A stretch of DNA of 54,292 nt, taken from positions 1 to 54,292 of IMG/VR virus record IMGVR_UViG_3300007517_000008; one strand, written 5' to 3'. Positions 1-54,292 of the stretch are shown one piece after another. The stretch is from a virus (Duplodnaviria > Caudoviricetes). A model generated the notes under the pieces. The model did no database searches and was not told where the DNA came from. It saw only the letters and a list, made by a program, of their open reading frames with translations. Made by a program: the position numbers and the translations under genes. Every line of letters starts with the position of its first letter. The stretch's first letter is position 1.

Positions 1-1
1 A

Positions 2-190
2 AAAACCTCCGACGAGAAGGAGCGGTCTTTTCAAAAATTAACTCTTCAATCTCACAAAGTTGAGACTCTGTTAATTAAACTTCTTTTAGAAACATCCGAC
101 TTGGCTGACCGTTCTGAGTCGGAGATTTATCTTAGGCACGCTCTTGACTACATTAAAAAAGCCACAAGGCTTTTAGCTAGGAACAGGTAA
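2..190 (+). CDS. 3' end of a hypothetical protein, truncated by the window start
   Basis: Frame 2 is open from the window edge (KTSDEKERSFQK...RLLARNR) to TAA at 188-190, 3 nt before the next ATG. Confidence 0.6.
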   Translation, partial: KTSDEKERSFQKLTLQSHKVETLLIKLLLETSDLADRSESEIYLRHALDYIKKATRLLARNR

Positions 191-193
191 ATT

Positions 194-877
194 ATGGCAA
201 GACTTTTTTCTACTTCCAAAGAAAGTCAATACATCAACGATTTGACCAAAGAACTTATTAAAGACATTATTGGTCAATTCATCAATTATTACCCGGTATC
301 TACTCTTAAAACTCAAGTGCACCCAGTTTATGACGAGGCTGTGCAAAAAATCTTTGACAGCCCAATCAAACTTAACGTTATGGCTGGATGGCCAGAGACA
401 AAAACGTACGCAGGAGTCTTTGGGGTAGAAAAAACGGCAACAATAGAAATATTTGTTCAAGCAAGAGATTTGATTGACAAAGGTTTTACAATTTACGAAG
501 GTGATTTCTTTACGTTTGCCGATCAAACTTTTGAAATTATTTCCTTCAACACCTTAAATAATATTTTTGGCCAAGAAGAATATGAGGTAGGTTACAAAAT
601 AATTGGGAATGCTGCACGTCTTGGACAATTTGATCCCAAGAACTTCCTAACGCCAAACAAGGATTCTGCTGGTCCTTACACAGAGACGCAAGTCCAAACC
701 GTGTTTGAACAGCAAAGAGGTTTGCCAGAAACTCCAATTGATGGCGTTACAGGAGACGTCAGACAAATGCGCGATCGTCTTGGAGATCAAATGGCCCCAA
801 CAGCTCTCGGAGAAGGTCCAAGAGTTGTCACGGTTGAACCAGACGACAAGGTATCTTCTTTCTATAATGATGAATAA
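194..877 (+). CDS. Neck/head-completion protein (T4 gp14-like)
   Basis: 227 aa. The pattern 'IIGQFINYY...HPVYDEA...EGDFF...FEI' resembles gp14-type neck proteins, and the gene lies upstream of the tail-completion and sheath genes. Confidence 0.65.
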   Translation: MARLFSTSKESQYINDLTKELIKDIIGQFINYYPVSTLKTQVHPVYDEAVQKIFDSPIKLNVMAGWPETKTYAGVFGVEKTATIEIFVQARDLIDKGFTIYEGDFFTFADQTFEIISFNTLNNIFGQEEYEVGYKIIGNAARLGQFDPKNFLTPNKDSAGPYTETQVQTVFEQQRGLPETPIDGVTGDVRQMRDRLGDQMAPTALGEGPRVVTVEPDDKVSSFYNDE

Positions 878-885
878 GGTAATTT

Positions 886-1704
886 ATGCTAAAAGAATAC
901 ATTGAAGAGTTGGTTAATGAAGTTCTTAGAGGGTTCAACCTAAGTAAGTTCAAATCTATTGCAGGTACAAACGAAAGAGAACAATCAAAAAACCCTCGGG
1001 AATATGAAGGGGAGATCCCGGAACTTAACTACGCCCAGAAGATGTTACCCTATTTGGGTCAAGGCACTTCCAGATCGACATTTGCTTTGTCTGGTGGGAA
1101 AGTTCTTAAAATAGCTACAAATGATGCTGGTGTTGGTCAAAACCAAGCAGAGGTTGAAATTTGGTCTAACTCTAAGTCACCTTACATCACACAAGTTTAT
1201 GACAATTCTCCCGACTACAAGTGGATTATTGCAGAAATTGTTAAACCATTGTCAGAAAGTGAAATGATAAGCTATCTTAGTGTTGATGAATCGGTTTTGC
1301 AAGACATTACCTGGTTGACCCCCACAAGTATTGAAAGTGTAACAAGCAGATACCAGAACAAAATTGATGAAAAGCAGGCAATGATTGATGGTTATCAATC
1401 GAAAATAGACCGAGGGGAAGGGCTAGAACATTTAGAAGCAATGAAGAGAACGATGCAGTCTGGTTATCAAGTTCAGGCCAAGAGCCAGGAAATTTTAGAT
1501 AATCAAACGTTATTGTCCTTTTTGGGAGGAATGATTGATCTTGTCAATAATCATGGTCTTTTGTGGGGAGATATCCACATTGAGCACTTTGGAAGAAATG
1601 CTCAAGGGCAGATTAAATTACTCGACTATGGATATAATGATGAGGTGCGTATAAAATATTATACTTCCGCTCCTTCTTCTCCTACTCCCTCATATTCAAC
1701 CTAA
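886..1704 (+). CDS. Protein kinase-like protein, tandem copy 1
   Basis: Gly-rich loop LGQGTSR, beta3 Lys in VLKIA, alphaC Glu in QNQAE, catalytic loop WGDIHIEHFG, Mg-binding LLDYG. Confidence 0.85.
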   Translation: MLKEYIEELVNEVLRGFNLSKFKSIAGTNEREQSKNPREYEGEIPELNYAQKMLPYLGQGTSRSTFALSGGKVLKIATNDAGVGQNQAEVEIWSNSKSPYITQVYDNSPDYKWIIAEIVKPLSESEMISYLSVDESVLQDITWLTPTSIESVTSRYQNKIDEKQAMIDGYQSKIDRGEGLEHLEAMKRTMQSGYQVQAKSQEILDNQTLLSFLGGMIDLVNNHGLLWGDIHIEHFGRNAQGQIKLLDYGYNDEVRIKYYTSAPSSPTPSYST

Positions 1705-1713
1705 TATAATTTT

Positions 1714-2520
1714 ATGCTAAAAGAATATATTGAAGAGTTGGTTAATGAAGTTCTTGGAGGGTTTAATCTTTCAAAATTCAAAGCTATTGCAGCTACAAAT
1801 GAAAGAGAGGAAGGAACTGTTGGATATGACGGAGAGGCCCCAAGTGAAAGTCAAGCCACCGAAGCACCAGAAGTTCAGTATGCCAAGAAGTTGTTACCCT
1901 ACATGGGTAAAGGCTCTTCCAGAATTACCTTCGCCCTGTCGAGCAGCAAAGTGCTGAAGATTGCTTTAAACCAAGCTGGAGAATATCAAAACCAAGCTGA
2001 AGTTGATATTTGGTCTAACTCCAGGTCTCCTTATCTTACACAGGTTTATGACTTCTCGCCTGATAATCGATGGTTAATAGCAGAAATAGTTAAAGTTATA
2101 GAACCTCAAGATTTATATAACATTTTGAATATTTCACCAAGAAATTTTGGTGAAGCCCTTTTTGCGCGACCAAATTCTATTGAAGAATTTAGAAATAACT
2201 ACGAACACAGAAATGAGTTTCTGCTAAAAGATAATGCTTCGGTAGAAGCAGAAATTAGAACAACGCAAGAAAATGGTGGAAACCCTAGTAAGTTCTTGTT
2301 ACGTAAAAGACAAAAAAATAAAGAAACCATAGCATCCAGACAATCGGTTTTGGACAGCAAAGCATTTATGGGTTTCTTTGAGAATATAATTAACCTTACT
2401 ACAACGTATGGGATATTGTGGCAAGATATTCGTGTTGACCATTTTGGTAGGAACGTTCAGGGGCAAATTAAATTACTCGATTTTGGACTTGATTTAAAAA
2501 CAAGCAGAGAATTCTACTAA
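1714..2520 (+). CDS. Protein kinase-like protein, tandem copy 2
   Basis: MGKGSSR, VLKIA, QNQAE, WQDIRVDHFG, LLDFG. Confidence 0.85.
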   Translation: MLKEYIEELVNEVLGGFNLSKFKAIAATNEREEGTVGYDGEAPSESQATEAPEVQYAKKLLPYMGKGSSRITFALSSSKVLKIALNQAGEYQNQAEVDIWSNSRSPYLTQVYDFSPDNRWLIAEIVKVIEPQDLYNILNISPRNFGEALFARPNSIEEFRNNYEHRNEFLLKDNASVEAEIRTTQENGGNPSKFLLRKRQKNKETIASRQSVLDSKAFMGFFENIINLTTTYGILWQDIRVDHFGRNVQGQIKLLDFGLDLKTSREFY

Positions 2521-2531
2521 AGTGAAAATTT

Positions 2532-3356
2532 ATGTTAAAAGAATATATTGAAGAGTTAGTTAAAGAATCTCTAAGAGGATTTAGTATTTCCAAATTTAAG
2601 GCAATCTCGGACAATGCCGAAAGAAAGCCTGAAGATCCTGGTTATGGAGAGGATGACATACCAGGATACGACAATGTTTTAATGGCTCCAGAGATTGACT
2701 ATGCTGAGAGATACCTTCCTATGCTTGGCGAGGGATCTTCCAGAATTGTCTTCGCCCTGTCAAGCGGCAAAGTCTTGAAGATCGCCCTTAACAAAGCTGG
2801 AGAGGGTCAAAATGGCGAAGAGGCAGAGGTTTGGTTTAAGTCTAGGTCACCTTACATCACGCAGGTTTATGACTTTTCCAAAAATAACAAGTGGATTATT
2901 TCAGAGATCGTTAAGCCGATAACTGAAGAGGATGTTGAGAGAATTCTTGAGATAGACAAATTTGTATTTTTAATGTTTCTTGCACAGCAACCAGCAAAAC
3001 TTGAAGATATTCACTATGTTTTTCAAACAAAGATTAACTACTCAGAAGATGTTATTGAGACAAAAAAAGCAGAGCTAGAGTGGAGCGACAGTGCTGATGA
3101 AAACACTAAGGCAAAACTTCAAAGCGATATTGAATTTGAAGAGGAGCAAGCTAATATTTACAGAAATGCAATTAGTAATAAAGTTTTTACGGAGTTCATG
3201 AGCGTTATTATAAATTTGGTAAACACGTACAGCCTTCAGTGGAACGACATTAACAAAAATCATTTCGGAAGAAATGTTCAAGGGCAGATTAAGTTATTAG
3301 ATTTTGGCTATAGTACCAATGTTGCAAACGATCACTACTCATACGAATTGTCTTAA
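2532..3356 (+). CDS. Protein kinase-like protein, tandem copy 3
   Basis: LGEGSSR, VLKIA, QNGEE, WNDINKNHFG, LLDFG. Confidence 0.85.
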   Translation: MLKEYIEELVKESLRGFSISKFKAISDNAERKPEDPGYGEDDIPGYDNVLMAPEIDYAERYLPMLGEGSSRIVFALSSGKVLKIALNKAGEGQNGEEAEVWFKSRSPYITQVYDFSKNNKWIISEIVKPITEEDVERILEIDKFVFLMFLAQQPAKLEDIHYVFQTKINYSEDVIETKKAELEWSDSADENTKAKLQSDIEFEEEQANIYRNAISNKVFTEFMSVIINLVNTYSLQWNDINKNHFGRNVQGQIKLLDFGYSTNVANDHYSYELS

Positions 3357-3359
3357 TTT

Positions 3360-4169
3360 ATGCTAAAAGAATATATTGAAGAATTGGTTAATGAAGTGCT
3401 TAGAGGATTTAACTTTAATAAGTTTAGAGCTATTTCTGGTACTAATCATAGGGAAGATGATTATCACGTAAAGAAAGAATTGGAAAGACCTGAAAAGTTT
3501 TTGTCTAAATCTAAGGAACAGGAGTACGCAGAACAGTTCTTACCTTTTCTCGGCAAAGGAAGTTCTCGTGTTACATTCGCCTTTTCTGGCGGGAAGGTTC
3601 TTAAAATAGCTACAAACCAAGCAGGTTATGGCCAAAACAAGGCAGAAGTCCAAGTATGGACATTTACGCAGTCCTCAATTGTAACAGAAGTTTATGATCA
3701 TTCGCCTGACTACAAGTGGATTATTTCAGAAATTGTTAAGCCTTTTCCTATTTTTGATTTTTTTAATAGTTTGGGAATAAACTATCATCAGTGGCAATTT
3801 ATGGCGGGTTTATATAAATTAAGAAGTTTTGAAGATTTTAAAACGCAAATTAATGAAAAAATATTGTATTATAATGAATCTATTGTTTATTTGAATAAAC
3901 AACTTGAAGATCCAAGAAAATTGTTTCCGTATGAAATTGCGAGAAATAAAGAAACAATAGAAGAACATCAAGTAGAAATTGAAGACCTACAGAATATATT
4001 TAGTAATGAAAAATTTCTTTCCTTCATGGAAAATTTAATAAATTTAGTAAATGGTCAAAAGCTTGAGTGGGGTGATATTGTGCCTAAACATTTTGGTAGG
4101 ACTGTTAAAGGCGAAATTAAACTTTTGGATTATGGCTACAATGATGAAGTGTCGGACAAATTCTACTAA
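3360..4169 (+). CDS. Protein kinase-like protein, tandem copy 4
   Basis: LGKGSSR, VLKIA, QNKAE, WGDIVPKHFG, LLDYG. Confidence 0.85.
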   Translation: MLKEYIEELVNEVLRGFNFNKFRAISGTNHREDDYHVKKELERPEKFLSKSKEQEYAEQFLPFLGKGSSRVTFAFSGGKVLKIATNQAGYGQNKAEVQVWTFTQSSIVTEVYDHSPDYKWIISEIVKPFPIFDFFNSLGINYHQWQFMAGLYKLRSFEDFKTQINEKILYYNESIVYLNKQLEDPRKLFPYEIARNKETIEEHQVEIEDLQNIFSNEKFLSFMENLINLVNGQKLEWGDIVPKHFGRTVKGEIKLLDYGYNDEVSDKFY

Positions 4170-4199
4170 AGTCTCTTACTCGCCTTGTATTTATAACAA

Positions 4200-5456
4200 A
4201 TGTCAACAAACCCTAAAGATACCGAAGAGAATAACGTCACTAGACAAAACATCCCTCAGCAAGACCCTAGTGAGAATATTGATGTCTTGCCAAGTGGTTA
4301 TGGTAATGATGGCGGCGGCTTACCCACGGAAGATTATCAAATACCTTCTTGCGGTATAGAAGACTGCGACATAGCTCTGTTTAATTTATTTAACAAGACA
4401 ATTAAGTTTAACACTCAGATTTACGGTGACGGTCAAAGTTCAATCTATTTGCAAAAACCAAAGGTTATCTTTGCCACTGGTGAGAAGTTTGCTCTTGCTA
4501 AGAAATTACGTCCACCAAGAGACAAGAATCAAGTTCTTATGTTGCCTGCGATTTCCATTCGTAGAATGTCTATTGAACAAACACCTGAAGACATGACTTC
4601 AAGAGGAATGAACCAAACGACAGGGGAGATTACAATCAAAAGAAGACTTTCCGAGAAGGATGACTTTTCTTTCCAAAATACAATCAATAAAATTGGCCTT
4701 AAAAATATGCCAAATGTTGGAAATTCTCTTGACGAAAACAAAACTGGCAATAAGAAGAATTCTTATGAAACAAGAGAAGGAATGATTTTAGCTCCACAAC
4801 TTTCTCAAAACGTCTTTGAATTCTTCACAATACCACAACCACAATTTTTTACAGCAAAGTATGAAGTTGTTTTTTGGACAAACCATCACCAACACATGAA
4901 TTATCTTATTGAGACTCTCATGTCATCTTATCTACCACAAGACAAGATGTTCAAACTTGGAACCGACAAAGGTTATTGGTTTATGGCCTATGTAGAGGAC
5001 TCAATGACATCTCAGGACAACTTTGAAGACTTCTCTACGACTGAAAGAATTATTAGATACAACTTCAACATGAGCGTAAAGAGTTTCATCCTGGCTTCTT
5101 CGGGGCCTGGTAACATGATTCCAGTCAGGAAATATCTGTCTGCTCCGACCATTTCCTTTGAGATTGTCCAAACGCCAACAACAGATATTCTTTCGCAAAA
5201 AAACTTAGACGCGCCTCCACTAGTGAATCTATCGGACAGCAGATTCTTATTATCAGATATTAATGAAAAGGTCACACCGCCAGAAGATTCTGGACAGGTT
5301 ATGCTTTTCAAAAAAATAGTTGTCGAGCCAGGCACAAATAAAAAATCTGTAAAGTACATTAAGCAAACAACAAAAAATAAAAAGAAAGGAGAACGTTCTT
5401 TTACAGCCTCGGATATTCAAACTCTACAAGAGTTTTTATATAACGAATCCAAGTAA
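4200..5456 (+). CDS. Tail completion/terminator protein (T4 gp15-like)
   Basis: 'PKVIFATGEK...MLPAISIRRMSIEQ...IPQPQF...YEVVFWT...ERIIRYNFNMSVKSF' fits the gp15-like pattern. Directly upstream of the sheath genes. Confidence 0.65.
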   Translation: MSTNPKDTEENNVTRQNIPQQDPSENIDVLPSGYGNDGGGLPTEDYQIPSCGIEDCDIALFNLFNKTIKFNTQIYGDGQSSIYLQKPKVIFATGEKFALAKKLRPPRDKNQVLMLPAISIRRMSIEQTPEDMTSRGMNQTTGEITIKRRLSEKDDFSFQNTINKIGLKNMPNVGNSLDENKTGNKKNSYETREGMILAPQLSQNVFEFFTIPQPQFFTAKYEVVFWTNHHQHMNYLIETLMSSYLPQDKMFKLGTDKGYWFMAYVEDSMTSQDNFEDFSTTERIIRYNFNMSVKSFILASSGPGNMIPVRKYLSAPTISFEIVQTPTTDILSQKNLDAPPLVNLSDSRFLLSDINEKVTPPEDSGQVMLFKKIVVEPGTNKKSVKYIKQTTKNKKKGERSFTASDIQTLQEFLYNESK

Positions 5457-5614
5457 ATCGCTTCAAAAAAGCCAAAATCATCAACGTTTTCATTGGAAAC
5501 ACATGAAAAAGGTCAACAAAAAAATATAGTAAACGAAACCTTTGGCTCTAATTAAAACAAGGTTATAGCCCTGTCTATAGCAAAAATCATCTACAAAAAT
5601 TAGAAGAGGATTAA

Positions 5615-8600
5615 ATGACCGAGCAGATTTTTAAAGCACCAGGATTTTTTGATAGAGAAATTGACCTTACAAACGAGGTACAACGTCCAACTGGAATTCC
5701 TGCTGGTGTAATCGGCACTGCCGAAAGAGGACCAGCCTTCGTCCCACTCACGGTTGGATCTTTTCCTGACTTTACCACAAAGTTCGGTTCACTCAACTCC
5801 AAGATGCCAGGTTTATATGCAGCTAACTTGTTTCTCAAAAACAGGTTCTCCCTTACGTACATTCGTACACTTGGAGCAGGCGCAAACGAAACAACAGCAG
5901 AAATTGAAACTACAAGAGCAAGAGGGACTGTAACAAATGCAGGTTTTGCAATTACGTCATCTCCCGTTGGACATGCTGGGGATGGTCGTACTAACGCAAC
6001 AGTTCAATTTTTAACAGCTCGACACGAAGTTTCTTCGGGAGAGATTTTGGGAATGCCTTTGTTCTCGGATAACGATTCATATTTTACAACAGGGTCGATG
6101 TTGGATGTCAATCTTGTCCGTGGAATGTTGTTTTCTGCATCTGGCTCCAGAGTTATGATTCTTAACCCATCAGAAAATTGGACAAACGTAGCAGACGACT
6201 TTGCAACTACAGATTCTAGCAAAAAGATTAAAATTGTTATTTCTTCCAGCGCAGGTGCTTCCTTTGCATCTACGGATGGCATTGCAGGAATTAAAATCTT
6301 GTCAGCTTCTTTTGACCCTTCGTCATCAGATTACTATGCAAAGGTTCTTAACACCGATCCAAATAAATTCAACGAAGAGAAACACCTTCTTTATCTCAAC
6401 TTTGCAGTGGACAATGAACTTGCAACTCTTTCGACAGGTTCTAACGCAATCTGTATCGCAAGCGGAAGTTCAAACGTTTCCCTTAATTCTGGCGATGTAA
6501 ATCTACCATTCAGAAATGCTTTTGGTAAATTTGACACAAGATACACAACTCCAACAACTCCTTCTTTCATCTCGCAGCCATTCGGTAATACAGAATATGA
6601 TCTTTTCCGAATTGAAACGCTTGACGATGGCGCATATTCAAATAAACGTATTAAGATTTCAATTGCAAACATTAAGGCTTCTACAGATCCAAAGAATCTT
6701 TATGGAACCTTCGCTGTACTTGTAAGAAACTTTGGAGACGACGACGTTAGCCCAGAAATTCTTGAACAGTTCAACAACTGTACATTGAACCCAGACTCCG
6801 ACAACTACGTTGCAAGAGCAATTGGAAATATTAAGGTTTACTTTAACTTTGACGTGGAAAATGAAGACGATCGTCGTCTTGTGCGTTCTGGTCGATATGC
6901 TTCCAGGTCACAGTACATTCGCGTCATTATGTCTCCAAGCGTAGAAAACAAGACGTTAAACCCAAATTGCCTTCCCTTCGGATTTAGAGGCGTTAAGACT
7001 TTAGGAACAAACACACTTCTTACGGATGCAGTAGGAACGGTTGGCGCTCAACGACTTACGGCTTCAGGTTCGGTCTCAGTCACAGAGGCAAGACTTATGC
7101 ACGCTCTTGTTCCACCACTTCCATTCAGATTTAAGGTTACAAGAGGAGAAATTTCTACAACTCCAAGCTTTGTTGGTTCTCCAGGTGCTACAGAAATTGC
7201 AGATTCTCGTTACTATTGGGGTGTTAAGGTTTCCAGAAATAACAACAACATTCTTAACACAAACATCAATGGCGAAATCAACGACGGTGTTCGCGCCTAC
7301 ACGGCATTTGCTGGAATTGAAAAGCTTGATACCTTGGTAACAGGTAGTTCAGCAGACGTATTCAACAACAACAAATTTACTCTTGCAAAAGTAGCTTTGT
7401 CTTCAACAACGATTTCTGGACTTACTGCTTCCGTTGACGCACACATGAAAGAGGCTTCGTACCTCCGCAACGGAAACACGAGTCCTTCCGACTATAGAAT
7501 TAACGATACATACTTGAATAGAGTAACGTTTGCAACGCTTTTGCAAACTGCTACACCAACAACCTTTAACAGATTTTCTGAATATGCCAAGTTTACCACA
7601 GTTGTTTATGGTGGATTTGACGGATTCAACATTCTTGACAAAGAACAAGTGGGAATGACCGACAAGGCAACTTCTGCTGAAACTGGTGGTGGTGCAAACG
7701 CTGCTTACATTTCACCAGGCTTTGGTAACAACCAATCGGGAACTTCTAAAAAGAATAACGCAGTTGCTTCCTTCAGAGTTGCAGCTAAATTGATGACAAA
7801 CCCCTTTGTCTCAAATGTTAACATCGTAACAACGCCAGGTCAACGAGAACCCCTTGTAACCGATTTCGTTGCTGATGTAGTTAAGACATACGGTATGGCT
7901 CAATATCTTATGGATATTCCATATTATGACTCGAACTCAGTTCGTATTTTCGATGGTGAAACAAAGTTTGTGTCAGTTAACAGAACAGCAGACGTTTTTG
8001 AAACTCGCGCTCTCGACACAGAATTTATCTCTCCTTACTTCCCAAATATCGTAGTTGAGGATTCCACAAACAACAACCGAAGAGTTACGCTTCCAGGTTC
8101 GGTAGCAGCTTTGTCTGCAATAGGATTTAATGATAAAGTTGCATACCCTTGGTTCGCTCCTGCTGGCTTCAATCGTGCTTCCCTTGACTTCGTTAAGATG
8201 ACACAAGTGAAGGTCTCACAGCCAGAGCGTGAGCGTCTTTACACTGTAAGAATTAACCCTATCATCAAGTTACCAAACGAAGGTTTCGTAATCTATTCGC
8301 AGCAAACGCTTGAGCAGGCTGGTTCGGCACTACAGTCGCTTAACGTACAGAGAATGATTATTTCGCTTAAGCAACAGATTCAGGCTGCTGGAAATCAGAT
8401 CATTTTCGAACAACTTACTCCAGACCTTCGTTCGCGTTTCGTGAACTTGGTAAAACCAATTTTGGCAACAGTTCAAATACGAGATGGTATTGAAAGATTC
8501 GAAGTTATTTCAGATGAAAGAAATAACACGGAACAAGACATGCTAGCAAATCGTATGCGCGTTAATATCAAGGTTGTTCCAGTAAGAGCAGCAGAATTTA

Positions 8601-8650
8601 TCGCAATTGACTTCATTATATCATCAAGCGGAATCACTTTCGTTAATTGA
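5615..8650 (+). CDS. Contractile tail sheath protein 1
   Basis: N-terminal 'PGFFDREID...GVIGTAERGPAFVP...FTTKFG'. C-terminal 'PWFAPAGFNR...RINPI...LNVQRM...FEQ...DERNNT...PVRAAEFIAIDF'. Confidence 0.93.
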   Translation: MTEQIFKAPGFFDREIDLTNEVQRPTGIPAGVIGTAERGPAFVPLTVGSFPDFTTKFGSLNSKMPGLYAANLFLKNRFSLTYIRTLGAGANETTAEIETTRARGTVTNAGFAITSSPVGHAGDGRTNATVQFLTARHEVSSGEILGMPLFSDNDSYFTTGSMLDVNLVRGMLFSASGSRVMILNPSENWTNVADDFATTDSSKKIKIVISSSAGASFASTDGIAGIKILSASFDPSSSDYYAKVLNTDPNKFNEEKHLLYLNFAVDNELATLSTGSNAICIASGSSNVSLNSGDVNLPFRNAFGKFDTRYTTPTTPSFISQPFGNTEYDLFRIETLDDGAYSNKRIKISIANIKASTDPKNLYGTFAVLVRNFGDDDVSPEILEQFNNCTLNPDSDNYVARAIGNIKVYFNFDVENEDDRRLVRSGRYASRSQYIRVIMSPSVENKTLNPNCLPFGFRGVKTLGTNTLLTDAVGTVGAQRLTASGSVSVTEARLMHALVPPLPFRFKVTRGEISTTPSFVGSPGATEIADSRYYWGVKVSRNNNNILNTNINGEINDGVRAYTAFAGIEKLDTLVTGSSADVFNNNKFTLAKVALSSTTISGLTASVDAHMKEASYLRNGNTSPSDYRINDTYLNRVTFATLLQTATPTTFNRFSEYAKFTTVVYGGFDGFNILDKEQVGMTDKATSAETGGGANAAYISPGFGNNQSGTSKKNNAVASFRVAAKLMTNPFVSNVNIVTTPGQREPLVTDFVADVVKTYGMAQYLMDIPYYDSNSVRIFDGETKFVSVNRTADVFETRALDTEFISPYFPNIVVEDSTNNNRRVTLPGSVAALSAIGFNDKVAYPWFAPAGFNRASLDFVKMTQVKVSQPERERLYTVRINPIIKLPNEGFVIYSQQTLEQAGSALQSLNVQRMIISLKQQIQAAGNQIIFEQLTPDLRSRFVNLVKPILATVQIRDGIERFEVISDERNNTEQDMLANRMRVNIKVVPVRAAEFIAIDFIISSSGITFVN

Positions 8651-8725
8651 AGTTTGAGTCCCTGGCAAGCAAAACAAACCTGAGTAATATTTACTTCACA
8701 TAGAGAATCAGAACAAGGAAAAAAA

Positions 8726-11716
8726 ATGGCTTCAAATTCTAAATCAGCAGGCGTAACTGCCAGAACTTTTAACCAAACGGGTCCAACTGCCTTGTCTCCA
8801 ATTGGCATTCCCGCTGGCGTTATTGGCACTTCAGAAAAGGGACCAGCCTTTGTGCCTGTTACGGTGCCAACGACTCAAGACTTCATCGTAAATTTTGGAA
8901 GAACCGGAGAGGGTGCCATTGATGGACCTTTGGCTGTTTCTGAGTGGTTAACATCACAACAAAGTGCAACTTTCATAAGAGTTCTTGGCATTGGCGATGG
9001 TAATCAAAGAGTTACTGCTGGAAACAATAAGGGTAGAGCAGCAAATGCAGGCTTCATTGTTGGAGAGAGACAACCACAAACGCTTCTTTCAGGCGCTCTT
9101 GGCCCAAACGTTTTTGCTGTTGCTCAATCAGGCGCAGACTTAGGTCCAGTAGGAAGAACTTATTTACTTGGTACATACATGAGTCAGTCGGCAGGTTCTA
9201 CTATCTTTACTGAAGCTGGACTTTCTGCACAAGGCGTACCTGTCCTTCGAGGAATGGTCATGGCTGCTTCTGGAGTTGTAGTTACGCTGTCGTCTTCCAT
9301 AAATGGAAACAACATAGTTCCAAGCAGAACGCTTGCAGCAGTTACAGCGAACATCAGAGGTGCAATGACTGGTGCTGTTGACCTATCTTTTGGTAAACAA
9401 GAGTTCGTTATGTTCTTAAATGGACACAGAGCGCTTGACTTGGAATATCCAAACTTTATTACTGCTAGTTTCGACCCAACGGCAGCAAACTACTTTGGAA
9501 GCGTCTTGAACAAAGATCCGTTGATGTCAGAAAAAGCCGGATATACACTTTACAGCCACTTCGACATTCATCCAGCACTTGCCGTTCCAAGCGGTTCCGG
9601 TGCATTATCAAGTGGTTTTGGAGCACTAGAAAGAATTGCATTCTTAGTCACAGGTTCGGCAACAAGAAATTCCGGTTCTACAACTTCCCCAAACTTTGAA
9701 AACTTTGAAGATAGATTCAAGCCTTCACAATCTCCTTGGGTTATTTCGCAATTGTTCGGCGGAAAGCCAGAGAATTTATTTAAAGTTTGGACAATTTCTG
9801 ATGGCGCAGGCGAAAAGGTCAAGATTTCGATCGAAAACATTTCTCCAAGTTCTTCGGAACAAAATCTTTATGGAACATTCGATCTTCTTGTAAGAGATTT
9901 GTCTGATTCGGACCGTAACAGAATGGTTCTTGAACAACACCGAGGTCTATCGCTTGACTCTGATGCTCCTAATTATATTGGAAGAGCAATTGGAAACTAT
10001 CGTCCATTTTATAACTTTGAAGCTCGCAGCGGAGAACAAAAGCTTGAAATCGAAGGCGAGTACACAAACAACTCAAGATACATCAGAGTTGAAATTGCAG
10101 ATGCACTCAAGGATAAAAATGTTGATGCAACGGCACTTCCTTTTGGATTTAGAGGAAACCAACACTTGATGACTTCTGGTTCTGCACCAATTGGTGCATA
10201 TACAGACACAGCCATTCTTGCTTCTCCAAACCCTTTCAACAGACTTGTACAGCCACCACTGCCAATGAGACAGAACTTGTCAAGAGGAGCAGTTGGTAAT
10301 ACTTCAGGAGACAGAGCACTTTTCTGGGGAGTTCAATTCGAGAAGGTTATTTCCGTATCCGAAACAAATGCGTCAACAGCTCTCAACCCGAGCCTTCTAA
10401 GTTACATGAAATATTTTCCAGCCTTCCACACGGAGTGGCAGAATGTTGTAGTTAGAGATAATCCAGATGTCTCTGATACTGTGGCAAACGGTATTATTGA
10501 TGCTGACAGATTTAACAACAACTTGTTCTCTTTGGGCAAGATTAGAGTTCCATTTTTGGCAGCTTCTAACACACCTGACATGAATTCACTTGAAAACTGG
10601 GTTTATGTTCGTGCTGGAAACATTGTTACGGGGACTCCTGTCGGTACACGTGCCTTGACCGTAGAGGACTTGAAAGATCCAACCGTACGTCAAGTTGCAA
10701 AATTCTCCTTCTTTGTTGAAGGCGGATTCGATGGTGTGCGCGTGTTCGACAAGGACACAGCACAAATTTCAAATAAGGCTGTGGTTGAAGAGTTGTTGAA
10801 CTCAAACCGTCTTTTGTCTTCTGGGCCTTCGGTTAAGTCGTATGAGCGCGCTCTTTCTGTAATTTCCGATGTCACGGAAGTAGACATTCAGTTGTTGGTA
10901 ATGCCTGGTATTCGTCACAGATACCTCACAGATCAAGCTACTGCTGTTGCCGAGACAAGATTCGACGCTCTTTACATCATGGACATTGAAGAAAGAGATA
11001 CAGCAAACACAACAATTTCTTCGGAAGATCAAATTGTTTCAGTTAGAAACACGGTCAACAACTTCAGAGCACGTGGAATTAACTCTTCCTTCGCAGCAAC
11101 ATTCTTCCAAAATCAGATTATCAGAGACAATATCGCAAATGTTGTTCGTGAAGTTCCTCCCTCTGTTGCTGTACTTGGTGCCTTCGCGAAGAATGACGCC
11201 ATTGCTCACCCTTGGTTCGCTCCAGCAGGCTTTGCAAGAGGCTCGCTTGACAATGTGCAGGAGTCGGCAGTCAAGCTCTCCAGAGAGAACATGGATGACC
11301 TTTATGCAGTTGGAATTAACCCAATCATCGGATTTCCAGGTTCGGATGGAACGGTTGTTTGGGGTCAGAAGACACTATTGGCAACACCAAGTTCGCTTGA
11401 AAGAATTAACGTTCGTCGCCTTCTATTGACGCTTCGTCGTCAAATTAGAAAAGTTGCAAACAGATTCTTGTTTGAACCAAACAGAGCAACAACCCTTGCT
11501 AGATTCTCTCAATTGTGTAACCCAATTCTTAAGAGAATTCAAGATCAAAAGGGTGTTTCGCAATACCTTGTCAAGATTGACACAACAACCACAACTGAGG
11601 TTGATATCCAAAACAAGACCATTCGCGGAAAAATTCTTATTGTTCCAGTGAGAAGCCTTGAGTTCCTTGAACTTAACTTCACGCTAGCAAATAATGGTAA
11701 CTTCAACATCGCCTGA
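8726..11716 (+). CDS. Contractile tail sheath protein 2 (paralog)
   Basis: 'GVIGTSEKGPAFVP', 'PWFAPAGFARG', 'GINPI', 'VWGQKTL', 'RINVRRLL', 'FEPN', 'PVRSLEFLELNF'. Confidence 0.93.
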   Translation: MASNSKSAGVTARTFNQTGPTALSPIGIPAGVIGTSEKGPAFVPVTVPTTQDFIVNFGRTGEGAIDGPLAVSEWLTSQQSATFIRVLGIGDGNQRVTAGNNKGRAANAGFIVGERQPQTLLSGALGPNVFAVAQSGADLGPVGRTYLLGTYMSQSAGSTIFTEAGLSAQGVPVLRGMVMAASGVVVTLSSSINGNNIVPSRTLAAVTANIRGAMTGAVDLSFGKQEFVMFLNGHRALDLEYPNFITASFDPTAANYFGSVLNKDPLMSEKAGYTLYSHFDIHPALAVPSGSGALSSGFGALERIAFLVTGSATRNSGSTTSPNFENFEDRFKPSQSPWVISQLFGGKPENLFKVWTISDGAGEKVKISIENISPSSSEQNLYGTFDLLVRDLSDSDRNRMVLEQHRGLSLDSDAPNYIGRAIGNYRPFYNFEARSGEQKLEIEGEYTNNSRYIRVEIADALKDKNVDATALPFGFRGNQHLMTSGSAPIGAYTDTAILASPNPFNRLVQPPLPMRQNLSRGAVGNTSGDRALFWGVQFEKVISVSETNASTALNPSLLSYMKYFPAFHTEWQNVVVRDNPDVSDTVANGIIDADRFNNNLFSLGKIRVPFLAASNTPDMNSLENWVYVRAGNIVTGTPVGTRALTVEDLKDPTVRQVAKFSFFVEGGFDGVRVFDKDTAQISNKAVVEELLNSNRLLSSGPSVKSYERALSVISDVTEVDIQLLVMPGIRHRYLTDQATAVAETRFDALYIMDIEERDTANTTISSEDQIVSVRNTVNNFRARGINSSFAATFFQNQIIRDNIANVVREVPPSVAVLGAFAKNDAIAHPWFAPAGFARGSLDNVQESAVKLSRENMDDLYAVGINPIIGFPGSDGTVVWGQKTLLATPSSLERINVRRLLLTLRRQIRKVANRFLFEPNRATTLARFSQLCNPILKRIQDQKGVSQYLVKIDTTTTTEVDIQNKTIRGKILIVPVRSLEFLELNFTLANNGNFNIA

Positions 11717-11743
11717 GAGTAAAGAGTAATTTAGGAATTAATC

Positions 11744-12823
11744 ATGAATAAACTTGATGTAAAAAAAATAATCAAAGAAGAGGTCAAAAAGTCTCTGCTT
11801 GAAAACAGAGAAGCTAAGAAGGTTATTTTAGAAAGCCGCCTTCTTATTATTAATGAAATGATTTCTCTTTCGGAAGCGGATTTCATTAACCGAGCAAAAC
11901 AATGGCTTAAGTCAAAGGCTTTCGGTGCCGAACAAGGCGTAAGAGACACGGTTAAAAATAGCGTAATGGTTAATCCGGAAAAGATTGTTTCCGATCCTAA
12001 TTCTGTACAGAAAATTCTTGACACAGCAATCAAAAATGCACAGTCACAAATTACCAAATTTAGGTCACAAACGCTACAAACATCAACAAGCATCAACAAT
12101 CTTCAAGACAATATTTTTGACCTTTTTGGAAAGTTTTTCAATCTTCTTGATTCAATTCCACAAGAAAAACGTGGACAGTATGAAAGAGAAGTCATGAAAG
12201 TTGTTTCTGTATTTTACAATCTCTTGATGGAAGAAAAGAAGAGAATTGAAGTTTACATTTCTGCTCTTGCGAGAGAAGCATCAACTCAGGGTTATAACAT
12301 GGGTTCTTCGTCTCCTGAAATGTCCTCATATTCAGGTGCCAAAATTTCCCCAACTACCCAAGCTACTCAAGGAAAAGCAGCCGTTGGCGGATCTGCTTTA
12401 ATCCCACAAGGAGTGCGTGAATCTTTGGATGTAAAAAAAAAAGTAATTGTGCCAAGACCTCAAATGTCTATGTCGTCAAATGAAGAGGAAGCTTCGTCGC
12501 CTGTAGATTTAAGTGACCTAGAAAGGCCACTTGAATCACTTATGCACAAAAACAAAATACCTTGGTTTTCCATGGGCACAAGGTCATCAGGCGATCAACA
12601 AATACTTATTATTAAAATGTCATTGGATAATAAGTCAAATTGGCTTGACGGTATTCTGCACAATTCTCGATGGGCTCAAGCAAGCATTGAGTTGCATAAA
12701 GGTGTTTATACAGTAGAGCAAAGATATGGAACAATAAAGCCAATATTACGTTCTGCTAAAGTATTAACTCCAGAGGCAGCTTTTGGAAAGTTTGAGAAAT
12801 GGCTTTCACAGGTTCAAGTTTAA
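11744..12823 (+). CDS. Hypothetical protein with acidic N-terminal leader, possible internal head protein
   Basis: 359 aa with RBS AGGA. Starts MNKLDVKKIIKEEVKKSLLE and has an internal A10 run at 12433-12442. Confidence 0.75.
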   Translation: MNKLDVKKIIKEEVKKSLLENREAKKVILESRLLIINEMISLSEADFINRAKQWLKSKAFGAEQGVRDTVKNSVMVNPEKIVSDPNSVQKILDTAIKNAQSQITKFRSQTLQTSTSINNLQDNIFDLFGKFFNLLDSIPQEKRGQYEREVMKVVSVFYNLLMEEKKRIEVYISALAREASTQGYNMGSSSPEMSSYSGAKISPTTQATQGKAAVGGSALIPQGVRESLDVKKKVIVPRPQMSMSSNEEEASSPVDLSDLERPLESLMHKNKIPWFSMGTRSSGDQQILIIKMSLDNKSNWLDGILHNSRWAQASIELHKGVYTVEQRYGTIKPILRSAKVLTPEAAFGKFEKWLSQVQV

Positions 12824-13123
12824 GGTATAAAAGGATTATAAAATGACTACGAAAAAAATTGGAATTGATGAATTGAGAGCGATTATCAAAGAAGCAATCG
12901 CTGACCACAAAGAGAAAAAAGAGTCTGCTTCCGACAAGAGAATCAAGACTACAAAAGACAAAGAAAAATCAAAAGAGAAAAAGTCTGAAAAGCTTTCTGA
13001 GATTCAACTTCGTAATTTGGTAAAAGAATCTATTTCGAAACAGATTTCTGAAATGATGGCTAGTGACACGGCTAAACCAAAAGTAGTTGTGCCAAGACCT
13101 CAAATGTCTATGTCATCAGATGA
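12441..13123 (+). repeat. Dispersed direct repeat, 12441-12483 and 13081-13123
   Basis: 40/43 nt identical with a perfect 28-nt core TTGTGCCAAGACCTCAAATGTCTATGTC. Encodes KV(I/V)VPRPQMSMSS in two adjacent genes. Confidence 0.9.
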
Positions 13124-13577
13124 CGAAGTTTCCTCACCTTCTTCTTCGATGCCAAAGGAAGGCGATAAAGTTCAACTAGCTTCTGGAAAAGAAGCTTATG
13201 TCGCCAAAGTTTCTGGAGACATGGTTTTCGTGACCATTGACGGAATCAAGATGGTCGCAGTTCCAATGGACTATGTGAATGTTATTGCTGATGACCCATC
13301 TAGTGAATTCAATGCCGTTAAGGCGCCAGATGAGTCCGAAGACGAACGCGCAGGTACTTTGGATAAATACCTTGATAGACCTTTCCTTAACAAAGACACA
13401 AGAAACTCGCTTGAAAAGGAAAGAGGCGAAATTCAAAGTCGCAGAACTGCTGGACCTATGGCTGCTGCCGCTGCCAGAGAAGAAGAAGAGGCTGCAAGAT
13501 CTGGTCGTATTGCCAAAGTTAAAGTTGACGGACTTACAGAATCCAAGAAGAAGTTGGCAGCTAAGAGAAGAAAATAA
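12843..13577 (+). CDS. Hypothetical charged protein with two leader motifs and an SH3/KOW-like segment
   Basis: Leaders ELRAIIKEAI and QLRNLVKESI. 'KEGDKVQL...AYVAKVSGDMVFV' looks like a small beta-barrel. Confidence 0.75.
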   Translation: MTTKKIGIDELRAIIKEAIADHKEKKESASDKRIKTTKDKEKSKEKKSEKLSEIQLRNLVKESISKQISEMMASDTAKPKVVVPRPQMSMSSDDEVSSPSSSMPKEGDKVQLASGKEAYVAKVSGDMVFVTIDGIKMVAVPMDYVNVIADDPSSEFNAVKAPDESEDERAGTLDKYLDRPFLNKDTRNSLEKERGEIQSRRTAGPMAAAAAREEEEAARSGRIAKVKVDGLTESKKKLAAKRRK

Positions 13578-13670
13578 TTTTTTCTCACACGAACCATACA
13601 AAATATGGAAAAACTGCTGGCGGGTTTATTTGGAAAGCAATACTTACTAACTTAGGAGAATAATATTATC

Positions 13671-14159
13671 ATGGCTACAACTTTAGATGTTACTGAGATG
13701 CTACCAACAAAGTTTCAAACTATTGGAAAGCGTCACTTCCTTTTGGCAATCGAAGGAATAGATTCCTTCCTTGTAAAAACCGGAGCCCGCCCAAGCATTT
13801 CTACTGAAGAAGTGGCAATCAACTGGATTAACTCCACGAGATATATTGCTGGCAAAACAACTTTTGGCACAATGGAGGTAACCCTTCATGACGCTATCGC
13901 ACCTTCTGGGGCACAACAGGTTATGGAATGGATTCGACTTTGCTTTGAGTCGGTGACCGGACGTTCGGGTTACGCAGACTTCTACAAAAGAGATATCCAG
14001 ATTAAAATGCTTGATCCAGTAGGAACGGTCATTCAGTTGTGGGACATCAAGGGAGCTTTTGTCACAGAAGCTAACTTTAATGAAGTCACATACGAAGGGT
14101 CAGATCAAACGGAAATTTCTTTGACGATTCGATACGACAACGCTGTACTTGTCTACTGA
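13671..14159 (+). CDS. Tail tube protein (T4 gp19-like)
   Basis: 162 aa, 'YIAGKTTFGTMEVTLHD...VMEW...YKRDIQIKMLDPVG...WDIKGAF...ISLTIRYD'. RBS AGGAG. Confidence 0.92.
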   Translation: MATTLDVTEMLPTKFQTIGKRHFLLAIEGIDSFLVKTGARPSISTEEVAINWINSTRYIAGKTTFGTMEVTLHDAIAPSGAQQVMEWIRLCFESVTGRSGYADFYKRDIQIKMLDPVGTVIQLWDIKGAFVTEANFNEVTYEGSDQTEISLTIRYDNAVLVY

Positions 14160-14196
14160 TTTTTTTTCTTTCTCTCTCCTAAACAAACATAGAAAC

Positions 14197-14227
14197 GCTT
14201 TGGAAGAATGTCTTCCAAAGCTTTTTT
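14197..14227 (+). terminator. Intrinsic terminator after the tail tube gene
   Basis: 11-bp stem GCTTTGGAAGA-ATG-TCTTCCAAAGC followed by T6. Confidence 0.8.
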
Positions 14228-14261
14228 GTTTTCTTTTTATGGTCAACATCTATTTAGTTAA

Positions 14262-14762
14262 ATGAAAACATTTAAAGAAATTGTTAGAAGAGTCCTTTCC
14301 TTTCACCTATATTTTGGAGCATTACTTGCGGTAGTAATTCATGCCTTGTGGGGACGTAAGAGTTGGTGGGTTGATGGTGTTTTTGTAACCGAATTGCATC
14401 CTGACTCCTGGCCAATGAGAACTTGGTATAAACCTTGGGGCGGAACCTGTTTTGGTTATGGAATTATGTTAGCGCCAGAAATGCCAACATACACACTTAT
14501 GCACGAACTTGTCCACACGAAGCAACTTGAGTCTGCTTCGGCAGGAGGTTTTCTTCTAGGTTTAATCTGTTCTGTTGTTACGCTTAATGTTCTTCCGCTA
14601 GTTGTTTGCTGGCTCATGACTGGCGTGCTAGTATATGCTGGAGGTTCCCTCATCTCGTTCTTTAGAGGTGAATCAAACGCGTACAGATACAACCACCTTG
14701 AAGAAGCTGCAAGAGCAGTTGGCGAACAAATGGACGCAGCGGCGATTGCTAACTCAAAGTAA
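14262..14762 (+). CDS. Membrane-associated protein with HExxH zincin-like motif
   Basis: HELVH plus downstream 'NHLEEAA'. Hydrophobic stretches at the N-terminus and between the motifs. Confidence 0.65.
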   Translation: MKTFKEIVRRVLSFHLYFGALLAVVIHALWGRKSWWVDGVFVTELHPDSWPMRTWYKPWGGTCFGYGIMLAPEMPTYTLMHELVHTKQLESASAGGFLLGLICSVVTLNVLPLVVCWLMTGVLVYAGGSLISFFRGESNAYRYNHLEEAARAVGEQMDAAAIANSK

Positions 14763-14798
14763 TATAGATAAATGTAATTTTTACTATATTTAAAACTT

Positions 14799-15155
14799 GT
14801 GAATGAAAAATATCTAAAAGAATACATCTTGTCTTTAATCGAAGAACATTTGAAAGAAAATCTTTCTCCGCATGGTTATCTTTCGAAAACAAATCGTCCG
14901 CTAGGTACTCAATCTTGGGATCCACAGAAACAAAAAGATTTTGCTACTCAAAGAGCGATTGACATGTACACTAAAAAAGAACCTGCTGTCAACCCAGATC
15001 CGGAAAAGCAGGCATACATTGATCAGCTACGTAAAAATCGTCAAGAAGAATATGCTGTTCAAGATGAACATAACAAAGATGTAAAGACAAGAGTCGTTCA
15101 ACAACCAGGTCAGGCGCAGAAGCAACAAGTGCAGACAGTTGTTCCGCAAAAATAA
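14799..15155 (+). CDS. Hypothetical protein with acidic N-terminal leader
   Basis: GTG start. MNEKYLKEYILSLIEEHLKE shares LKEYI with the kinase leaders. Confidence 0.7.
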   Translation: MNEKYLKEYILSLIEEHLKENLSPHGYLSKTNRPLGTQSWDPQKQKDFATQRAIDMYTKKEPAVNPDPEKQAYIDQLRKNRQEEYAVQDEHNKDVKTRVVQQPGQAQKQQVQTVVPQK

Positions 15156-15179
15156 AGCTTAAAAGGGAAGTGTGTCCAA

Positions 15180-15509
15180 GTGAATATTACAAAAGAAGCT
15201 CTACAAAAACTTATAACAGAATGCGTTGACCAAAAGATTAATGAAATGGCAGACGACATGCCGCTTGACCTTCGCTCTGTTGGCGTTCGTTGGGACAATA
15301 TGAAATATCTTGCTGGCAAAGGGAAACTTACAGGCAAGTGGGCTGTTATTATGAAGGCTTATATTGACTGTGGAGAAGACGAAGATAGAACTCTGGCAAT
15401 TCTAAAGGCTGCGGCAGCTACACTGGAAGCTAATAAAACCAGGAAGCCACAAAAGCCACCGGAGACTATGGCGTCACAAGCAGAACTCACAGACTTTTCA
15501 AAGTTTTAA
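15180..15509 (+). CDS. Hypothetical protein with acidic N-terminal leader
   Basis: GTG start, MNITKEALQKLITECVDQKINE. Confidence 0.7.
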   Translation: MNITKEALQKLITECVDQKINEMADDMPLDLRSVGVRWDNMKYLAGKGKLTGKWAVIMKAYIDCGEDEDRTLAILKAAAATLEANKTRKPQKPPETMASQAELTDFSKF

Positions 15510-15532
15510 TAAATTTCAATACAAACATATTT

Positions 15533-15577
15533 ACTCCCAGAAGACTTGCTTTATAAAGAAGTCACTCTTCTGGGAGT
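15533..15577 (+). promoter_or_regulatory. Hairpin covering the RBS of the hub/chaperone gene
   Basis: Perfect 12-bp inverted repeat ACTCCCAGAAGA / TCTTCTGGGAGT. The right arm contains GGGAG just upstream of ATG 15585. Confidence 0.6.
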
Positions 15578-15584
15578 TTAATTT

Positions 15585-16475
15585 ATGAACGAAAATGAGT
15601 CGAGAGATATAAAAAATGCTATCTTTGCAGCAAAGGAAGCAGCAGCGGCACGTGCAGCCAGTGGTGGTGCACCAACGATGTCAAAAGAAGAACATTTTAA
15701 GAAGAGTTTTGGGCTTGATATTCCAGTATCAGAAGTTCCACTTCCTTCGCTTGGGCTAATTTATCCACTTGATCATCCATTAAACAATCAGAAAGTTGTG
15801 GATATTAGAGGAATGACGACAAGAGAAGAAGATATTTTAATGTCCAAGGCTCTTATCCGTAAGGGTACAGTCATTACTGAATTAATCAAGTCGTGCATGG
15901 TTACACCAAACGTAGATGTTCAGTCCCTTATTGGTGGCGACAGAAATGCACTCATGGTTTCTGTTAGAATTCTTGGTTATGGCTCCCTTTACGAAGGCGA
16001 AGCTGTGTGTCCAAGTTGTGGTCACAAGAATACAATCGCGGTTGAGTTAAATGCTCTTGACATTAAAGAGCTTGAAGTCGAACCAGTTATGCCTAACGAA
16101 AACAGATTTGCCTTCTTTCTTCCAAGGTCGGGGAAAAATATTGAATTCAAATTTATTACAGGTCGTGAGGAAGAAGAAATGCTTGCAGCTATGGAAATGC
16201 GCAAAAAGAAGGGCATTAGCGTAGACAGCGTAATCACTACACGTCTTCAGTATTCTATTATTTCCGTTGAAGGAGCTACAGACAAAGCTACAATCAATAA
16301 TTTCATATCATTTATGCCAGCAATGGATTCTGCTGCCCTTAGAAGTTATATGGATAAGGTTGAACCAGGCGTTGACATGAAGTTTGATTTTACCTGCAAA
16401 GAGTGTAATCACTATGAGGAGATGCCCCTTCCTTTGGGGCCTACGTTTTTTTGGCCTAACGCCAGAAAATCGTGA
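15585..16475 (+). CDS. Baseplate hub assembly / tail assembly chaperone (T4 gp26-like)
   Basis: 'VPLPSLGLIY...MTTREEDIL...GDRNALMVSVRILGYG...CPSCG...CKEC...FFWP'. Lies between the tube and tape measure genes. Confidence 0.8.
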   Translation: MNENESRDIKNAIFAAKEAAAARAASGGAPTMSKEEHFKKSFGLDIPVSEVPLPSLGLIYPLDHPLNNQKVVDIRGMTTREEDILMSKALIRKGTVITELIKSCMVTPNVDVQSLIGGDRNALMVSVRILGYGSLYEGEAVCPSCGHKNTIAVELNALDIKELEVEPVMPNENRFAFFLPRSGKNIEFKFITGREEEEMLAAMEMRKKKGISVDSVITTRLQYSIISVEGATDKATINNFISFMPAMDSAALRSYMDKVEPGVDMKFDFTCKECNHYEEMPLPLGPTFFWPNARKS

Positions 16476-16725
16476 ACAACTCATCTATGAACCTTTCTTT
16501 GCTTTAAATGTACATGCTGGGTGGTCTTGGGAACAGTTTTACAACTTTCCCATTGTTGCCCGCAGGTGGTTTATAAAACGACTCAATGAAGAATTCCAAA
16601 AGGCTCAAGAAGAAGGAAGAGCACCGCCATCACAGGCAGCAGCGTACAACTCCCCGGAACATAGAGCCCTAACGGGAAAATCCAGAAGTCACGTACCCGT
16701 AAATCAAAGAGGAAAATTATTTTAA
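16447..16725 (+). CDS. gp51-like chaperone extension, probably reached by frameshift from the upstream gene
   Basis: The +1 frame reads FFGLTPENREQLIYEPFFAL...GWSWEQFYNFPIVARRWFIKRL. It overlaps the upstream end at a T7 run (16446-16452), and no ATG follows the run. Confidence 0.65.
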   Translation, partial: FFGLTPENREQLIYEPFFALNVHAGWSWEQFYNFPIVARRWFIKRLNEEFQKAQEEGRAPPSQAAAYNSPEHRALTGKSRSHVPVNQRGKLF

Positions 16726-17276
16726 CTAAGTAATCCCAAAGCATCTAAGGCAAGGTAAGCAGCATCAAAACCTCTTACCTTGCCTTTTTTCATTAACTCT
16801 CTAAATTCTGTCAAAGGCACAAGAACCACTTCTAAAAATTCATTTGGGTCAAGGTTAAGTTCTTTTTGAATTTCACACTCTGTTGCAAGAAAAGAATATC
16901 TTCTACCTGTCGAATATGGATTATATGGGAAAGATGCTAGAAAAATAACGTCTCCGTGAACGTGTGCCCCGGTCTCTTCTTGAAGTTCACGTCCAGCAGC
17001 TAGGTTAGGATCTTCTCCCTCCTCAAGACCACCGCCAGGAAGTTCTAATTCAAGTTCCTCAGTACCAGCCCTAAACTGTTTCACGCAAATAACTTCTTGT
17101 GTCCTTGTTAGAGCAAATATCTGAACACTGTCTTTTGCATGGTCAATGAAAAAGTTTTCTGTCATTCCATTTGGAAGAGTGAAAGTCTTAAGAATAATTC
17201 TTTTGTCATACCCAGATTCTTTATCGACAATCTTAAACTTCTTCTCTTTAATTTTTTTAAAATGAAGATCCATCAT
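16722..17276 (-). CDS. NUDIX hydrolase, ADP-ribose pyrophosphatase (NudF)-like
   Basis: Nudix box GGLEEGEDPNLAAGRELQEETG, upstream 'VKQFR...LELPGG', downstream 'LDPNEFLEV'. Confidence 0.88.
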   Translation of the reverse strand: MMDLHFKKIKEKKFKIVDKESGYDKRIILKTFTLPNGMTENFFIDHAKDSVQIFALTRTQEVICVKQFRAGTEELELELPGGGLEEGEDPNLAAGRELQEETGAHVHGDVIFLASFPYNPYSTGRRYSFLATECEIQKELNLDPNEFLEVVLVPLTEFRELMKKGKVRGFDAAYLALDALGLLS

Positions 17277-17311
17277 TAATATCTTTCGCTCTGTAAATTA
17301 GAAATCACAAA

Positions 17312-17656
17312 TCAGAGAGGCCAAATTTTCTTTGTTAGGGTTAAAAATCTCTCTGCTGTCATATTCTTTGCATTAAGCTTGTTGATAACCGAATCAATCG
17401 TTGCTGAAGGGTTGTTAATCTCGTCCTGGAATGCCTTAGACGCCGCTAAAGCTTCTGCAATAGCTCTGAGTTCCTCTGGTGTACCTCTGACCTTTAAAAA
17501 GGCTCCTGATGAGTTTTTGCCAGCTAGGTAAGCAGCCATGGCAGCAAAGAAAATCTTTCCTGTTGTGGATAAAGAACTAACACCCTCACTTAGGTTAGAA
17601 AGTGAAGGCTTAGAATCTTGGGGTTTTGCCTTTTTAGACGAATTTTCTTTTTCCAT
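17312..17656 (-). CDS. Hypothetical protein
   Basis: 114-aa ORF filling the gap, divergent from the tape measure gene. Confidence 0.7.
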   Translation of the reverse strand: MEKENSSKKAKPQDSKPSLSNLSEGVSSLSTTGKIFFAAMAAYLAGKNSSGAFLKVRGTPEELRAIAEALAASKAFQDEINNPSATIDSVINKLNAKNMTAERFLTLTKKIWPL

Positions 17657-17730
17657 TTTTAGCTTCGTTTCTTAATGTACTGAGTAATTATTACAGCGCG
17701 AACTTTACACAGTTCATAAATAGGTAAAAT

Positions 17731-20700
17731 GTGGCTATAGACAATCTAAAAATTGCCGAATCGATAAAAAAACTCCAAGAGAGCATTCTTGGCATTCTTG
17801 AATCGCAGGCAAGGTCACAGAAAAATCAGCTAGAAATATCTAAACAGCTTGCAGAAAGTATTGCAAGTGTCGCGACTAATTCTGGAAATGCTACAGATAA
17901 TTTACAAAAAACTCAAGAAAGTATCGAAAGAGCGGCTGAGGCTGCCGAGAAGCTTGGTGGCTCTAAAACTATGGACATGTTTGCCGGTAGCACCAAAAAA
18001 GCTGGAACGGGCGCTCAGTCGTTAAGAAAAAGTCTTGGTTCTGTTGCCAAAACAATGCCTGCCTTCGGAAAATTTGCAGGCATGTGGGAGGGCTTTGCCT
18101 CTGGCGTAGTTGCTTCTGCTAATGCATTCAGATTATTTGGCAGTATGGCTGGGGATGTTTTAGGCGTTTTAGCCCAAGTGGCAGTTGGTATTATTTCTTT
18201 TCCATTTAAGTTGTTATCTGGAATAATTGACTTTGCCTCAAAAGGTGGAGGAGACTCTGGCTTAAGGCAAGCTCTCGAAGATATTAGAAAAGAATTCGGT
18301 TCTCTCAAAACTACTTCAGGTGGCGCCATCGTAACTATTGCAAGAAGCATGAAAGGGGAACTTGCAAACACAGGTTTATCTGCTTGGAGAGTTTTTGGAA
18401 ACTTAGCTGAGAGACTCAAGGCTGTTGCAGAATATGCAAAAAACTTAGGGCCACTATTTGGAGTATTGTCTGCGCAATTTGTTAAAAATGGAGAAGCTCT
18501 TGGTGCTTACTTTAAGGGTCTAGGTTTGACAGAAACGGGCCAAAAGGCTGTTGCGAGTAGGTCACATGCCCTTGGTCAAGAAGTCACAGAAGTCACTAGA
18601 CAGATGACGAATTTTTCTATACAACTTGGAGCAGAGTTTGGCTTGAGTGCAAAGGAAATTTCTCGTGACATGGGAGACATGATGGGAGACTTTGAAAACT
18701 TTGGAGGAATGGCTCCACAGGTTCTTGCCCAAGTTTCCGTTTATGCTCGTCGTTTGGGTGTTGACATTAAAGGTCTTTTGGGAGTTATTGGTCAATTTGA
18801 TAATTTTGAAACAGCAGCAACTTCGGCAGCACAACTAACGCAGGCTTTTGGTATTCAGGTTGACGCTCTTGAAATGTTGAAGGAGCAAGATCCAGCAGCA
18901 AGAACAGAACGTTTAAGAAAAGCCTTCTTTGCCGCAGGCAGGTCTGTTGAAGGAATGAACCGCCAGGAACGTGCACTCCTTGCTACGCAAACAGGATTGG
19001 AGGCAAGTACGCTTGATTTAGTTTTCTCTTCAAAAAATCAAGGATTGTCCTACGACCAAGTTAAGAAAAAGTCGGATGGCGCTCGAAAGTCACAACTGAC
19101 CCAAGAAGAAGCTATTTCTAAACTTTCAGATGCTATTGAAAGAATGGTAAAGTCTGGTTCCGGTCCAAGCGGAGGATTCTTTGAAAGATTTTTCCAAGGA
19201 TTTGAGAAGGGTATAACAAGGTCTCAAGACTTCCGGCTACTAATGATAAATATCAGGATGGCCTTGCGGCAAACTTATAGAGCTGGTATTGAAGTCGGTA
19301 GAATGTTTGTTAGTATGTTTCCTGGAATTGAGGGAATAACTAAGGGTTTAGCAGGTCTTTTTGATCGAGAGAAATTCAAAAAGATGACTGGTTCACTTAA
19401 GAATATTTTTCAGACTTTCTTCCAAAGCCTTACAGGGAACAACTCCAAGGCATCTTTCCATAATTTTATGGAAAATCTTAAGACTATGTTTTGGAACTAT
19501 TTTGATAGTTCTTCCGCCGAAGGTCGAGGAATCTTGGACGGTATAAAAAGCTTCTCTAAGGCTGCTTCTGTTATTATCGCCGGAATGATTGGAGAAATTG
19601 CCAAGGGACTTACTACAGGTATTTCTTTCATTACCGAGGTACTATCAGGACGTACAAAACTTGGGATAGGTTCAGCAGATGGACCTATGGGATTTATAGG
19701 AGAGCTTTTAGGGCCAATTGTTGATTCTATCAAAGAAGCTTGGCCACCAGTTGTAGCCGCATTAACGAAACTTTTTGAAGAAGAAATATGGCCCAAAGTA
19801 AGAGATTTTCTTTGGGATAACGCAGGCACGATTGGTACATTGCTGTTTGGACCTGGACTTCTTAAGGCTATTTTTGGAGGTTTGACTGGGGGTATAGCGG
19901 GAATTGGAACAACGGCTGCAATAGAAGGCACTAAAGCTATATTTTCTTCGGATGGCGTAAAAGGAGCCATGAAGACTGGAATGGAACGTCTTATTGGTTC
20001 TGCAACAAGTGCTGGAACTGCGGCTGCTACACAAACCGCTGCTGCTACGGCTGGCTTAGGAACGGCGTCTAAGGCTGCTTCTGCGGCTGCTGACGTGTCT
20101 TCAATGATTAAAACAGCCGCAGTTATAACTGTTGGTGTTGGCGCTATAATGTTGGCGATTTTTGTTCTTGCTGAACTCATGAGGGCGAGAGACTTGACGC
20201 CAGAACAAATGTTTACTGCTGCTGGCGTTATGGCTATAGCCGGTTTGGTTGTAATGGAAATTTCTGCTTCAATAGCCATTATGAGCTTAGCAGGTCAAGT
20301 TCTACAAGGCACAATTCTACAAGCTCTTGCGGGTCTTGCTGCTATAGGTCTTGTTGGCGCTGGTATGGTTTATGGAATAGGTTATTTGGTGGAGACGCTA
20401 AAAGACTATCAACCAGCGCAAGTAAATAATGCTCTTAATGCCATGGTTGCTGGTTCTGCATTTATTCTAGCAGCAACGGGCGTTGTTATTGGAGCAATGG
20501 GAATCGGAGCACTTTTGATTGGTACTGGCGGGACAGGAGTTCTTGCCTTGGCTGCTGGTTTGGCTACAGTTGGTCTTGTGATAGAGTTAATGGTAGTAGA
20601 GATTGAAAATATTATTGATCAGGTAGGTTCTTTTAGTATTCCAAGTAATTTTGATAGAAACTTTCAAATATTCACAGACGTAATGGAGTCCGTTGGAACC

Positions 20701-22269
20701 TTCGGTAGTATGATAGCAACAATTGCGCAAAGTTCTTCGAACTCTTCTCTTGCTGGTTGGATTACAGGTTCAGGAGCAGACGATCAAATTAGAACACTTG
20801 AAAACCTTAGAGGCTTTATGACCGACATGGCATCAACTCTCAAGGGAATTGTTTCGGATATTCTTTCACAGGTTGGTTCTTTAAATGCTGCGCCAGCAGA
20901 ACTTCGAAAGGCAGAACTTTTCTCAACGATTATGGGTGCTTTGGCAGAGGCAGCGCACAATTTTGTGCCACCAGATAGCTTTATGAGAGAAACTACTATT
21001 TTGGAAGGTTTCCAAGGGCAAAGCATTGGTTCAAGACTTACTCAACTTGGAAGTTTTATTACCACAGTAACGTCAGCACTTTCCGAAACTTTAAAAACTA
21101 TTGTATCGCAATTTGTCGTGATAGCTGCTACTGCGGGTGTAACGCCAGAAACCAAGGCTGCATTTGAAATCGTTGGTGATATCCTATCAATGCTTGGTCA
21201 GCTTGCAAACAACTTAATGAGAGTTGTTAACACTCAATACAGTGGCAGCACTATTGAACAACTCAAAGAGCGCCTTCCTGCGATAACCGAAATGGTTGGC
21301 CAGATGATGAACTCTTTGTTCGGAGAGGGTTCGGCTGGCTTAATCTCTACTATTGGTAGAGTTATGACAATGATGACTTCTGGATTATCCAATATGACCT
21401 CTGCCGACGTTAATAAACTTAAAACGGTTGGTCCAGTTTTAAGTAATGTATTTTCCGCTATTGCAACAATTGGCGGTGCTGTGGCTGAAGTAGCAGGTAT
21501 GATTAATGGAATGCCTGCTGAATCTCGTGCGGGCGCTCTTGGTACGGTAAATGCTATAATCGGCACTATGATGGGCGGCATTGGTACACTTATTGGCACA
21601 ACCATGGTGCAAGTTAGAACTGTATTTGCTGGAATGTCAGGTCAAGACAGAACAAACATCACGTCTGGTGTCAATGCCTTTAAGGCAGTCCTAGAGGCCA
21701 TTTCAGTATTGCCAGCTACAATAAAAGGTCTACAAGATGTTTTCAAAAATGAAGAAGGAAACATGGACTATACAGCAATGAGAACGAGTTTTGGAAATAT
21801 GCTCTCATTGTTTGAAGGTGGTGGTGGAGAAACAGGCATTGTGCAATTTGTTAAAGGAGTTGGACAATCTCTGGGTGGTATTGAAACATCAAGAGACCAA
21901 GTATCAAACATTGCTAAACTAGCAACTAATTTCACGAAAATAAATGACGTTCTTGGTTATGTTAAATCAATGACAGATAACGTTCGTTTAATTGAGGGAG
22001 AAAACATGGCTAGTGTTCGAGGAGCTATTACCGACATGGTGACTTCAGTTAACGGCATTTCTGCTGATCTTAATCGCGTACAAGGTTCTGACATAACCAC
22101 AAAACTTCATGGCCTTGCAGGTAATTTGGGCCTTGGGTCAACAGATGAATTTACAATCAACAACAGAAACTTCGACATTAAAGTTAAAATCAAAGTTCAA
22201 ATTGATGCGGCGGAACTTGAAAGAGTTCTTGTTACCAGAGAAGGAAACACTTTTCAGCACAATCCTTAA
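17731..22269 (+). CDS. Tape measure protein
   Basis: 1512 aa, Ala/Gly-rich and helical with a central hydrophobic region. Located between the chaperone and baseplate genes. Confidence 0.85.
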   Translation: MAIDNLKIAESIKKLQESILGILESQARSQKNQLEISKQLAESIASVATNSGNATDNLQKTQESIERAAEAAEKLGGSKTMDMFAGSTKKAGTGAQSLRKSLGSVAKTMPAFGKFAGMWEGFASGVVASANAFRLFGSMAGDVLGVLAQVAVGIISFPFKLLSGIIDFASKGGGDSGLRQALEDIRKEFGSLKTTSGGAIVTIARSMKGELANTGLSAWRVFGNLAERLKAVAEYAKNLGPLFGVLSAQFVKNGEALGAYFKGLGLTETGQKAVASRSHALGQEVTEVTRQMTNFSIQLGAEFGLSAKEISRDMGDMMGDFENFGGMAPQVLAQVSVYARRLGVDIKGLLGVIGQFDNFETAATSAAQLTQAFGIQVDALEMLKEQDPAARTERLRKAFFAAGRSVEGMNRQERALLATQTGLEASTLDLVFSSKNQGLSYDQVKKKSDGARKSQLTQEEAISKLSDAIERMVKSGSGPSGGFFERFFQGFEKGITRSQDFRLLMINIRMALRQTYRAGIEVGRMFVSMFPGIEGITKGLAGLFDREKFKKMTGSLKNIFQTFFQSLTGNNSKASFHNFMENLKTMFWNYFDSSSAEGRGILDGIKSFSKAASVIIAGMIGEIAKGLTTGISFITEVLSGRTKLGIGSADGPMGFIGELLGPIVDSIKEAWPPVVAALTKLFEEEIWPKVRDFLWDNAGTIGTLLFGPGLLKAIFGGLTGGIAGIGTTAAIEGTKAIFSSDGVKGAMKTGMERLIGSATSAGTAAATQTAAATAGLGTASKAASAAADVSSMIKTAAVITVGVGAIMLAIFVLAELMRARDLTPEQMFTAAGVMAIAGLVVMEISASIAIMSLAGQVLQGTILQALAGLAAIGLVGAGMVYGIGYLVETLKDYQPAQVNNALNAMVAGSAFILAATGVVIGAMGIGALLIGTGGTGVLALAAGLATVGLVIELMVVEIENIIDQVGSFSIPSNFDRNFQIFTDVMESVGTFGSMIATIAQSSSNSSLAGWITGSGADDQIRTLENLRGFMTDMASTLKGIVSDILSQVGSLNAAPAELRKAELFSTIMGALAEAAHNFVPPDSFMRETTILEGFQGQSIGSRLTQLGSFITTVTSALSETLKTIVSQFVVIAATAGVTPETKAAFEIVGDILSMLGQLANNLMRVVNTQYSGSTIEQLKERLPAITEMVGQMMNSLFGEGSAGLISTIGRVMTMMTSGLSNMTSADVNKLKTVGPVLSNVFSAIATIGGAVAEVAGMINGMPAESRAGALGTVNAIIGTMMGGIGTLIGTTMVQVRTVFAGMSGQDRTNITSGVNAFKAVLEAISVLPATIKGLQDVFKNEEGNMDYTAMRTSFGNMLSLFEGGGGETGIVQFVKGVGQSLGGIETSRDQVSNIAKLATNFTKINDVLGYVKSMTDNVRLIEGENMASVRGAITDMVTSVNGISADLNRVQGSDITTKLHGLAGNLGLGSTDEFTINNRNFDIKVKIKVQIDAAELERVLVTREGNTFQHNP

Positions 22270-22294
22270 GATAAAACTAAAAATAAAGATAACA

Positions 22295-22471
22295 ATGTCA
22301 AAAATAAGCGATGAACTCAAAGAAAGTAAACTTTACGAAAAGATTACTGCAAACATGTCAAAAGAAGAAGTTGTAATAATGGAAAAAGCTGTTGCGGATA
22401 TTTCCAAGCTTTTTGAAGAAGAAATACTTGGAAAATTAAAAAAACTGAAACGTGAACCCAAGGATATTTAA
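22295..22471 (+). CDS. Small hypothetical protein
   Basis: MSKISDELKESKLYEKI...KREPKDI (58 aa) fills the gap between the tape measure gene and the next gene. Confidence 0.55.
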   Translation: MSKISDELKESKLYEKITANMSKEEVVIMEKAVADISKLFEEEILGKLKKLKREPKDI

Positions 22472-22479
22472 TATCCACT

Positions 22480-25400
22480 ATGGCCATTGAAGACTCAGAT
22501 CCAAGAAACCCTCCAAGACTAATTCCAGAACTAACAACTTCTGGCGAAGGAAACACTTCGGTTATAGGAGTGGACGATTTGGTTCCAAGAGAGAAACGTC
22601 GTCTTGGGGACTATGCTTCTTATATTACTAAAGTTGTTTTTAAAAACGAATATCCCGTGGCTCCCGGTTCGACCGGACTTACCTTAACAACCCCAAATGG
22701 TAATCCCGCTCCAATTTCCGACTCAACAAACTTTGCTGAAAAAACCTACCTCAATACTTTTGATGGTTCTGAGTCTGGCCAGCGTGCAAGGTCTTTGTTT
22801 GAGCAAACATCAGAATCCGGCTTACTTGATACAGACACAAAGTTTGAAATTAAAAAAGGTAAGTCGGACGATGAAAAGCGTACAGGTACAGAAATTTTTA
22901 GAGAAATTGACGTACTGAGAGGTCAAGCTGAAGTTCCTAGACGTGTAGAAGAAGTTCTTGAAAAGAATAATAGATTCTCTGAAAGAAAACCTGCATACAG
23001 GAGTGGCCAATTTGAAGGAGTAGAAAATTCTCTTGGTTCTTTAATAATACAACCAGAGTTGGGGCAGCACCTACCTGGAAAATTCCCAGGTAAAAAGTCA
23101 GGTGATGGTTCAGACTTCACAACTATTTCTTTTGAAAAACTAAAGCATTTTGGTATGATGACAATGCTAAATGCCAGCGGTGAAGCAAACATACCTATTC
23201 CTGACGAAGATGACAACAACTACCTTGAAATTCTTGGTAGAAACGTTTCAACTGCTATACCTGGTATCGCACGTCTTGGAAAAAGAGTAGAAGTGACAAG
23301 GTTTGATGGAGTGAAGATTTTAAATCAAATCGAACCAACCTTCAAGAAGGACATTAGAGACGCTACTTTGCAAGGAAGGACCATTCTATCCTATGGTAAC
23401 GTAAACTCCGCTCTTGCGCCATTTATGGGCTTAGTAGGGGCTGCTTCAATCAACTCGGCGGCTGTATTGGGGCTCACTGTGTCCGCAATGCTTCGAGCTT
23501 TAGCAGCAACGGTTAATTTTCAACCTGGAGATGTACAGAGTTCTGTTATGGGGCCTCAAGAGAGCGCTTCAATTTCTCTCGATAGAACACTAAGGCTTGG
23601 CCACTTTGAAAGAAATTATAGACCACAAAACGAAAATTCCGGTCTTAATATAGTATCCACAAGTTATCCTTATTTTGACTGCGTTGAGAGAGGAATTGAA
23701 CTTTTCTTTATTGGTCAAATTAATCGAGGTGACCTTGGTTCGACAACAAATCAAATTCAACATCTTCATGGCTACTACAATGTAATTTTCAGAAATCTTA
23801 CCAGAAATACTTCTGACTTGATTTTGGGTCTTATTGGACAGTTCAATGTTGGTTCTACCGACTTTGGTAAATCGGCTTATGACGTAGACCCAAATTTTGG
23901 TGGAACAGACAACGTAATCACTGACCTTGCTGAAACAGCGCTTGGAATTATTAAAATTGTAAATTCGTCCAAACTTTTGAAGTTCATGAATATTCTTGCA
24001 GTCATGGGAGAAATTTCTTATGCTTCTGACACAGAAAACAATACAGTTGATGGAATTTCCGATGATAGTCTTCTTGTTGTGGGGTCAGGTGACTTTGCTG
24101 GAGTTGTCACACCTAAAATTAGTGTTCTTCACGCTAAGTCAAGACTTACCGATCAGTTCGGAGGAAAGTTAGCTTGGGGTAAATCTACTGTTAAATCAAT
24201 GTATCTTCTACCAAGTACCTTACTTAAGGGTGGTTTAGATTATGATGCGCATGACAATAGGTTTGCTGGCCTAGGTGCAGGTGTTAAAGGTTTTCAATTA
24301 GGTAGCAACAGATTAGAAGCAGAACAAGTTAAAGCAATGGAAACTTATCTTGAAGCTGACTATATGCCTTTTTATTTTCATGACCTTAGAACAAATGAAA
24401 TTTGTTCTTTCCACGCATTTCTTGAAAATGTGTCAGACCAGTATTCTGTTGATTATTCGGAAAATGAAGGTTATGGAAGAATTGGAAAAGTTTATACGTA
24501 CAAAAACACAAACAGAACTATCGATCTATCTTTCATGGTTGTAGCAACTAACGAAGATGACTTTGATGAAATGTGGATTGGTATTAATAAATTAATAACG
24601 CTTCTTTATCCTCAATATACCAGCGGACGCGCAATTGCAACAGGAAATAATTCATTTATTCAACCATTTTCCCAAGTAATAGCAGCAAGCCCAATGATTA
24701 GACTTCGCCTTGGAGATATTTTCAAGAGTAACTATAATAAATTTAACCTTGCAAGAATCTTTGGAATTGGGTCGCCAGACTTTCGTTTAGAAAGCGAACA
24801 AGAAAATAGCGAAACCCAGGCAAATTTGGTTAGAGAGGCAAATCGAGTTAATCAAATAATGCAAGCAAATCGTAGATCGCAAATAAATGGCATTTGGGCA
24901 GCAGATGATTTTGCTTACCTAAGACCTAATTTTGGAGGTTCAATTAGAGGTCAACAAAATAATTATGAAAAAGTTGAACCTATTGGTCAACCTGCGAGAG
25001 GTCTTCGTCAAGCAAATGCGACAGGTAGATTCTTGCACATAACAACACCAACGAAAATTAAAATTGTGAATCCGAATGGTAATATTCGTGCTGGTAGACG
25101 CGGTATTACGCACCCCGTTACTTTTGAACTAGTAAATCCTCTTAATGACACTCAGAGCGGACTTCATACCTGCGACAGAGAAGCTTTGTCGCCAGATGAT
25201 GCTAGTTTGTTAAGAGCAGCACAAGAGCAAGTTAGACAAAATTCTTCACCTACACCAGAACGTACAGACGAAATTAGCCAACAAGCAATAAATACTTTCT
25301 TTGACGAAAACACAAATCCTGTATTTAAGAGCTTTGAAAGCGTCAGAGGTAAAGGTCTAGCTGGATTTATCAAAACGTTTAACATGGAAATTGACAACAA

Positions 25401-25650
25401 ATTCCCTTGGGAAACCGTTGGAATAAACAACCGCGCCCCAAAGATGGTTAAAATTACAATGCAGTTCCTACCAGTACATGACCTTCAGCCTGGTATTGAC
25501 TCGAATGGTTTCAATACAGCGCCTATTTATAATGTCGGTAAAACAAATCGTAAAATTAATTCTGATACTGCTTCTTCTGATGTACTTGATACTGAAGAAA
25601 GAAAATATTTCTCAGATACATTTCTGGATAGGTCAAGGTCAAGTTCATGA
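22480..25650 (+). CDS. Baseplate protein with tail-tube-initiator-like C-terminal domain
   Basis: 'PFYFHDLR...FHAFLENVSDQY...GYGR...YTYKNTNRTIDLSF...PMIRLRLGD...GFIKTF...PWE...PKMVKITMQFLPVHD' resembles tube-initiator (gp48/gp54-like) domains. Confidence 0.65.
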   Translation: MAIEDSDPRNPPRLIPELTTSGEGNTSVIGVDDLVPREKRRLGDYASYITKVVFKNEYPVAPGSTGLTLTTPNGNPAPISDSTNFAEKTYLNTFDGSESGQRARSLFEQTSESGLLDTDTKFEIKKGKSDDEKRTGTEIFREIDVLRGQAEVPRRVEEVLEKNNRFSERKPAYRSGQFEGVENSLGSLIIQPELGQHLPGKFPGKKSGDGSDFTTISFEKLKHFGMMTMLNASGEANIPIPDEDDNNYLEILGRNVSTAIPGIARLGKRVEVTRFDGVKILNQIEPTFKKDIRDATLQGRTILSYGNVNSALAPFMGLVGAASINSAAVLGLTVSAMLRALAATVNFQPGDVQSSVMGPQESASISLDRTLRLGHFERNYRPQNENSGLNIVSTSYPYFDCVERGIELFFIGQINRGDLGSTTNQIQHLHGYYNVIFRNLTRNTSDLILGLIGQFNVGSTDFGKSAYDVDPNFGGTDNVITDLAETALGIIKIVNSSKLLKFMNILAVMGEISYASDTENNTVDGISDDSLLVVGSGDFAGVVTPKISVLHAKSRLTDQFGGKLAWGKSTVKSMYLLPSTLLKGGLDYDAHDNRFAGLGAGVKGFQLGSNRLEAEQVKAMETYLEADYMPFYFHDLRTNEICSFHAFLENVSDQYSVDYSENEGYGRIGKVYTYKNTNRTIDLSFMVVATNEDDFDEMWIGINKLITLLYPQYTSGRAIATGNNSFIQPFSQVIAASPMIRLRLGDIFKSNYNKFNLARIFGIGSPDFRLESEQENSETQANLVREANRVNQIMQANRRSQINGIWAADDFAYLRPNFGGSIRGQQNNYEKVEPIGQPARGLRQANATGRFLHITTPTKIKIVNPNGNIRAGRRGITHPVTFELVNPLNDTQSGLHTCDREALSPDDASLLRAAQEQVRQNSSPTPERTDEISQQAINTFFDENTNPVFKSFESVRGKGLAGFIKTFNMEIDNKFPWETVGINNRAPKMVKITMQFLPVHDLQPGIDSNGFNTAPIYNVGKTNRKINSDTASSDVLDTEERKYFSDTFLDRSRSSS

Positions 25651-25934
25651 GAAGATATTCGAGAACTCCAGCAATTAATCTTGGATATTCCTATGGAACT
25701 TCCTACATGATTCCTATTATCAGAAATGGAATTGCAAATGGAACAATCCGTTTTGAAGAGACAATTTTGGACGAAGCTGAAAGACTTGACATTATTGCAG
25801 GAAAAGTTTATCAAGATGGTCTTTTGTGGTGGATTATTGCAGCCGCAAGCGATATTGGAAATGCCTTGCAGGTACCACCAGGAACGAGAATAAAAATACC
25901 TAATCTTTCTGACATAGCAAAGTTTGCGAGTTAA
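25647..25934 (+). CDS. LysM-like baseplate wedge protein (gp53/gpX-like)
   Basis: 'ERLDIIAGKVYQDGLLWWIIAAAS...VPPGTRIKIP'. Confidence 0.85.
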   Translation: MRRYSRTPAINLGYSYGTSYMIPIIRNGIANGTIRFEETILDEAERLDIIAGKVYQDGLLWWIIAAASDIGNALQVPPGTRIKIPNLSDIAKFAS

Positions 25935-25937
25935 TTT

Positions 25938-28900
25938 ATGCCAACAACCCAACAAAAACTATCTGAGAGCGTTAACAGACTTTCAAGATATTTTGGCCTT
26001 TATACAGCGAGAGATCTCTCAGGAAGAATTGCTATGGAGCAACTTCAGGGCATCTCTGGGTTGGCCAGCAATGCTACTTTTTCTATTCCTGTTCCAAGCA
26101 TAGAAGTTACAGAATTGGTTGCTAGCGTTATTGACACAACCGAAGGTTCATTCACAGTTAAAGACCTAATACAGCGTTTAAATCAAAACATGACCCAAAC
26201 AGATGAGGAAACTTCAGGGTCAGCAACGGTTATAGAAAGATTTAACAAGTTTATTGAGATCGTTTCACCAGTAAGTCCTGGCATTACGGGCGCGCCTGCT
26301 GAATCTGACGACCCTGATTCGCCAACTACAGACATGAAGAATGTATATACAAGCGATTTTGTTAATTTGGACCGTAGCAACGCAAACAAAGACTCTTCTC
26401 CACATTTGTCAGTTATTAAAATAAATAATGTCAGAGTCACTCCAGCGGCAAAAAACGCTAATGCAGTTACAATCTTTTTGAATGGTATTCCTTCTGTAGA
26501 AATGTCAAGAGCGGTGCCTTATCTTGACGTCAGACTTATCTTGCCAGGCAGTCCAATTTCTGCTAATCAAACTCTGCAAAATCTTTCTTTATTTAGATTT
26601 CTCGAAGGAAATGTTAGAATTGATGATAATCCAAGTTCCAATCGTTCTATTATGGCCCTGGCAAACAAAGTTATTTCTACAGACTCCTTGTATGGTGTAG
26701 ATGCAACTCCAGAAAATACAACATTTACACAAACTGGAATGGAAATTTTTACATCTCCACAAACCCTTGTAAATGGTGACGAAGAAAACAATCCTAATAG
26801 AGTAAATCCTATCTTGGATAAATTTCAACCCTTGATGACCATTAAAGACTTTTTGGTTGAAATTCGTCCCTCCACTGGCTTGATGTGTTTTAAAACTGCC
26901 ACATTAAACTTCACACTTCATGACAGGTCAAGACTTGCTGAGATTACTGACCTAATCCGTCCAGACCTTTATGCAAGAACTGAACTTCTTATAGAATATG
27001 GTTGGATTCACCCAGAATCCAACTCAACTACGTCATCTGTAACAAACCCTTACGCTGAACTTATTGGTGCCATGCGTGCAAGAGAGAAATATGGTATTAT
27101 TAATTCTTCTCTTACTTTTGATGACGCCGGACAGGTGAACGTAACGCTCAGTCTCGCTATGCGTGGTGGCTCTGACGTTTCATCAGAAGTTATCTCTACA
27201 GACGAAAATGGAGGCGTTAACAATATTCTTGGGCGCATTAGAGAAATTTCCGAGGCTATTGGAGCCTATAGAAGAAGAATTTTTGGTAGAGAACAAGGAC
27301 CTTCTTCTGTCGAAGTCAGAGGAATCCAAATTCTTGATGCTGCCGAGGATGCAAGAAGTAATTTAATTCTTAACGAGGAACTTAGAAATAACCTTAGAAC
27401 CTTCCAGAGAACTTTAGCTCAACGTGGCAGAGGACCAAACGCAGCAGACCCGACCGCAGCAGCAAGAAATTTGTCGGAAAGCTTAAGCAGCCTTTATTCT
27501 AGCGCTGCTCCTGAAAATGGCACTACGTCAAGAAGAGGTTCTGGTAGTACAAACGGTGGTGGACTTGTTGGAAGTTTGAGAAGAACAGTTCAGCAAAACA
27601 TTATAACAAAAATGGCACGTTTGGCTAGTGGTAAAGATCCATTCAAGAAGCGTGATGCATTGACGGGTCATCCACACCGCGCAGCCCTAGAAAATGGTAC
27701 TGGCGGTGCTCAACGTCGTGACTCAAGAGGTCGCGCAGATCCAAGGTCGGCAGCAGAAATAGATACAGAACTAGGGGATGTTCCAAATACGGTATCGCTA
27801 GCAAAGCTTTTATTGTTGTTTATTGGGGAACCTCTTGCGATGACGAGAAAGTTTGATGACATTCAGTTTGTTTATTATCCATTCAACTCTGGTGCAGGCT
27901 ATGCAAGAAATCTTAATATAGGATCGTTTGAAGTTGACACAAGATATTTTTACGAAAACTATAAACGTCTCAGACTGGAGTCGCTAAGTCGCTCTGCGAA
28001 TATCAACCTTAGAGACTTCATGAACTTTGTTGCTACGACTTTAATTGACGATCATGCCGCAAGGTCATATGGTTTGTTTGTACCAGGCGGACTTTTTAGA
28101 AGAGTTTCTGTTGACGGAGGCGGTTCTACAACTCAAGCAACAGAAGATGCAGTTCAACTTCAAAGCCGTATTGAAACTATTCTTGCAAACGTCACGCCCG
28201 ATGCTTCTTTCAGAATGCCGCAAATCGACTTTTATATAGAAGCTCTTCCACAAAGAATTCAAGTGGAAGGTGAAGAAAATCAATCTGGAGATGGCAAGAC
28301 AATTCTTAGAATCCACGTTTTTGATAAACAAATGACCTCATACGAAACGCAGGGCGCCTTGATTGCAGCCTCAAGAGAAGAAGAAATTAACAACATTACC
28401 TCAATTCCTCACATTGAGGGTGGCGACGTGGGCGTTGTTGAGTCGCAGGTAGCAGAATATAATGCTGTTAAGCAAGCAGCGGTGGATGCAGGATTTTTAG
28501 AACAAATCGGGGAGACCCAAGTGTTTAGAATTCGTGGCGGGACAAACGTTTTGAAAGAGTTTATTAGAAGAACTATGCCTTATGTGATTTATGGTTCTTC
28601 TGGGACAACGATAAAACAGTCTACGTTGTCTTCGAACCAAGATCCAGCGCTCAGCACTGTAAATATGCTTCGATCATTTCAATCAAATGGTGCTGAACCC
28701 AACGGCGAGTCACCAGGAGGTCTTCCGGTACAAATTATTCCTTGCGTGCTTACAATGACAACTTACGGATGTCCTCTCGTTGACTATGCTCAACAATTCT
28801 TTATTGACTTTCAGACAGGGACTTCAGTTGATAACATTTATGCTGTTACAGGTTTAACTCACAAGATTTCTCCTGGCGAGTTTTCAAGTGAACTAAAGAT

Positions 28901-29024
28901 GGCACCACTCGATGCATTTGGAAGATACAGACCTTTGCTTGATAGAATTAATCAAGCAGCCCAAGCATTGTCAGAAGGTACGACTGCTGAAGGAGAGTCG
29001 CCTGCTACAACCGTTGGAACATAA
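25938..29024 (+). CDS. Baseplate hub protein (gp27/gpD-like)
   Basis: 1028 aa with 'LIEYGW' and a C-terminal 'LTMTTYGCP...DNIYAVTGLTHKISPGEFSSELKM' hub-type barrel. Follows the LysM gene. Confidence 0.6.
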   Translation: MPTTQQKLSESVNRLSRYFGLYTARDLSGRIAMEQLQGISGLASNATFSIPVPSIEVTELVASVIDTTEGSFTVKDLIQRLNQNMTQTDEETSGSATVIERFNKFIEIVSPVSPGITGAPAESDDPDSPTTDMKNVYTSDFVNLDRSNANKDSSPHLSVIKINNVRVTPAAKNANAVTIFLNGIPSVEMSRAVPYLDVRLILPGSPISANQTLQNLSLFRFLEGNVRIDDNPSSNRSIMALANKVISTDSLYGVDATPENTTFTQTGMEIFTSPQTLVNGDEENNPNRVNPILDKFQPLMTIKDFLVEIRPSTGLMCFKTATLNFTLHDRSRLAEITDLIRPDLYARTELLIEYGWIHPESNSTTSSVTNPYAELIGAMRAREKYGIINSSLTFDDAGQVNVTLSLAMRGGSDVSSEVISTDENGGVNNILGRIREISEAIGAYRRRIFGREQGPSSVEVRGIQILDAAEDARSNLILNEELRNNLRTFQRTLAQRGRGPNAADPTAAARNLSESLSSLYSSAAPENGTTSRRGSGSTNGGGLVGSLRRTVQQNIITKMARLASGKDPFKKRDALTGHPHRAALENGTGGAQRRDSRGRADPRSAAEIDTELGDVPNTVSLAKLLLLFIGEPLAMTRKFDDIQFVYYPFNSGAGYARNLNIGSFEVDTRYFYENYKRLRLESLSRSANINLRDFMNFVATTLIDDHAARSYGLFVPGGLFRRVSVDGGGSTTQATEDAVQLQSRIETILANVTPDASFRMPQIDFYIEALPQRIQVEGEENQSGDGKTILRIHVFDKQMTSYETQGALIAASREEEINNITSIPHIEGGDVGVVESQVAEYNAVKQAAVDAGFLEQIGETQVFRIRGGTNVLKEFIRRTMPYVIYGSSGTTIKQSTLSSNQDPALSTVNMLRSFQSNGAEPNGESPGGLPVQIIPCVLTMTTYGCPLVDYAQQFFIDFQTGTSVDNIYAVTGLTHKISPGEFSSELKMAPLDAFGRYRPLLDRINQAAQALSEGTTAEGESPATTVGT

Positions 29025-29129
29025 AAGAAATGTTCTGCTCTCTTTATCCTCCACGATTTCTCCAACGTATGAAGATTCCAAATTGGTTTCACTTGTATCA
29101 CTTCCAACATGTGATGTAAACTGTCTTCT

Positions 29130-30404
29130 ATGGACATGAAAGAAATTTGTAAAGTATTTGCTAAGCCCTACCCAGAGCTTGTACCTGAAAAATATTACCT
29201 GGCTCTCACTACCTGTGGCGTGATGGACTTTGATAATATCTCTTGGAATAAGGCTCTCGGAACAAAAGTTTATAATGCCTTGACCGAGACTCAAGAAAAG
29301 AAATTTGAAGAAATTATCTTGGATATTGGAAGTGACATTGATTACTACATGCAAGTCTATAAGAAAACTATGTCTGTTTTTGATCACCTACAGCCAGCAA
29401 AGGTGGATTTAATTCAGTACAAAGTTCTTATGAATTCTGACTCTGTGTCAAATGACTCTAAAATAATACTTGAAAAATGGAAACCGGACGGACAAGGATT
29501 TCTACCTCTTCCAACTTACAACCTCTCCTCAAGCGTCACAGGGCGCATGAAAATAGTGTCTGGTCCTAACGCTCTCCTACTACCGAAGGACTTGAGGAAG
29601 ATTTTGAAGTCAAGACACGGAAAAGAAGGTTCGCTTTGGTATCTTGATTTTGTTTCTCTTGAACCAAGGGTAGCCCTTGCGATTCACAAATTTCTGTCTT
29701 CTGTGGGAATGTTGGGAGATGTCCCTAAACAGGGAGCCCAAACGGGCTTAGTATCTAATAGTATCTCTAATGTATCTCTTTCTATAGTAGGTTATCCTCC
29801 ACAACTCTCAGAATTGCTTGAATACAAAGGGAATTCACTTATTTCTCCTCTTCCAGAAGACGTTTACCAGGACGCTTTAAAATACCTAAAGCTGTCAAGT
29901 GAAATCGACAGGTCCATGTTAAAACAGATTGTCTTACCCCAAATTTATGGACAGTCAAAACACAACACGATCGAGACAATGGAAAAAAAGAACATCAGAA
30001 AACCTGAAGAGGTTGTGGATATGGTCAATGAATTCTTTGGTATCGATGACCTTCGCCAATATGTAGCGCGAGACCTACAGAATAATGACTGTAAATATCT
30101 TAGAACGTTCTATGGTAAACACATCTCTCCAGACGACTCAAGGCCCTACACGTTATTAAATTACTACATTCAGTCACTAGCTGTGGATGTAGCTTTACTT
30201 GGCTTTAAGAGCATTTTAGACCGTGTTGCGAAAGTTCCAAATGCCTCAAGTCTTATTTGTCCAATATTCTTTATCCACGACGCTATGGTTTTGGACGTTC
30301 ATTCCTCTATGGACCATCACCTTAATTCTTTGATGAATCTTGGAAGTAAAAACATACCAGGATTTCCAGAACACAAGTTCCATATGTCAGCAACAAAACT
30401 TTAG
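29130..30404 (+). CDS. Stand-alone family A DNA polymerase-like domain without exonuclease
   Basis: TGRM, motif A LDFVSLEPR, motif B RSMLKQIVLPQIYG, NYYIQSLAVD, motif C IHDA. Confidence 0.75.
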   Translation: MDMKEICKVFAKPYPELVPEKYYLALTTCGVMDFDNISWNKALGTKVYNALTETQEKKFEEIILDIGSDIDYYMQVYKKTMSVFDHLQPAKVDLIQYKVLMNSDSVSNDSKIILEKWKPDGQGFLPLPTYNLSSSVTGRMKIVSGPNALLLPKDLRKILKSRHGKEGSLWYLDFVSLEPRVALAIHKFLSSVGMLGDVPKQGAQTGLVSNSISNVSLSIVGYPPQLSELLEYKGNSLISPLPEDVYQDALKYLKLSSEIDRSMLKQIVLPQIYGQSKHNTIETMEKKNIRKPEEVVDMVNEFFGIDDLRQYVARDLQNNDCKYLRTFYGKHISPDDSRPYTLLNYYIQSLAVDVALLGFKSILDRVAKVPNASSLICPIFFIHDAMVLDVHSSMDHHLNSLMNLGSKNIPGFPEHKFHMSATKL

Positions 30405-30457
30405 CAAATTAACTTCCTTCTTTCTGGAATCTTTTTTAAGTCAAGTGACGATTTCTG

Positions 30458-30487
30458 TTTACGAACCGTGTAACATTCTAGTATAGT
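30458..30487 (+). promoter_or_regulatory. sigma70-like promoter upstream of the SSB gene
   Basis: TTTACG-N18-TATAGT, same layout as the promoter at 31556. Confidence 0.5.
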
Positions 30488-30626
30488 TGGACCTACGAAC
30501 TAGCAGATACCAAATCTCTTCGAAGTTCAAAATTTCCCTTAATACTTGGGGAAAGTAGACTTCGAGAAACCTATTTACTAGTATATCTGGTCCAAAATAT
30601 ATACCAGCTTTTTAAGGAAAAACAAC

Positions 30627-31457
30627 ATGAAATACGATTTAGAAGCAATCAAGGCCAAGCTCAATACATTGTCAGCCACCAAAAAGGGATCAGGTGACGA
30701 GGGTAGTAGCAAAATCACTTGGTGGAAGGCAACACCAGGCTCGCACTCGGTAAGATTCATTCCTTTGTCAAATGCCGATGGTACTCCACACGCACAGCCA
30801 TTCTTTGAGGTTGTCTACTATGACGACAAGGGATTTGCGGAAAGACGCTTTGTGGCTCCTTCGCAGTGGGGGATGCCAGATCCAGTCCAGGCTTATAGCC
30901 TAGAACTTTCCAAAAACAAGAAGGAAAAAGCAGATTGGCTTAAGTGGAAGCGCACTCAGCCAAAAGAGAGATATTACGCACCTGTCTTCGTTCGTGGAGA
31001 AGAGGAAAAGGGAGTGCAAGTTTGGGAGCTTTCGCCAAAACTCTGTAAGGATGTTTACGCGCTCTTAGTTTCGCCAGATTATGCCGAAGAGGACATGTTT
31101 TCTGTGGAAAAAGGTTTTGACTTTACTGTGACAGTCACTCCTACTGACAAGACTTTCAACGGTTATGTCATTAATGATGTTAAACTTCTTCCACGCCGCA
31201 AGGCAAGCGAACTTGCCCCAAAGAAAGAGCAAGTAAAGGCTCTTCTTGCTACGGTTCCAAACTTTGAGGCTTTCTTTAAGTCACAAGTTAAGGGAATCGA
31301 AGAGCTTACGGCTATGATCGAATCCTTTGACTCTTACAATGCTGAAGAAAAGGTTGGAGAGAAAACGCCACAGGGCACCTCACGCGGGACTCTACAGGAC
31401 AATGCTAAGGTTGCAGCAGACGTTAATGACGCCTTCGCTGACCTAGAAAATTCCTGA
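30627..31457 (+). CDS. Single-stranded DNA-binding protein (T4 gp32-like)
   Basis: 'WWKA..G...VRFIP...PFFE...DPV...RYYAPVFVRGEEEKGVQVW...GFDF' with acidic tail 'DVNDAFADLENS'. Adjacent to recA. Confidence 0.82.
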   Translation: MKYDLEAIKAKLNTLSATKKGSGDEGSSKITWWKATPGSHSVRFIPLSNADGTPHAQPFFEVVYYDDKGFAERRFVAPSQWGMPDPVQAYSLELSKNKKEKADWLKWKRTQPKERYYAPVFVRGEEEKGVQVWELSPKLCKDVYALLVSPDYAEEDMFSVEKGFDFTVTVTPTDKTFNGYVINDVKLLPRRKASELAPKKEQVKALLATVPNFEAFFKSQVKGIEELTAMIESFDSYNAEEKVGEKTPQGTSRGTLQDNAKVAADVNDAFADLENS

Positions 31458-31486
31458 AAAAAGAAAGAATAAAACATAATAAGTTT

Positions 31487-31519
31487 CCCCGCAATTCCTT
31501 GTGTTTTGCGGGGTTTTTT
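31487..31519 (+). terminator. Intrinsic terminator after the SSB gene
   Basis: CCCCGCAA...TTGCGGGG stem followed by T6. Confidence 0.8.
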
Positions 31520-31555
31520 CTACCAAAACTTCTTACAGAAAGTATACGAATTGTC

Positions 31556-31585
31556 TTTACGAAACGTTGTGTAATAACGTATAAT
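31556..31585 (+). promoter_or_regulatory. sigma70-like promoter of the recA operon
   Basis: TTTACG-N18-TATAAT. It overlaps the ORF-track ATG at 31584, favouring 31641 as the true start. Confidence 0.55.
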
Positions 31586-31640
31586 GAACTCTGGCGTCAA
31601 ACTTAAAAAGTCATGCGCCCATAACAAAAAGAAACAAAAT

Positions 31641-33374
31641 ATGGCAAAACCAAAAGAAGAAAAAAAGGCTAAGGAGCCACAAAAGCTTGGTGTTGAATCT
31701 GCAAACATTAATGAAATTAATGACTTCTCGCAGGAACTCATCAAGCAAATTAACAAAGAGTATGGGGGCAACATTGCTTTTAACCTAGGAACTGACTCTG
31801 CTCCTACGGATATTAAAAGATGGATTCCAACAGGATCGAGACAACTCGACTGTGTTTTGTCAAACAAGCTTCACGGGGGATACGCAGAAGGACGTATTGT
31901 TGAAATTCAAGCCCAGCCAAGCGTAGGTAAGTCTCACATAGGCTTTCACCTTGCTAAGTCCGTCCAACAAATGGGTGGAATTGCAGTTTACATCGACACA
32001 GAAAACGCAACAAACCCAGAGAACTTGAAGTCTCTTGGAATCAACGTGTCAAAGAGATTTGTATTCGTACAGAATTCTTGCACGGAAGAGATTCTGTCAA
32101 TTATCGAAAGTACAATCACCAAGGCTAGATCTATGTCGAGAGACGTACCAGTAGCCGTAATTTGGGACTCTGTTTCGCAGAGTGCTCCGAAGGATGAAAT
32201 CGAAGGAGGTTATGACAAAGCTACAATTGGTCTTCAGGCAAGAGTTTTGTCAAAGGGAATGCGTAAGATTGCAAGCGTTATTGCAAATCAAAAGGTCATT
32301 CTATTTTTGATCTCTCAGCAGAGAGTCAAGATTGGCTGCGTAAGTCCAGAAACTGAGGTCATGTATAGGTTTGATGGCAAAGAATCTAGCAAGTCTGTTA
32401 GCTCAATGTTTAAAGATTTAGGATACGATTTTAACGAAATGGCAATAAATAAGCCTGTAGATGTCCAAAACGTAGAAGTTCTTTCCTTGGAAGAAAACAA
32501 AGAAGTTTGGAAAAAAATTACCAAAATTGTAAAAAAGCAGAATGCTCAAGAAATGATTGTCAGGGTAAACCATCTTGATGTTCGACAACTTTCATGCTCC
32601 CCAGATCATAAATTGTTTGTGCGTGTCAAAAATTCAAATGTTGAAATGTACGAAGAGGTTTCTGTTTTGTTTGAAAACGAAGAAAATTTCTTAGTAAGAA
32701 CACTGGATGGTTGGGAAGATTTTTCTATAACTGAATCTGGCCAAATGATTGAAATTGCAGACTTTGAAGTAGAAGGCACTCATTGTTATTTTAGTAATGG
32801 ATTTTTATCACACAACACAATGTTCGGCGACCCTAACGTCACTTCTGGTGGTATGGCAATTCCATATGCTGCTTCTGTAAGAATAAAGTTGAATGGTGGT
32901 AAACCACTTGTTGACAAAGAAGGAAATACCTATGGCATCGAGGTAACAGCCAAGACAATCAAAAACAAAACCTCTAAGCCATTCAGAGAGTGCACTTTCC
33001 AAATTCACTTTGGAAAGGGTATTGTGGAGCATGAAAACATTTTTGACTATCTTAGAGAATATTATGAGAAGAAGCCAGCAACTCTTTGTGACGGAGTGAT
33101 GGTAAACGTTTCTGGTGGTGGAGCATGGAAGATTTTCAGAGGAGCCGACAAAGAAACTGGAGAGGTTCTTTTCGAGAAAAAGTTCTATAAAGAAGGTTTC
33201 GGAAAGGAAGTTCTTTATAACAAAGAATATACCAAGTATGTTGATGCCATGATGGAAGATGCTTATGTTATCAAGCCAAATGAGGATGATCATCAAACAG
33301 AAGCAGAATTTGATGAGGAATCTGAAGAAGAACTTAGGGCAGTGGCGCAAATAGCTGAAGAATCTGGAGAGTGA
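31641..33374 (+). CDS. recA: RecA/UvsX recombinase containing an intein
   Basis: IPTGS..LD, GRIVEI, Walker A AQPSVGKS, YIDTEN, IWDSV, GLQARVLSKGMRK, TSGG.AIPYAASVRI, KNKT..PFRE. Confidence 0.93.
   Translation: MAKPKEEKKAKEPQKLGVESANINEINDFSQELIKQINKEYGGNIAFNLGTDSAPTDIKRWIPTGSRQLDCVLSNKLHGGYAEGRIVEIQAQPSVGKSHIGFHLAKSVQQMGGIAVYIDTENATNPENLKSLGINVSKRFVFVQNSCTEEILSIIESTITKARSMSRDVPVAVIWDSVSQSAPKDEIEGGYDKATIGLQARVLSKGMRKIASVIANQKVILFLISQQRVKIGCVSPETEVMYRFDGKESSKSVSSMFKDLGYDFNEMAINKPVDVQNVEVLSLEENKEVWKKITKIVKKQNAQEMIVRVNHLDVRQLSCSPDHKLFVRVKNSNVEMYEEVSVLFENEENFLVRTLDGWEDFSITESGQMIEIADFEVEGTHCYFSNGFLSHNTMFGDPNVTSGGMAIPYAASVRIKLNGGKPLVDKEGNTYGIEVTAKTIKNKTSKPFRECTFQIHFGKGIVEHENIFDYLREYYEKKPATLCDGVMVNVSGGGAWKIFRGADKETGEVLFEKKFYKEGFGKEVLYNKEYTKYVDAMMEDAYVIKPNEDDHQTEAEFDEESEEELRAVAQIAEESGE
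32337..32816 (+). mobile_element. Mini-intein (160 aa) in RecA
   Basis: Junctions KIG|CVSPETEV...CSPDHKL...DFEVEGTHCYFSNGFLSHN|TMFG. Removal restores KIG-TMFGDP. Too short to hold an endonuclease. Confidence 0.92.
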
Positions 33375-33377
33375 AAC

Positions 33378-33839
33378 ATGAGTAATACAATTAAATTTAA
33401 AAAGATGACTGAGACTGCGACTCTTCCAAAGGCAATTACAAGAGGAGATATTGGTTTTGACATCTGTGCCAACGAGTCACTTGAGATTTTTTATGGTCAA
33501 ACAAAGAAAGTTTCTACTGGTCTCCAACTTGCAGATATGCCTACCACTATTAATGGTGTAAGTGTTTTTATGAAGGTCGAGGGACGTTCCGGGTTAGCTT
33601 CAAAAGGAATTTTCCCCATTGGGGGAATCATTGACCCAAGCTATCGTGGTGAAATTGGAATAGTTCTTCACAATTCAGCAGAAGAACCATTTAAAATTAA
33701 TGTAGGCGACAGAATTGCGCAAATTATTGTTTATAACATTTGTGCAGCCAATGAAGTTTCTTTTGAGGAAACTACAGAGGTGACATCCACGGACCGAGGG
33801 TCAGCAGGTTTTGGTAGTACCGGCTTAAAAGCCGTTTAA
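33378..33839 (+). CDS. dut: Trimeric dUTPase
   Basis: GFDI, GRSGLA, GIIDPSYRGEI, GDRIAQ, RGSAGFGSTG. Confidence 0.95.
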   Translation: MSNTIKFKKMTETATLPKAITRGDIGFDICANESLEIFYGQTKKVSTGLQLADMPTTINGVSVFMKVEGRSGLASKGIFPIGGIIDPSYRGEIGIVLHNSAEEPFKINVGDRIAQIIVYNICAANEVSFEETTEVTSTDRGSAGFGSTGLKAV

Positions 33840-33857
33840 TAAAATAGAAAGAATCCT

Positions 33858-34907
33858 ATGACTTCTCCAACTTCATCTTCCCGCTTTGTTTTTGACCCAA
33901 ATAAACTTGCAGAACGTCCTACCATCATCGTTGATGGAATGAATATTTTCATTCGGTCGTTTTGTGCGAATGGAGCAGTAAACTATTCTGGAGATCCTGT
34001 TGGGGGAGTTGTAGGATTTTTTAAGTCTATTGCCAGACTCACAGCCGATTTTCTACCACAGCAAGTAATTGTTGTCTGGGAGCAAGGCGGTGGATCGCCT
34101 CGAAGGAAAGCCTTGTTCGAGGGCTACAAGGCAAATCGCGCCAAAGATAAAACTACCTTTAAGCAAATTAACAAGGATGCATCGGAAACTCACAAGCCTT
34201 GGCTTATGGACGATGACGAAAACCGCATTAAACAGCTACATCTTTTGTCTCAAGTCTTAAAACAAGTTCCAGTTTGTCAAGTTTACCTTCCAGAGACAGA
34301 ATGTGATGATATTATTGCATATCTCTGCAAGGGAAAACTTCTTACAAGAGCTGGAAAGAAAATAATCATCTCGTCTGACAAAGACTTTTACCAGTTGCTT
34401 GAAGACCCCACAGTTCAAATTTATGATCCAGCCAAACATGTCTTGGTTGATGCCGAAACAGTTTTAACAAAATATGGCATCTCTGCAAGAAACTTTTGTC
34501 TTGCCAAGGCGATTGCTGGCGATCCAAGCGATAACATTAATGGAATTGACGGAATGGGTTTTAAAACTGCAATAAAACGTTTCCCAAGTCTCTCTAGTAT
34601 CACCGAGGACATTCTTCCAGAGAAATTAATACAACTAGCAGAAGAAAAAGTTGCCGAGGGAACAAAAATCAAAGTATATTCCGAAATTGCCAAAAATAAG
34701 GAAACTGTTTACAGGAATTGGAAACTCATGTACTTTAGTATGTCTAACCTAGCAAGCCAACAGCAAGATAAAGTCAACTATACCATTGACAACTTTAAGC
34801 CAGAAATGAACAAGCTCGGTTTAATTAGAACTTTCATGGATGCCAAAATTTCTACCGATCTTGATTTTGACCGCATTTCCCTTCAGTTCAAAACAACACT
34901 AATATAA
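33858..34907 (+). CDS. 5'-3' exonuclease / flap endonuclease (T4 RNase H or Pol I N-terminal-like)
   Basis: IVDGMN, RKALFEGYKANR, ECDDIIA, SSDKDFYQL, GDPSDNINGIDGMGFKTA. Confidence 0.9.
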   Translation: MTSPTSSSRFVFDPNKLAERPTIIVDGMNIFIRSFCANGAVNYSGDPVGGVVGFFKSIARLTADFLPQQVIVVWEQGGGSPRRKALFEGYKANRAKDKTTFKQINKDASETHKPWLMDDDENRIKQLHLLSQVLKQVPVCQVYLPETECDDIIAYLCKGKLLTRAGKKIIISSDKDFYQLLEDPTVQIYDPAKHVLVDAETVLTKYGISARNFCLAKAIAGDPSDNINGIDGMGFKTAIKRFPSLSSITEDILPEKLIQLAEEKVAEGTKIKVYSEIAKNKETVYRNWKLMYFSMSNLASQQQDKVNYTIDNFKPEMNKLGLIRTFMDAKISTDLDFDRISLQFKTTLI

Positions 34908-34940
34908 ACTAAAAATAATTTTAGATTTTACTCGTCAGCT

Positions 34941-34968
34941 ACCATCTTTAAACAAACCTAAAGATGGT
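34941..34968 (+). promoter_or_regulatory. Intergenic hairpin before dnaB (terminator or processing site)
   Basis: 10-bp perfect stem ACCATCTTTA / TAAAGATGGT followed by a T-rich tract. Confidence 0.4.
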
Positions 34969-35029
34969 CGTTGTTTTAGTAACAGTGCATTTATTCATAT
35001 AATAACAACATTTTAACATAAGGAGAACT

Positions 35030-36505
35030 ATGTCCCAAAATAACCAGGACGCAGTTAGCGAAGAAGTTTATTTCACATTTGATAAGTCGTTTCAAGAAAA
35101 AATTGTCCAGGCCATGATTATGGACAGAGTGTGGGCAGCACAATTTGCTGAAGTTGTAAATGTACAATACTTCCAGTATGCCTACCTAAGATTAGTTGCA
35201 GACAGATATCTGTCCTACCAAAAGTCGTTTAAAGAGTTCCCATCAATGGAACTTCTTAAAACTCTCATCGTTGACGACCTAAAGACAGATAAAGATCTAT
35301 TAATCAGACAACAAATCCAAGCTTTCCTGATTAAAGTCATGAAAAATGAAAATCTTGGCGACTTGCCTTACGTTAAGGAAAAGTCACTTGATTTCTGCAA
35401 GCGAAAATCGCTTGAGATTGCCCTAGAAAAGTCTGTTCACCTCATTGCCACGGATAACTACGATCGTGTTGTAACGGTCATTAAGGAAGCCCTGGCAGCC
35501 GGAATGGCCACAAATACGGGTCTCTCTCTTGAGACAGATATTGCAGCCAGATATAGTGAATCTTTCAGACATGCAATTAAAACTGGAATTCCAGCTCTTG
35601 ACGATAGAACTATCTTAAATGGTGGTTTGGGTGCTGGGGAAATTGGAACGGTCATTGCTCTTTCGGGACACGGCAAGTCTCACATTCTTACACAATTTGG
35701 CGCTGAGGCACTTTTGCAAGGTAAGAATGTCGTTCATTATTCTTTTGAACTTAGAGAAAGAAGTGTTGGAGTTAGATATGACTCCTATCTTTGCGGTATC
35801 AATTCCTTGGAGTGCTCCAGTAATATTGAAAAAGTACAAAAGATGTACGAGGACAACAAAGATATTCTTGGTAAACTTATTATTAAAGAGTTTCCAACCA
35901 GGTCAGCAACTGTTGTAACCTTGAGAAACCACATCGAGAGGTTGGCGTTGACCGGATTTAAGCCTGACTTGGTTCTTGTAGACTATTCTGGAATTATGAG
36001 GTCAACGGAAAAATATGACCTTCCTAGAATGGAACTTCAGAGAATTTTCGAAGAGCTTCGCGGGTTTGCCCAAGAGCTTGATGTCCCAGTGTGGACGGCA
36101 ACACAATCCAACAAAGAAGCTGCCAGCGCAGACTTCGTTGACATGACCAATATGGCTGAGTCCTATGGGCAGTCTCACGCCTGTGACGTTATTCTTGGGT
36201 TTCATCGTAAGGCAGAACTTAAGGCAACTGGCATGGGTTCTTTGTTTGTTGCAAAAAATCGTGCTGGTATGGATGGTATCAAGTATCAAGTCCACATCGA
36301 CACTGCCCAATCACGTCTTAGAGTTCTTACACAAGATGAAATTGACCTTATGATGCCAACAGATGAAAGTAATGGTAGAAATGTATATGGTCAGAAAAAT
36401 ACCTCTTCCAAATCTGGTGCAAAACTTTCACCAATTGATGCAATAAGGGCTCTTTACAAAAATCGCGCAAATGAAGAGGCGATTAAGCTAGAAAAAGCAA
36501 CTTGA
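35030..36505 (+). CDS. dnaB: Replicative DNA helicase (DnaB / T4 gp41-like)
   Basis: TGIPALD...GGL..GE, Walker A ALSGHGKS, YSFEL, VLVDY, WTATQSN, AES, KNRAG. RBS AAGGAG. Confidence 0.92.
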   Translation: MSQNNQDAVSEEVYFTFDKSFQEKIVQAMIMDRVWAAQFAEVVNVQYFQYAYLRLVADRYLSYQKSFKEFPSMELLKTLIVDDLKTDKDLLIRQQIQAFLIKVMKNENLGDLPYVKEKSLDFCKRKSLEIALEKSVHLIATDNYDRVVTVIKEALAAGMATNTGLSLETDIAARYSESFRHAIKTGIPALDDRTILNGGLGAGEIGTVIALSGHGKSHILTQFGAEALLQGKNVVHYSFELRERSVGVRYDSYLCGINSLECSSNIEKVQKMYEDNKDILGKLIIKEFPTRSATVVTLRNHIERLALTGFKPDLVLVDYSGIMRSTEKYDLPRMELQRIFEELRGFAQELDVPVWTATQSNKEAASADFVDMTNMAESYGQSHACDVILGFHRKAELKATGMGSLFVAKNRAGMDGIKYQVHIDTAQSRLRVLTQDEIDLMMPTDESNGRNVYGQKNTSSKSGAKLSPIDAIRALYKNRANEEAIKLEKAT

Positions 36506-36529
36506 ATCTTAGTATTTAGAAATTAACAC

Positions 36530-38545
36530 ATGACACCACAGCAACCTTTAACAAAAACTGTTTCGGTAACCGTACCATCGTCCCTATTAAAGGGCAGAGC
36601 AACTTATAAACCTTTCTTGTATCCAGAATGCTTTGATTTTTGGCTTAAACAACAACAGGCTCACTGGTTAGCAACAGAAGTTCCAATGAGCGCAGATGTT
36701 ACAGACTGGAAAACAAAGCTTTCAGATCATGAAAAAGCAGTTATTGGTGGAACCCTCAAGGGTTTTATTCAGTCTGAAATCCACGTAAGTGAGTATTGGA
36801 GTGGTAAGGTTGCTAAATGGTTCCCGCATCCAGAAATTTCTATGATGGCAGTAACGTTTGGTGCCTTTGAAAGTTTACACACGCACGCATATGCGCACCT
36901 TAACGAATCCTTGGCTATTGACGACTATGATTCTTTTCTAGCAGAACCGACTGCAAAGGCCAAAATTGATAGGCTAGTTGATGCTAATCTAGGGGCTAAT
37001 TTTACTGAGAGTAGTGAAAATAAAAAATTGATTGCAAAGTCTCTAGCAATCTTTTCTGGGTTTACAGAAGGTGTTTCGCTTTTTTCAAACTTTGCTGTCT
37101 TGTTAAACTTTTCTAGGTACAATAAACTAAAGGGAATTGGGCAAATAATTAGCTGGTCAATTCGCGACGAGTGCTACGGAGAGGGAACGGAAATTTTAAC
37201 ACCTTCTGGCTGGGTTGACTTGTCAAAAATATCAACAAGTGATATCGTTGCTCAATACAATATGGAAGATGGCCAGATTAACTTTGTTAACCCTTCTAGG
37301 GTTGTAGAACAAGACTATAATGGCGAAATGATTCGTTTCTCAGGAGAGAAATTAGCCTTTAATGCCTTGACAACCCCCAATCATGACATGATTTCAAAAT
37401 GGGAGCATCAAAAATCTTGGAGTAAGCAGAAGTCAAAAGATTTAAACATTAACACCAAGAGAAAAATTCCTGTCTCAGGAGGAAGTATTGGAGAAAAAAC
37501 CTCGGTAACAAGCATCGAACAATTCAGAATAATGACTCAAGCAGATGGACATATATCCAAAAGATATACTGGTGTCCGCTCAAAAACAATTCCAGTTAAA
37601 TTTTCTTTTGCTAAAGAAAGAAAAATTGAAAGATTTAGAAAAATTGTTAAAGATTGCGGCTTTAGTTTTACAGAAACTCAAAGAGTGGCAGTTAAAAACA
37701 AAAAAGATCAAAAACTTTTCTCTGTCAACGTTCCTGTAAGTCTTGGAATTGACAAGACTTTTGATTGGATTGATTTGTCTAAAATTTCAACTTCCTGGGT
37801 AGAAGAATTTGTTTTTGAGATAGCGCAGTGGGATGGTCACACGCCGAATTCTAAAAATTCTGGGAATTACACATATTATTCTTGTGTTGATGAAAAAAAT
37901 GTTGACAAGGTGCAAGCTGTATGTTCTCTTGGAAATTATTGGGCTACAAAATCAATACAAGTTGATGATAGATCAAATGCATTTTCCGATGTTCACAGGC
38001 TTTTCATTCATAAAATGAATGAAAAAAGATTAGGTTCTACTAAAAAAACGACAGAACAATATGAAGGTAAAGTTCGCTGCGTTACAGTACCAAGTGGCGC
38101 TATTGTTGTAAGGTACCAAGATTCAGTCTTCATTGCTGGTAATTGCGTACATTCTTCTGCTGGTTGTTGGTTGTTCCGTAAATTTATTCAAGAAAACCAA
38201 GAAATTTGGGATGATGAACTTAAGAAAGAAATTTACCAAGCAGCCCGTGACACAGTGTCACTAGAAGACGACTTTATTGATAAAGTCTTTGAGGGTGGTA
38301 TTTTAGAAGGTCTTGATCCAAAAGACCTTAAAGTTTTCATCCGTTCCAGGGCAAATCAAAAACTTGGTGAGCTTGGAATGAAAATGAACTGGAAGAATCT
38401 TGACCAAGAAGCTTTAAAGCGAATGGAATGGTTTGACTTTTTGGCGGCAGGGGTAGAACATACTGACTTCTTCAACCAACGCGTATCGTCTTACTCAAAA
38501 GGTGTTGTTACTTTTGATGATGACATTTTTGGCGACGAAGATTGA
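36530..38545 (+). CDS. nrdB: Ribonucleotide reductase class I beta subunit containing an intein
   Basis: YKPFLYP, HW..EV, ESLHTHAY, FTEGVSLFSNF, WSIRDE|intein|CVH, HTDFF..RV..Y.K. Confidence 0.93.
   Translation: MTPQQPLTKTVSVTVPSSLLKGRATYKPFLYPECFDFWLKQQQAHWLATEVPMSADVTDWKTKLSDHEKAVIGGTLKGFIQSEIHVSEYWSGKVAKWFPHPEISMMAVTFGAFESLHTHAYAHLNESLAIDDYDSFLAEPTAKAKIDRLVDANLGANFTESSENKKLIAKSLAIFSGFTEGVSLFSNFAVLLNFSRYNKLKGIGQIISWSIRDECYGEGTEILTPSGWVDLSKISTSDIVAQYNMEDGQINFVNPSRVVEQDYNGEMIRFSGEKLAFNALTTPNHDMISKWEHQKSWSKQKSKDLNINTKRKIPVSGGSIGEKTSVTSIEQFRIMTQADGHISKRYTGVRSKTIPVKFSFAKERKIERFRKIVKDCGFSFTETQRVAVKNKKDQKLFSVNVPVSLGIDKTFDWIDLSKISTSWVEEFVFEIAQWDGHTPNSKNSGNYTYYSCVDEKNVDKVQAVCSLGNYWATKSIQVDDRSNAFSDVHRLFIHKMNEKRLGSTKKTTEQYEGKVRCVTVPSGAIVVRYQDSVFIAGNCVHSSAGCWLFRKFIQENQEIWDDELKKEIYQAARDTVSLEDDFIDKVFEGGILEGLDPKDLKVFIRSRANQKLGELGMKMNWKNLDQEALKRMEWFDFLAAGVEHTDFFNQRVSSYSKGVVTFDDDIFGDED
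37172..38143 (+). mobile_element. Intein (324 aa) in NrdB with LAGLIDADG-like endonuclease domain
   Basis: RDE|CYGEGTEILT...TTPNHDM...VRCVTVPSG...FIAGN|CVH. Internal motifs IMTQADG and IAQWDG. Confidence 0.9.
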
Positions 38546-38567
38546 AATTAACCCTAAAGAGAGAAAT

Positions 38568-40274
38568 ATGAATTTAAATGAACTAAAATTATCAGGAGAC
38601 GCGCCTGAGTGGATGACGGACGAAGGATTTAAAACTCTTTCAGGAAGTTATCTATTGAAAGATGAAACACCAAAAGACATGTACTTGCGGGTTGCAAACG
38701 CAAGTGCAGGCAGACTTAAAAAACCAGAAATGGCTGCAAAATTTTTTGATATCATGTGGAAAAACTGGCTTGGACCAGCATCACCAGTTCTGTCAAACAC
38801 AGGAACAACCAGGGGATTACCAATTTCCTGTTTCTCAAATTCCATTTCGGATAGTGTTGATGGAATCATGACTTCGATGCATGAAGTAGCAATGTTAAGT
38901 AAAAATGGTGGCGGCGTAGGAACTCACTGGAATGCAGTAAGACCAAGGAAATCTAAGATTTCTCAAAATGGTGAATCTGACGGTGTGATTCCTTTTATGA
39001 AAATCCTTGACTCTACCGTGACTGGTGTTTCACAGGGTGGTGTTCGTAGAGGTGCTGCTGCTGCTTATCTCGATATTGAACATGGTGACTTTGATGAATT
39101 CATCAATATGAGAAAGCCCACCGGAGATCCAAATCGCCAGTGCACAAATCTACATCACTCCGTTTGTATTTCTGATTCATTTATGGATAAGTTAAAAAAC
39201 AAGGATAAAGAAGCACGAAGGCGTTGGAAGGAAGTTCTTAAGGCTAGGCTTGAAACTGGCGAACCCTACATGTTTTTCACAGACAATGTAAATCGTCAGA
39301 ATCCAGATTGCTATAAAGACAAAGGTCTTCTTGTGCAAGGTTCAAACATTTGCAATGAAATTTACTTACACACAGACGCTTCTCACACGTTCGTTTGTTG
39401 CTTGTCCTCTGTGAATTTAGCAAGGTGGGATGAATGGAAGGACACAGATCTTGTTGAACTTTCAATCTGGTTCCTAGACGGAATTATGCAAGAGTTTATC
39501 GATCGTGCAAAAGACCTTCCAGGTTTTGCAAATTCCGTAAGATTCGCTGAGAAGTCCCGCGCACTTGGGCTTGGAGTTCTCGGGTTTCATACTCTTCTTC
39601 AGTCCAAAAACATGGCTTTTGACTCAATGGAAGCTTATCTTTTGAACAACAGTATCTTTAAAAATATTAGAACAAAAGCGGATGCAGCCACAAAAGAACT
39701 AGCAGAAGTTTATGGCGAACCTGAATGGTGCAAAGGTCACGGTAGACGAAACACGCACACCTTGGCAGTCGCTCCAACCGTAAGCAACTCTATTATCTCT
39801 GGAGGTCATTCTTCGGGCATTGAACCAATAACTGCTAACGCATATGTTTTGAAGAGCGCTAAGGGAACGTTTATTAGAAAAAATAAACAACTTGAAGACC
39901 TATTGATTGATTTAAACAAAAACACTGATGACATTTGGAAGACAATTGCTACAGAAAATCAAGGAAGCGTTTCTCATCTTGACTTCTTGACAAAAGAACA
40001 AAAGGCTGTGTTCGAAACTGCAAGAGAAATTAATCAATATTCTATTGTGAAGCTTGCCGCTGCGCGTCAAAAGTATATTGACCAAGGACAGTCAATAAAT
40101 CTTTTCTTCCCAGCTAACGTAGATGCAAAATACTTCAATGCAGTTCATATGGAAGCTTTCAAGTCAAACTTGAAAGGTCTATACTACTGTCGTTCAGCAA
40201 GCGTGCTTAAATCTGATTCTGGATCGAAAGAATACAAGAGAGAGCTTTCAGAGTGTACTTTCTGTGAGGGATAA
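38568..40274 (+). CDS. nrdA: Ribonucleotide reductase class I alpha subunit, compact, no ATP cone evident
   Basis: ASPVLSN, PISCF, GGGVG, QGGVRRGA, SNICNEI, CCLSSVNL, APTVSNS, DQGQSINL, LYY, C-terminal CTFCEG. ATG 38568 is preferred over the ORF-track TTG. Confidence 0.95.
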   Translation: MNLNELKLSGDAPEWMTDEGFKTLSGSYLLKDETPKDMYLRVANASAGRLKKPEMAAKFFDIMWKNWLGPASPVLSNTGTTRGLPISCFSNSISDSVDGIMTSMHEVAMLSKNGGGVGTHWNAVRPRKSKISQNGESDGVIPFMKILDSTVTGVSQGGVRRGAAAAYLDIEHGDFDEFINMRKPTGDPNRQCTNLHHSVCISDSFMDKLKNKDKEARRRWKEVLKARLETGEPYMFFTDNVNRQNPDCYKDKGLLVQGSNICNEIYLHTDASHTFVCCLSSVNLARWDEWKDTDLVELSIWFLDGIMQEFIDRAKDLPGFANSVRFAEKSRALGLGVLGFHTLLQSKNMAFDSMEAYLLNNSIFKNIRTKADAATKELAEVYGEPEWCKGHGRRNTHTLAVAPTVSNSIISGGHSSGIEPITANAYVLKSAKGTFIRKNKQLEDLLIDLNKNTDDIWKTIATENQGSVSHLDFLTKEQKAVFETAREINQYSIVKLAAARQKYIDQGQSINLFFPANVDAKYFNAVHMEAFKSNLKGLYYCRSASVLKSDSGSKEYKRELSECTFCEG

Positions 40275-40296
40275 GTAATTTGCCCTATTTACTCAG

Positions 40297-40752
40297 ATGC
40301 AAGATGTAAAAATAAGATTTGAAAAACGACCAGCAGACTCCAGTTTGCGACTTTTGAAAGATTTCATTACGTTTTGTCAAAAAAAATTGATCCTGAAGTC
40401 ATTCCCTTCTCTAATTTTCTACTCCAAGAAAGCAGAAGGGATGACAACGGGATCATTTGATATTGATGGTAACGAAATTCATGTTCTTTTATCAAATCGT
40501 CTTGTGGTTGACGTGCTTCGTACGGTCGCGCACGAACTTGTTCATGCCAAGCAAAAAGAAACTGGGATGTTAGATATTGAACTTCCTAAGATTGACCCAA
40601 ACGATATCCTTGGAGATATCAACACACCTTATGAGAATGAAGCCTATGAAAAAGCCGGGAACTTTGTTAAAGAATTTTGCAGGCTTTACACAGGTATGTC
40701 AAAAGAAGACTTGTATTCTATTAAAGAAAGTAAAAATATAAGAAAATCTTGA
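40297..40752 (+). CDS. Zincin-like HExxH protein
   Basis: 'DVLRTVAHELVHAKQ...PYENEA'. Preceded by TATTTA. Confidence 0.7.
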   Translation: MQDVKIRFEKRPADSSLRLLKDFITFCQKKLILKSFPSLIFYSKKAEGMTTGSFDIDGNEIHVLLSNRLVVDVLRTVAHELVHAKQKETGMLDIELPKIDPNDILGDINTPYENEAYEKAGNFVKEFCRLYTGMSKEDLYSIKESKNIRKS

Positions 40753-40777
40753 CTTTTCCTGTAAAAACAAGTAAGAT
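40749..40777 (+). promoter_or_regulatory. sigma70-like promoter, near-leaderless
   Basis: TTGACT-N17-TAAGAT with ATG 8 nt downstream. Confidence 0.65.
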
Positions 40778-40785
40778 TAAAGGTT

Positions 40786-42708
40786 ATGACGTCATGCATT
40801 TGCTTGCCTCAAACACTTGAGAAAAAACACAAATTACCAAAAATTGAATCACCTGGACCGGACATTTCAAAGAGAGAAATGTCCGAACTTGCTGCTGGAC
40901 GTAAGTTTTCATTTAATCTTCTTCCACAAGACCCAACCAAAGAGTGGATGACAATTGAGGTTGTTGATGGAAAACACAAGAAGAATATAATCGAAATATT
41001 CGATGGCTTGTATTCAAAGAAAGTTTGCAATTGCGATCAGTTCTTTGAAGAAGAATCAGGTTGGTGCAGACACCTGGCAGCTTTTGACGGGCTTGAGAAA
41101 CAGGGTTGGAATGAACAATATGCAGATGTCTCTGCCTTTAAGAAAGCTTTGTCTTTTGCAAGAGTGCAAATTCCGATGTCTATAAGACTTTATAGAAAAG
41201 GCGCTCTTTTCTGGGATCCGCACCAAGGATCTCAAGTTGTAATTGGCAAGATTCCCGCCATTACAGAAAACTGGAAAGCTTACGCTGCCTGGAATACAAA
41301 GAAAGTTTCCCTAAAAATCAAAGCACCAAAAGTTTTTTCCTCGGCAGGACTATTGAACAATCTAACCTTGTTTGACTATCAGGAAGTAATCTTTCAAAAG
41401 ATGCTCAATGCAAAACGATCTATTTGTTCAATTGTAGTTGGTGGAGGCAAAACTCTGCTCTCTATTGCTTGTTATGCTCACCTAAAAACAGTCAAAAAAG
41501 ACGCAACAATGCTTGTCATTGCACCAAAATCTTTGTGCATTCAGTGGTCCTCTGAAATCAAGAGAGCTACTGGACTTACTGCACTTTTAATTGACAAGCC
41601 AGATAAGTTTGAAAAACTCAAGACTGAGCCTGGCCCTTTTATTGTAACTTACCAATACGCTACAAAATATATCGATATTCTCAAAAAGATAAAGTTCGAC
41701 ATGGTTATCGTGGATGAGATTCAGTTCGTTAAGAACGGTGACACTAAAACTTGGAAAGGTATTTCTCAAATCAAGTCAGAATATTTCTATGGTTTATCTG
41801 GAACCGTAATTGAAAACCGTCTTGATGACTTGTATTCGATTATGCAAATTGTCAATCCTTTGGCTGTTGGCGCAAGGTGGAAGTTTAATTTAAAGTATCA
41901 AAATATTACTTCTTCTACAAAAACAAAAATTATTTACTCGGGCGTTAAAAATCTTGAAAAACTCAAAGAACAGCTCAAAGATTATATCTTTTTTTATAAT
42001 TCCTTAAAGCTTCCAGGTATCACTCACACAAAAATTGTAGTAACAATGAATGAAAAGCAAAAGGCACTTCATGAGCAAAATTATGAACAAGCAAAAATAC
42101 TGATTGCAAAGTCAATGAGTGGTTCACTTACCTTTGGCGAAAAAGCAGCTCTACAAGGTTATCTTTTGAAAACAAGACAGGCAGCACAATCCGAAGAACT
42201 TGTGGACAAAGTTCCTCCAACAGTTATTCCTCCTTTGTCGAATAAAATGAAAGAGTTTGAAACCCTCCTAAAGAAAATTTGCATAAACGATAAAGAAAAA
42301 ATTGTAGTCTTTTCTGAGTGGACGAGGCATCTAAAGATCGCCAAGAGAGTTGCAGATTCTCTTGGAATAAAATATGTGTTCTTCACTGGAGAAGAGTCTG
42401 CAAAAAAGCGCGATGAAAATGTAACGTTGTTTAAAACCGACCCTGATATTCAGATATTCTTCTCTTCGGACGCTGGTGGCGTTGGGCTTGACGGGCTACA
42501 GGTGGTCGCCAATAATGTGGTACACATTGAACTACCCTGGAACCCTTCAAAACTTGACCAGCGCACAGGTAGAGTCCACAGGTTTCTACAAACGAAGCCA
42601 GTTAACGCTTTTTATATCATGTGTAAGGAAAGTATAGAGGATAAAATAGACGCACTTCTTGATGAAAAGCGTGAGACAAGACAAATAACTCTTTCTTGCT
42701 TCTTATAA
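40786..42708 (+). CDS. SWIM zinc finger plus SNF2-family helicase
   Basis: CNC...WCRH (SWIM), GGGKT, DEIQ, LSGT.IEN..DDLYS, VFSEW, GGVGL, PWNP...QRTGRVHR. Confidence 0.9.
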   Translation: MTSCICLPQTLEKKHKLPKIESPGPDISKREMSELAAGRKFSFNLLPQDPTKEWMTIEVVDGKHKKNIIEIFDGLYSKKVCNCDQFFEEESGWCRHLAAFDGLEKQGWNEQYADVSAFKKALSFARVQIPMSIRLYRKGALFWDPHQGSQVVIGKIPAITENWKAYAAWNTKKVSLKIKAPKVFSSAGLLNNLTLFDYQEVIFQKMLNAKRSICSIVVGGGKTLLSIACYAHLKTVKKDATMLVIAPKSLCIQWSSEIKRATGLTALLIDKPDKFEKLKTEPGPFIVTYQYATKYIDILKKIKFDMVIVDEIQFVKNGDTKTWKGISQIKSEYFYGLSGTVIENRLDDLYSIMQIVNPLAVGARWKFNLKYQNITSSTKTKIIYSGVKNLEKLKEQLKDYIFFYNSLKLPGITHTKIVVTMNEKQKALHEQNYEQAKILIAKSMSGSLTFGEKAALQGYLLKTRQAAQSEELVDKVPPTVIPPLSNKMKEFETLLKKICINDKEKIVVFSEWTRHLKIAKRVADSLGIKYVFFTGEESAKKRDENVTLFKTDPDIQIFFSSDAGGVGLDGLQVVANNVVHIELPWNPSKLDQRTGRVHRFLQTKPVNAFYIMCKESIEDKIDALLDEKRETRQITLSCFL

Positions 42709-42715
42709 TAGAAAC

Positions 42716-42743
42716 TTGCTACTTTGTTGGAGTGTGCTAGGCT
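42716..42743 (+). promoter_or_regulatory. sigma70-like extended -10 promoter, leaderless
   Basis: TTGCTA-N16-TAGGCT with TG at the extended -10 position. ATG 7 nt downstream (42751). Confidence 0.55.
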
Positions 42744-42750
42744 TCCAGAT

Positions 42751-43203
42751 ATGAAGAACGTTAAAACAGAGGTAAAGGTTGATAATAGAAATTTTCTTCC
42801 TTATTTTGGTCCCAAAGGTACAAAATATGTTTGGAATAATGGAGGTCTTACCTATCTGCCAAGGATTACTACTGTGTCAGTGTTCCCATCCCCAAATTCC
42901 TACATGTGCTCGCTTGACGCCTACGTCCAGTTGCGCAGTTATGCTTACTCAGATGGCACTTTCCAGACTACCGCTACATTCTTTGACTGGCGAAATAGTT
43001 TTGTGATGAAAAAGTCGCGTAGGTATAAAAATGAACTTACGGCATTGTTGAAAGCTGAAGAGATTGCGGATTCGTGGGTAGCAACATTTCCCAAGTGGGT
43101 TATTCGCGCAGCTAAAGAGGGATGGCGTTCACCTACATTTGAGCGTCGCAAAGGATTAGGAAAAAATGTTTTGGATTTGGATAAAGGAGTAATTAGCAAA
43201 TGA
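42751..43203 (+). CDS. Hypothetical protein
   Basis: ATG 42751 (MKNVKTE...) chosen from the promoter position. The stop overlaps the next ATG (ATGA). Confidence 0.65.
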   Translation: MKNVKTEVKVDNRNFLPYFGPKGTKYVWNNGGLTYLPRITTVSVFPSPNSYMCSLDAYVQLRSYAYSDGTFQTTATFFDWRNSFVMKKSRRYKNELTALLKAEEIADSWVATFPKWVIRAAKEGWRSPTFERRKGLGKNVLDLDKGVISK

Positions 43204-43811
43204 CCAATAAAAAATACCAGGTATATCTTGACAGCGATGGAGTTTTGGCAGACTTCGACGCGGGCATCCTATCGGAAAATCCTTCCCTTCGGACCAAACA
43301 AGCCTTTCAGGATGTTTTGATTAGCTCATACTTCCAGGAATTTCTTGGTCTCGGTCACGACGAGATCAAGTCTCGCTTGGCAGGCCATCAAACAGATCCA
43401 AAAAGAAAAGAGTTCAAACGCAACTTTAATGAAATTCAGAACATTAAATATTCAATTGCAGGAGAAGCAAATTTCTTTCTGAATCTTCCAGTAATGCCAG
43501 GTGCCCATGACCTTTTCAGAGGTACTCACGCACTCACAGGTAATCTCCCGCATATTCTCACGGCACCTATCGATGGTGACGTTATGAGATGTGCCAGAGA
43601 GAAGGAACAGTGGGCCTTTAATAACTTCTCAGGTTTGTTTAATATGTTTATCTGTGAAAAGAATAAACACACTTATGCCACACCTACTTCAATCCTGATT
43701 GATGACCGCAGAAAGTATACAAATAAGTTTGCTGAGGCTGGTGGGATTGTAATTCTTTATAAGAGTGCCGAACAAGCCTTGGAGGAACTTAAGAGTATTA
43801 TTCAAGAGTAA
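43200..43811 (+). CDS. HAD-family 5'(3')-deoxyribonucleotidase-like protein
   Basis: YLDSDGVLADF, FFLNLPVMPGA, ILTAP, K..W, ILIDD, AGG. Confidence 0.85.
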   Translation: MTNKKYQVYLDSDGVLADFDAGILSENPSLRTKQAFQDVLISSYFQEFLGLGHDEIKSRLAGHQTDPKRKEFKRNFNEIQNIKYSIAGEANFFLNLPVMPGAHDLFRGTHALTGNLPHILTAPIDGDVMRCAREKEQWAFNNFSGLFNMFICEKNKHTYATPTSILIDDRRKYTNKFAEAGGIVILYKSAEQALEELKSIIQE

Positions 43812-43833
43812 GGATATTTACTAAGAGATAATA

Positions 43834-44445
43834 ATGAATCTCTTAGCAAATCTAATCTCAAGACTTATCGTAGAAGAAATAAACTTTGAAGAGTTTAAGC
43901 AATCTATTAACAAAGCTGAGTACGCAAGTAAAAACGGGAAGTACCTTGGACAAGGCTCTTCTCGTTTTGTTTTTGACCTAGAAAACGGGAATGTCCTCAA
44001 AATAGCAGACGGAAATTCTGGGTTAGTGCAAAATAAACAAGAGATAACAATTTGCAATAAATTTTGCAAGTCTGGTTTATTTGCGAAAATATTTGACTTC
44101 GACCCAAACTATGAATGGCTTGTTATGGAAAAAGTCAAAACTTGGTCAGAGGACGAATTTACAAAGATAATTGGTTTTGGAGACCAACAATTAGGAGCTT
44201 TTTTAATTCAGGCAGAAAAAAATGAACCAACCAAGGAAGGTTTTGAAGCAACAATAAAAACCTCGATGAGATGGCATTGGTTCTCGGAAGCTTATAAAAA
44301 AACAACCCCAGAAGGATTGAAGCTTTTAAATGTAGTCTTCACTCTTGCCTCAAAGTATGGAATTAATGATATTGACAGATATGATCATTTTGGAACAACA
44401 AACAGCGGAAAGATAGTGGTACTCGATTATGGCCTCAAACTCTAA
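43834..44445 (+). CDS. Protein kinase-like protein, fifth paralog (short form)
   Basis: YLGQGSSR, VLKIA, QNKQE, WLVMEKV, DIDRYDHFG, VLDYG. Leader LANLISRLIVEE. Confidence 0.85.
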   Translation: MNLLANLISRLIVEEINFEEFKQSINKAEYASKNGKYLGQGSSRFVFDLENGNVLKIADGNSGLVQNKQEITICNKFCKSGLFAKIFDFDPNYEWLVMEKVKTWSEDEFTKIIGFGDQQLGAFLIQAEKNEPTKEGFEATIKTSMRWHWFSEAYKKTTPEGLKLLNVVFTLASKYGINDIDRYDHFGTTNSGKIVVLDYGLKL

Positions 44446-44644
44446 ACATAAATTATATTCACTACTAAAAGAAATCATCGAGGAAGAAATTGCTCTTGAT
44501 GAATTTAATGCCATTGGCTCCGGGGCTGTCTCAGGCGTTGCTAGTGACAAGAAAAGTATTAACCAGACTGGCTCTCCTTTTGATATAGACATGAAGCCAC
44601 AGCAAACCAAGATTTGGTCAGGGGATAAACCTTCTTCAGCCTAA
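44429..44644 (+). CDS. Small protein with acidic leader
   Basis: KLYSLLKEIIEEEIALDEFNAIGSGAVSG. Overlaps the kinase stop. Confidence 0.65.
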   Translation: MASNSKHKLYSLLKEIIEEEIALDEFNAIGSGAVSGVASDKKSINQTGSPFDIDMKPQQTKIWSGDKPSSA

Positions 44645-44651
44645 ACAGTTC

Positions 44652-44680
44652 TTGACTGCACTACAGATCCAAGCTATATT
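44652..44680 (+). promoter_or_regulatory. sigma70-like promoter, leaderless
   Basis: TTGACT-N17-TATATT with ATG 6 nt downstream and no SD sequence. Confidence 0.7.
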
Positions 44681-44686
44681 TCACTC

Positions 44687-45058
44687 ATGATGAAAATTTT
44701 GGCTTGGATCTTATCTTTGTGGCGTTCATGGTTTAAACCAAAGTCGGTAAAAGATTTTGAAGTAGCTTGGAAAGAGATTGTTTCAGGCGATCATATTATA
44801 ATCACAATTAAAGATCCAAAAACGATTGGAATTATTAGTGAGCATAAAAACACGACATATCAAAGACTTGATGTGGAAGATATTCGTACGATGACATTAT
44901 CCGGCTATGTCATCAGGAAAGACACCGTTGCAGGTAACATCGAAATTCTTGAGTTTGATGCTCTAAAGAAGAAAAACGGAAAAATGGCATTCGTTGGGTA
45001 TTTGTTACTCAAGGAAGAAATCGCAACAATCAAAATTGTAGAGGAAGCAAAGTTATGA
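44687..45058 (+). CDS. Hypothetical protein
   Basis: 123-aa ORF with an amphipathic Trp-rich N-terminus, coupled to the next gene by ATGA. Confidence 0.7.
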   Translation: MMKILAWILSLWRSWFKPKSVKDFEVAWKEIVSGDHIIITIKDPKTIGIISEHKNTTYQRLDVEDIRTMTLSGYVIRKDTVAGNIEILEFDALKKKNGKMAFVGYLLLKEEIATIKIVEEAKL

Positions 45059-45270
45059 AATACAAAGAGAATCTTGGTTTCTACTCAGAAGGTAGAGTTG
45101 TTATTGGCACCAGAGATGGTTTGCTGCGTCTCCAGAAGGCCCTAAATAAAGCCATCTCAAGTGCTCGACCTTGCAAGGTTGATTATTTGGTTGAGGAAAA
45201 TTTTGGAAAAGAATACTTTGGCAAGATCGTAATGGTCGAAAGTCTCCCAATTGATGGAGACGACACATGA
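45055..45270 (+). CDS. Hypothetical protein
   Basis: 71-aa ORF with ATGA overlaps at both ends. Confidence 0.65.
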   Translation: MKYKENLGFYSEGRVVIGTRDGLLRLQKALNKAISSARPCKVDYLVEENFGKEYFGKIVMVESLPIDGDDT

Positions 45271-45710
45271 TTAAAATACGAAGTCGATCAAACTTTTTAC
45301 TCAGATTAGAAGCACTAGAAAAAGAATCGGATTATTGGCACACCGATCCAAAAGATTTTATCGAAGAAGTCTTGAATTTCGTAGATAACGCAGTAAATAA
45401 AACAGGACTGCCATTTCCAGCTATCTTCTTAGAAGATGATTATAATGGAGTTTTAATAGACTGGTATTTTTACAATGATTCTTCTTACAGTGATTCTTTT
45501 ATGAGTATTGATATAACAATACTCAAAGAAAATAATATTGTAAAAATGGCTTGTTTATATAATCAAAAATTAGAAACTCTTCAAAAAGATGCAAACAAGG
45601 AAGAATTGCTTGAAGAATTCTTATCATTTTTTGATAAAATAAAGCAAGTCACGGAAATTAAACAAAGGTTTTATGACAAACATGACAAACATGGCAAACA
45701 CGACAATTAA
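45267..45710 (+). CDS. Hypothetical protein
   Basis: 147-aa AT-rich ORF with RBS GGAG. Confidence 0.65.
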   Translation: MIKIRSRSNFLLRLEALEKESDYWHTDPKDFIEEVLNFVDNAVNKTGLPFPAIFLEDDYNGVLIDWYFYNDSSYSDSFMSIDITILKENNIVKMACLYNQKLETLQKDANKEELLEEFLSFFDKIKQVTEIKQRFYDKHDKHGKHDN

Positions 45711-46413
45711 TTTATATGGAGATGGCATTGGATCAGTTTCTCTTGTTGAGAGTATGGGGACAGATTTAACTATCGTAAACTCTGCAAGAGTTAGCTTTGG
45801 TGGTCACAAAGATACTCTTGACGATAAAGATAAAAAATTAATCAGATATCTGATTAAACATAACCACACCTCAACTCTGGAACACTGCTCAGTTACTTTC
45901 AGAATCAAGGTTCCTCTCTACGTGAGGTCGCAACACCACAGACACCGCACGTGGGCTTATAATGAAATTTCCCGTAGATACACCCAGGAAAATCTTGAGT
46001 TCTTCTCGCCGAAATTGTTTCGAACTCAGCACGTCAGCAATAGGCAGGCCAGTAACTCTAACGACCTGGTTGACCCGACGATCTTTGTTTACCTGAGCAA
46101 TGAAGATTGCGAACAGTTTCCTAAGCAAGCCTCGGAGTTAATGGCAGAGCACCACGCAGAGTCTGTGTTTCTCTATAACAAACTCATTCTTGCTGGAGTG
46201 TGTAGGGAGCAAGCAAGAGGAGTCTTGCCGCAGAATCTTTATACAGAATATTATGCAACTGCTAACCTAAACAACATCTTGAAATTTATTGGCCTTAGAA
46301 CTCACGAAGGCGCCCAAGAGGAGATTCAGGTAGTCGCCAAGGCCATGCTGAAAATCCTTGAAGACCTCTACCCAGAAACAATCAAGGCGTACCAGGAAGT
46401 GCACGTAAAATGA
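45673..46413 (+). CDS. thyX: FAD-dependent thymidylate synthase
   Basis: ARVSF, HTSTLEH, QHHRHR...NEISRRY, REQARGVLP, LR...AQEEI. The exact start (45673, 45682 or 45691) is uncertain. Confidence 0.95.
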   Translation: MTNMTNMANTTINLYGDGIGSVSLVESMGTDLTIVNSARVSFGGHKDTLDDKDKKLIRYLIKHNHTSTLEHCSVTFRIKVPLYVRSQHHRHRTWAYNEISRRYTQENLEFFSPKLFRTQHVSNRQASNSNDLVDPTIFVYLSNEDCEQFPKQASELMAEHHAESVFLYNKLILAGVCREQARGVLPQNLYTEYYATANLNNILKFIGLRTHEGAQEEIQVVAKAMLKILEDLYPETIKAYQEVHVK

Positions 46414-46814
46414 CATTATTATTAATTTGTTTTTTAACTTCAATTTATTTTATTGGAACATTTATGATGTATCAAGTGTTAACTGAACTTATTGCGAAAG
46501 AAAGAGTAGAGCAAATTGAAGAAGCATTGGAACGATTTGATGCACCCCAAGCAGCATGTTTGCGAGAAGCTTATATCAAAAAAATTGTTTTTAGGGGAAG
46601 TTTGTACGAAGATATATTCTTAGCAACTATTTTGTTTTGGCCCATTTTGTTTTTTATAAAGGTTATTCAATTTATAGTAAGCATTCCACAATACCTTATG
46701 AAAATTCCGCTGGGATGGTCTAAAAATAAAGAAGAAGCCATTAAAAGCCAAATGTTGCTTTTAACAGACCCAGTAGAGTATAGACGTCAAATTAATAAAA
46801 GAGAACAACAATAG
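46410..46814 (+). CDS. Hypothetical membrane protein
   Basis: Two hydrophobic segments; ATGA overlap with thyX. Confidence 0.65.
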   Translation: MTLLLICFLTSIYFIGTFMMYQVLTELIAKERVEQIEEALERFDAPQAACLREAYIKKIVFRGSLYEDIFLATILFWPILFFIKVIQFIVSIPQYLMKIPLGWSKNKEEAIKSQMLLLTDPVEYRRQINKREQQ

Positions 46815-46817
46815 GTG

Positions 46818-47717
46818 TCACATAACGAAGATGGCGCCAACGGCTGAGTCTAGTGTATTTTCAATAAAAGATTCGACGTTACCAGCATAGTAGTCAAGGT
46901 CATGATTGTTATACATCTCACGCGTTTCCGGTGACTTCACTCCTCCTCTATATTTCTGCCCACGATCCGTTACTTGACGTACAACATCATCAGGTAACGG
47001 ATTTAACTTTATTTTACCCGTTAACAAATACTAAGCAAATAGTTCATAGGCAAACTCATACCAATTCCTAAGATTTGCATCTCTGCTTGACTTCTGGCTT
47101 CCCATTTGGTGAGCAAAGTTTAAGAGAATCTTTTGTGAGTTCTGATCAAACAAGGTGTTGTTGTTTCCATTTCTGTAGCTGCTTCTTCCAGTTAAGTTAA
47201 TTTCATAAACATCTTTTAGTATGGTTTTAAACATGTTTGTAAGATCTTCAATATAAGAACCCCAAGAATCTGACGTTGCGCCCCTTCCTGCTCTTAGGGC
47301 GTGGCCAAGTCGATGAGCAAGAATCCAGCCAGAAGCCATATACCTTCTGTCACCTGTATTATTTGTGAAGATAATTGTAATTGCATTCGGGTTCGGATCT
47401 GGAAATTCTTCTACCGTCAACTGCATTTTGTTACGAACATAATTTATATCAACTTCGCCAACCTCGAAAAATTCGGAACTCTTCACGCGCTTGTCATTGA
47501 CAAACCACATGTCGAACTCATGTGATGTCTTCTGCCACTGTCTCTTTATTTTTTCAACTCCACGGTCAGAGGTTAAAATCTTTCTGTCAACTTTATTCTT
47601 AAAACCGTAAGCTTTATCAAAGTCTCCAATTCAATTGAATTGGCCAATAGCCATTTCCTCAAGTTCTTCTTTAATTAAGATTTGGAGCAAGTTCTCAAGA
47701 ATAGGGTTAGCTGACAT
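46818..47717 (-). pseudogene. 300-codon reading frame interrupted by in-frame TGA (47631-47633) and TAG (47031-47033)
   Basis: One frame reads MSANPILENLLQILIKEELEEMAIGQFN*IGDFDK...HEFDMWFVN...WILAHRLGH...YELFA*YLLTGKIK...AIFVM. It joins ORF-track pieces 47031-47510 and 46818-47027. Confidence 0.7.
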
Positions 47718-47735
47718 AGCCTCTAAATATTCTCT

Positions 47736-48776
47736 TTACTTTATATTCTTAGTAATCTTCCTGCCCGCTTGTGGATAAATGGCCAGTCTGCACCCTGGAA
47801 TACCAAAAGCAGCCCTGTCGCAGCCCGTAAAGGCCATTATGGCTGGCTGGTAACCATCTGGTAGGTCTTCTATCGAGTCATTCTTGTGAACGACTAGAGA
47901 GGCTTGTAGGGTCACTGAGGTCGTAGAAGAATTATTAGAAAAAGTATCTGAGGTTGCGCAGGGAACAAAAGAAATTTTGCCCTGAACAATTAAGTCAACT
48001 TCATTTTTATTCCCGAATAAAGCATACCTTTTCAGAGACTCATCTTCTATGAGTCTACCAAAGGTATAACTGGGAAACCGGGAAGTGTTGTCTTCAAATA
48101 AGGATAACATAGAAAGCTCAGCTTTAAGTTGTTCCCCAAAGTAGGTAATTTCTGAGTTTGTCAATATTTCTCTTGTACCTGACCATTGCCTAAAATGATT
48201 TGGTGCCGTTCCAAACTTGTGAGAAATTCTACAAAGAACTTCGTTTTTCTTGTTTAAAAGTTCAAAGTCAGATTTTGGCGGGTTTCCCCGTGCTCCCAAA
48301 GAAATTCTTGCATCTACAACATCGTGTATCCAAGAAACTTTATTGGACAAAGACTTAATCATGATCGAGACAGGATAAGCTCCAAGAACAGTTAGTTTCT
48401 TAAGTTCCCTTCTAAGCGAGTTAAGCTCCAATTGTTCTCTCGAATATAAGTCTTCCGTATGTTTGCTGCCAAATTCCTTTGTCTTCTGTAAGTGTCCAGA
48501 ACTTATAAATCTATTTGAAATATAGCTATCTCTTCTTATTGGCAGTATAATTTGTCCACCAATAGACCATTTTTTAAAGTGAGAAAAATCGTAGTCATTA
48601 TATACTTTTTCAAAGGCTTCGATTAAATCTTGTTCTTGCTCAATGATAACCGTGTCATTACCGTAAAATGTTTTCTTGGTTTTGATAATTTCAAAAGTCT
48701 TGCCACCCAAGATTCTATTTTTGAACTTTAGAAAGTTGTCTCGTTTTTTTAGAGTAGAAAATGTTAAACCAACCAT
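47736..48776 (-). CDS. Hypothetical protein, possible PD-(D/E)xK-fold nuclease
   Basis: 'PPKSDFEL...CRISHK' resembles the PK(A/S)D...ISHK variant of restriction-endonuclease-like folds. Confidence 0.5.
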   Translation of the reverse strand: MVGLTFSTLKKRDNFLKFKNRILGGKTFEIIKTKKTFYGNDTVIIEQEQDLIEAFEKVYNDYDFSHFKKWSIGGQIILPIRRDSYISNRFISSGHLQKTKEFGSKHTEDLYSREQLELNSLRRELKKLTVLGAYPVSIMIKSLSNKVSWIHDVVDARISLGARGNPPKSDFELLNKKNEVLCRISHKFGTAPNHFRQWSGTREILTNSEITYFGEQLKAELSMLSLFEDNTSRFPSYTFGRLIEDESLKRYALFGNKNEVDLIVQGKISFVPCATSDTFSNNSSTTSVTLQASLVVHKNDSIEDLPDGYQPAIMAFTGCDRAAFGIPGCRLAIYPQAGRKITKNIK

Positions 48777-48895
48777 ACTCTATAGACTTTAGGTGACTTG
48801 CCAGGTTGTGTAAAGAAAAACATAACCTACTGGACAATCTTTGTAAGTGTGCTACTCTGCAAGGACAGAGAAGCCGCAGGTTTCAGAAAGTTAAA

Positions 48896-50116
48896 ATGAG
48901 CAACACACCAGGAAAATTTGAAAAATTAGCAACCAAGATTGGTTCATTAGTTGATGAAAAAAATAAAGCCTACGGAGACAGCTTCGCTCAGGCAGGAGAT
49001 TTTCTAAGACTTCTCTTTCCGTTTGGCGTACCACCAGACAAGTATACAGACATGTTGGCGATAATCCGAATTTTCGATAAACTCAAAAGAATCGCCACAA
49101 ATAAAGATGCCTTTGCTGAATCTCCTTACTCAGATATTGTTGGATATGGTTTGCTTGGAGTCCACAATGACAACATAATGAAAGAAGCGGGAATAAAGGG
49201 AGAGAAAGAAATTGATGAGGCTGCCGCCGCATTTGCCGCTTCCGCCTTGAGTGAACTAAAGAAACAACAGTATTATGCCGAGTCAGAAGATTTAGAAGAT
49301 TCAGAGAAAGTCCGCGTCGAGGAGACCATCGAGGCGCTTTCCGATATTTTGTTGAATTCAGATGTCACATACTCTATATCGGATGACTATACGCGTGGAA
49401 TTCTCGTCACGCTTCCTAAAGGAGCAATGCTCGCCAAAGAACTACCCAAGTCGCTTAACGGTTTCCAGATCGTCGTTGAGCGAGGAGGAGAAATCATCCC
49501 ATACCACGCAGAAACGCGAAAAAACAAAGAAGAGCGAGACGCAAAGAAAACACAGAAGACTGCTATCAATGAAGCAATTGAAGAAACGCGAAAAGAACAA
49601 GAAGAACAAAAAGGAAAACCCCCTTCTTTGTACACAGAGGAATTTTCAAACTTTGTTGTAGAGTACACCGAAGGACGCCAGGCGGATGTAATAAAGTTCA
49701 AAGAAGATGATAGGATAAGAAAAGAGCAAGAAAAGCAACACTCAGACAAATTGGCAGCCTCACTAGAGGTGGATGAAGCCTCTTTGGCGGTGGACGAAGC
49801 AGCGAAACTTGCTATTCGGGAGGATATAAAAAAGCGAAACGAAGCGCACTACGCAAAAAAGGAGCAAGATAAGAAAAATTTGGAGCAAAAGAAGAAAGAT
49901 TTTGAAGCGGAAGAAAAATTTCTCCATTTTAAAAAATCTATGGGGAAGAGTGATTGGGATGAGATGCAAAAGTGGTACCAAACTGAAGTGGGTGAGGAGG
50001 AGGGAGAAGTAGGGCAGAAATCAATAATTTCAGTTAAAAAAACCGACTTAAGCAAGGTATCAGAAGAAGAATTATCAAATATTTTTTATAACTTCACAAA
50101 AACATGGCAAAAATAA
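48896..50116 (+). CDS. N-terminal MazG-like nucleotide-modification-associated domain (Nmad1/DUF1599-like) with long charged tail
   Basis: 'EKNKAYGDSF...IRIFDKLKRI...ESPYSDIVGYGLL' followed by ~300 aa rich in E/K. ATG 48896 is preferred over the ORF-track TTG. Confidence 0.65.
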   Translation: MSNTPGKFEKLATKIGSLVDEKNKAYGDSFAQAGDFLRLLFPFGVPPDKYTDMLAIIRIFDKLKRIATNKDAFAESPYSDIVGYGLLGVHNDNIMKEAGIKGEKEIDEAAAAFAASALSELKKQQYYAESEDLEDSEKVRVEETIEALSDILLNSDVTYSISDDYTRGILVTLPKGAMLAKELPKSLNGFQIVVERGGEIIPYHAETRKNKEERDAKKTQKTAINEAIEETRKEQEEQKGKPPSLYTEEFSNFVVEYTEGRQADVIKFKEDDRIRKEQEKQHSDKLAASLEVDEASLAVDEAAKLAIREDIKKRNEAHYAKKEQDKKNLEQKKKDFEAEEKFLHFKKSMGKSDWDEMQKWYQTEVGEEEGEVGQKSIISVKKTDLSKVSEEELSNIFYNFTKTWQK

Positions 50117-50129
50117 CAAACTTCCTCTC

Positions 50130-50157
50130 TTGCTAAGTCAGAAAAACAAGCTATAAC
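50130..50157 (+). promoter_or_regulatory. sigma70-like promoter
   Basis: TTGCTA-N16-TATAAC with GC preceding the -10 box. Confidence 0.5.
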
Positions 50158-50171
50158 GTTCAAAGAGAAAT

Positions 50172-51284
50172 ATGACTATTAAAATTCCACAACTAAACGA
50201 AATCTACAAAGGTTCTATTCCTTTTGTGGAGTCTAATACAATCTTTGCAGCCCTGCATGGGTCACATGCATACGGTCTGGCAACAGAAACATCAGATATT
50301 GACGTCAAGGGTGTTTTAATTGCACCTCTTGATCACTACCTTGGTTTTTCTAAGAGTTTTGAGCAAGCAGAGGGTCGTGAACCTTACGACCTGTCTATCT
50401 TTGAAATTAAAAAGTTTTTTAAGCTAGCAAGTCAGTGTAACCCGAATATCATTGAAATTTTATTCACTGACCCAGCAGAGCATATATTTGTTTCTCCGCT
50501 CGGTCAAAAGATTATTGATAACCGTGACACCTTTCTTTCTTTGAAGGCTCGCCACACGTTCGCTGGTTATGCAAAAAGTCAACTTGGCAGGATCAACAGT
50601 CACTACAAGTGGCTTAAAAACCCACCTTTGGTACCACCTTGTCGTAAAGACTTTGGTCTTGATGAAAAATCAAGGATTCCATCTGAACAGCTTGGTGCTG
50701 CTCTTGTGGAAGTTCAAAAGAAAATCGAGTCTTTTGATTTCAATTGGGATGTGATTGAAGAGGCAGATCGAATCTCCCTTAAGTCGAACATCGCAAACTT
50801 TTTTGCCGAGATGTCTTTAACGACGGATGACGTTTGGGTGCAAACGGGTAGGACTTTGGGATTTGACGATAATTTTATTGAAATTCTAAAGAAAGAGCGT
50901 TCCTACAAAGCCAAGAAGGAAGAGTGGGATTCTTACCAGCACTGGCTGGCTCACCGTAACCCCAAGCGCGCAGCTATAGAGGCCAAGCATGGGTTTGACC
51001 TAAAGCACGCTTCTCACCTTGTACGTTTGTTGAAGATGTGCAAGGAGATTATTGAGACGGGCAAAGTAATTGTGAAGCGTGTTGACGACCGTGAAGAATT
51101 GCTTGGAATTAAAAACCACGGGACTTGGACATATGAACAAACGATTGAATGGGCGGACAAACAAGAGAAAGAGATTGCAAAACTCGCTCAAACGTCTATA
51201 ATACTTCCAAAGGCTCCTAACATGGAGAAACTCGACAACCTTTGCATGGAACTCATTCAGGAATTTCATACAAAGAAAATGTGA
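50172..51284 (+). CDS. Pol-beta superfamily nucleotidyltransferase (YcgL/RlaP-like)
   Basis: HGSHAYGLATETSDIDVKG, KFFKL...NPNIIE.L, FAGYA..Q, KHASHLVRLL. Confidence 0.85.
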   Translation: MTIKIPQLNEIYKGSIPFVESNTIFAALHGSHAYGLATETSDIDVKGVLIAPLDHYLGFSKSFEQAEGREPYDLSIFEIKKFFKLASQCNPNIIEILFTDPAEHIFVSPLGQKIIDNRDTFLSLKARHTFAGYAKSQLGRINSHYKWLKNPPLVPPCRKDFGLDEKSRIPSEQLGAALVEVQKKIESFDFNWDVIEEADRISLKSNIANFFAEMSLTTDDVWVQTGRTLGFDDNFIEILKKERSYKAKKEEWDSYQHWLAHRNPKRAAIEAKHGFDLKHASHLVRLLKMCKEIIETGKVIVKRVDDREELLGIKNHGTWTYEQTIEWADKQEKEIAKLAQTSIILPKAPNMEKLDNLCMELIQEFHTKKM

Positions 51285-51318
51285 CGGCATAGAATAAAGA
51301 AATCTAAAGGAAATAAAC

Positions 51319-51585
51319 ATGCAAGAAGAAGAAAATAAAGTTTTGAAGTTGAGCGATGACGCAATTTTGATGGTCAGGGAACTTATTCAGTTGTCCCTTC
51401 TTACGGGGACGAATATAATTGACCACTTCAGGGCAATGCGTCTCGAAGCAGACCCTGTTAGCGGGTATATCACGGTCACCAAGGAATATATCAAGGGCTA
51501 CAACGAAATGGTCGAGAAGATGAACGCGGAAGCACTTGAACTTCAAGAAAAAGCGCAGGCCACTTTGGTTTCCAACGACGGCTAA
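51319..51585 (+). CDS. Hypothetical protein
   Basis: 88-aa ORF with RBS AAGGA, followed by a terminator. Confidence 0.75.
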   Translation: MQEEENKVLKLSDDAILMVRELIQLSLLTGTNIIDHFRAMRLEADPVSGYITVTKEYIKGYNEMVEKMNAEALELQEKAQATLVSNDG

Positions 51586-51603
51586 TAACAATAGAATATG
51601 TTT

Positions 51604-51636
51604 AAAAACCCAGGGGTTTAAGCCTGGGTTTTTTTT
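51604..51636 (+). terminator. Intrinsic terminator, possibly bidirectional
   Basis: AAAAACCCAGG-loop-CCTGGGTTTTTTTT. Confidence 0.85.
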
Positions 51637-51651
51637 GTTATGGCCTATCTC

Positions 51652-51679
51652 TTGCCAAGTCAAAACGTGGTGCTAAGAT
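51652..51679 (+). promoter_or_regulatory. sigma70-like extended -10 promoter, leaderless
   Basis: TTGCCA-N16-TAAGAT with TG at the extended -10 position. ATG 6 nt downstream. Confidence 0.65.
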
Positions 51680-51685
51680 AACCAG

Positions 51686-51883
51686 ATGACTACACATAAC
51701 ACACAAACTGAATTCCCTACCGTCACCACCATTTTTGTTGTACGCTCTAAGGTGCTTGATTATCCAATGTGCACCCGCAAGGATGCATCAAGCATCTCCA
51801 GGGAGCTAGCAGAAAAGGCGGTTGATGACCTCGTGTCAAGAGAAGGTTGGGATAAGAACGACCTTTATATCGAGGAGGCTTGA
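51686..51883 (+). CDS. Small hypothetical protein
   Basis: 65-aa ORF starting at the predicted transcription start. Confidence 0.65.
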   Translation: MTTHNTQTEFPTVTTIFVVRSKVLDYPMCTRKDASSISRELAEKAVDDLVSREGWDKNDLYIEEA

Positions 51884-51956
51884 AACGTTAAAAATCTAAA
51901 AGATAGAAATTGCCTCTTATTTACCAATAGTATTTCAAACCCTAAAAGAGAAAAAA

Positions 51957-52175
51957 ATGGATCCCAAAACAGAAGAAGAAACTAAGGCAGTAGAAGTTCC
52001 CCTTGCAAAATATAAGAAGGGCGACAAAGTAAATCTCTCCTATAATGGGGAAGTTTATCCGGTAACTGTAAAAAGCAGTACGGTTATTGGATTCCTAAGA
52101 GAATACTGTATTGAGTACCGTGATGGTAGCAAACGCTACGTGACAGAACATGAGTTCGCAAATCAACTCAATTAG
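51957..52175 (+). CDS. Small SH3/Tudor-like hypothetical protein
   Basis: 'KYKKGDKV...VTV...YCIEYRDG...VTEHE'. Confidence 0.6.
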   Translation: MDPKTEEETKAVEVPLAKYKKGDKVNLSYNGEVYPVTVKSSTVIGFLREYCIEYRDGSKRYVTEHEFANQLN

Positions 52176-52800
52176 TCTTCTTTAAACTTTTATCTTCCAC
52201 AAGTGCACTTTTCATAAGTTCTTTAAAAGAATCTTTGAAGTTGTTGACTGCCAAAGGTTTTTTAGAATGAACATTTGACTTAGCTGCAAGAGTAGACTTT
52301 TCTTTTCTCTCGCGAATCATTGCTTCCAGTTGACTTTTTGTAAGGATGACCTGTTTCTTTTGAACTGGTTTATCAATCTCTTCAAGCAAGTTTGAGATAT
52401 CTTCGCGTTCTTTCTCAGGCTTTTGTTCTGGTCTTGATAGAGGCTTCTCTGCTTTTGCCTCAACCGGAACCACTTCGACAGTCATATCTCGAATAAAGAA
52501 TATATCAAGCGTCATTGGACAGAAGATTCTTGATCCAATAATAACTTCAATTTTGCCCTCGTAAGGGACGTCAGGTTTTACAATCCCAGATAATTCTGGA
52601 ACCACAAATACAAGAAGGTTATCTTCATCTGTAGTAATTACTGGAAAAACTAAACCCATTGAATGAGTTTCGTTTTTTTCTGTTATGAGAAGTCTTACAG
52701 ATTGTTTAGTCGATCCAGACTCAGAAGTTGTACCTTGAATCTTAATTTTAAACTTTAATTCATTAGACTCGTCTATTTTAAGAGTAATCTCATTGGTCAT
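52168..52800 (-). CDS. Hypothetical protein
   Basis: Likely start ATG 52800 (MTNEITLKIDE). Beta-rich N-terminal half and charged C-terminal half containing LTKSQLEAMIRE. Confidence 0.7.
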   Translation of the reverse strand: MTNEITLKIDESNELKFKIKIQGTTSESGSTKQSVRLLITEKNETHSMGLVFPVITTDEDNLLVFVVPELSGIVKPDVPYEGKIEVIIGSRIFCPMTLDIFFIRDMTVEVVPVEAKAEKPLSRPEQKPEKEREDISNLLEEIDKPVQKKQVILTKSQLEAMIRERKEKSTLAAKSNVHSKKPLAVNNFKDSFKELMKSALVEDKSLKKTN

Positions 52801-53473
52801 CGTTATTTGTTCCTGACTTAATAAGTATTGCCGATACTTCAATCAAAGAGCCTTCGGTGTCAGCAGAACTGTTTTTTACCTCAATAACCATAGCTTGAGA
52901 CCCTGTAGTCTTCACTTGTTCCACTTGTACTTTAATAGCGTTTAGCGGTTTTGCATCTAGCATCTGCGTACTGACCAAAAATGCCTCGGAAGAAACTTCA
53001 ATTAAGTTTGCAGAAGTTTGAATTGATTCAGTTGTTCGTATTAAGTTTCCTCTCACAGAAGGGAATCTGGAGTCAAACAAAGCTCCGTTGATTTGAATTG
53101 AAACCTCTGGGTTCTCTCCCTTGAACCTAAGAGTTTCTGCTTCGCATGTAATTGTTTCAAAGTTGACTTCTTTAAGACAGGCGTCGATAGAGATGTCAAG
53201 CCAAGGCAAATACTTTTTAACTTGCTCTTTTTTGCGACTGCCGGAAAAACCATATCTTCCTACAAGACCTGGAGTAACAACGACTGGAATTGGTTCGGCA
53301 AGACAAATCGCGTCATAACCTGGTCCGTTATAAAAATAACACCTCTCATCATATCCTAGAGATGGGTCATTATAGAAATTTGTGCCACCACAATTTGGAT
53401 CATAGTCTCCTTCATAGAAAAAGCAAATCTCATTATACCCAAGCGCTGGGTCGTCATAGGTATAAAGAGTCAT
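52790..53473 (-). CDS. Hypothetical protein with duplicated Tyr/Cys-rich N-terminal repeat
   Basis: YDDPALGYNEICFFYEG and YNDPSLGYDERCYFYNG. Confidence 0.7.
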   Translation of the reverse strand: MTLYTYDDPALGYNEICFFYEGDYDPNCGGTNFYNDPSLGYDERCYFYNGPGYDAICLAEPIPVVVTPGLVGRYGFSGSRKKEQVKKYLPWLDISIDACLKEVNFETITCEAETLRFKGENPEVSIQINGALFDSRFPSVRGNLIRTTESIQTSANLIEVSSEAFLVSTQMLDAKPLNAIKVQVEQVKTTGSQAMVIEVKNSSADTEGSLIEVSAILIKSGTNNDDQ

Positions 53474-53476
53474 TTA

Positions 53477-54292
53477 TTATTTTAATTTCTTAAGTGTTTC
53501 TAGGTATCCACTTGTTATGGATTCTAAAATAACTTTTGGGTCAAACACCATAGAATGTACAGGTTGGTGATGATCTGGAAAATAAAGGTTAATTTTAGGA
53601 CAAGAAAAATTATATTCTATTTTCCTAGAACCCTTTTTGCAACTTTGCGCTTTCTGCAAAAGAGCCATAGCCTCTTGTTCATGGTTCTTCTTCGCCTTTA
53701 GAACCGTGTAGAAGTCGTTGGTGTAGACTTGCTCGGATAAGATTTCCGATGCCCTTAGAGCTACCTTGGGAGCGTTTACCACATATTCTTTAAGTACAGC
53801 AAGGTCGCTTGTAATTGGAGATGTTAAAACAACATCAATTTCATCTGGCCTTTCTTTTAGGCATTCCAAAAGTGGTATTTGATAACGAATACCACCATCA
53901 ACCCATTGCTCACCGTCTATTAAAATTGGAGGAAAAACTACTGGCAAGTGACTGCTTGCCAAAATATATTGTTTAATGTTTGAACGAGAGTTATCAAAAA
54001 CCTCATATTTTCCGCTCGTAAGAGAAACGCAACCAACTGTTAATTTTGTTGTTGACGTAGCTGAAAGCTCATCGCTCCATATAGAGTCAAAAAGTTTTTC
54101 AAGTGGAGTGCCAGAATTAATGGAACCCATAATCATAGAGGCTATATAATTTGGAACTTTATATGGAATCCAAGGTTTGTAGATATTATTGGAAGAAGAA
54201 ATGTTTTTCCACAAGTTTTCAAGTTTGAAAAAATTAATTAACTGATCTCTCGGAGAATACAGTGACAAAAAAGAAGCATTTAGGGCTCCTAC
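53477..54292 (-). CDS. Patatin-like phospholipase, 5'-truncated by the window end
   Basis: The frame is open to the edge and begins VGALNAS (tail of GxSxG). Also ASSHLP.VFPP and WVDGGI. Confidence 0.85.
   Translation of the reverse strand, partial: VGALNASFLSLYSPRDQLINFFKLENLWKNISSSNNIYKPWIPYKVPNYIASMIMGSINSGTPLEKLFDSIWSDELSATSTTKLTVGCVSLTSGKYEVFDNSRSNIKQYILASSHLPVVFPPILIDGEQWVDGGIRYQIPLLECLKERPDEIDVVLTSPITSDLAVLKEYVVNAPKVALRASEILSEQVYTNDFYTVLKAKKNHEQEAMALLQKAQSCKKGSRKIEYNFSCPKINLYFPDHHQPVHSMVFDPKVILESITSGYLETLKKLK

Follow-up and report, generated by a model that had tools for sequence, protein, structure and literature searches.

Introduction

Bud32/PRPK, RIO and Kdo kinase are minimal atypical kinases with a small core, a reduced C-lobe and no activation segment. 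Their likeness to the phage proteins described here is drawn from general descriptions of these enzymes and serves as a lead for structural comparison only. Among phages, kinase domains without a C-lobe were described by Iyer et al. (2017) in polyvalent proteins of phages and conjugative elements and, as stand-alone proteins, in phages of Bacteroidetes, with the T7 kinase cited as a precedent (PMC5512222). The T7 kinase (T7K, gp0.7; phrog_2828, PF27024) has been described to disarm numerous bacterial defences simultaneously by broad phosphorylation (PMC13645617). For the injection of a protein-modifying enzyme, the precedent is the ADP-ribosyltransferase Alt of phage T4. Alt and the internal proteins IPI-III are made late and consist of diverse bodies behind a common short N-terminal tag, which ends in hydrophobic-x-Glu and is cut by gp21; T4 cleaves after (L/I)-x-Glu, and the tags through which internal proteins are loaded comprise 10 residues (PMC9026906, PMC3012670).

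Here we analyse a stretch of viral DNA of 54,292 nucleotides (IMG/VR record IMGVR_UViG_3300007517_000008; the window) from an uncultured T4-related jumbo phage, which carries an array of four kinase-like genes, K1-K4, in its neck/tail gene string. Their products match the protein family phrog_4301, whose members in cultured phages include small stand-alone 'putative protein kinases' of jumbo phages, namely gp046 of Salmonella phage Munch, ORF356 of Klebsiella phage RaK2, the 'protein kinase' of phage K64-1 and p120 of Rhodothermus phage RM378; the family profile also matches genes of RaK2, Munch and RM378. Like Munch gp046, K1-K4 have a Gly-loop LGxGSSR, the Lys of VLKIA, a D-x4-H loop and DYG, and end shortly past the latter. 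The proteins of the cultured phages are, however, only about 195-255 aa long. In RaK2 and Munch there is one copy, which lacks the N-terminal helix, and RM378 has two copies at separate places. The present locus differs from them in having four tandem copies within a neck operon, with a leader and a long hypervariable insert.

With the kinases of Iyer et al., K1-K4 share, judged by the description of that group, the loss of the C-terminal subdomain, the retention of active-site residues, a phage-borne and stand-alone form, and a proposed role in phosphorylating host proteins in conflict (PMC5512222). That group is further marked by a Glu ahead of strand 2, a Gln in the final N-lobe strand, an insert that separates the conserved His from the Asp, and fusion to other domains of polyvalent proteins. 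In view of these C-lobe-less phage kinases, an initial statement that no system of this form had been described was too strong, whereas the tandem array, the insert and the leader are features of the present locus and not of that description, as far as the available text of PMC5512222 extends. T7K and K1-K4 have in common a minimal kinase-type architecture and the geometry D-x4-(N/H)-x12-D, but T7K is the product of a single early gene and has a C-terminal DNA-binding/shut-off domain. Membership of the T7K family was ruled out, as hhalign against a 20-sequence T7K alignment gave a probability of 0.7% (E 0.087), and the phrog_2828 profile matched nothing in the window or in the close relative G001. 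In Munch that profile matched a gene other than gp046, which also rules out that K1-K4 belong to the 'distant T7K homologues' of the jumbo phages Munch and G17 (PMC13645617).

Results

Four kinase-like paralogs lie between two neck genes

The four co-oriented genes occupy positions 886-4169 of the plus strand (Table 1) and encode proteins of 268-274 aa, K2-K4 being 42-48% identical to the first copy, in agreement with a preliminary description of four paralogs of about 270 aa between two flanking genes. Paralogy is far above chance (profile E 1e-135 to 1e-138), and in the tree K4 is the sister of the database protein P0004 (53% identity, SH-aLRT 96). From the gp14-like gene through K1, K2 and K3 to K4 the intergenic spacers measure 8, 9, 11 and 3 nt, and 30 nt separate K4 from the gp15-like gene. 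As this packing inside the neck/tail string leaves no space for promoters of their own, K1-K4 should be made together with the neck proteins, i.e. late. A sequence scan gave no sigma-70-type promoter or terminator signal above chance level and no enrichment of the T4-type late promoter motif (2 found vs 1.66 expected).

The names of the flanking genes are those first given to them and rest on position and weak matches. The gp14-like label rests on position because profile searches of Pfam, PHROG and PDB returned no match; the protein is 70%, 53% and 42% identical to the one encoded at this position in the relatives L007, L010 and L012, respectively. The gp15-like protein, with a Pfam match below the cut-off and no match in the PDB profile search, is 61% (L007), 49% (L010), 55% (L040) and 36% (L012) identical to its syntenic counterparts. 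In G001 the genes follow the order portal, gp21-type protease, gp23-type capsid protein, adaptor, gp14-like, kinases, gp15-like and sheath.

Table 1. Positions of the array, its flanks and related features in the window
Feature	Position	Strand	Length and basis
gp14-like neck gene, upstream flank	194..877	+	227 aa; label by position
Kinase-like paralog K1	886..1704	+	ORF, 272 aa; phrog_4301 E 2e-18; motifs aligned
Kinase-like paralog K2	1714..2520	+	ORF, 268 aa; phrog_4301 E 2e-14; 48% identity to K1
Kinase-like paralog K3	2532..3356	+	ORF, 274 aa; phrog_4301 E 1.8e-14; 42% identity to K1
Kinase-like paralog K4	3360..4169	+	ORF, 269 aa; phrog_4301 E 1.5e-13
12-codon leader MLKEYIEELVNE of K1 and the same element in K2-K4	886..921; 1714-1749, 2532-2567, 3360-3395	+	conservation, helical moment
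Hypervariable helical insert	K1 1252..1518 (residues ~123-211); K2 ~2104-2334, K3 ~2928-3173, K4 ~3744-3986	+	boundaries estimated
gp15-like gene, downstream flank	4200..5456	+	418 aa; Pfam T4-gp15_tss E 0.055, under cut-off
Tail-module ORFs with the same helix class at their N-termini	11744-12823, 12843-13577, 14799-15155, 15180-15509	+	regex
Fifth, shorter paralog	43834..44445	+	203 aa; profile E 7.7e-24; phrog_4301 E 1.6e-16
ORF with kinase-like leader, without kinase domain	44429..44644	+	71 aa; leader profile 10.1 bits

Catalytic motifs are conserved and the C-terminal subdomain is missing

In an alignment of 62 family members, G60 and R63 of the Gly-loop, K75 (VLKIA), E89, and D247 and G249 of DYG are invariant; with G58, which is at least near-invariant, the Gly-rich loop, the beta-3 Lys and the alpha-C Glu are present. 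D229 and H234 are each at least 90% conserved, the spacing D229-x4-H234-x12-D247 being the same as in the alignment to MEK1, with His at the position of the catalytic-loop Asn. K1-K4 terminate 12-25 residues past DYG and miss the C-terminal kinase subdomain (activation segment, APE motif, helices F-I). The kinase-fold motifs that the preliminary description had pointed to are thus real and conserved, but they are not complete, as it had stated, given the Asn-to-His change and the missing subdomain.

No Pfam or NCBIfam model matched K1-K4. Profile searches of PDB gave weak matches to kinases (E 0.05; best 0.0096): with the four-sequence profile, 60 of the 60 matches listed were protein kinases, all of them weak, and MEK1 and other kinases match the catalytic loop and DYG without a shift in register. 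Comparison with the profile of Munch gp046, annotated as 'putative protein kinase', yielded a probability of 98.9% (E 1.7e-17) over 62 N-lobe columns. The motifs and these weak matches point to a kinase-like fold, and the conserved catalytic residues support the view that K1-K4 are kinase-like enzymes; they may well be active as kinases, with proteins as substrates.

The two conserved parts enclose a helical insert of roughly 85 aa, in which mean pairwise identity among K1-K4 is 16%, whereas the N-lobe reaches 65% and the C-terminal catalytic part 54%. The same holds between phages, K4 and its closest cross-phage relative P0004 being 19% identical in the insert and 60-78% in its flanks. Because the insert takes the place in which the missing C-terminal substrate-binding subdomain would otherwise have acted, it can be read as a putative substrate selector. 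Each copy would then join a constant ATP-binding and catalytic core (Gly-loop, Lys75, Glu89, Asp229, His234, Asp247) to an insert that selects the substrate, and the array would represent several kinases with different protein targets, a possibility raised earlier that fits the hypervariability of the insert.

A common leader helix occurs within and beyond the kinase-like proteins

The common start reported for the four proteins is exact, residues 1-10 (MLKEYIEELV) being identical in 4/4 copies, and the first 30 nt of leader DNA are 93% identical among them. Recent gene conversion was ruled out as the cause, since conserved blocks are 63-88% identical at the DNA level and invariant residues share their codons only moderately more often in the leader (66%) than elsewhere (44-45%). 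The leader is predicted to form a strongly amphipathic helix with the highest helical hydrophobic moment in the whole protein. It ends, as noted before, in a conserved [V/L/I]-x-Glu, with Glu12 in 49/62 family members, all of which have V, L or I at position 10; the match to the (L/I)-x-Glu of T4 is one at motif level only. Directly after the putative cut, F17 and F22 are present in 59/62 members, and both are near-invariant together with K23. As the helix and FNLxxFK are also retained inside the chain of fused family members of 2-4 kinase units, the N-terminal region may simply belong to the domain.

Other proteins in this phage lineage carry N-terminal helices of this class more often than controls predict. 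Among the 581 ORFs of the window and G001, a leader profile without the Met found 15 non-kinase N-termini at 8 bits or more, while controls built from two internal segments, a reversed, a shuffled and a C-terminal sequence gave 0, 1, 2, 0 and 1 matches; a regex for the helix class matched 26/581 N-termini vs 2-8 at each of five internal offsets. The leader profile matched 1/256 N-termini of T4 and does not pick out T4's own N-termini, and a combined profile of helix and FNLxxFK returned only kinases at strong scores. The helix is modular, as the deoxyribonucleotidase of G001 has it and the ortholog in the window does not. One of the helix-bearing ORFs adjoins the protease gene; others are in the tail module or are metabolic enzymes and do not point to the head in particular. 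The four bearers in the tail module (11744..15509) had no family match; leader-profile scores were 9.6 bits for the ORF at 11744, 9.7 bits at 14799 and 6.1 bits at 15180.

A fifth paralog, which the first inspection of the sequence had missed, is located in the replication/nucleotide-metabolism module, flanked by the genes for a 5'-3' deoxyribonucleotidase and a thymidylate synthase. It carries the same N-terminal helix, though outside the structural genes, and groups in the tree with L014 and the third G001 copy (SH-aLRT 93; long branches). The ORF of 71 aa at 44429..44644 has a counterpart of 216 aa in G001 (73587-74237).

Copy number varies within a large viral family

The phrog_4301 family comprises 2483 cluster representatives at E<=1e-3, and our searches yielded it from no source other than phages and viral metagenomes; the nearest ESM Atlas clusters that carry taxon labels are viral. 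A metagenome scan gave one confirmed relative only, tblastn of K1 against cultured phages gave no match at E<=1e-5 and only weak partial matches at E<=1, and Flavobacterium phage immuto, the closest cultured phage by capsid protein (45% identity), is without a family member. Twenty-six long members are tandem kinase fusions and, unlike polyvalent proteins, carry no other Pfam domain, be it of the head-morphogenesis, effector, MuF or another polyvalent-protein type. The leaderless members of RaK2 and Munch sit among small genes in regions that we judge from gene layout to be of an early type. In RaK2, the virion proteins detected are reported to map to two gene clusters (PMC3622015), and the family member lies outside both.

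Comparison with related genomes, proposed beforehand as a check, showed that copy number varies. Each of three relatives (L007/G001, L010 and L040) has two copies between the same neck genes, and in the distant L012 the two neck genes abut, with one copy 3.8 kb upstream. The two copies at the same site in three relatives suggest that the present array arose by growth from two genes to four, and the four genes are best explained as a lineage-specific expansion of putative minimal protein-kinase-like phosphotransferases.

Discussion

We tentatively favour, at somewhat less than even confidence, the reading that K1-K4 are kinase-like enzymes with a variable insert which are made late, addressed by their leader into the head and injected with the DNA. 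The leader would act, with slight preference only, as a propeptide of the head-protease type or as an address into the assembling head, and the packaged enzymes would enter the next cell together with the phage DNA. Injection, packaging, cleavage of the leader and late timing are all inferred, and loading into the virion is plausible, if still short of an even chance. In support of this, a gp21-type prohead protease is encoded in G001 (Peptidase_S77, 93 bits); none is encoded in the window, which CheckV rates at 16% of a genome. The gp23-type capsid protein of G001 has L-R-E before STGG, which we placed by eye near the L-T-E before the mature N-terminus in T4. K1-K4 carry a tag comparable to that of the T4 internal proteins, with late timing as a probable common trait. 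Unlike the T4 tags, however, the helix runs on beyond the Glu, is also present within fused proteins and has no sequence likeness to T4 N-termini by its profile. The fused members, the conservation of F17 and F22, the helix on the fifth paralog and the unmatched T4 N-termini count against a simple cleavable tag.

The strongest alternative is that the same enzymes are not packaged and act late in the cytoplasm of the producing cell, with helix and FNLxxFK as an integral part for docking in cis. There they might disarm defences triggered by late structural proteins, or phosphorylate phage or host proteins before lysis. We regard this as possible, but doubtful. It would account for helix and FNLxxFK in the internal units of fusions of two to four domains, for the near-invariance of F17, F22 and K23, for the helix on the paralog in the replication module and for the absence of head-targeting domains from the 26 long members, and it has a parallel in the T7 kinase, described as countering defences from within the cell (PMC13645617). 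It leaves unexplained, however, why N-terminal helices of this class are over-represented on unrelated proteins of the lineage, why one deoxyribonucleotidase ortholog has the helix and the other does not, and why [V/L/I]-x-Glu is conserved in a group of phages that has a protease of the gp21 type; moreover, a host-takeover enzyme made only late would have little time to act.

It is improbable, in our view, that K1-K4 are not protein kinases at all and instead phosphorylate small molecules (nucleotides, sugars or lipids) or serve as altered kinase-fold binders with a target-binding insert. Such roles would suit the His in place of the catalytic-loop Asn, the missing substrate-binding lobe, the lack of a significant match to curated kinase models, the location of the fifth paralog amid nucleotide-metabolism genes and the weak matches of family members to the atypical AceK, ABC1 and YrbL. 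Yet the Lys, the Glu and both Asp are invariant or near-invariant in 62 diverse members, which argues for catalysis, and a surface that is hypervariable between close relatives is easier to reconcile with macromolecular targets than with one fixed small molecule. That K1-K4 are structural parts of the neck or collar with an incidental kinase-like fold, a reading prompted by the fixed position between neck genes in four related phages, is very improbable considering a copy number of one, two or four, the L012 neck genes that adjoin with no kinase-like gene between them, the members outside structural modules (including the RaK2 and Munch copies in regions judged early from gene layout) and the conserved catalytic residues.

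The preferred reading, packaged and injected kinase-like enzymes, may be extended to enzyme delivery across the lineage, which we consider unlikely as it stands. The amphipathic helix would then be a general address ending in a head-protease site, and enzymes bearing it would be loaded into the capsid and injected, so that host or defence proteins would be phosphorylated before phage transcription. The cargo would be a diversified 'kinome' of copies retargeted by their inserts, joined in relatives by a CCA-adding enzyme and a deoxyribonucleotidase, and a fused multi-kinase protein would represent a polyprotein that is cleaved at every helix.

If the kinases are indeed carried in the virion, they would represent the first case of injected kinases, acting before transcription, at a stage of phage counter-defence that is poorly understood; four diverged copies with a fast-changing and probably target-selecting insert would point to targeted phosphorylation, in contrast to the many defences that T7K disarms. 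Apart from this, a hypervariable insert between constant parts may constitute a natural scaffold for studying how a minimal kinase chooses its substrate. Because the family is very large and our literature search found no experimental work on any of its members, a single biochemical experiment and a single virion-proteomic one, with any phrog_4301 protein, would annotate thousands of genes.

Array and gene neighbourhood

The preliminary description had reported four tandem kinase-like paralogs with a common leader, and these are real: four co-oriented ORFs (K1–K4) fill positions 886-4169, K2–K4 are 42-48% identical to K1 and all four start with MLKEYIEELV. The gaps within the array are 9, 11 and 3 nt, and spacers of 8 nt and 30 nt part it from the upstream and the downstream gene, respectively. 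DNA identity among the copies reaches 93% over the first 30 nt and is 63-88% in conserved blocks, the latter indicating that the copies are old and not freshly duplicated or homogenised. The window also contains a fifth paralog, flanked by the genes for a 5'-3' deoxyribonucleotidase and thymidylate synthase. The 54,292 bases of the window, rated by CheckV as 16% complete, thus cover only part of a jumbo phage genome.

Downstream of the array, the gene for a 418-aa protein precedes a pair of tail-sheath paralogs, which are followed by the tail tube and baseplate hub genes and then by genes of replication and nucleotide metabolism. The placement of the array between gp14-like and gp15-like genes stands by position but is not borne out by sequence, as the 418-aa protein reaches the Pfam model T4-gp15_tss only at E 0.055 and PDB profile searches with the gp14-like and gp15-like proteins gave no match; the labels are reasonable by position, without sequence proof. 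The sheath paralogs are about 31% identical to each other, as estimated via matches to one relative's sheath gene. Two sheath genes are unusual in a myovirus.

Elsewhere in the window, three very large ORFs beyond the baseplate hub have no match in PHROG or Pfam. The RecA/UvsX-like recombinase was matched in two stretches, and a weak intein-splicing match at residues 295-353 (E 1.7e-4) fell under the cut-off; this ORF may hold an intein or other insertion. The ORF for the small subunit of ribonucleotide reductase has roughly double the normal length, matches in two stretches and runs into the beginning of the large-subunit ORF (38502).

Features of the window, of the related viral contig G001 and of phage Munch; region identities are mean pairwise values among K1–K4, in K1 residue numbering
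Feature	Position	Remarks
K1, K2, K3, K4	window 886-1704, 1714-2520, 2532-3356, 3360-4169 (+)	272, 268, 274, 269 aa
N-terminal helix and FNLxxFK	K1 1-27	78% identity
Acidic Pro/Gly-rich linker	K1 28-47	30% identity
N-lobe	K1 48-122	65% identity
Helical insert	K1 123-211	16% identity
C-terminal catalytic part	K1 212-259	54% identity
Fifth paralog	window 43834-44445	203 aa; found with a profile of K1–K4
Tandem tail-sheath paralogs	window 5615-8650 and 8726-11716	1011 and 996 aa; both conserved in G001
Helix-bearing tail-module ORFs	window 11744-12823, 12843-13577, 14799-15155, 15180-15509	h-h-x-Glu end, Glu at residue 12-17
Very large ORFs	window 17731-22269, 22480-25650, 25938-29024	1512, 1056, 1028 aa
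RecA/UvsX-like recombinase	window 31584-33374	596 aa
Ribonucleotide reductase small subunit	window 36530-38545	671 aa
Deoxyribonucleotidase ortholog	window 43200-43811	without helix
71-aa ORF	window 44429-44644	kinase-like leader without kinase domain; overlaps the end of the fifth paralog
Counterpart of 71-aa ORF	G001 73587-74237	216 aa
Four small paralog-like ORFs in a row	G001 12336-14042 (stretch L024)	97-227 aa; Glu exactly at residue 14 of N-terminal helix
5'-3' deoxyribonucleotidase and tRNA nucleotidyltransferase	G001 74868-75542 and 75539-76735 (stretch L027)	N-terminal helix extensions
Two kinase-like genes	Munch (MK268344.1) 17791-18381 and 326390-327088	gp046 (phrog_4301) and T7K-type match (phrog_2828)

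A family of minimal kinase-like proteins

No Pfam or NCBIfam model matched these proteins. Each of the five paralogs belongs, at E 2e-18 to 1.5e-13, to phrog_4301 ('unknown function'), a profile that also matches ORF356 of Klebsiella phage RaK2, gp046 of Salmonella phage Munch and two genes of Rhodothermus phage RM378. Munch gp046 is annotated as 'putative protein kinase', and a profile comparison with it gave a probability of 98.9% (E 1.7e-17) over 62 N-lobe columns. The family is very large: E-value limits of 1e-3, 1e-10 and 1e-30 retain 2483, 1063 and 73 representatives. The clusters next to it in the ESM Atlas are viral and unnamed.

In an alignment of 62 sequences, G60, R63, K75, G82, Q85, E89, G236, D247 and G249 are invariant, and D229, H234, F17 and F22 are at least 90% conserved. 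PDB profile searches gave weak matches (E 0.05 with four sequences; best kinase at E 0.0096 with 62 sequences), and the top match of the 62-sequence search was a cap-binding protein aligned solely to the helical insert. Alignments with MEK1, themselves weak matches, place WGD-x4-H-x12-DYG in register with HRD-x4-N-x12-DFG. The kinase motifs, earlier described as complete, are thus only partly so: the Gly-loop, Lys, Glu, catalytic Asp and metal-binding Asp are all present as sequence motifs, but the catalytic-loop Asn is replaced by His, and just 12-25 residues follow DYG, which leaves the proteins without the entire C-terminal subdomain. We regard the paralogs as diversified, minimal and probably active protein-kinase-like enzymes. 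We consider enzymatic phosphotransfer by them a likely prediction and, with less assurance, lean towards proteins as their substrates.

The preliminary description knew of no system of this form. That view goes too far, as Iyer et al. (2017, PMC5512222) described C-lobe-less kinase domains in phage 'polyvalent proteins' and, as stand-alone proteins, in Bacteroidetes phages; loss of the C-terminal subdomain is common to both, a likeness at the level of description. A limited literature search returned no report of a virion-borne phage kinase and none on phrog_4301. By profile comparison, the family is not that of the T7 gp0.7 kinase (T7K), since the T7K PHROG, phrog_2828, has no match in the window or G001, matches in Munch a gene other than gp046, and a profile–profile comparison with a 20-sequence T7K alignment was not significant (probability 0.7%, E 0.087). 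On the last two grounds, we reject an identity with the jumbophage proteins that PMC13645617 calls 'distant T7K homologues'. The T7K-type match in Munch contains four stop codons on read-through.

A hypervariable insert between hinge and catalytic loop

The least conserved region of K1–K4 is the insert, situated between the hinge and the catalytic loop. The sister of K4 in the tree is P0004, a database protein from another phage (53% identity overall; SH-aLRT 96), and the two share 78% identity in the leader, 70% in the linker, 73% in the N-lobe and 60% in the C-terminal part, as against 19% in the insert. In this sole close cross-phage pair examined, the aligned sequences indicate that the insert is diverged to chance level or replaced while its flanks have held. 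Because the usual substrate-binding lobe is missing, we infer that the insert would form the substrate-selecting surface of each kinase copy.

Expansion of the array at a conserved site

Relatives are encoded at nine viral-contig loci and one metagenome locus. One close relative, G001 (320 kb, 81% complete), has structural proteins 61-70% identical to those of the window. Its genes run from the portal through a T4 gp21-type protease at 126900-127538 (Peptidase_S77 match, 93 bits), a pair of small ORFs, an ORF of 792 aa, the gp23-type major capsid protein, an adaptor-like protein of 422 aa, the gp14-like gene, two kinase genes and the gp15-like gene to two sheath genes. Flavobacterium phage immuto has a capsid protein 45% identical to that of G001; for gp23 of T4-like cyanophages the figure is 34%.

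Copy number in relatives, proposed earlier as a check, does vary: the window has four copies, and three loci (L007, which is that of G001, L010 and L040) carry a pair each, placed between the same neck genes. L012 is more distant; its neck genes are directly adjacent, and its only copy is found 3.8 kb upstream. In the tree, K1–K4 form one clade with P0004, P0006 and P0007, nested in a larger clade with the first L007 copy (SH-aLRT 96), and the second copies of L007 and L010 fall outside that larger clade. P0007 and one member of the P0006 cluster each lie on a 31,073-base contig, perhaps the same one; P0274 is likewise assigned to a contig of 31 kb, and P0004 to one of 63.8 kb. A third G001 copy, elsewhere in the genome, groups on long branches with the fifth paralog and L014. 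Many family members are single polypeptides of two, three or four kinase units; P0005, P0009, P0010 and P0039 comprise three or four complete tandem units, each with its own helix and FNLxxFK. Based on the paired copies at the same site in relatives, the single clade of K1–K4 and the fused multi-unit members, the array, as read from these sequences, grew from a pair to four copies without leaving its conserved site, in a duplication-prone family.

The leader helix: possible loading tag or part of the kinase unit

Residues 2-17 of K1, which include the leader, have the top helical hydrophobic moment of the whole protein. Across the family, positions 2, 6, 9, 10, 13 and 14 are hydrophobic; Glu12 occurs in 49 of 62 members, and all of these 49 have V, L or I at position 10. 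The T4 gp21 protease follows an (L/I)-x-Glu rule, and T4 internal proteins bear 10-residue capsid-targeting tags (PMC9026906, PMC3012670); the [V/L/I]-x-Glu end of the leader fits these at the level of the motif. The G001 capsid protein carries L-R-E a few residues ahead of STGG, which by eye, and as a positional reading only, falls close to the place of the L-T-E before the mature end of T4 gp23.

When the N-termini of 581 non-overlapping ORFs from the window and G001 were scanned with a helix-only profile lacking the start Met, 15 non-kinase proteins scored at least 8 bits (controls: 0, 1, 2, 0 and 1 for two internal segments, reversed, shuffled and C-terminal sequences). Within residues 2-19, the pattern h-x2-h-h-x-E occurs in 26 of these 581 proteins; at five internal offsets, the counts ranged from 2 to 8. 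In T4, the profile matched 1 of 256 N-termini and the pattern 4 of 256, against 6, 4 and 0 at internal offsets; the enrichment in the window and G001, not seen in T4, marks the helix class as specific to this lineage. Its bearers include the tail-module ORFs of the window and the small L024 ORFs of G001, none with a family match, and, in G001, one ORF that adjoins the protease gene and another two located between the genes for capsid and neck. The 71-aa ORF of the window, a further bearer, may be truncated, given the length of its G001 counterpart. The deoxyribonucleotidase has the helix in G001 and lacks it in the window, so the helix can be gained or lost as a module.

Occurrence on unrelated proteins, modularity, a protease-type site at its end and a T4-type protease in the phage group together give a slight preference, which we hold tentatively, for a leader that may load the kinases into the head. 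These same properties of the helix count against the rival view of the leader as an integral part of the kinase unit, a reading that we hold to be only slightly less probable. Against a simple cleavable tag stand the near-invariance of F17 and F22 and a combined helix and FNLxxFK profile that scores strongly for kinases only. That the internal units of fused proteins retain the helix, Glu and FNLxxFK also speaks against such a tag: either the helix belongs to the domain, or the fusions would be polyproteins. Codon identity at invariant residues is somewhat higher in the leader, at 66% versus 44-45% elsewhere, a hint that the 5' part of the mRNA is under extra constraint.

Expression and implications

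Promoter consensus scans stayed at chance level, and the array interior leaves no room for promoters; co-transcription of the array with the neck genes is inferred from this, and the kinases would then be produced alongside the neck proteins. In RaK2 and Munch, the family members without a leader are surrounded by small genes, each with its own spacer, a layout from which we judge these genes to be early-type. The RaK2 paper assigns every detected or predicted virion protein to one of two structural clusters, neither of which includes ORF356 (PMC3622015). With a leader that may load the kinases into the head, the array would be, hypothetically, a variation on two known themes, phage kinases and T4-type cargo loading.
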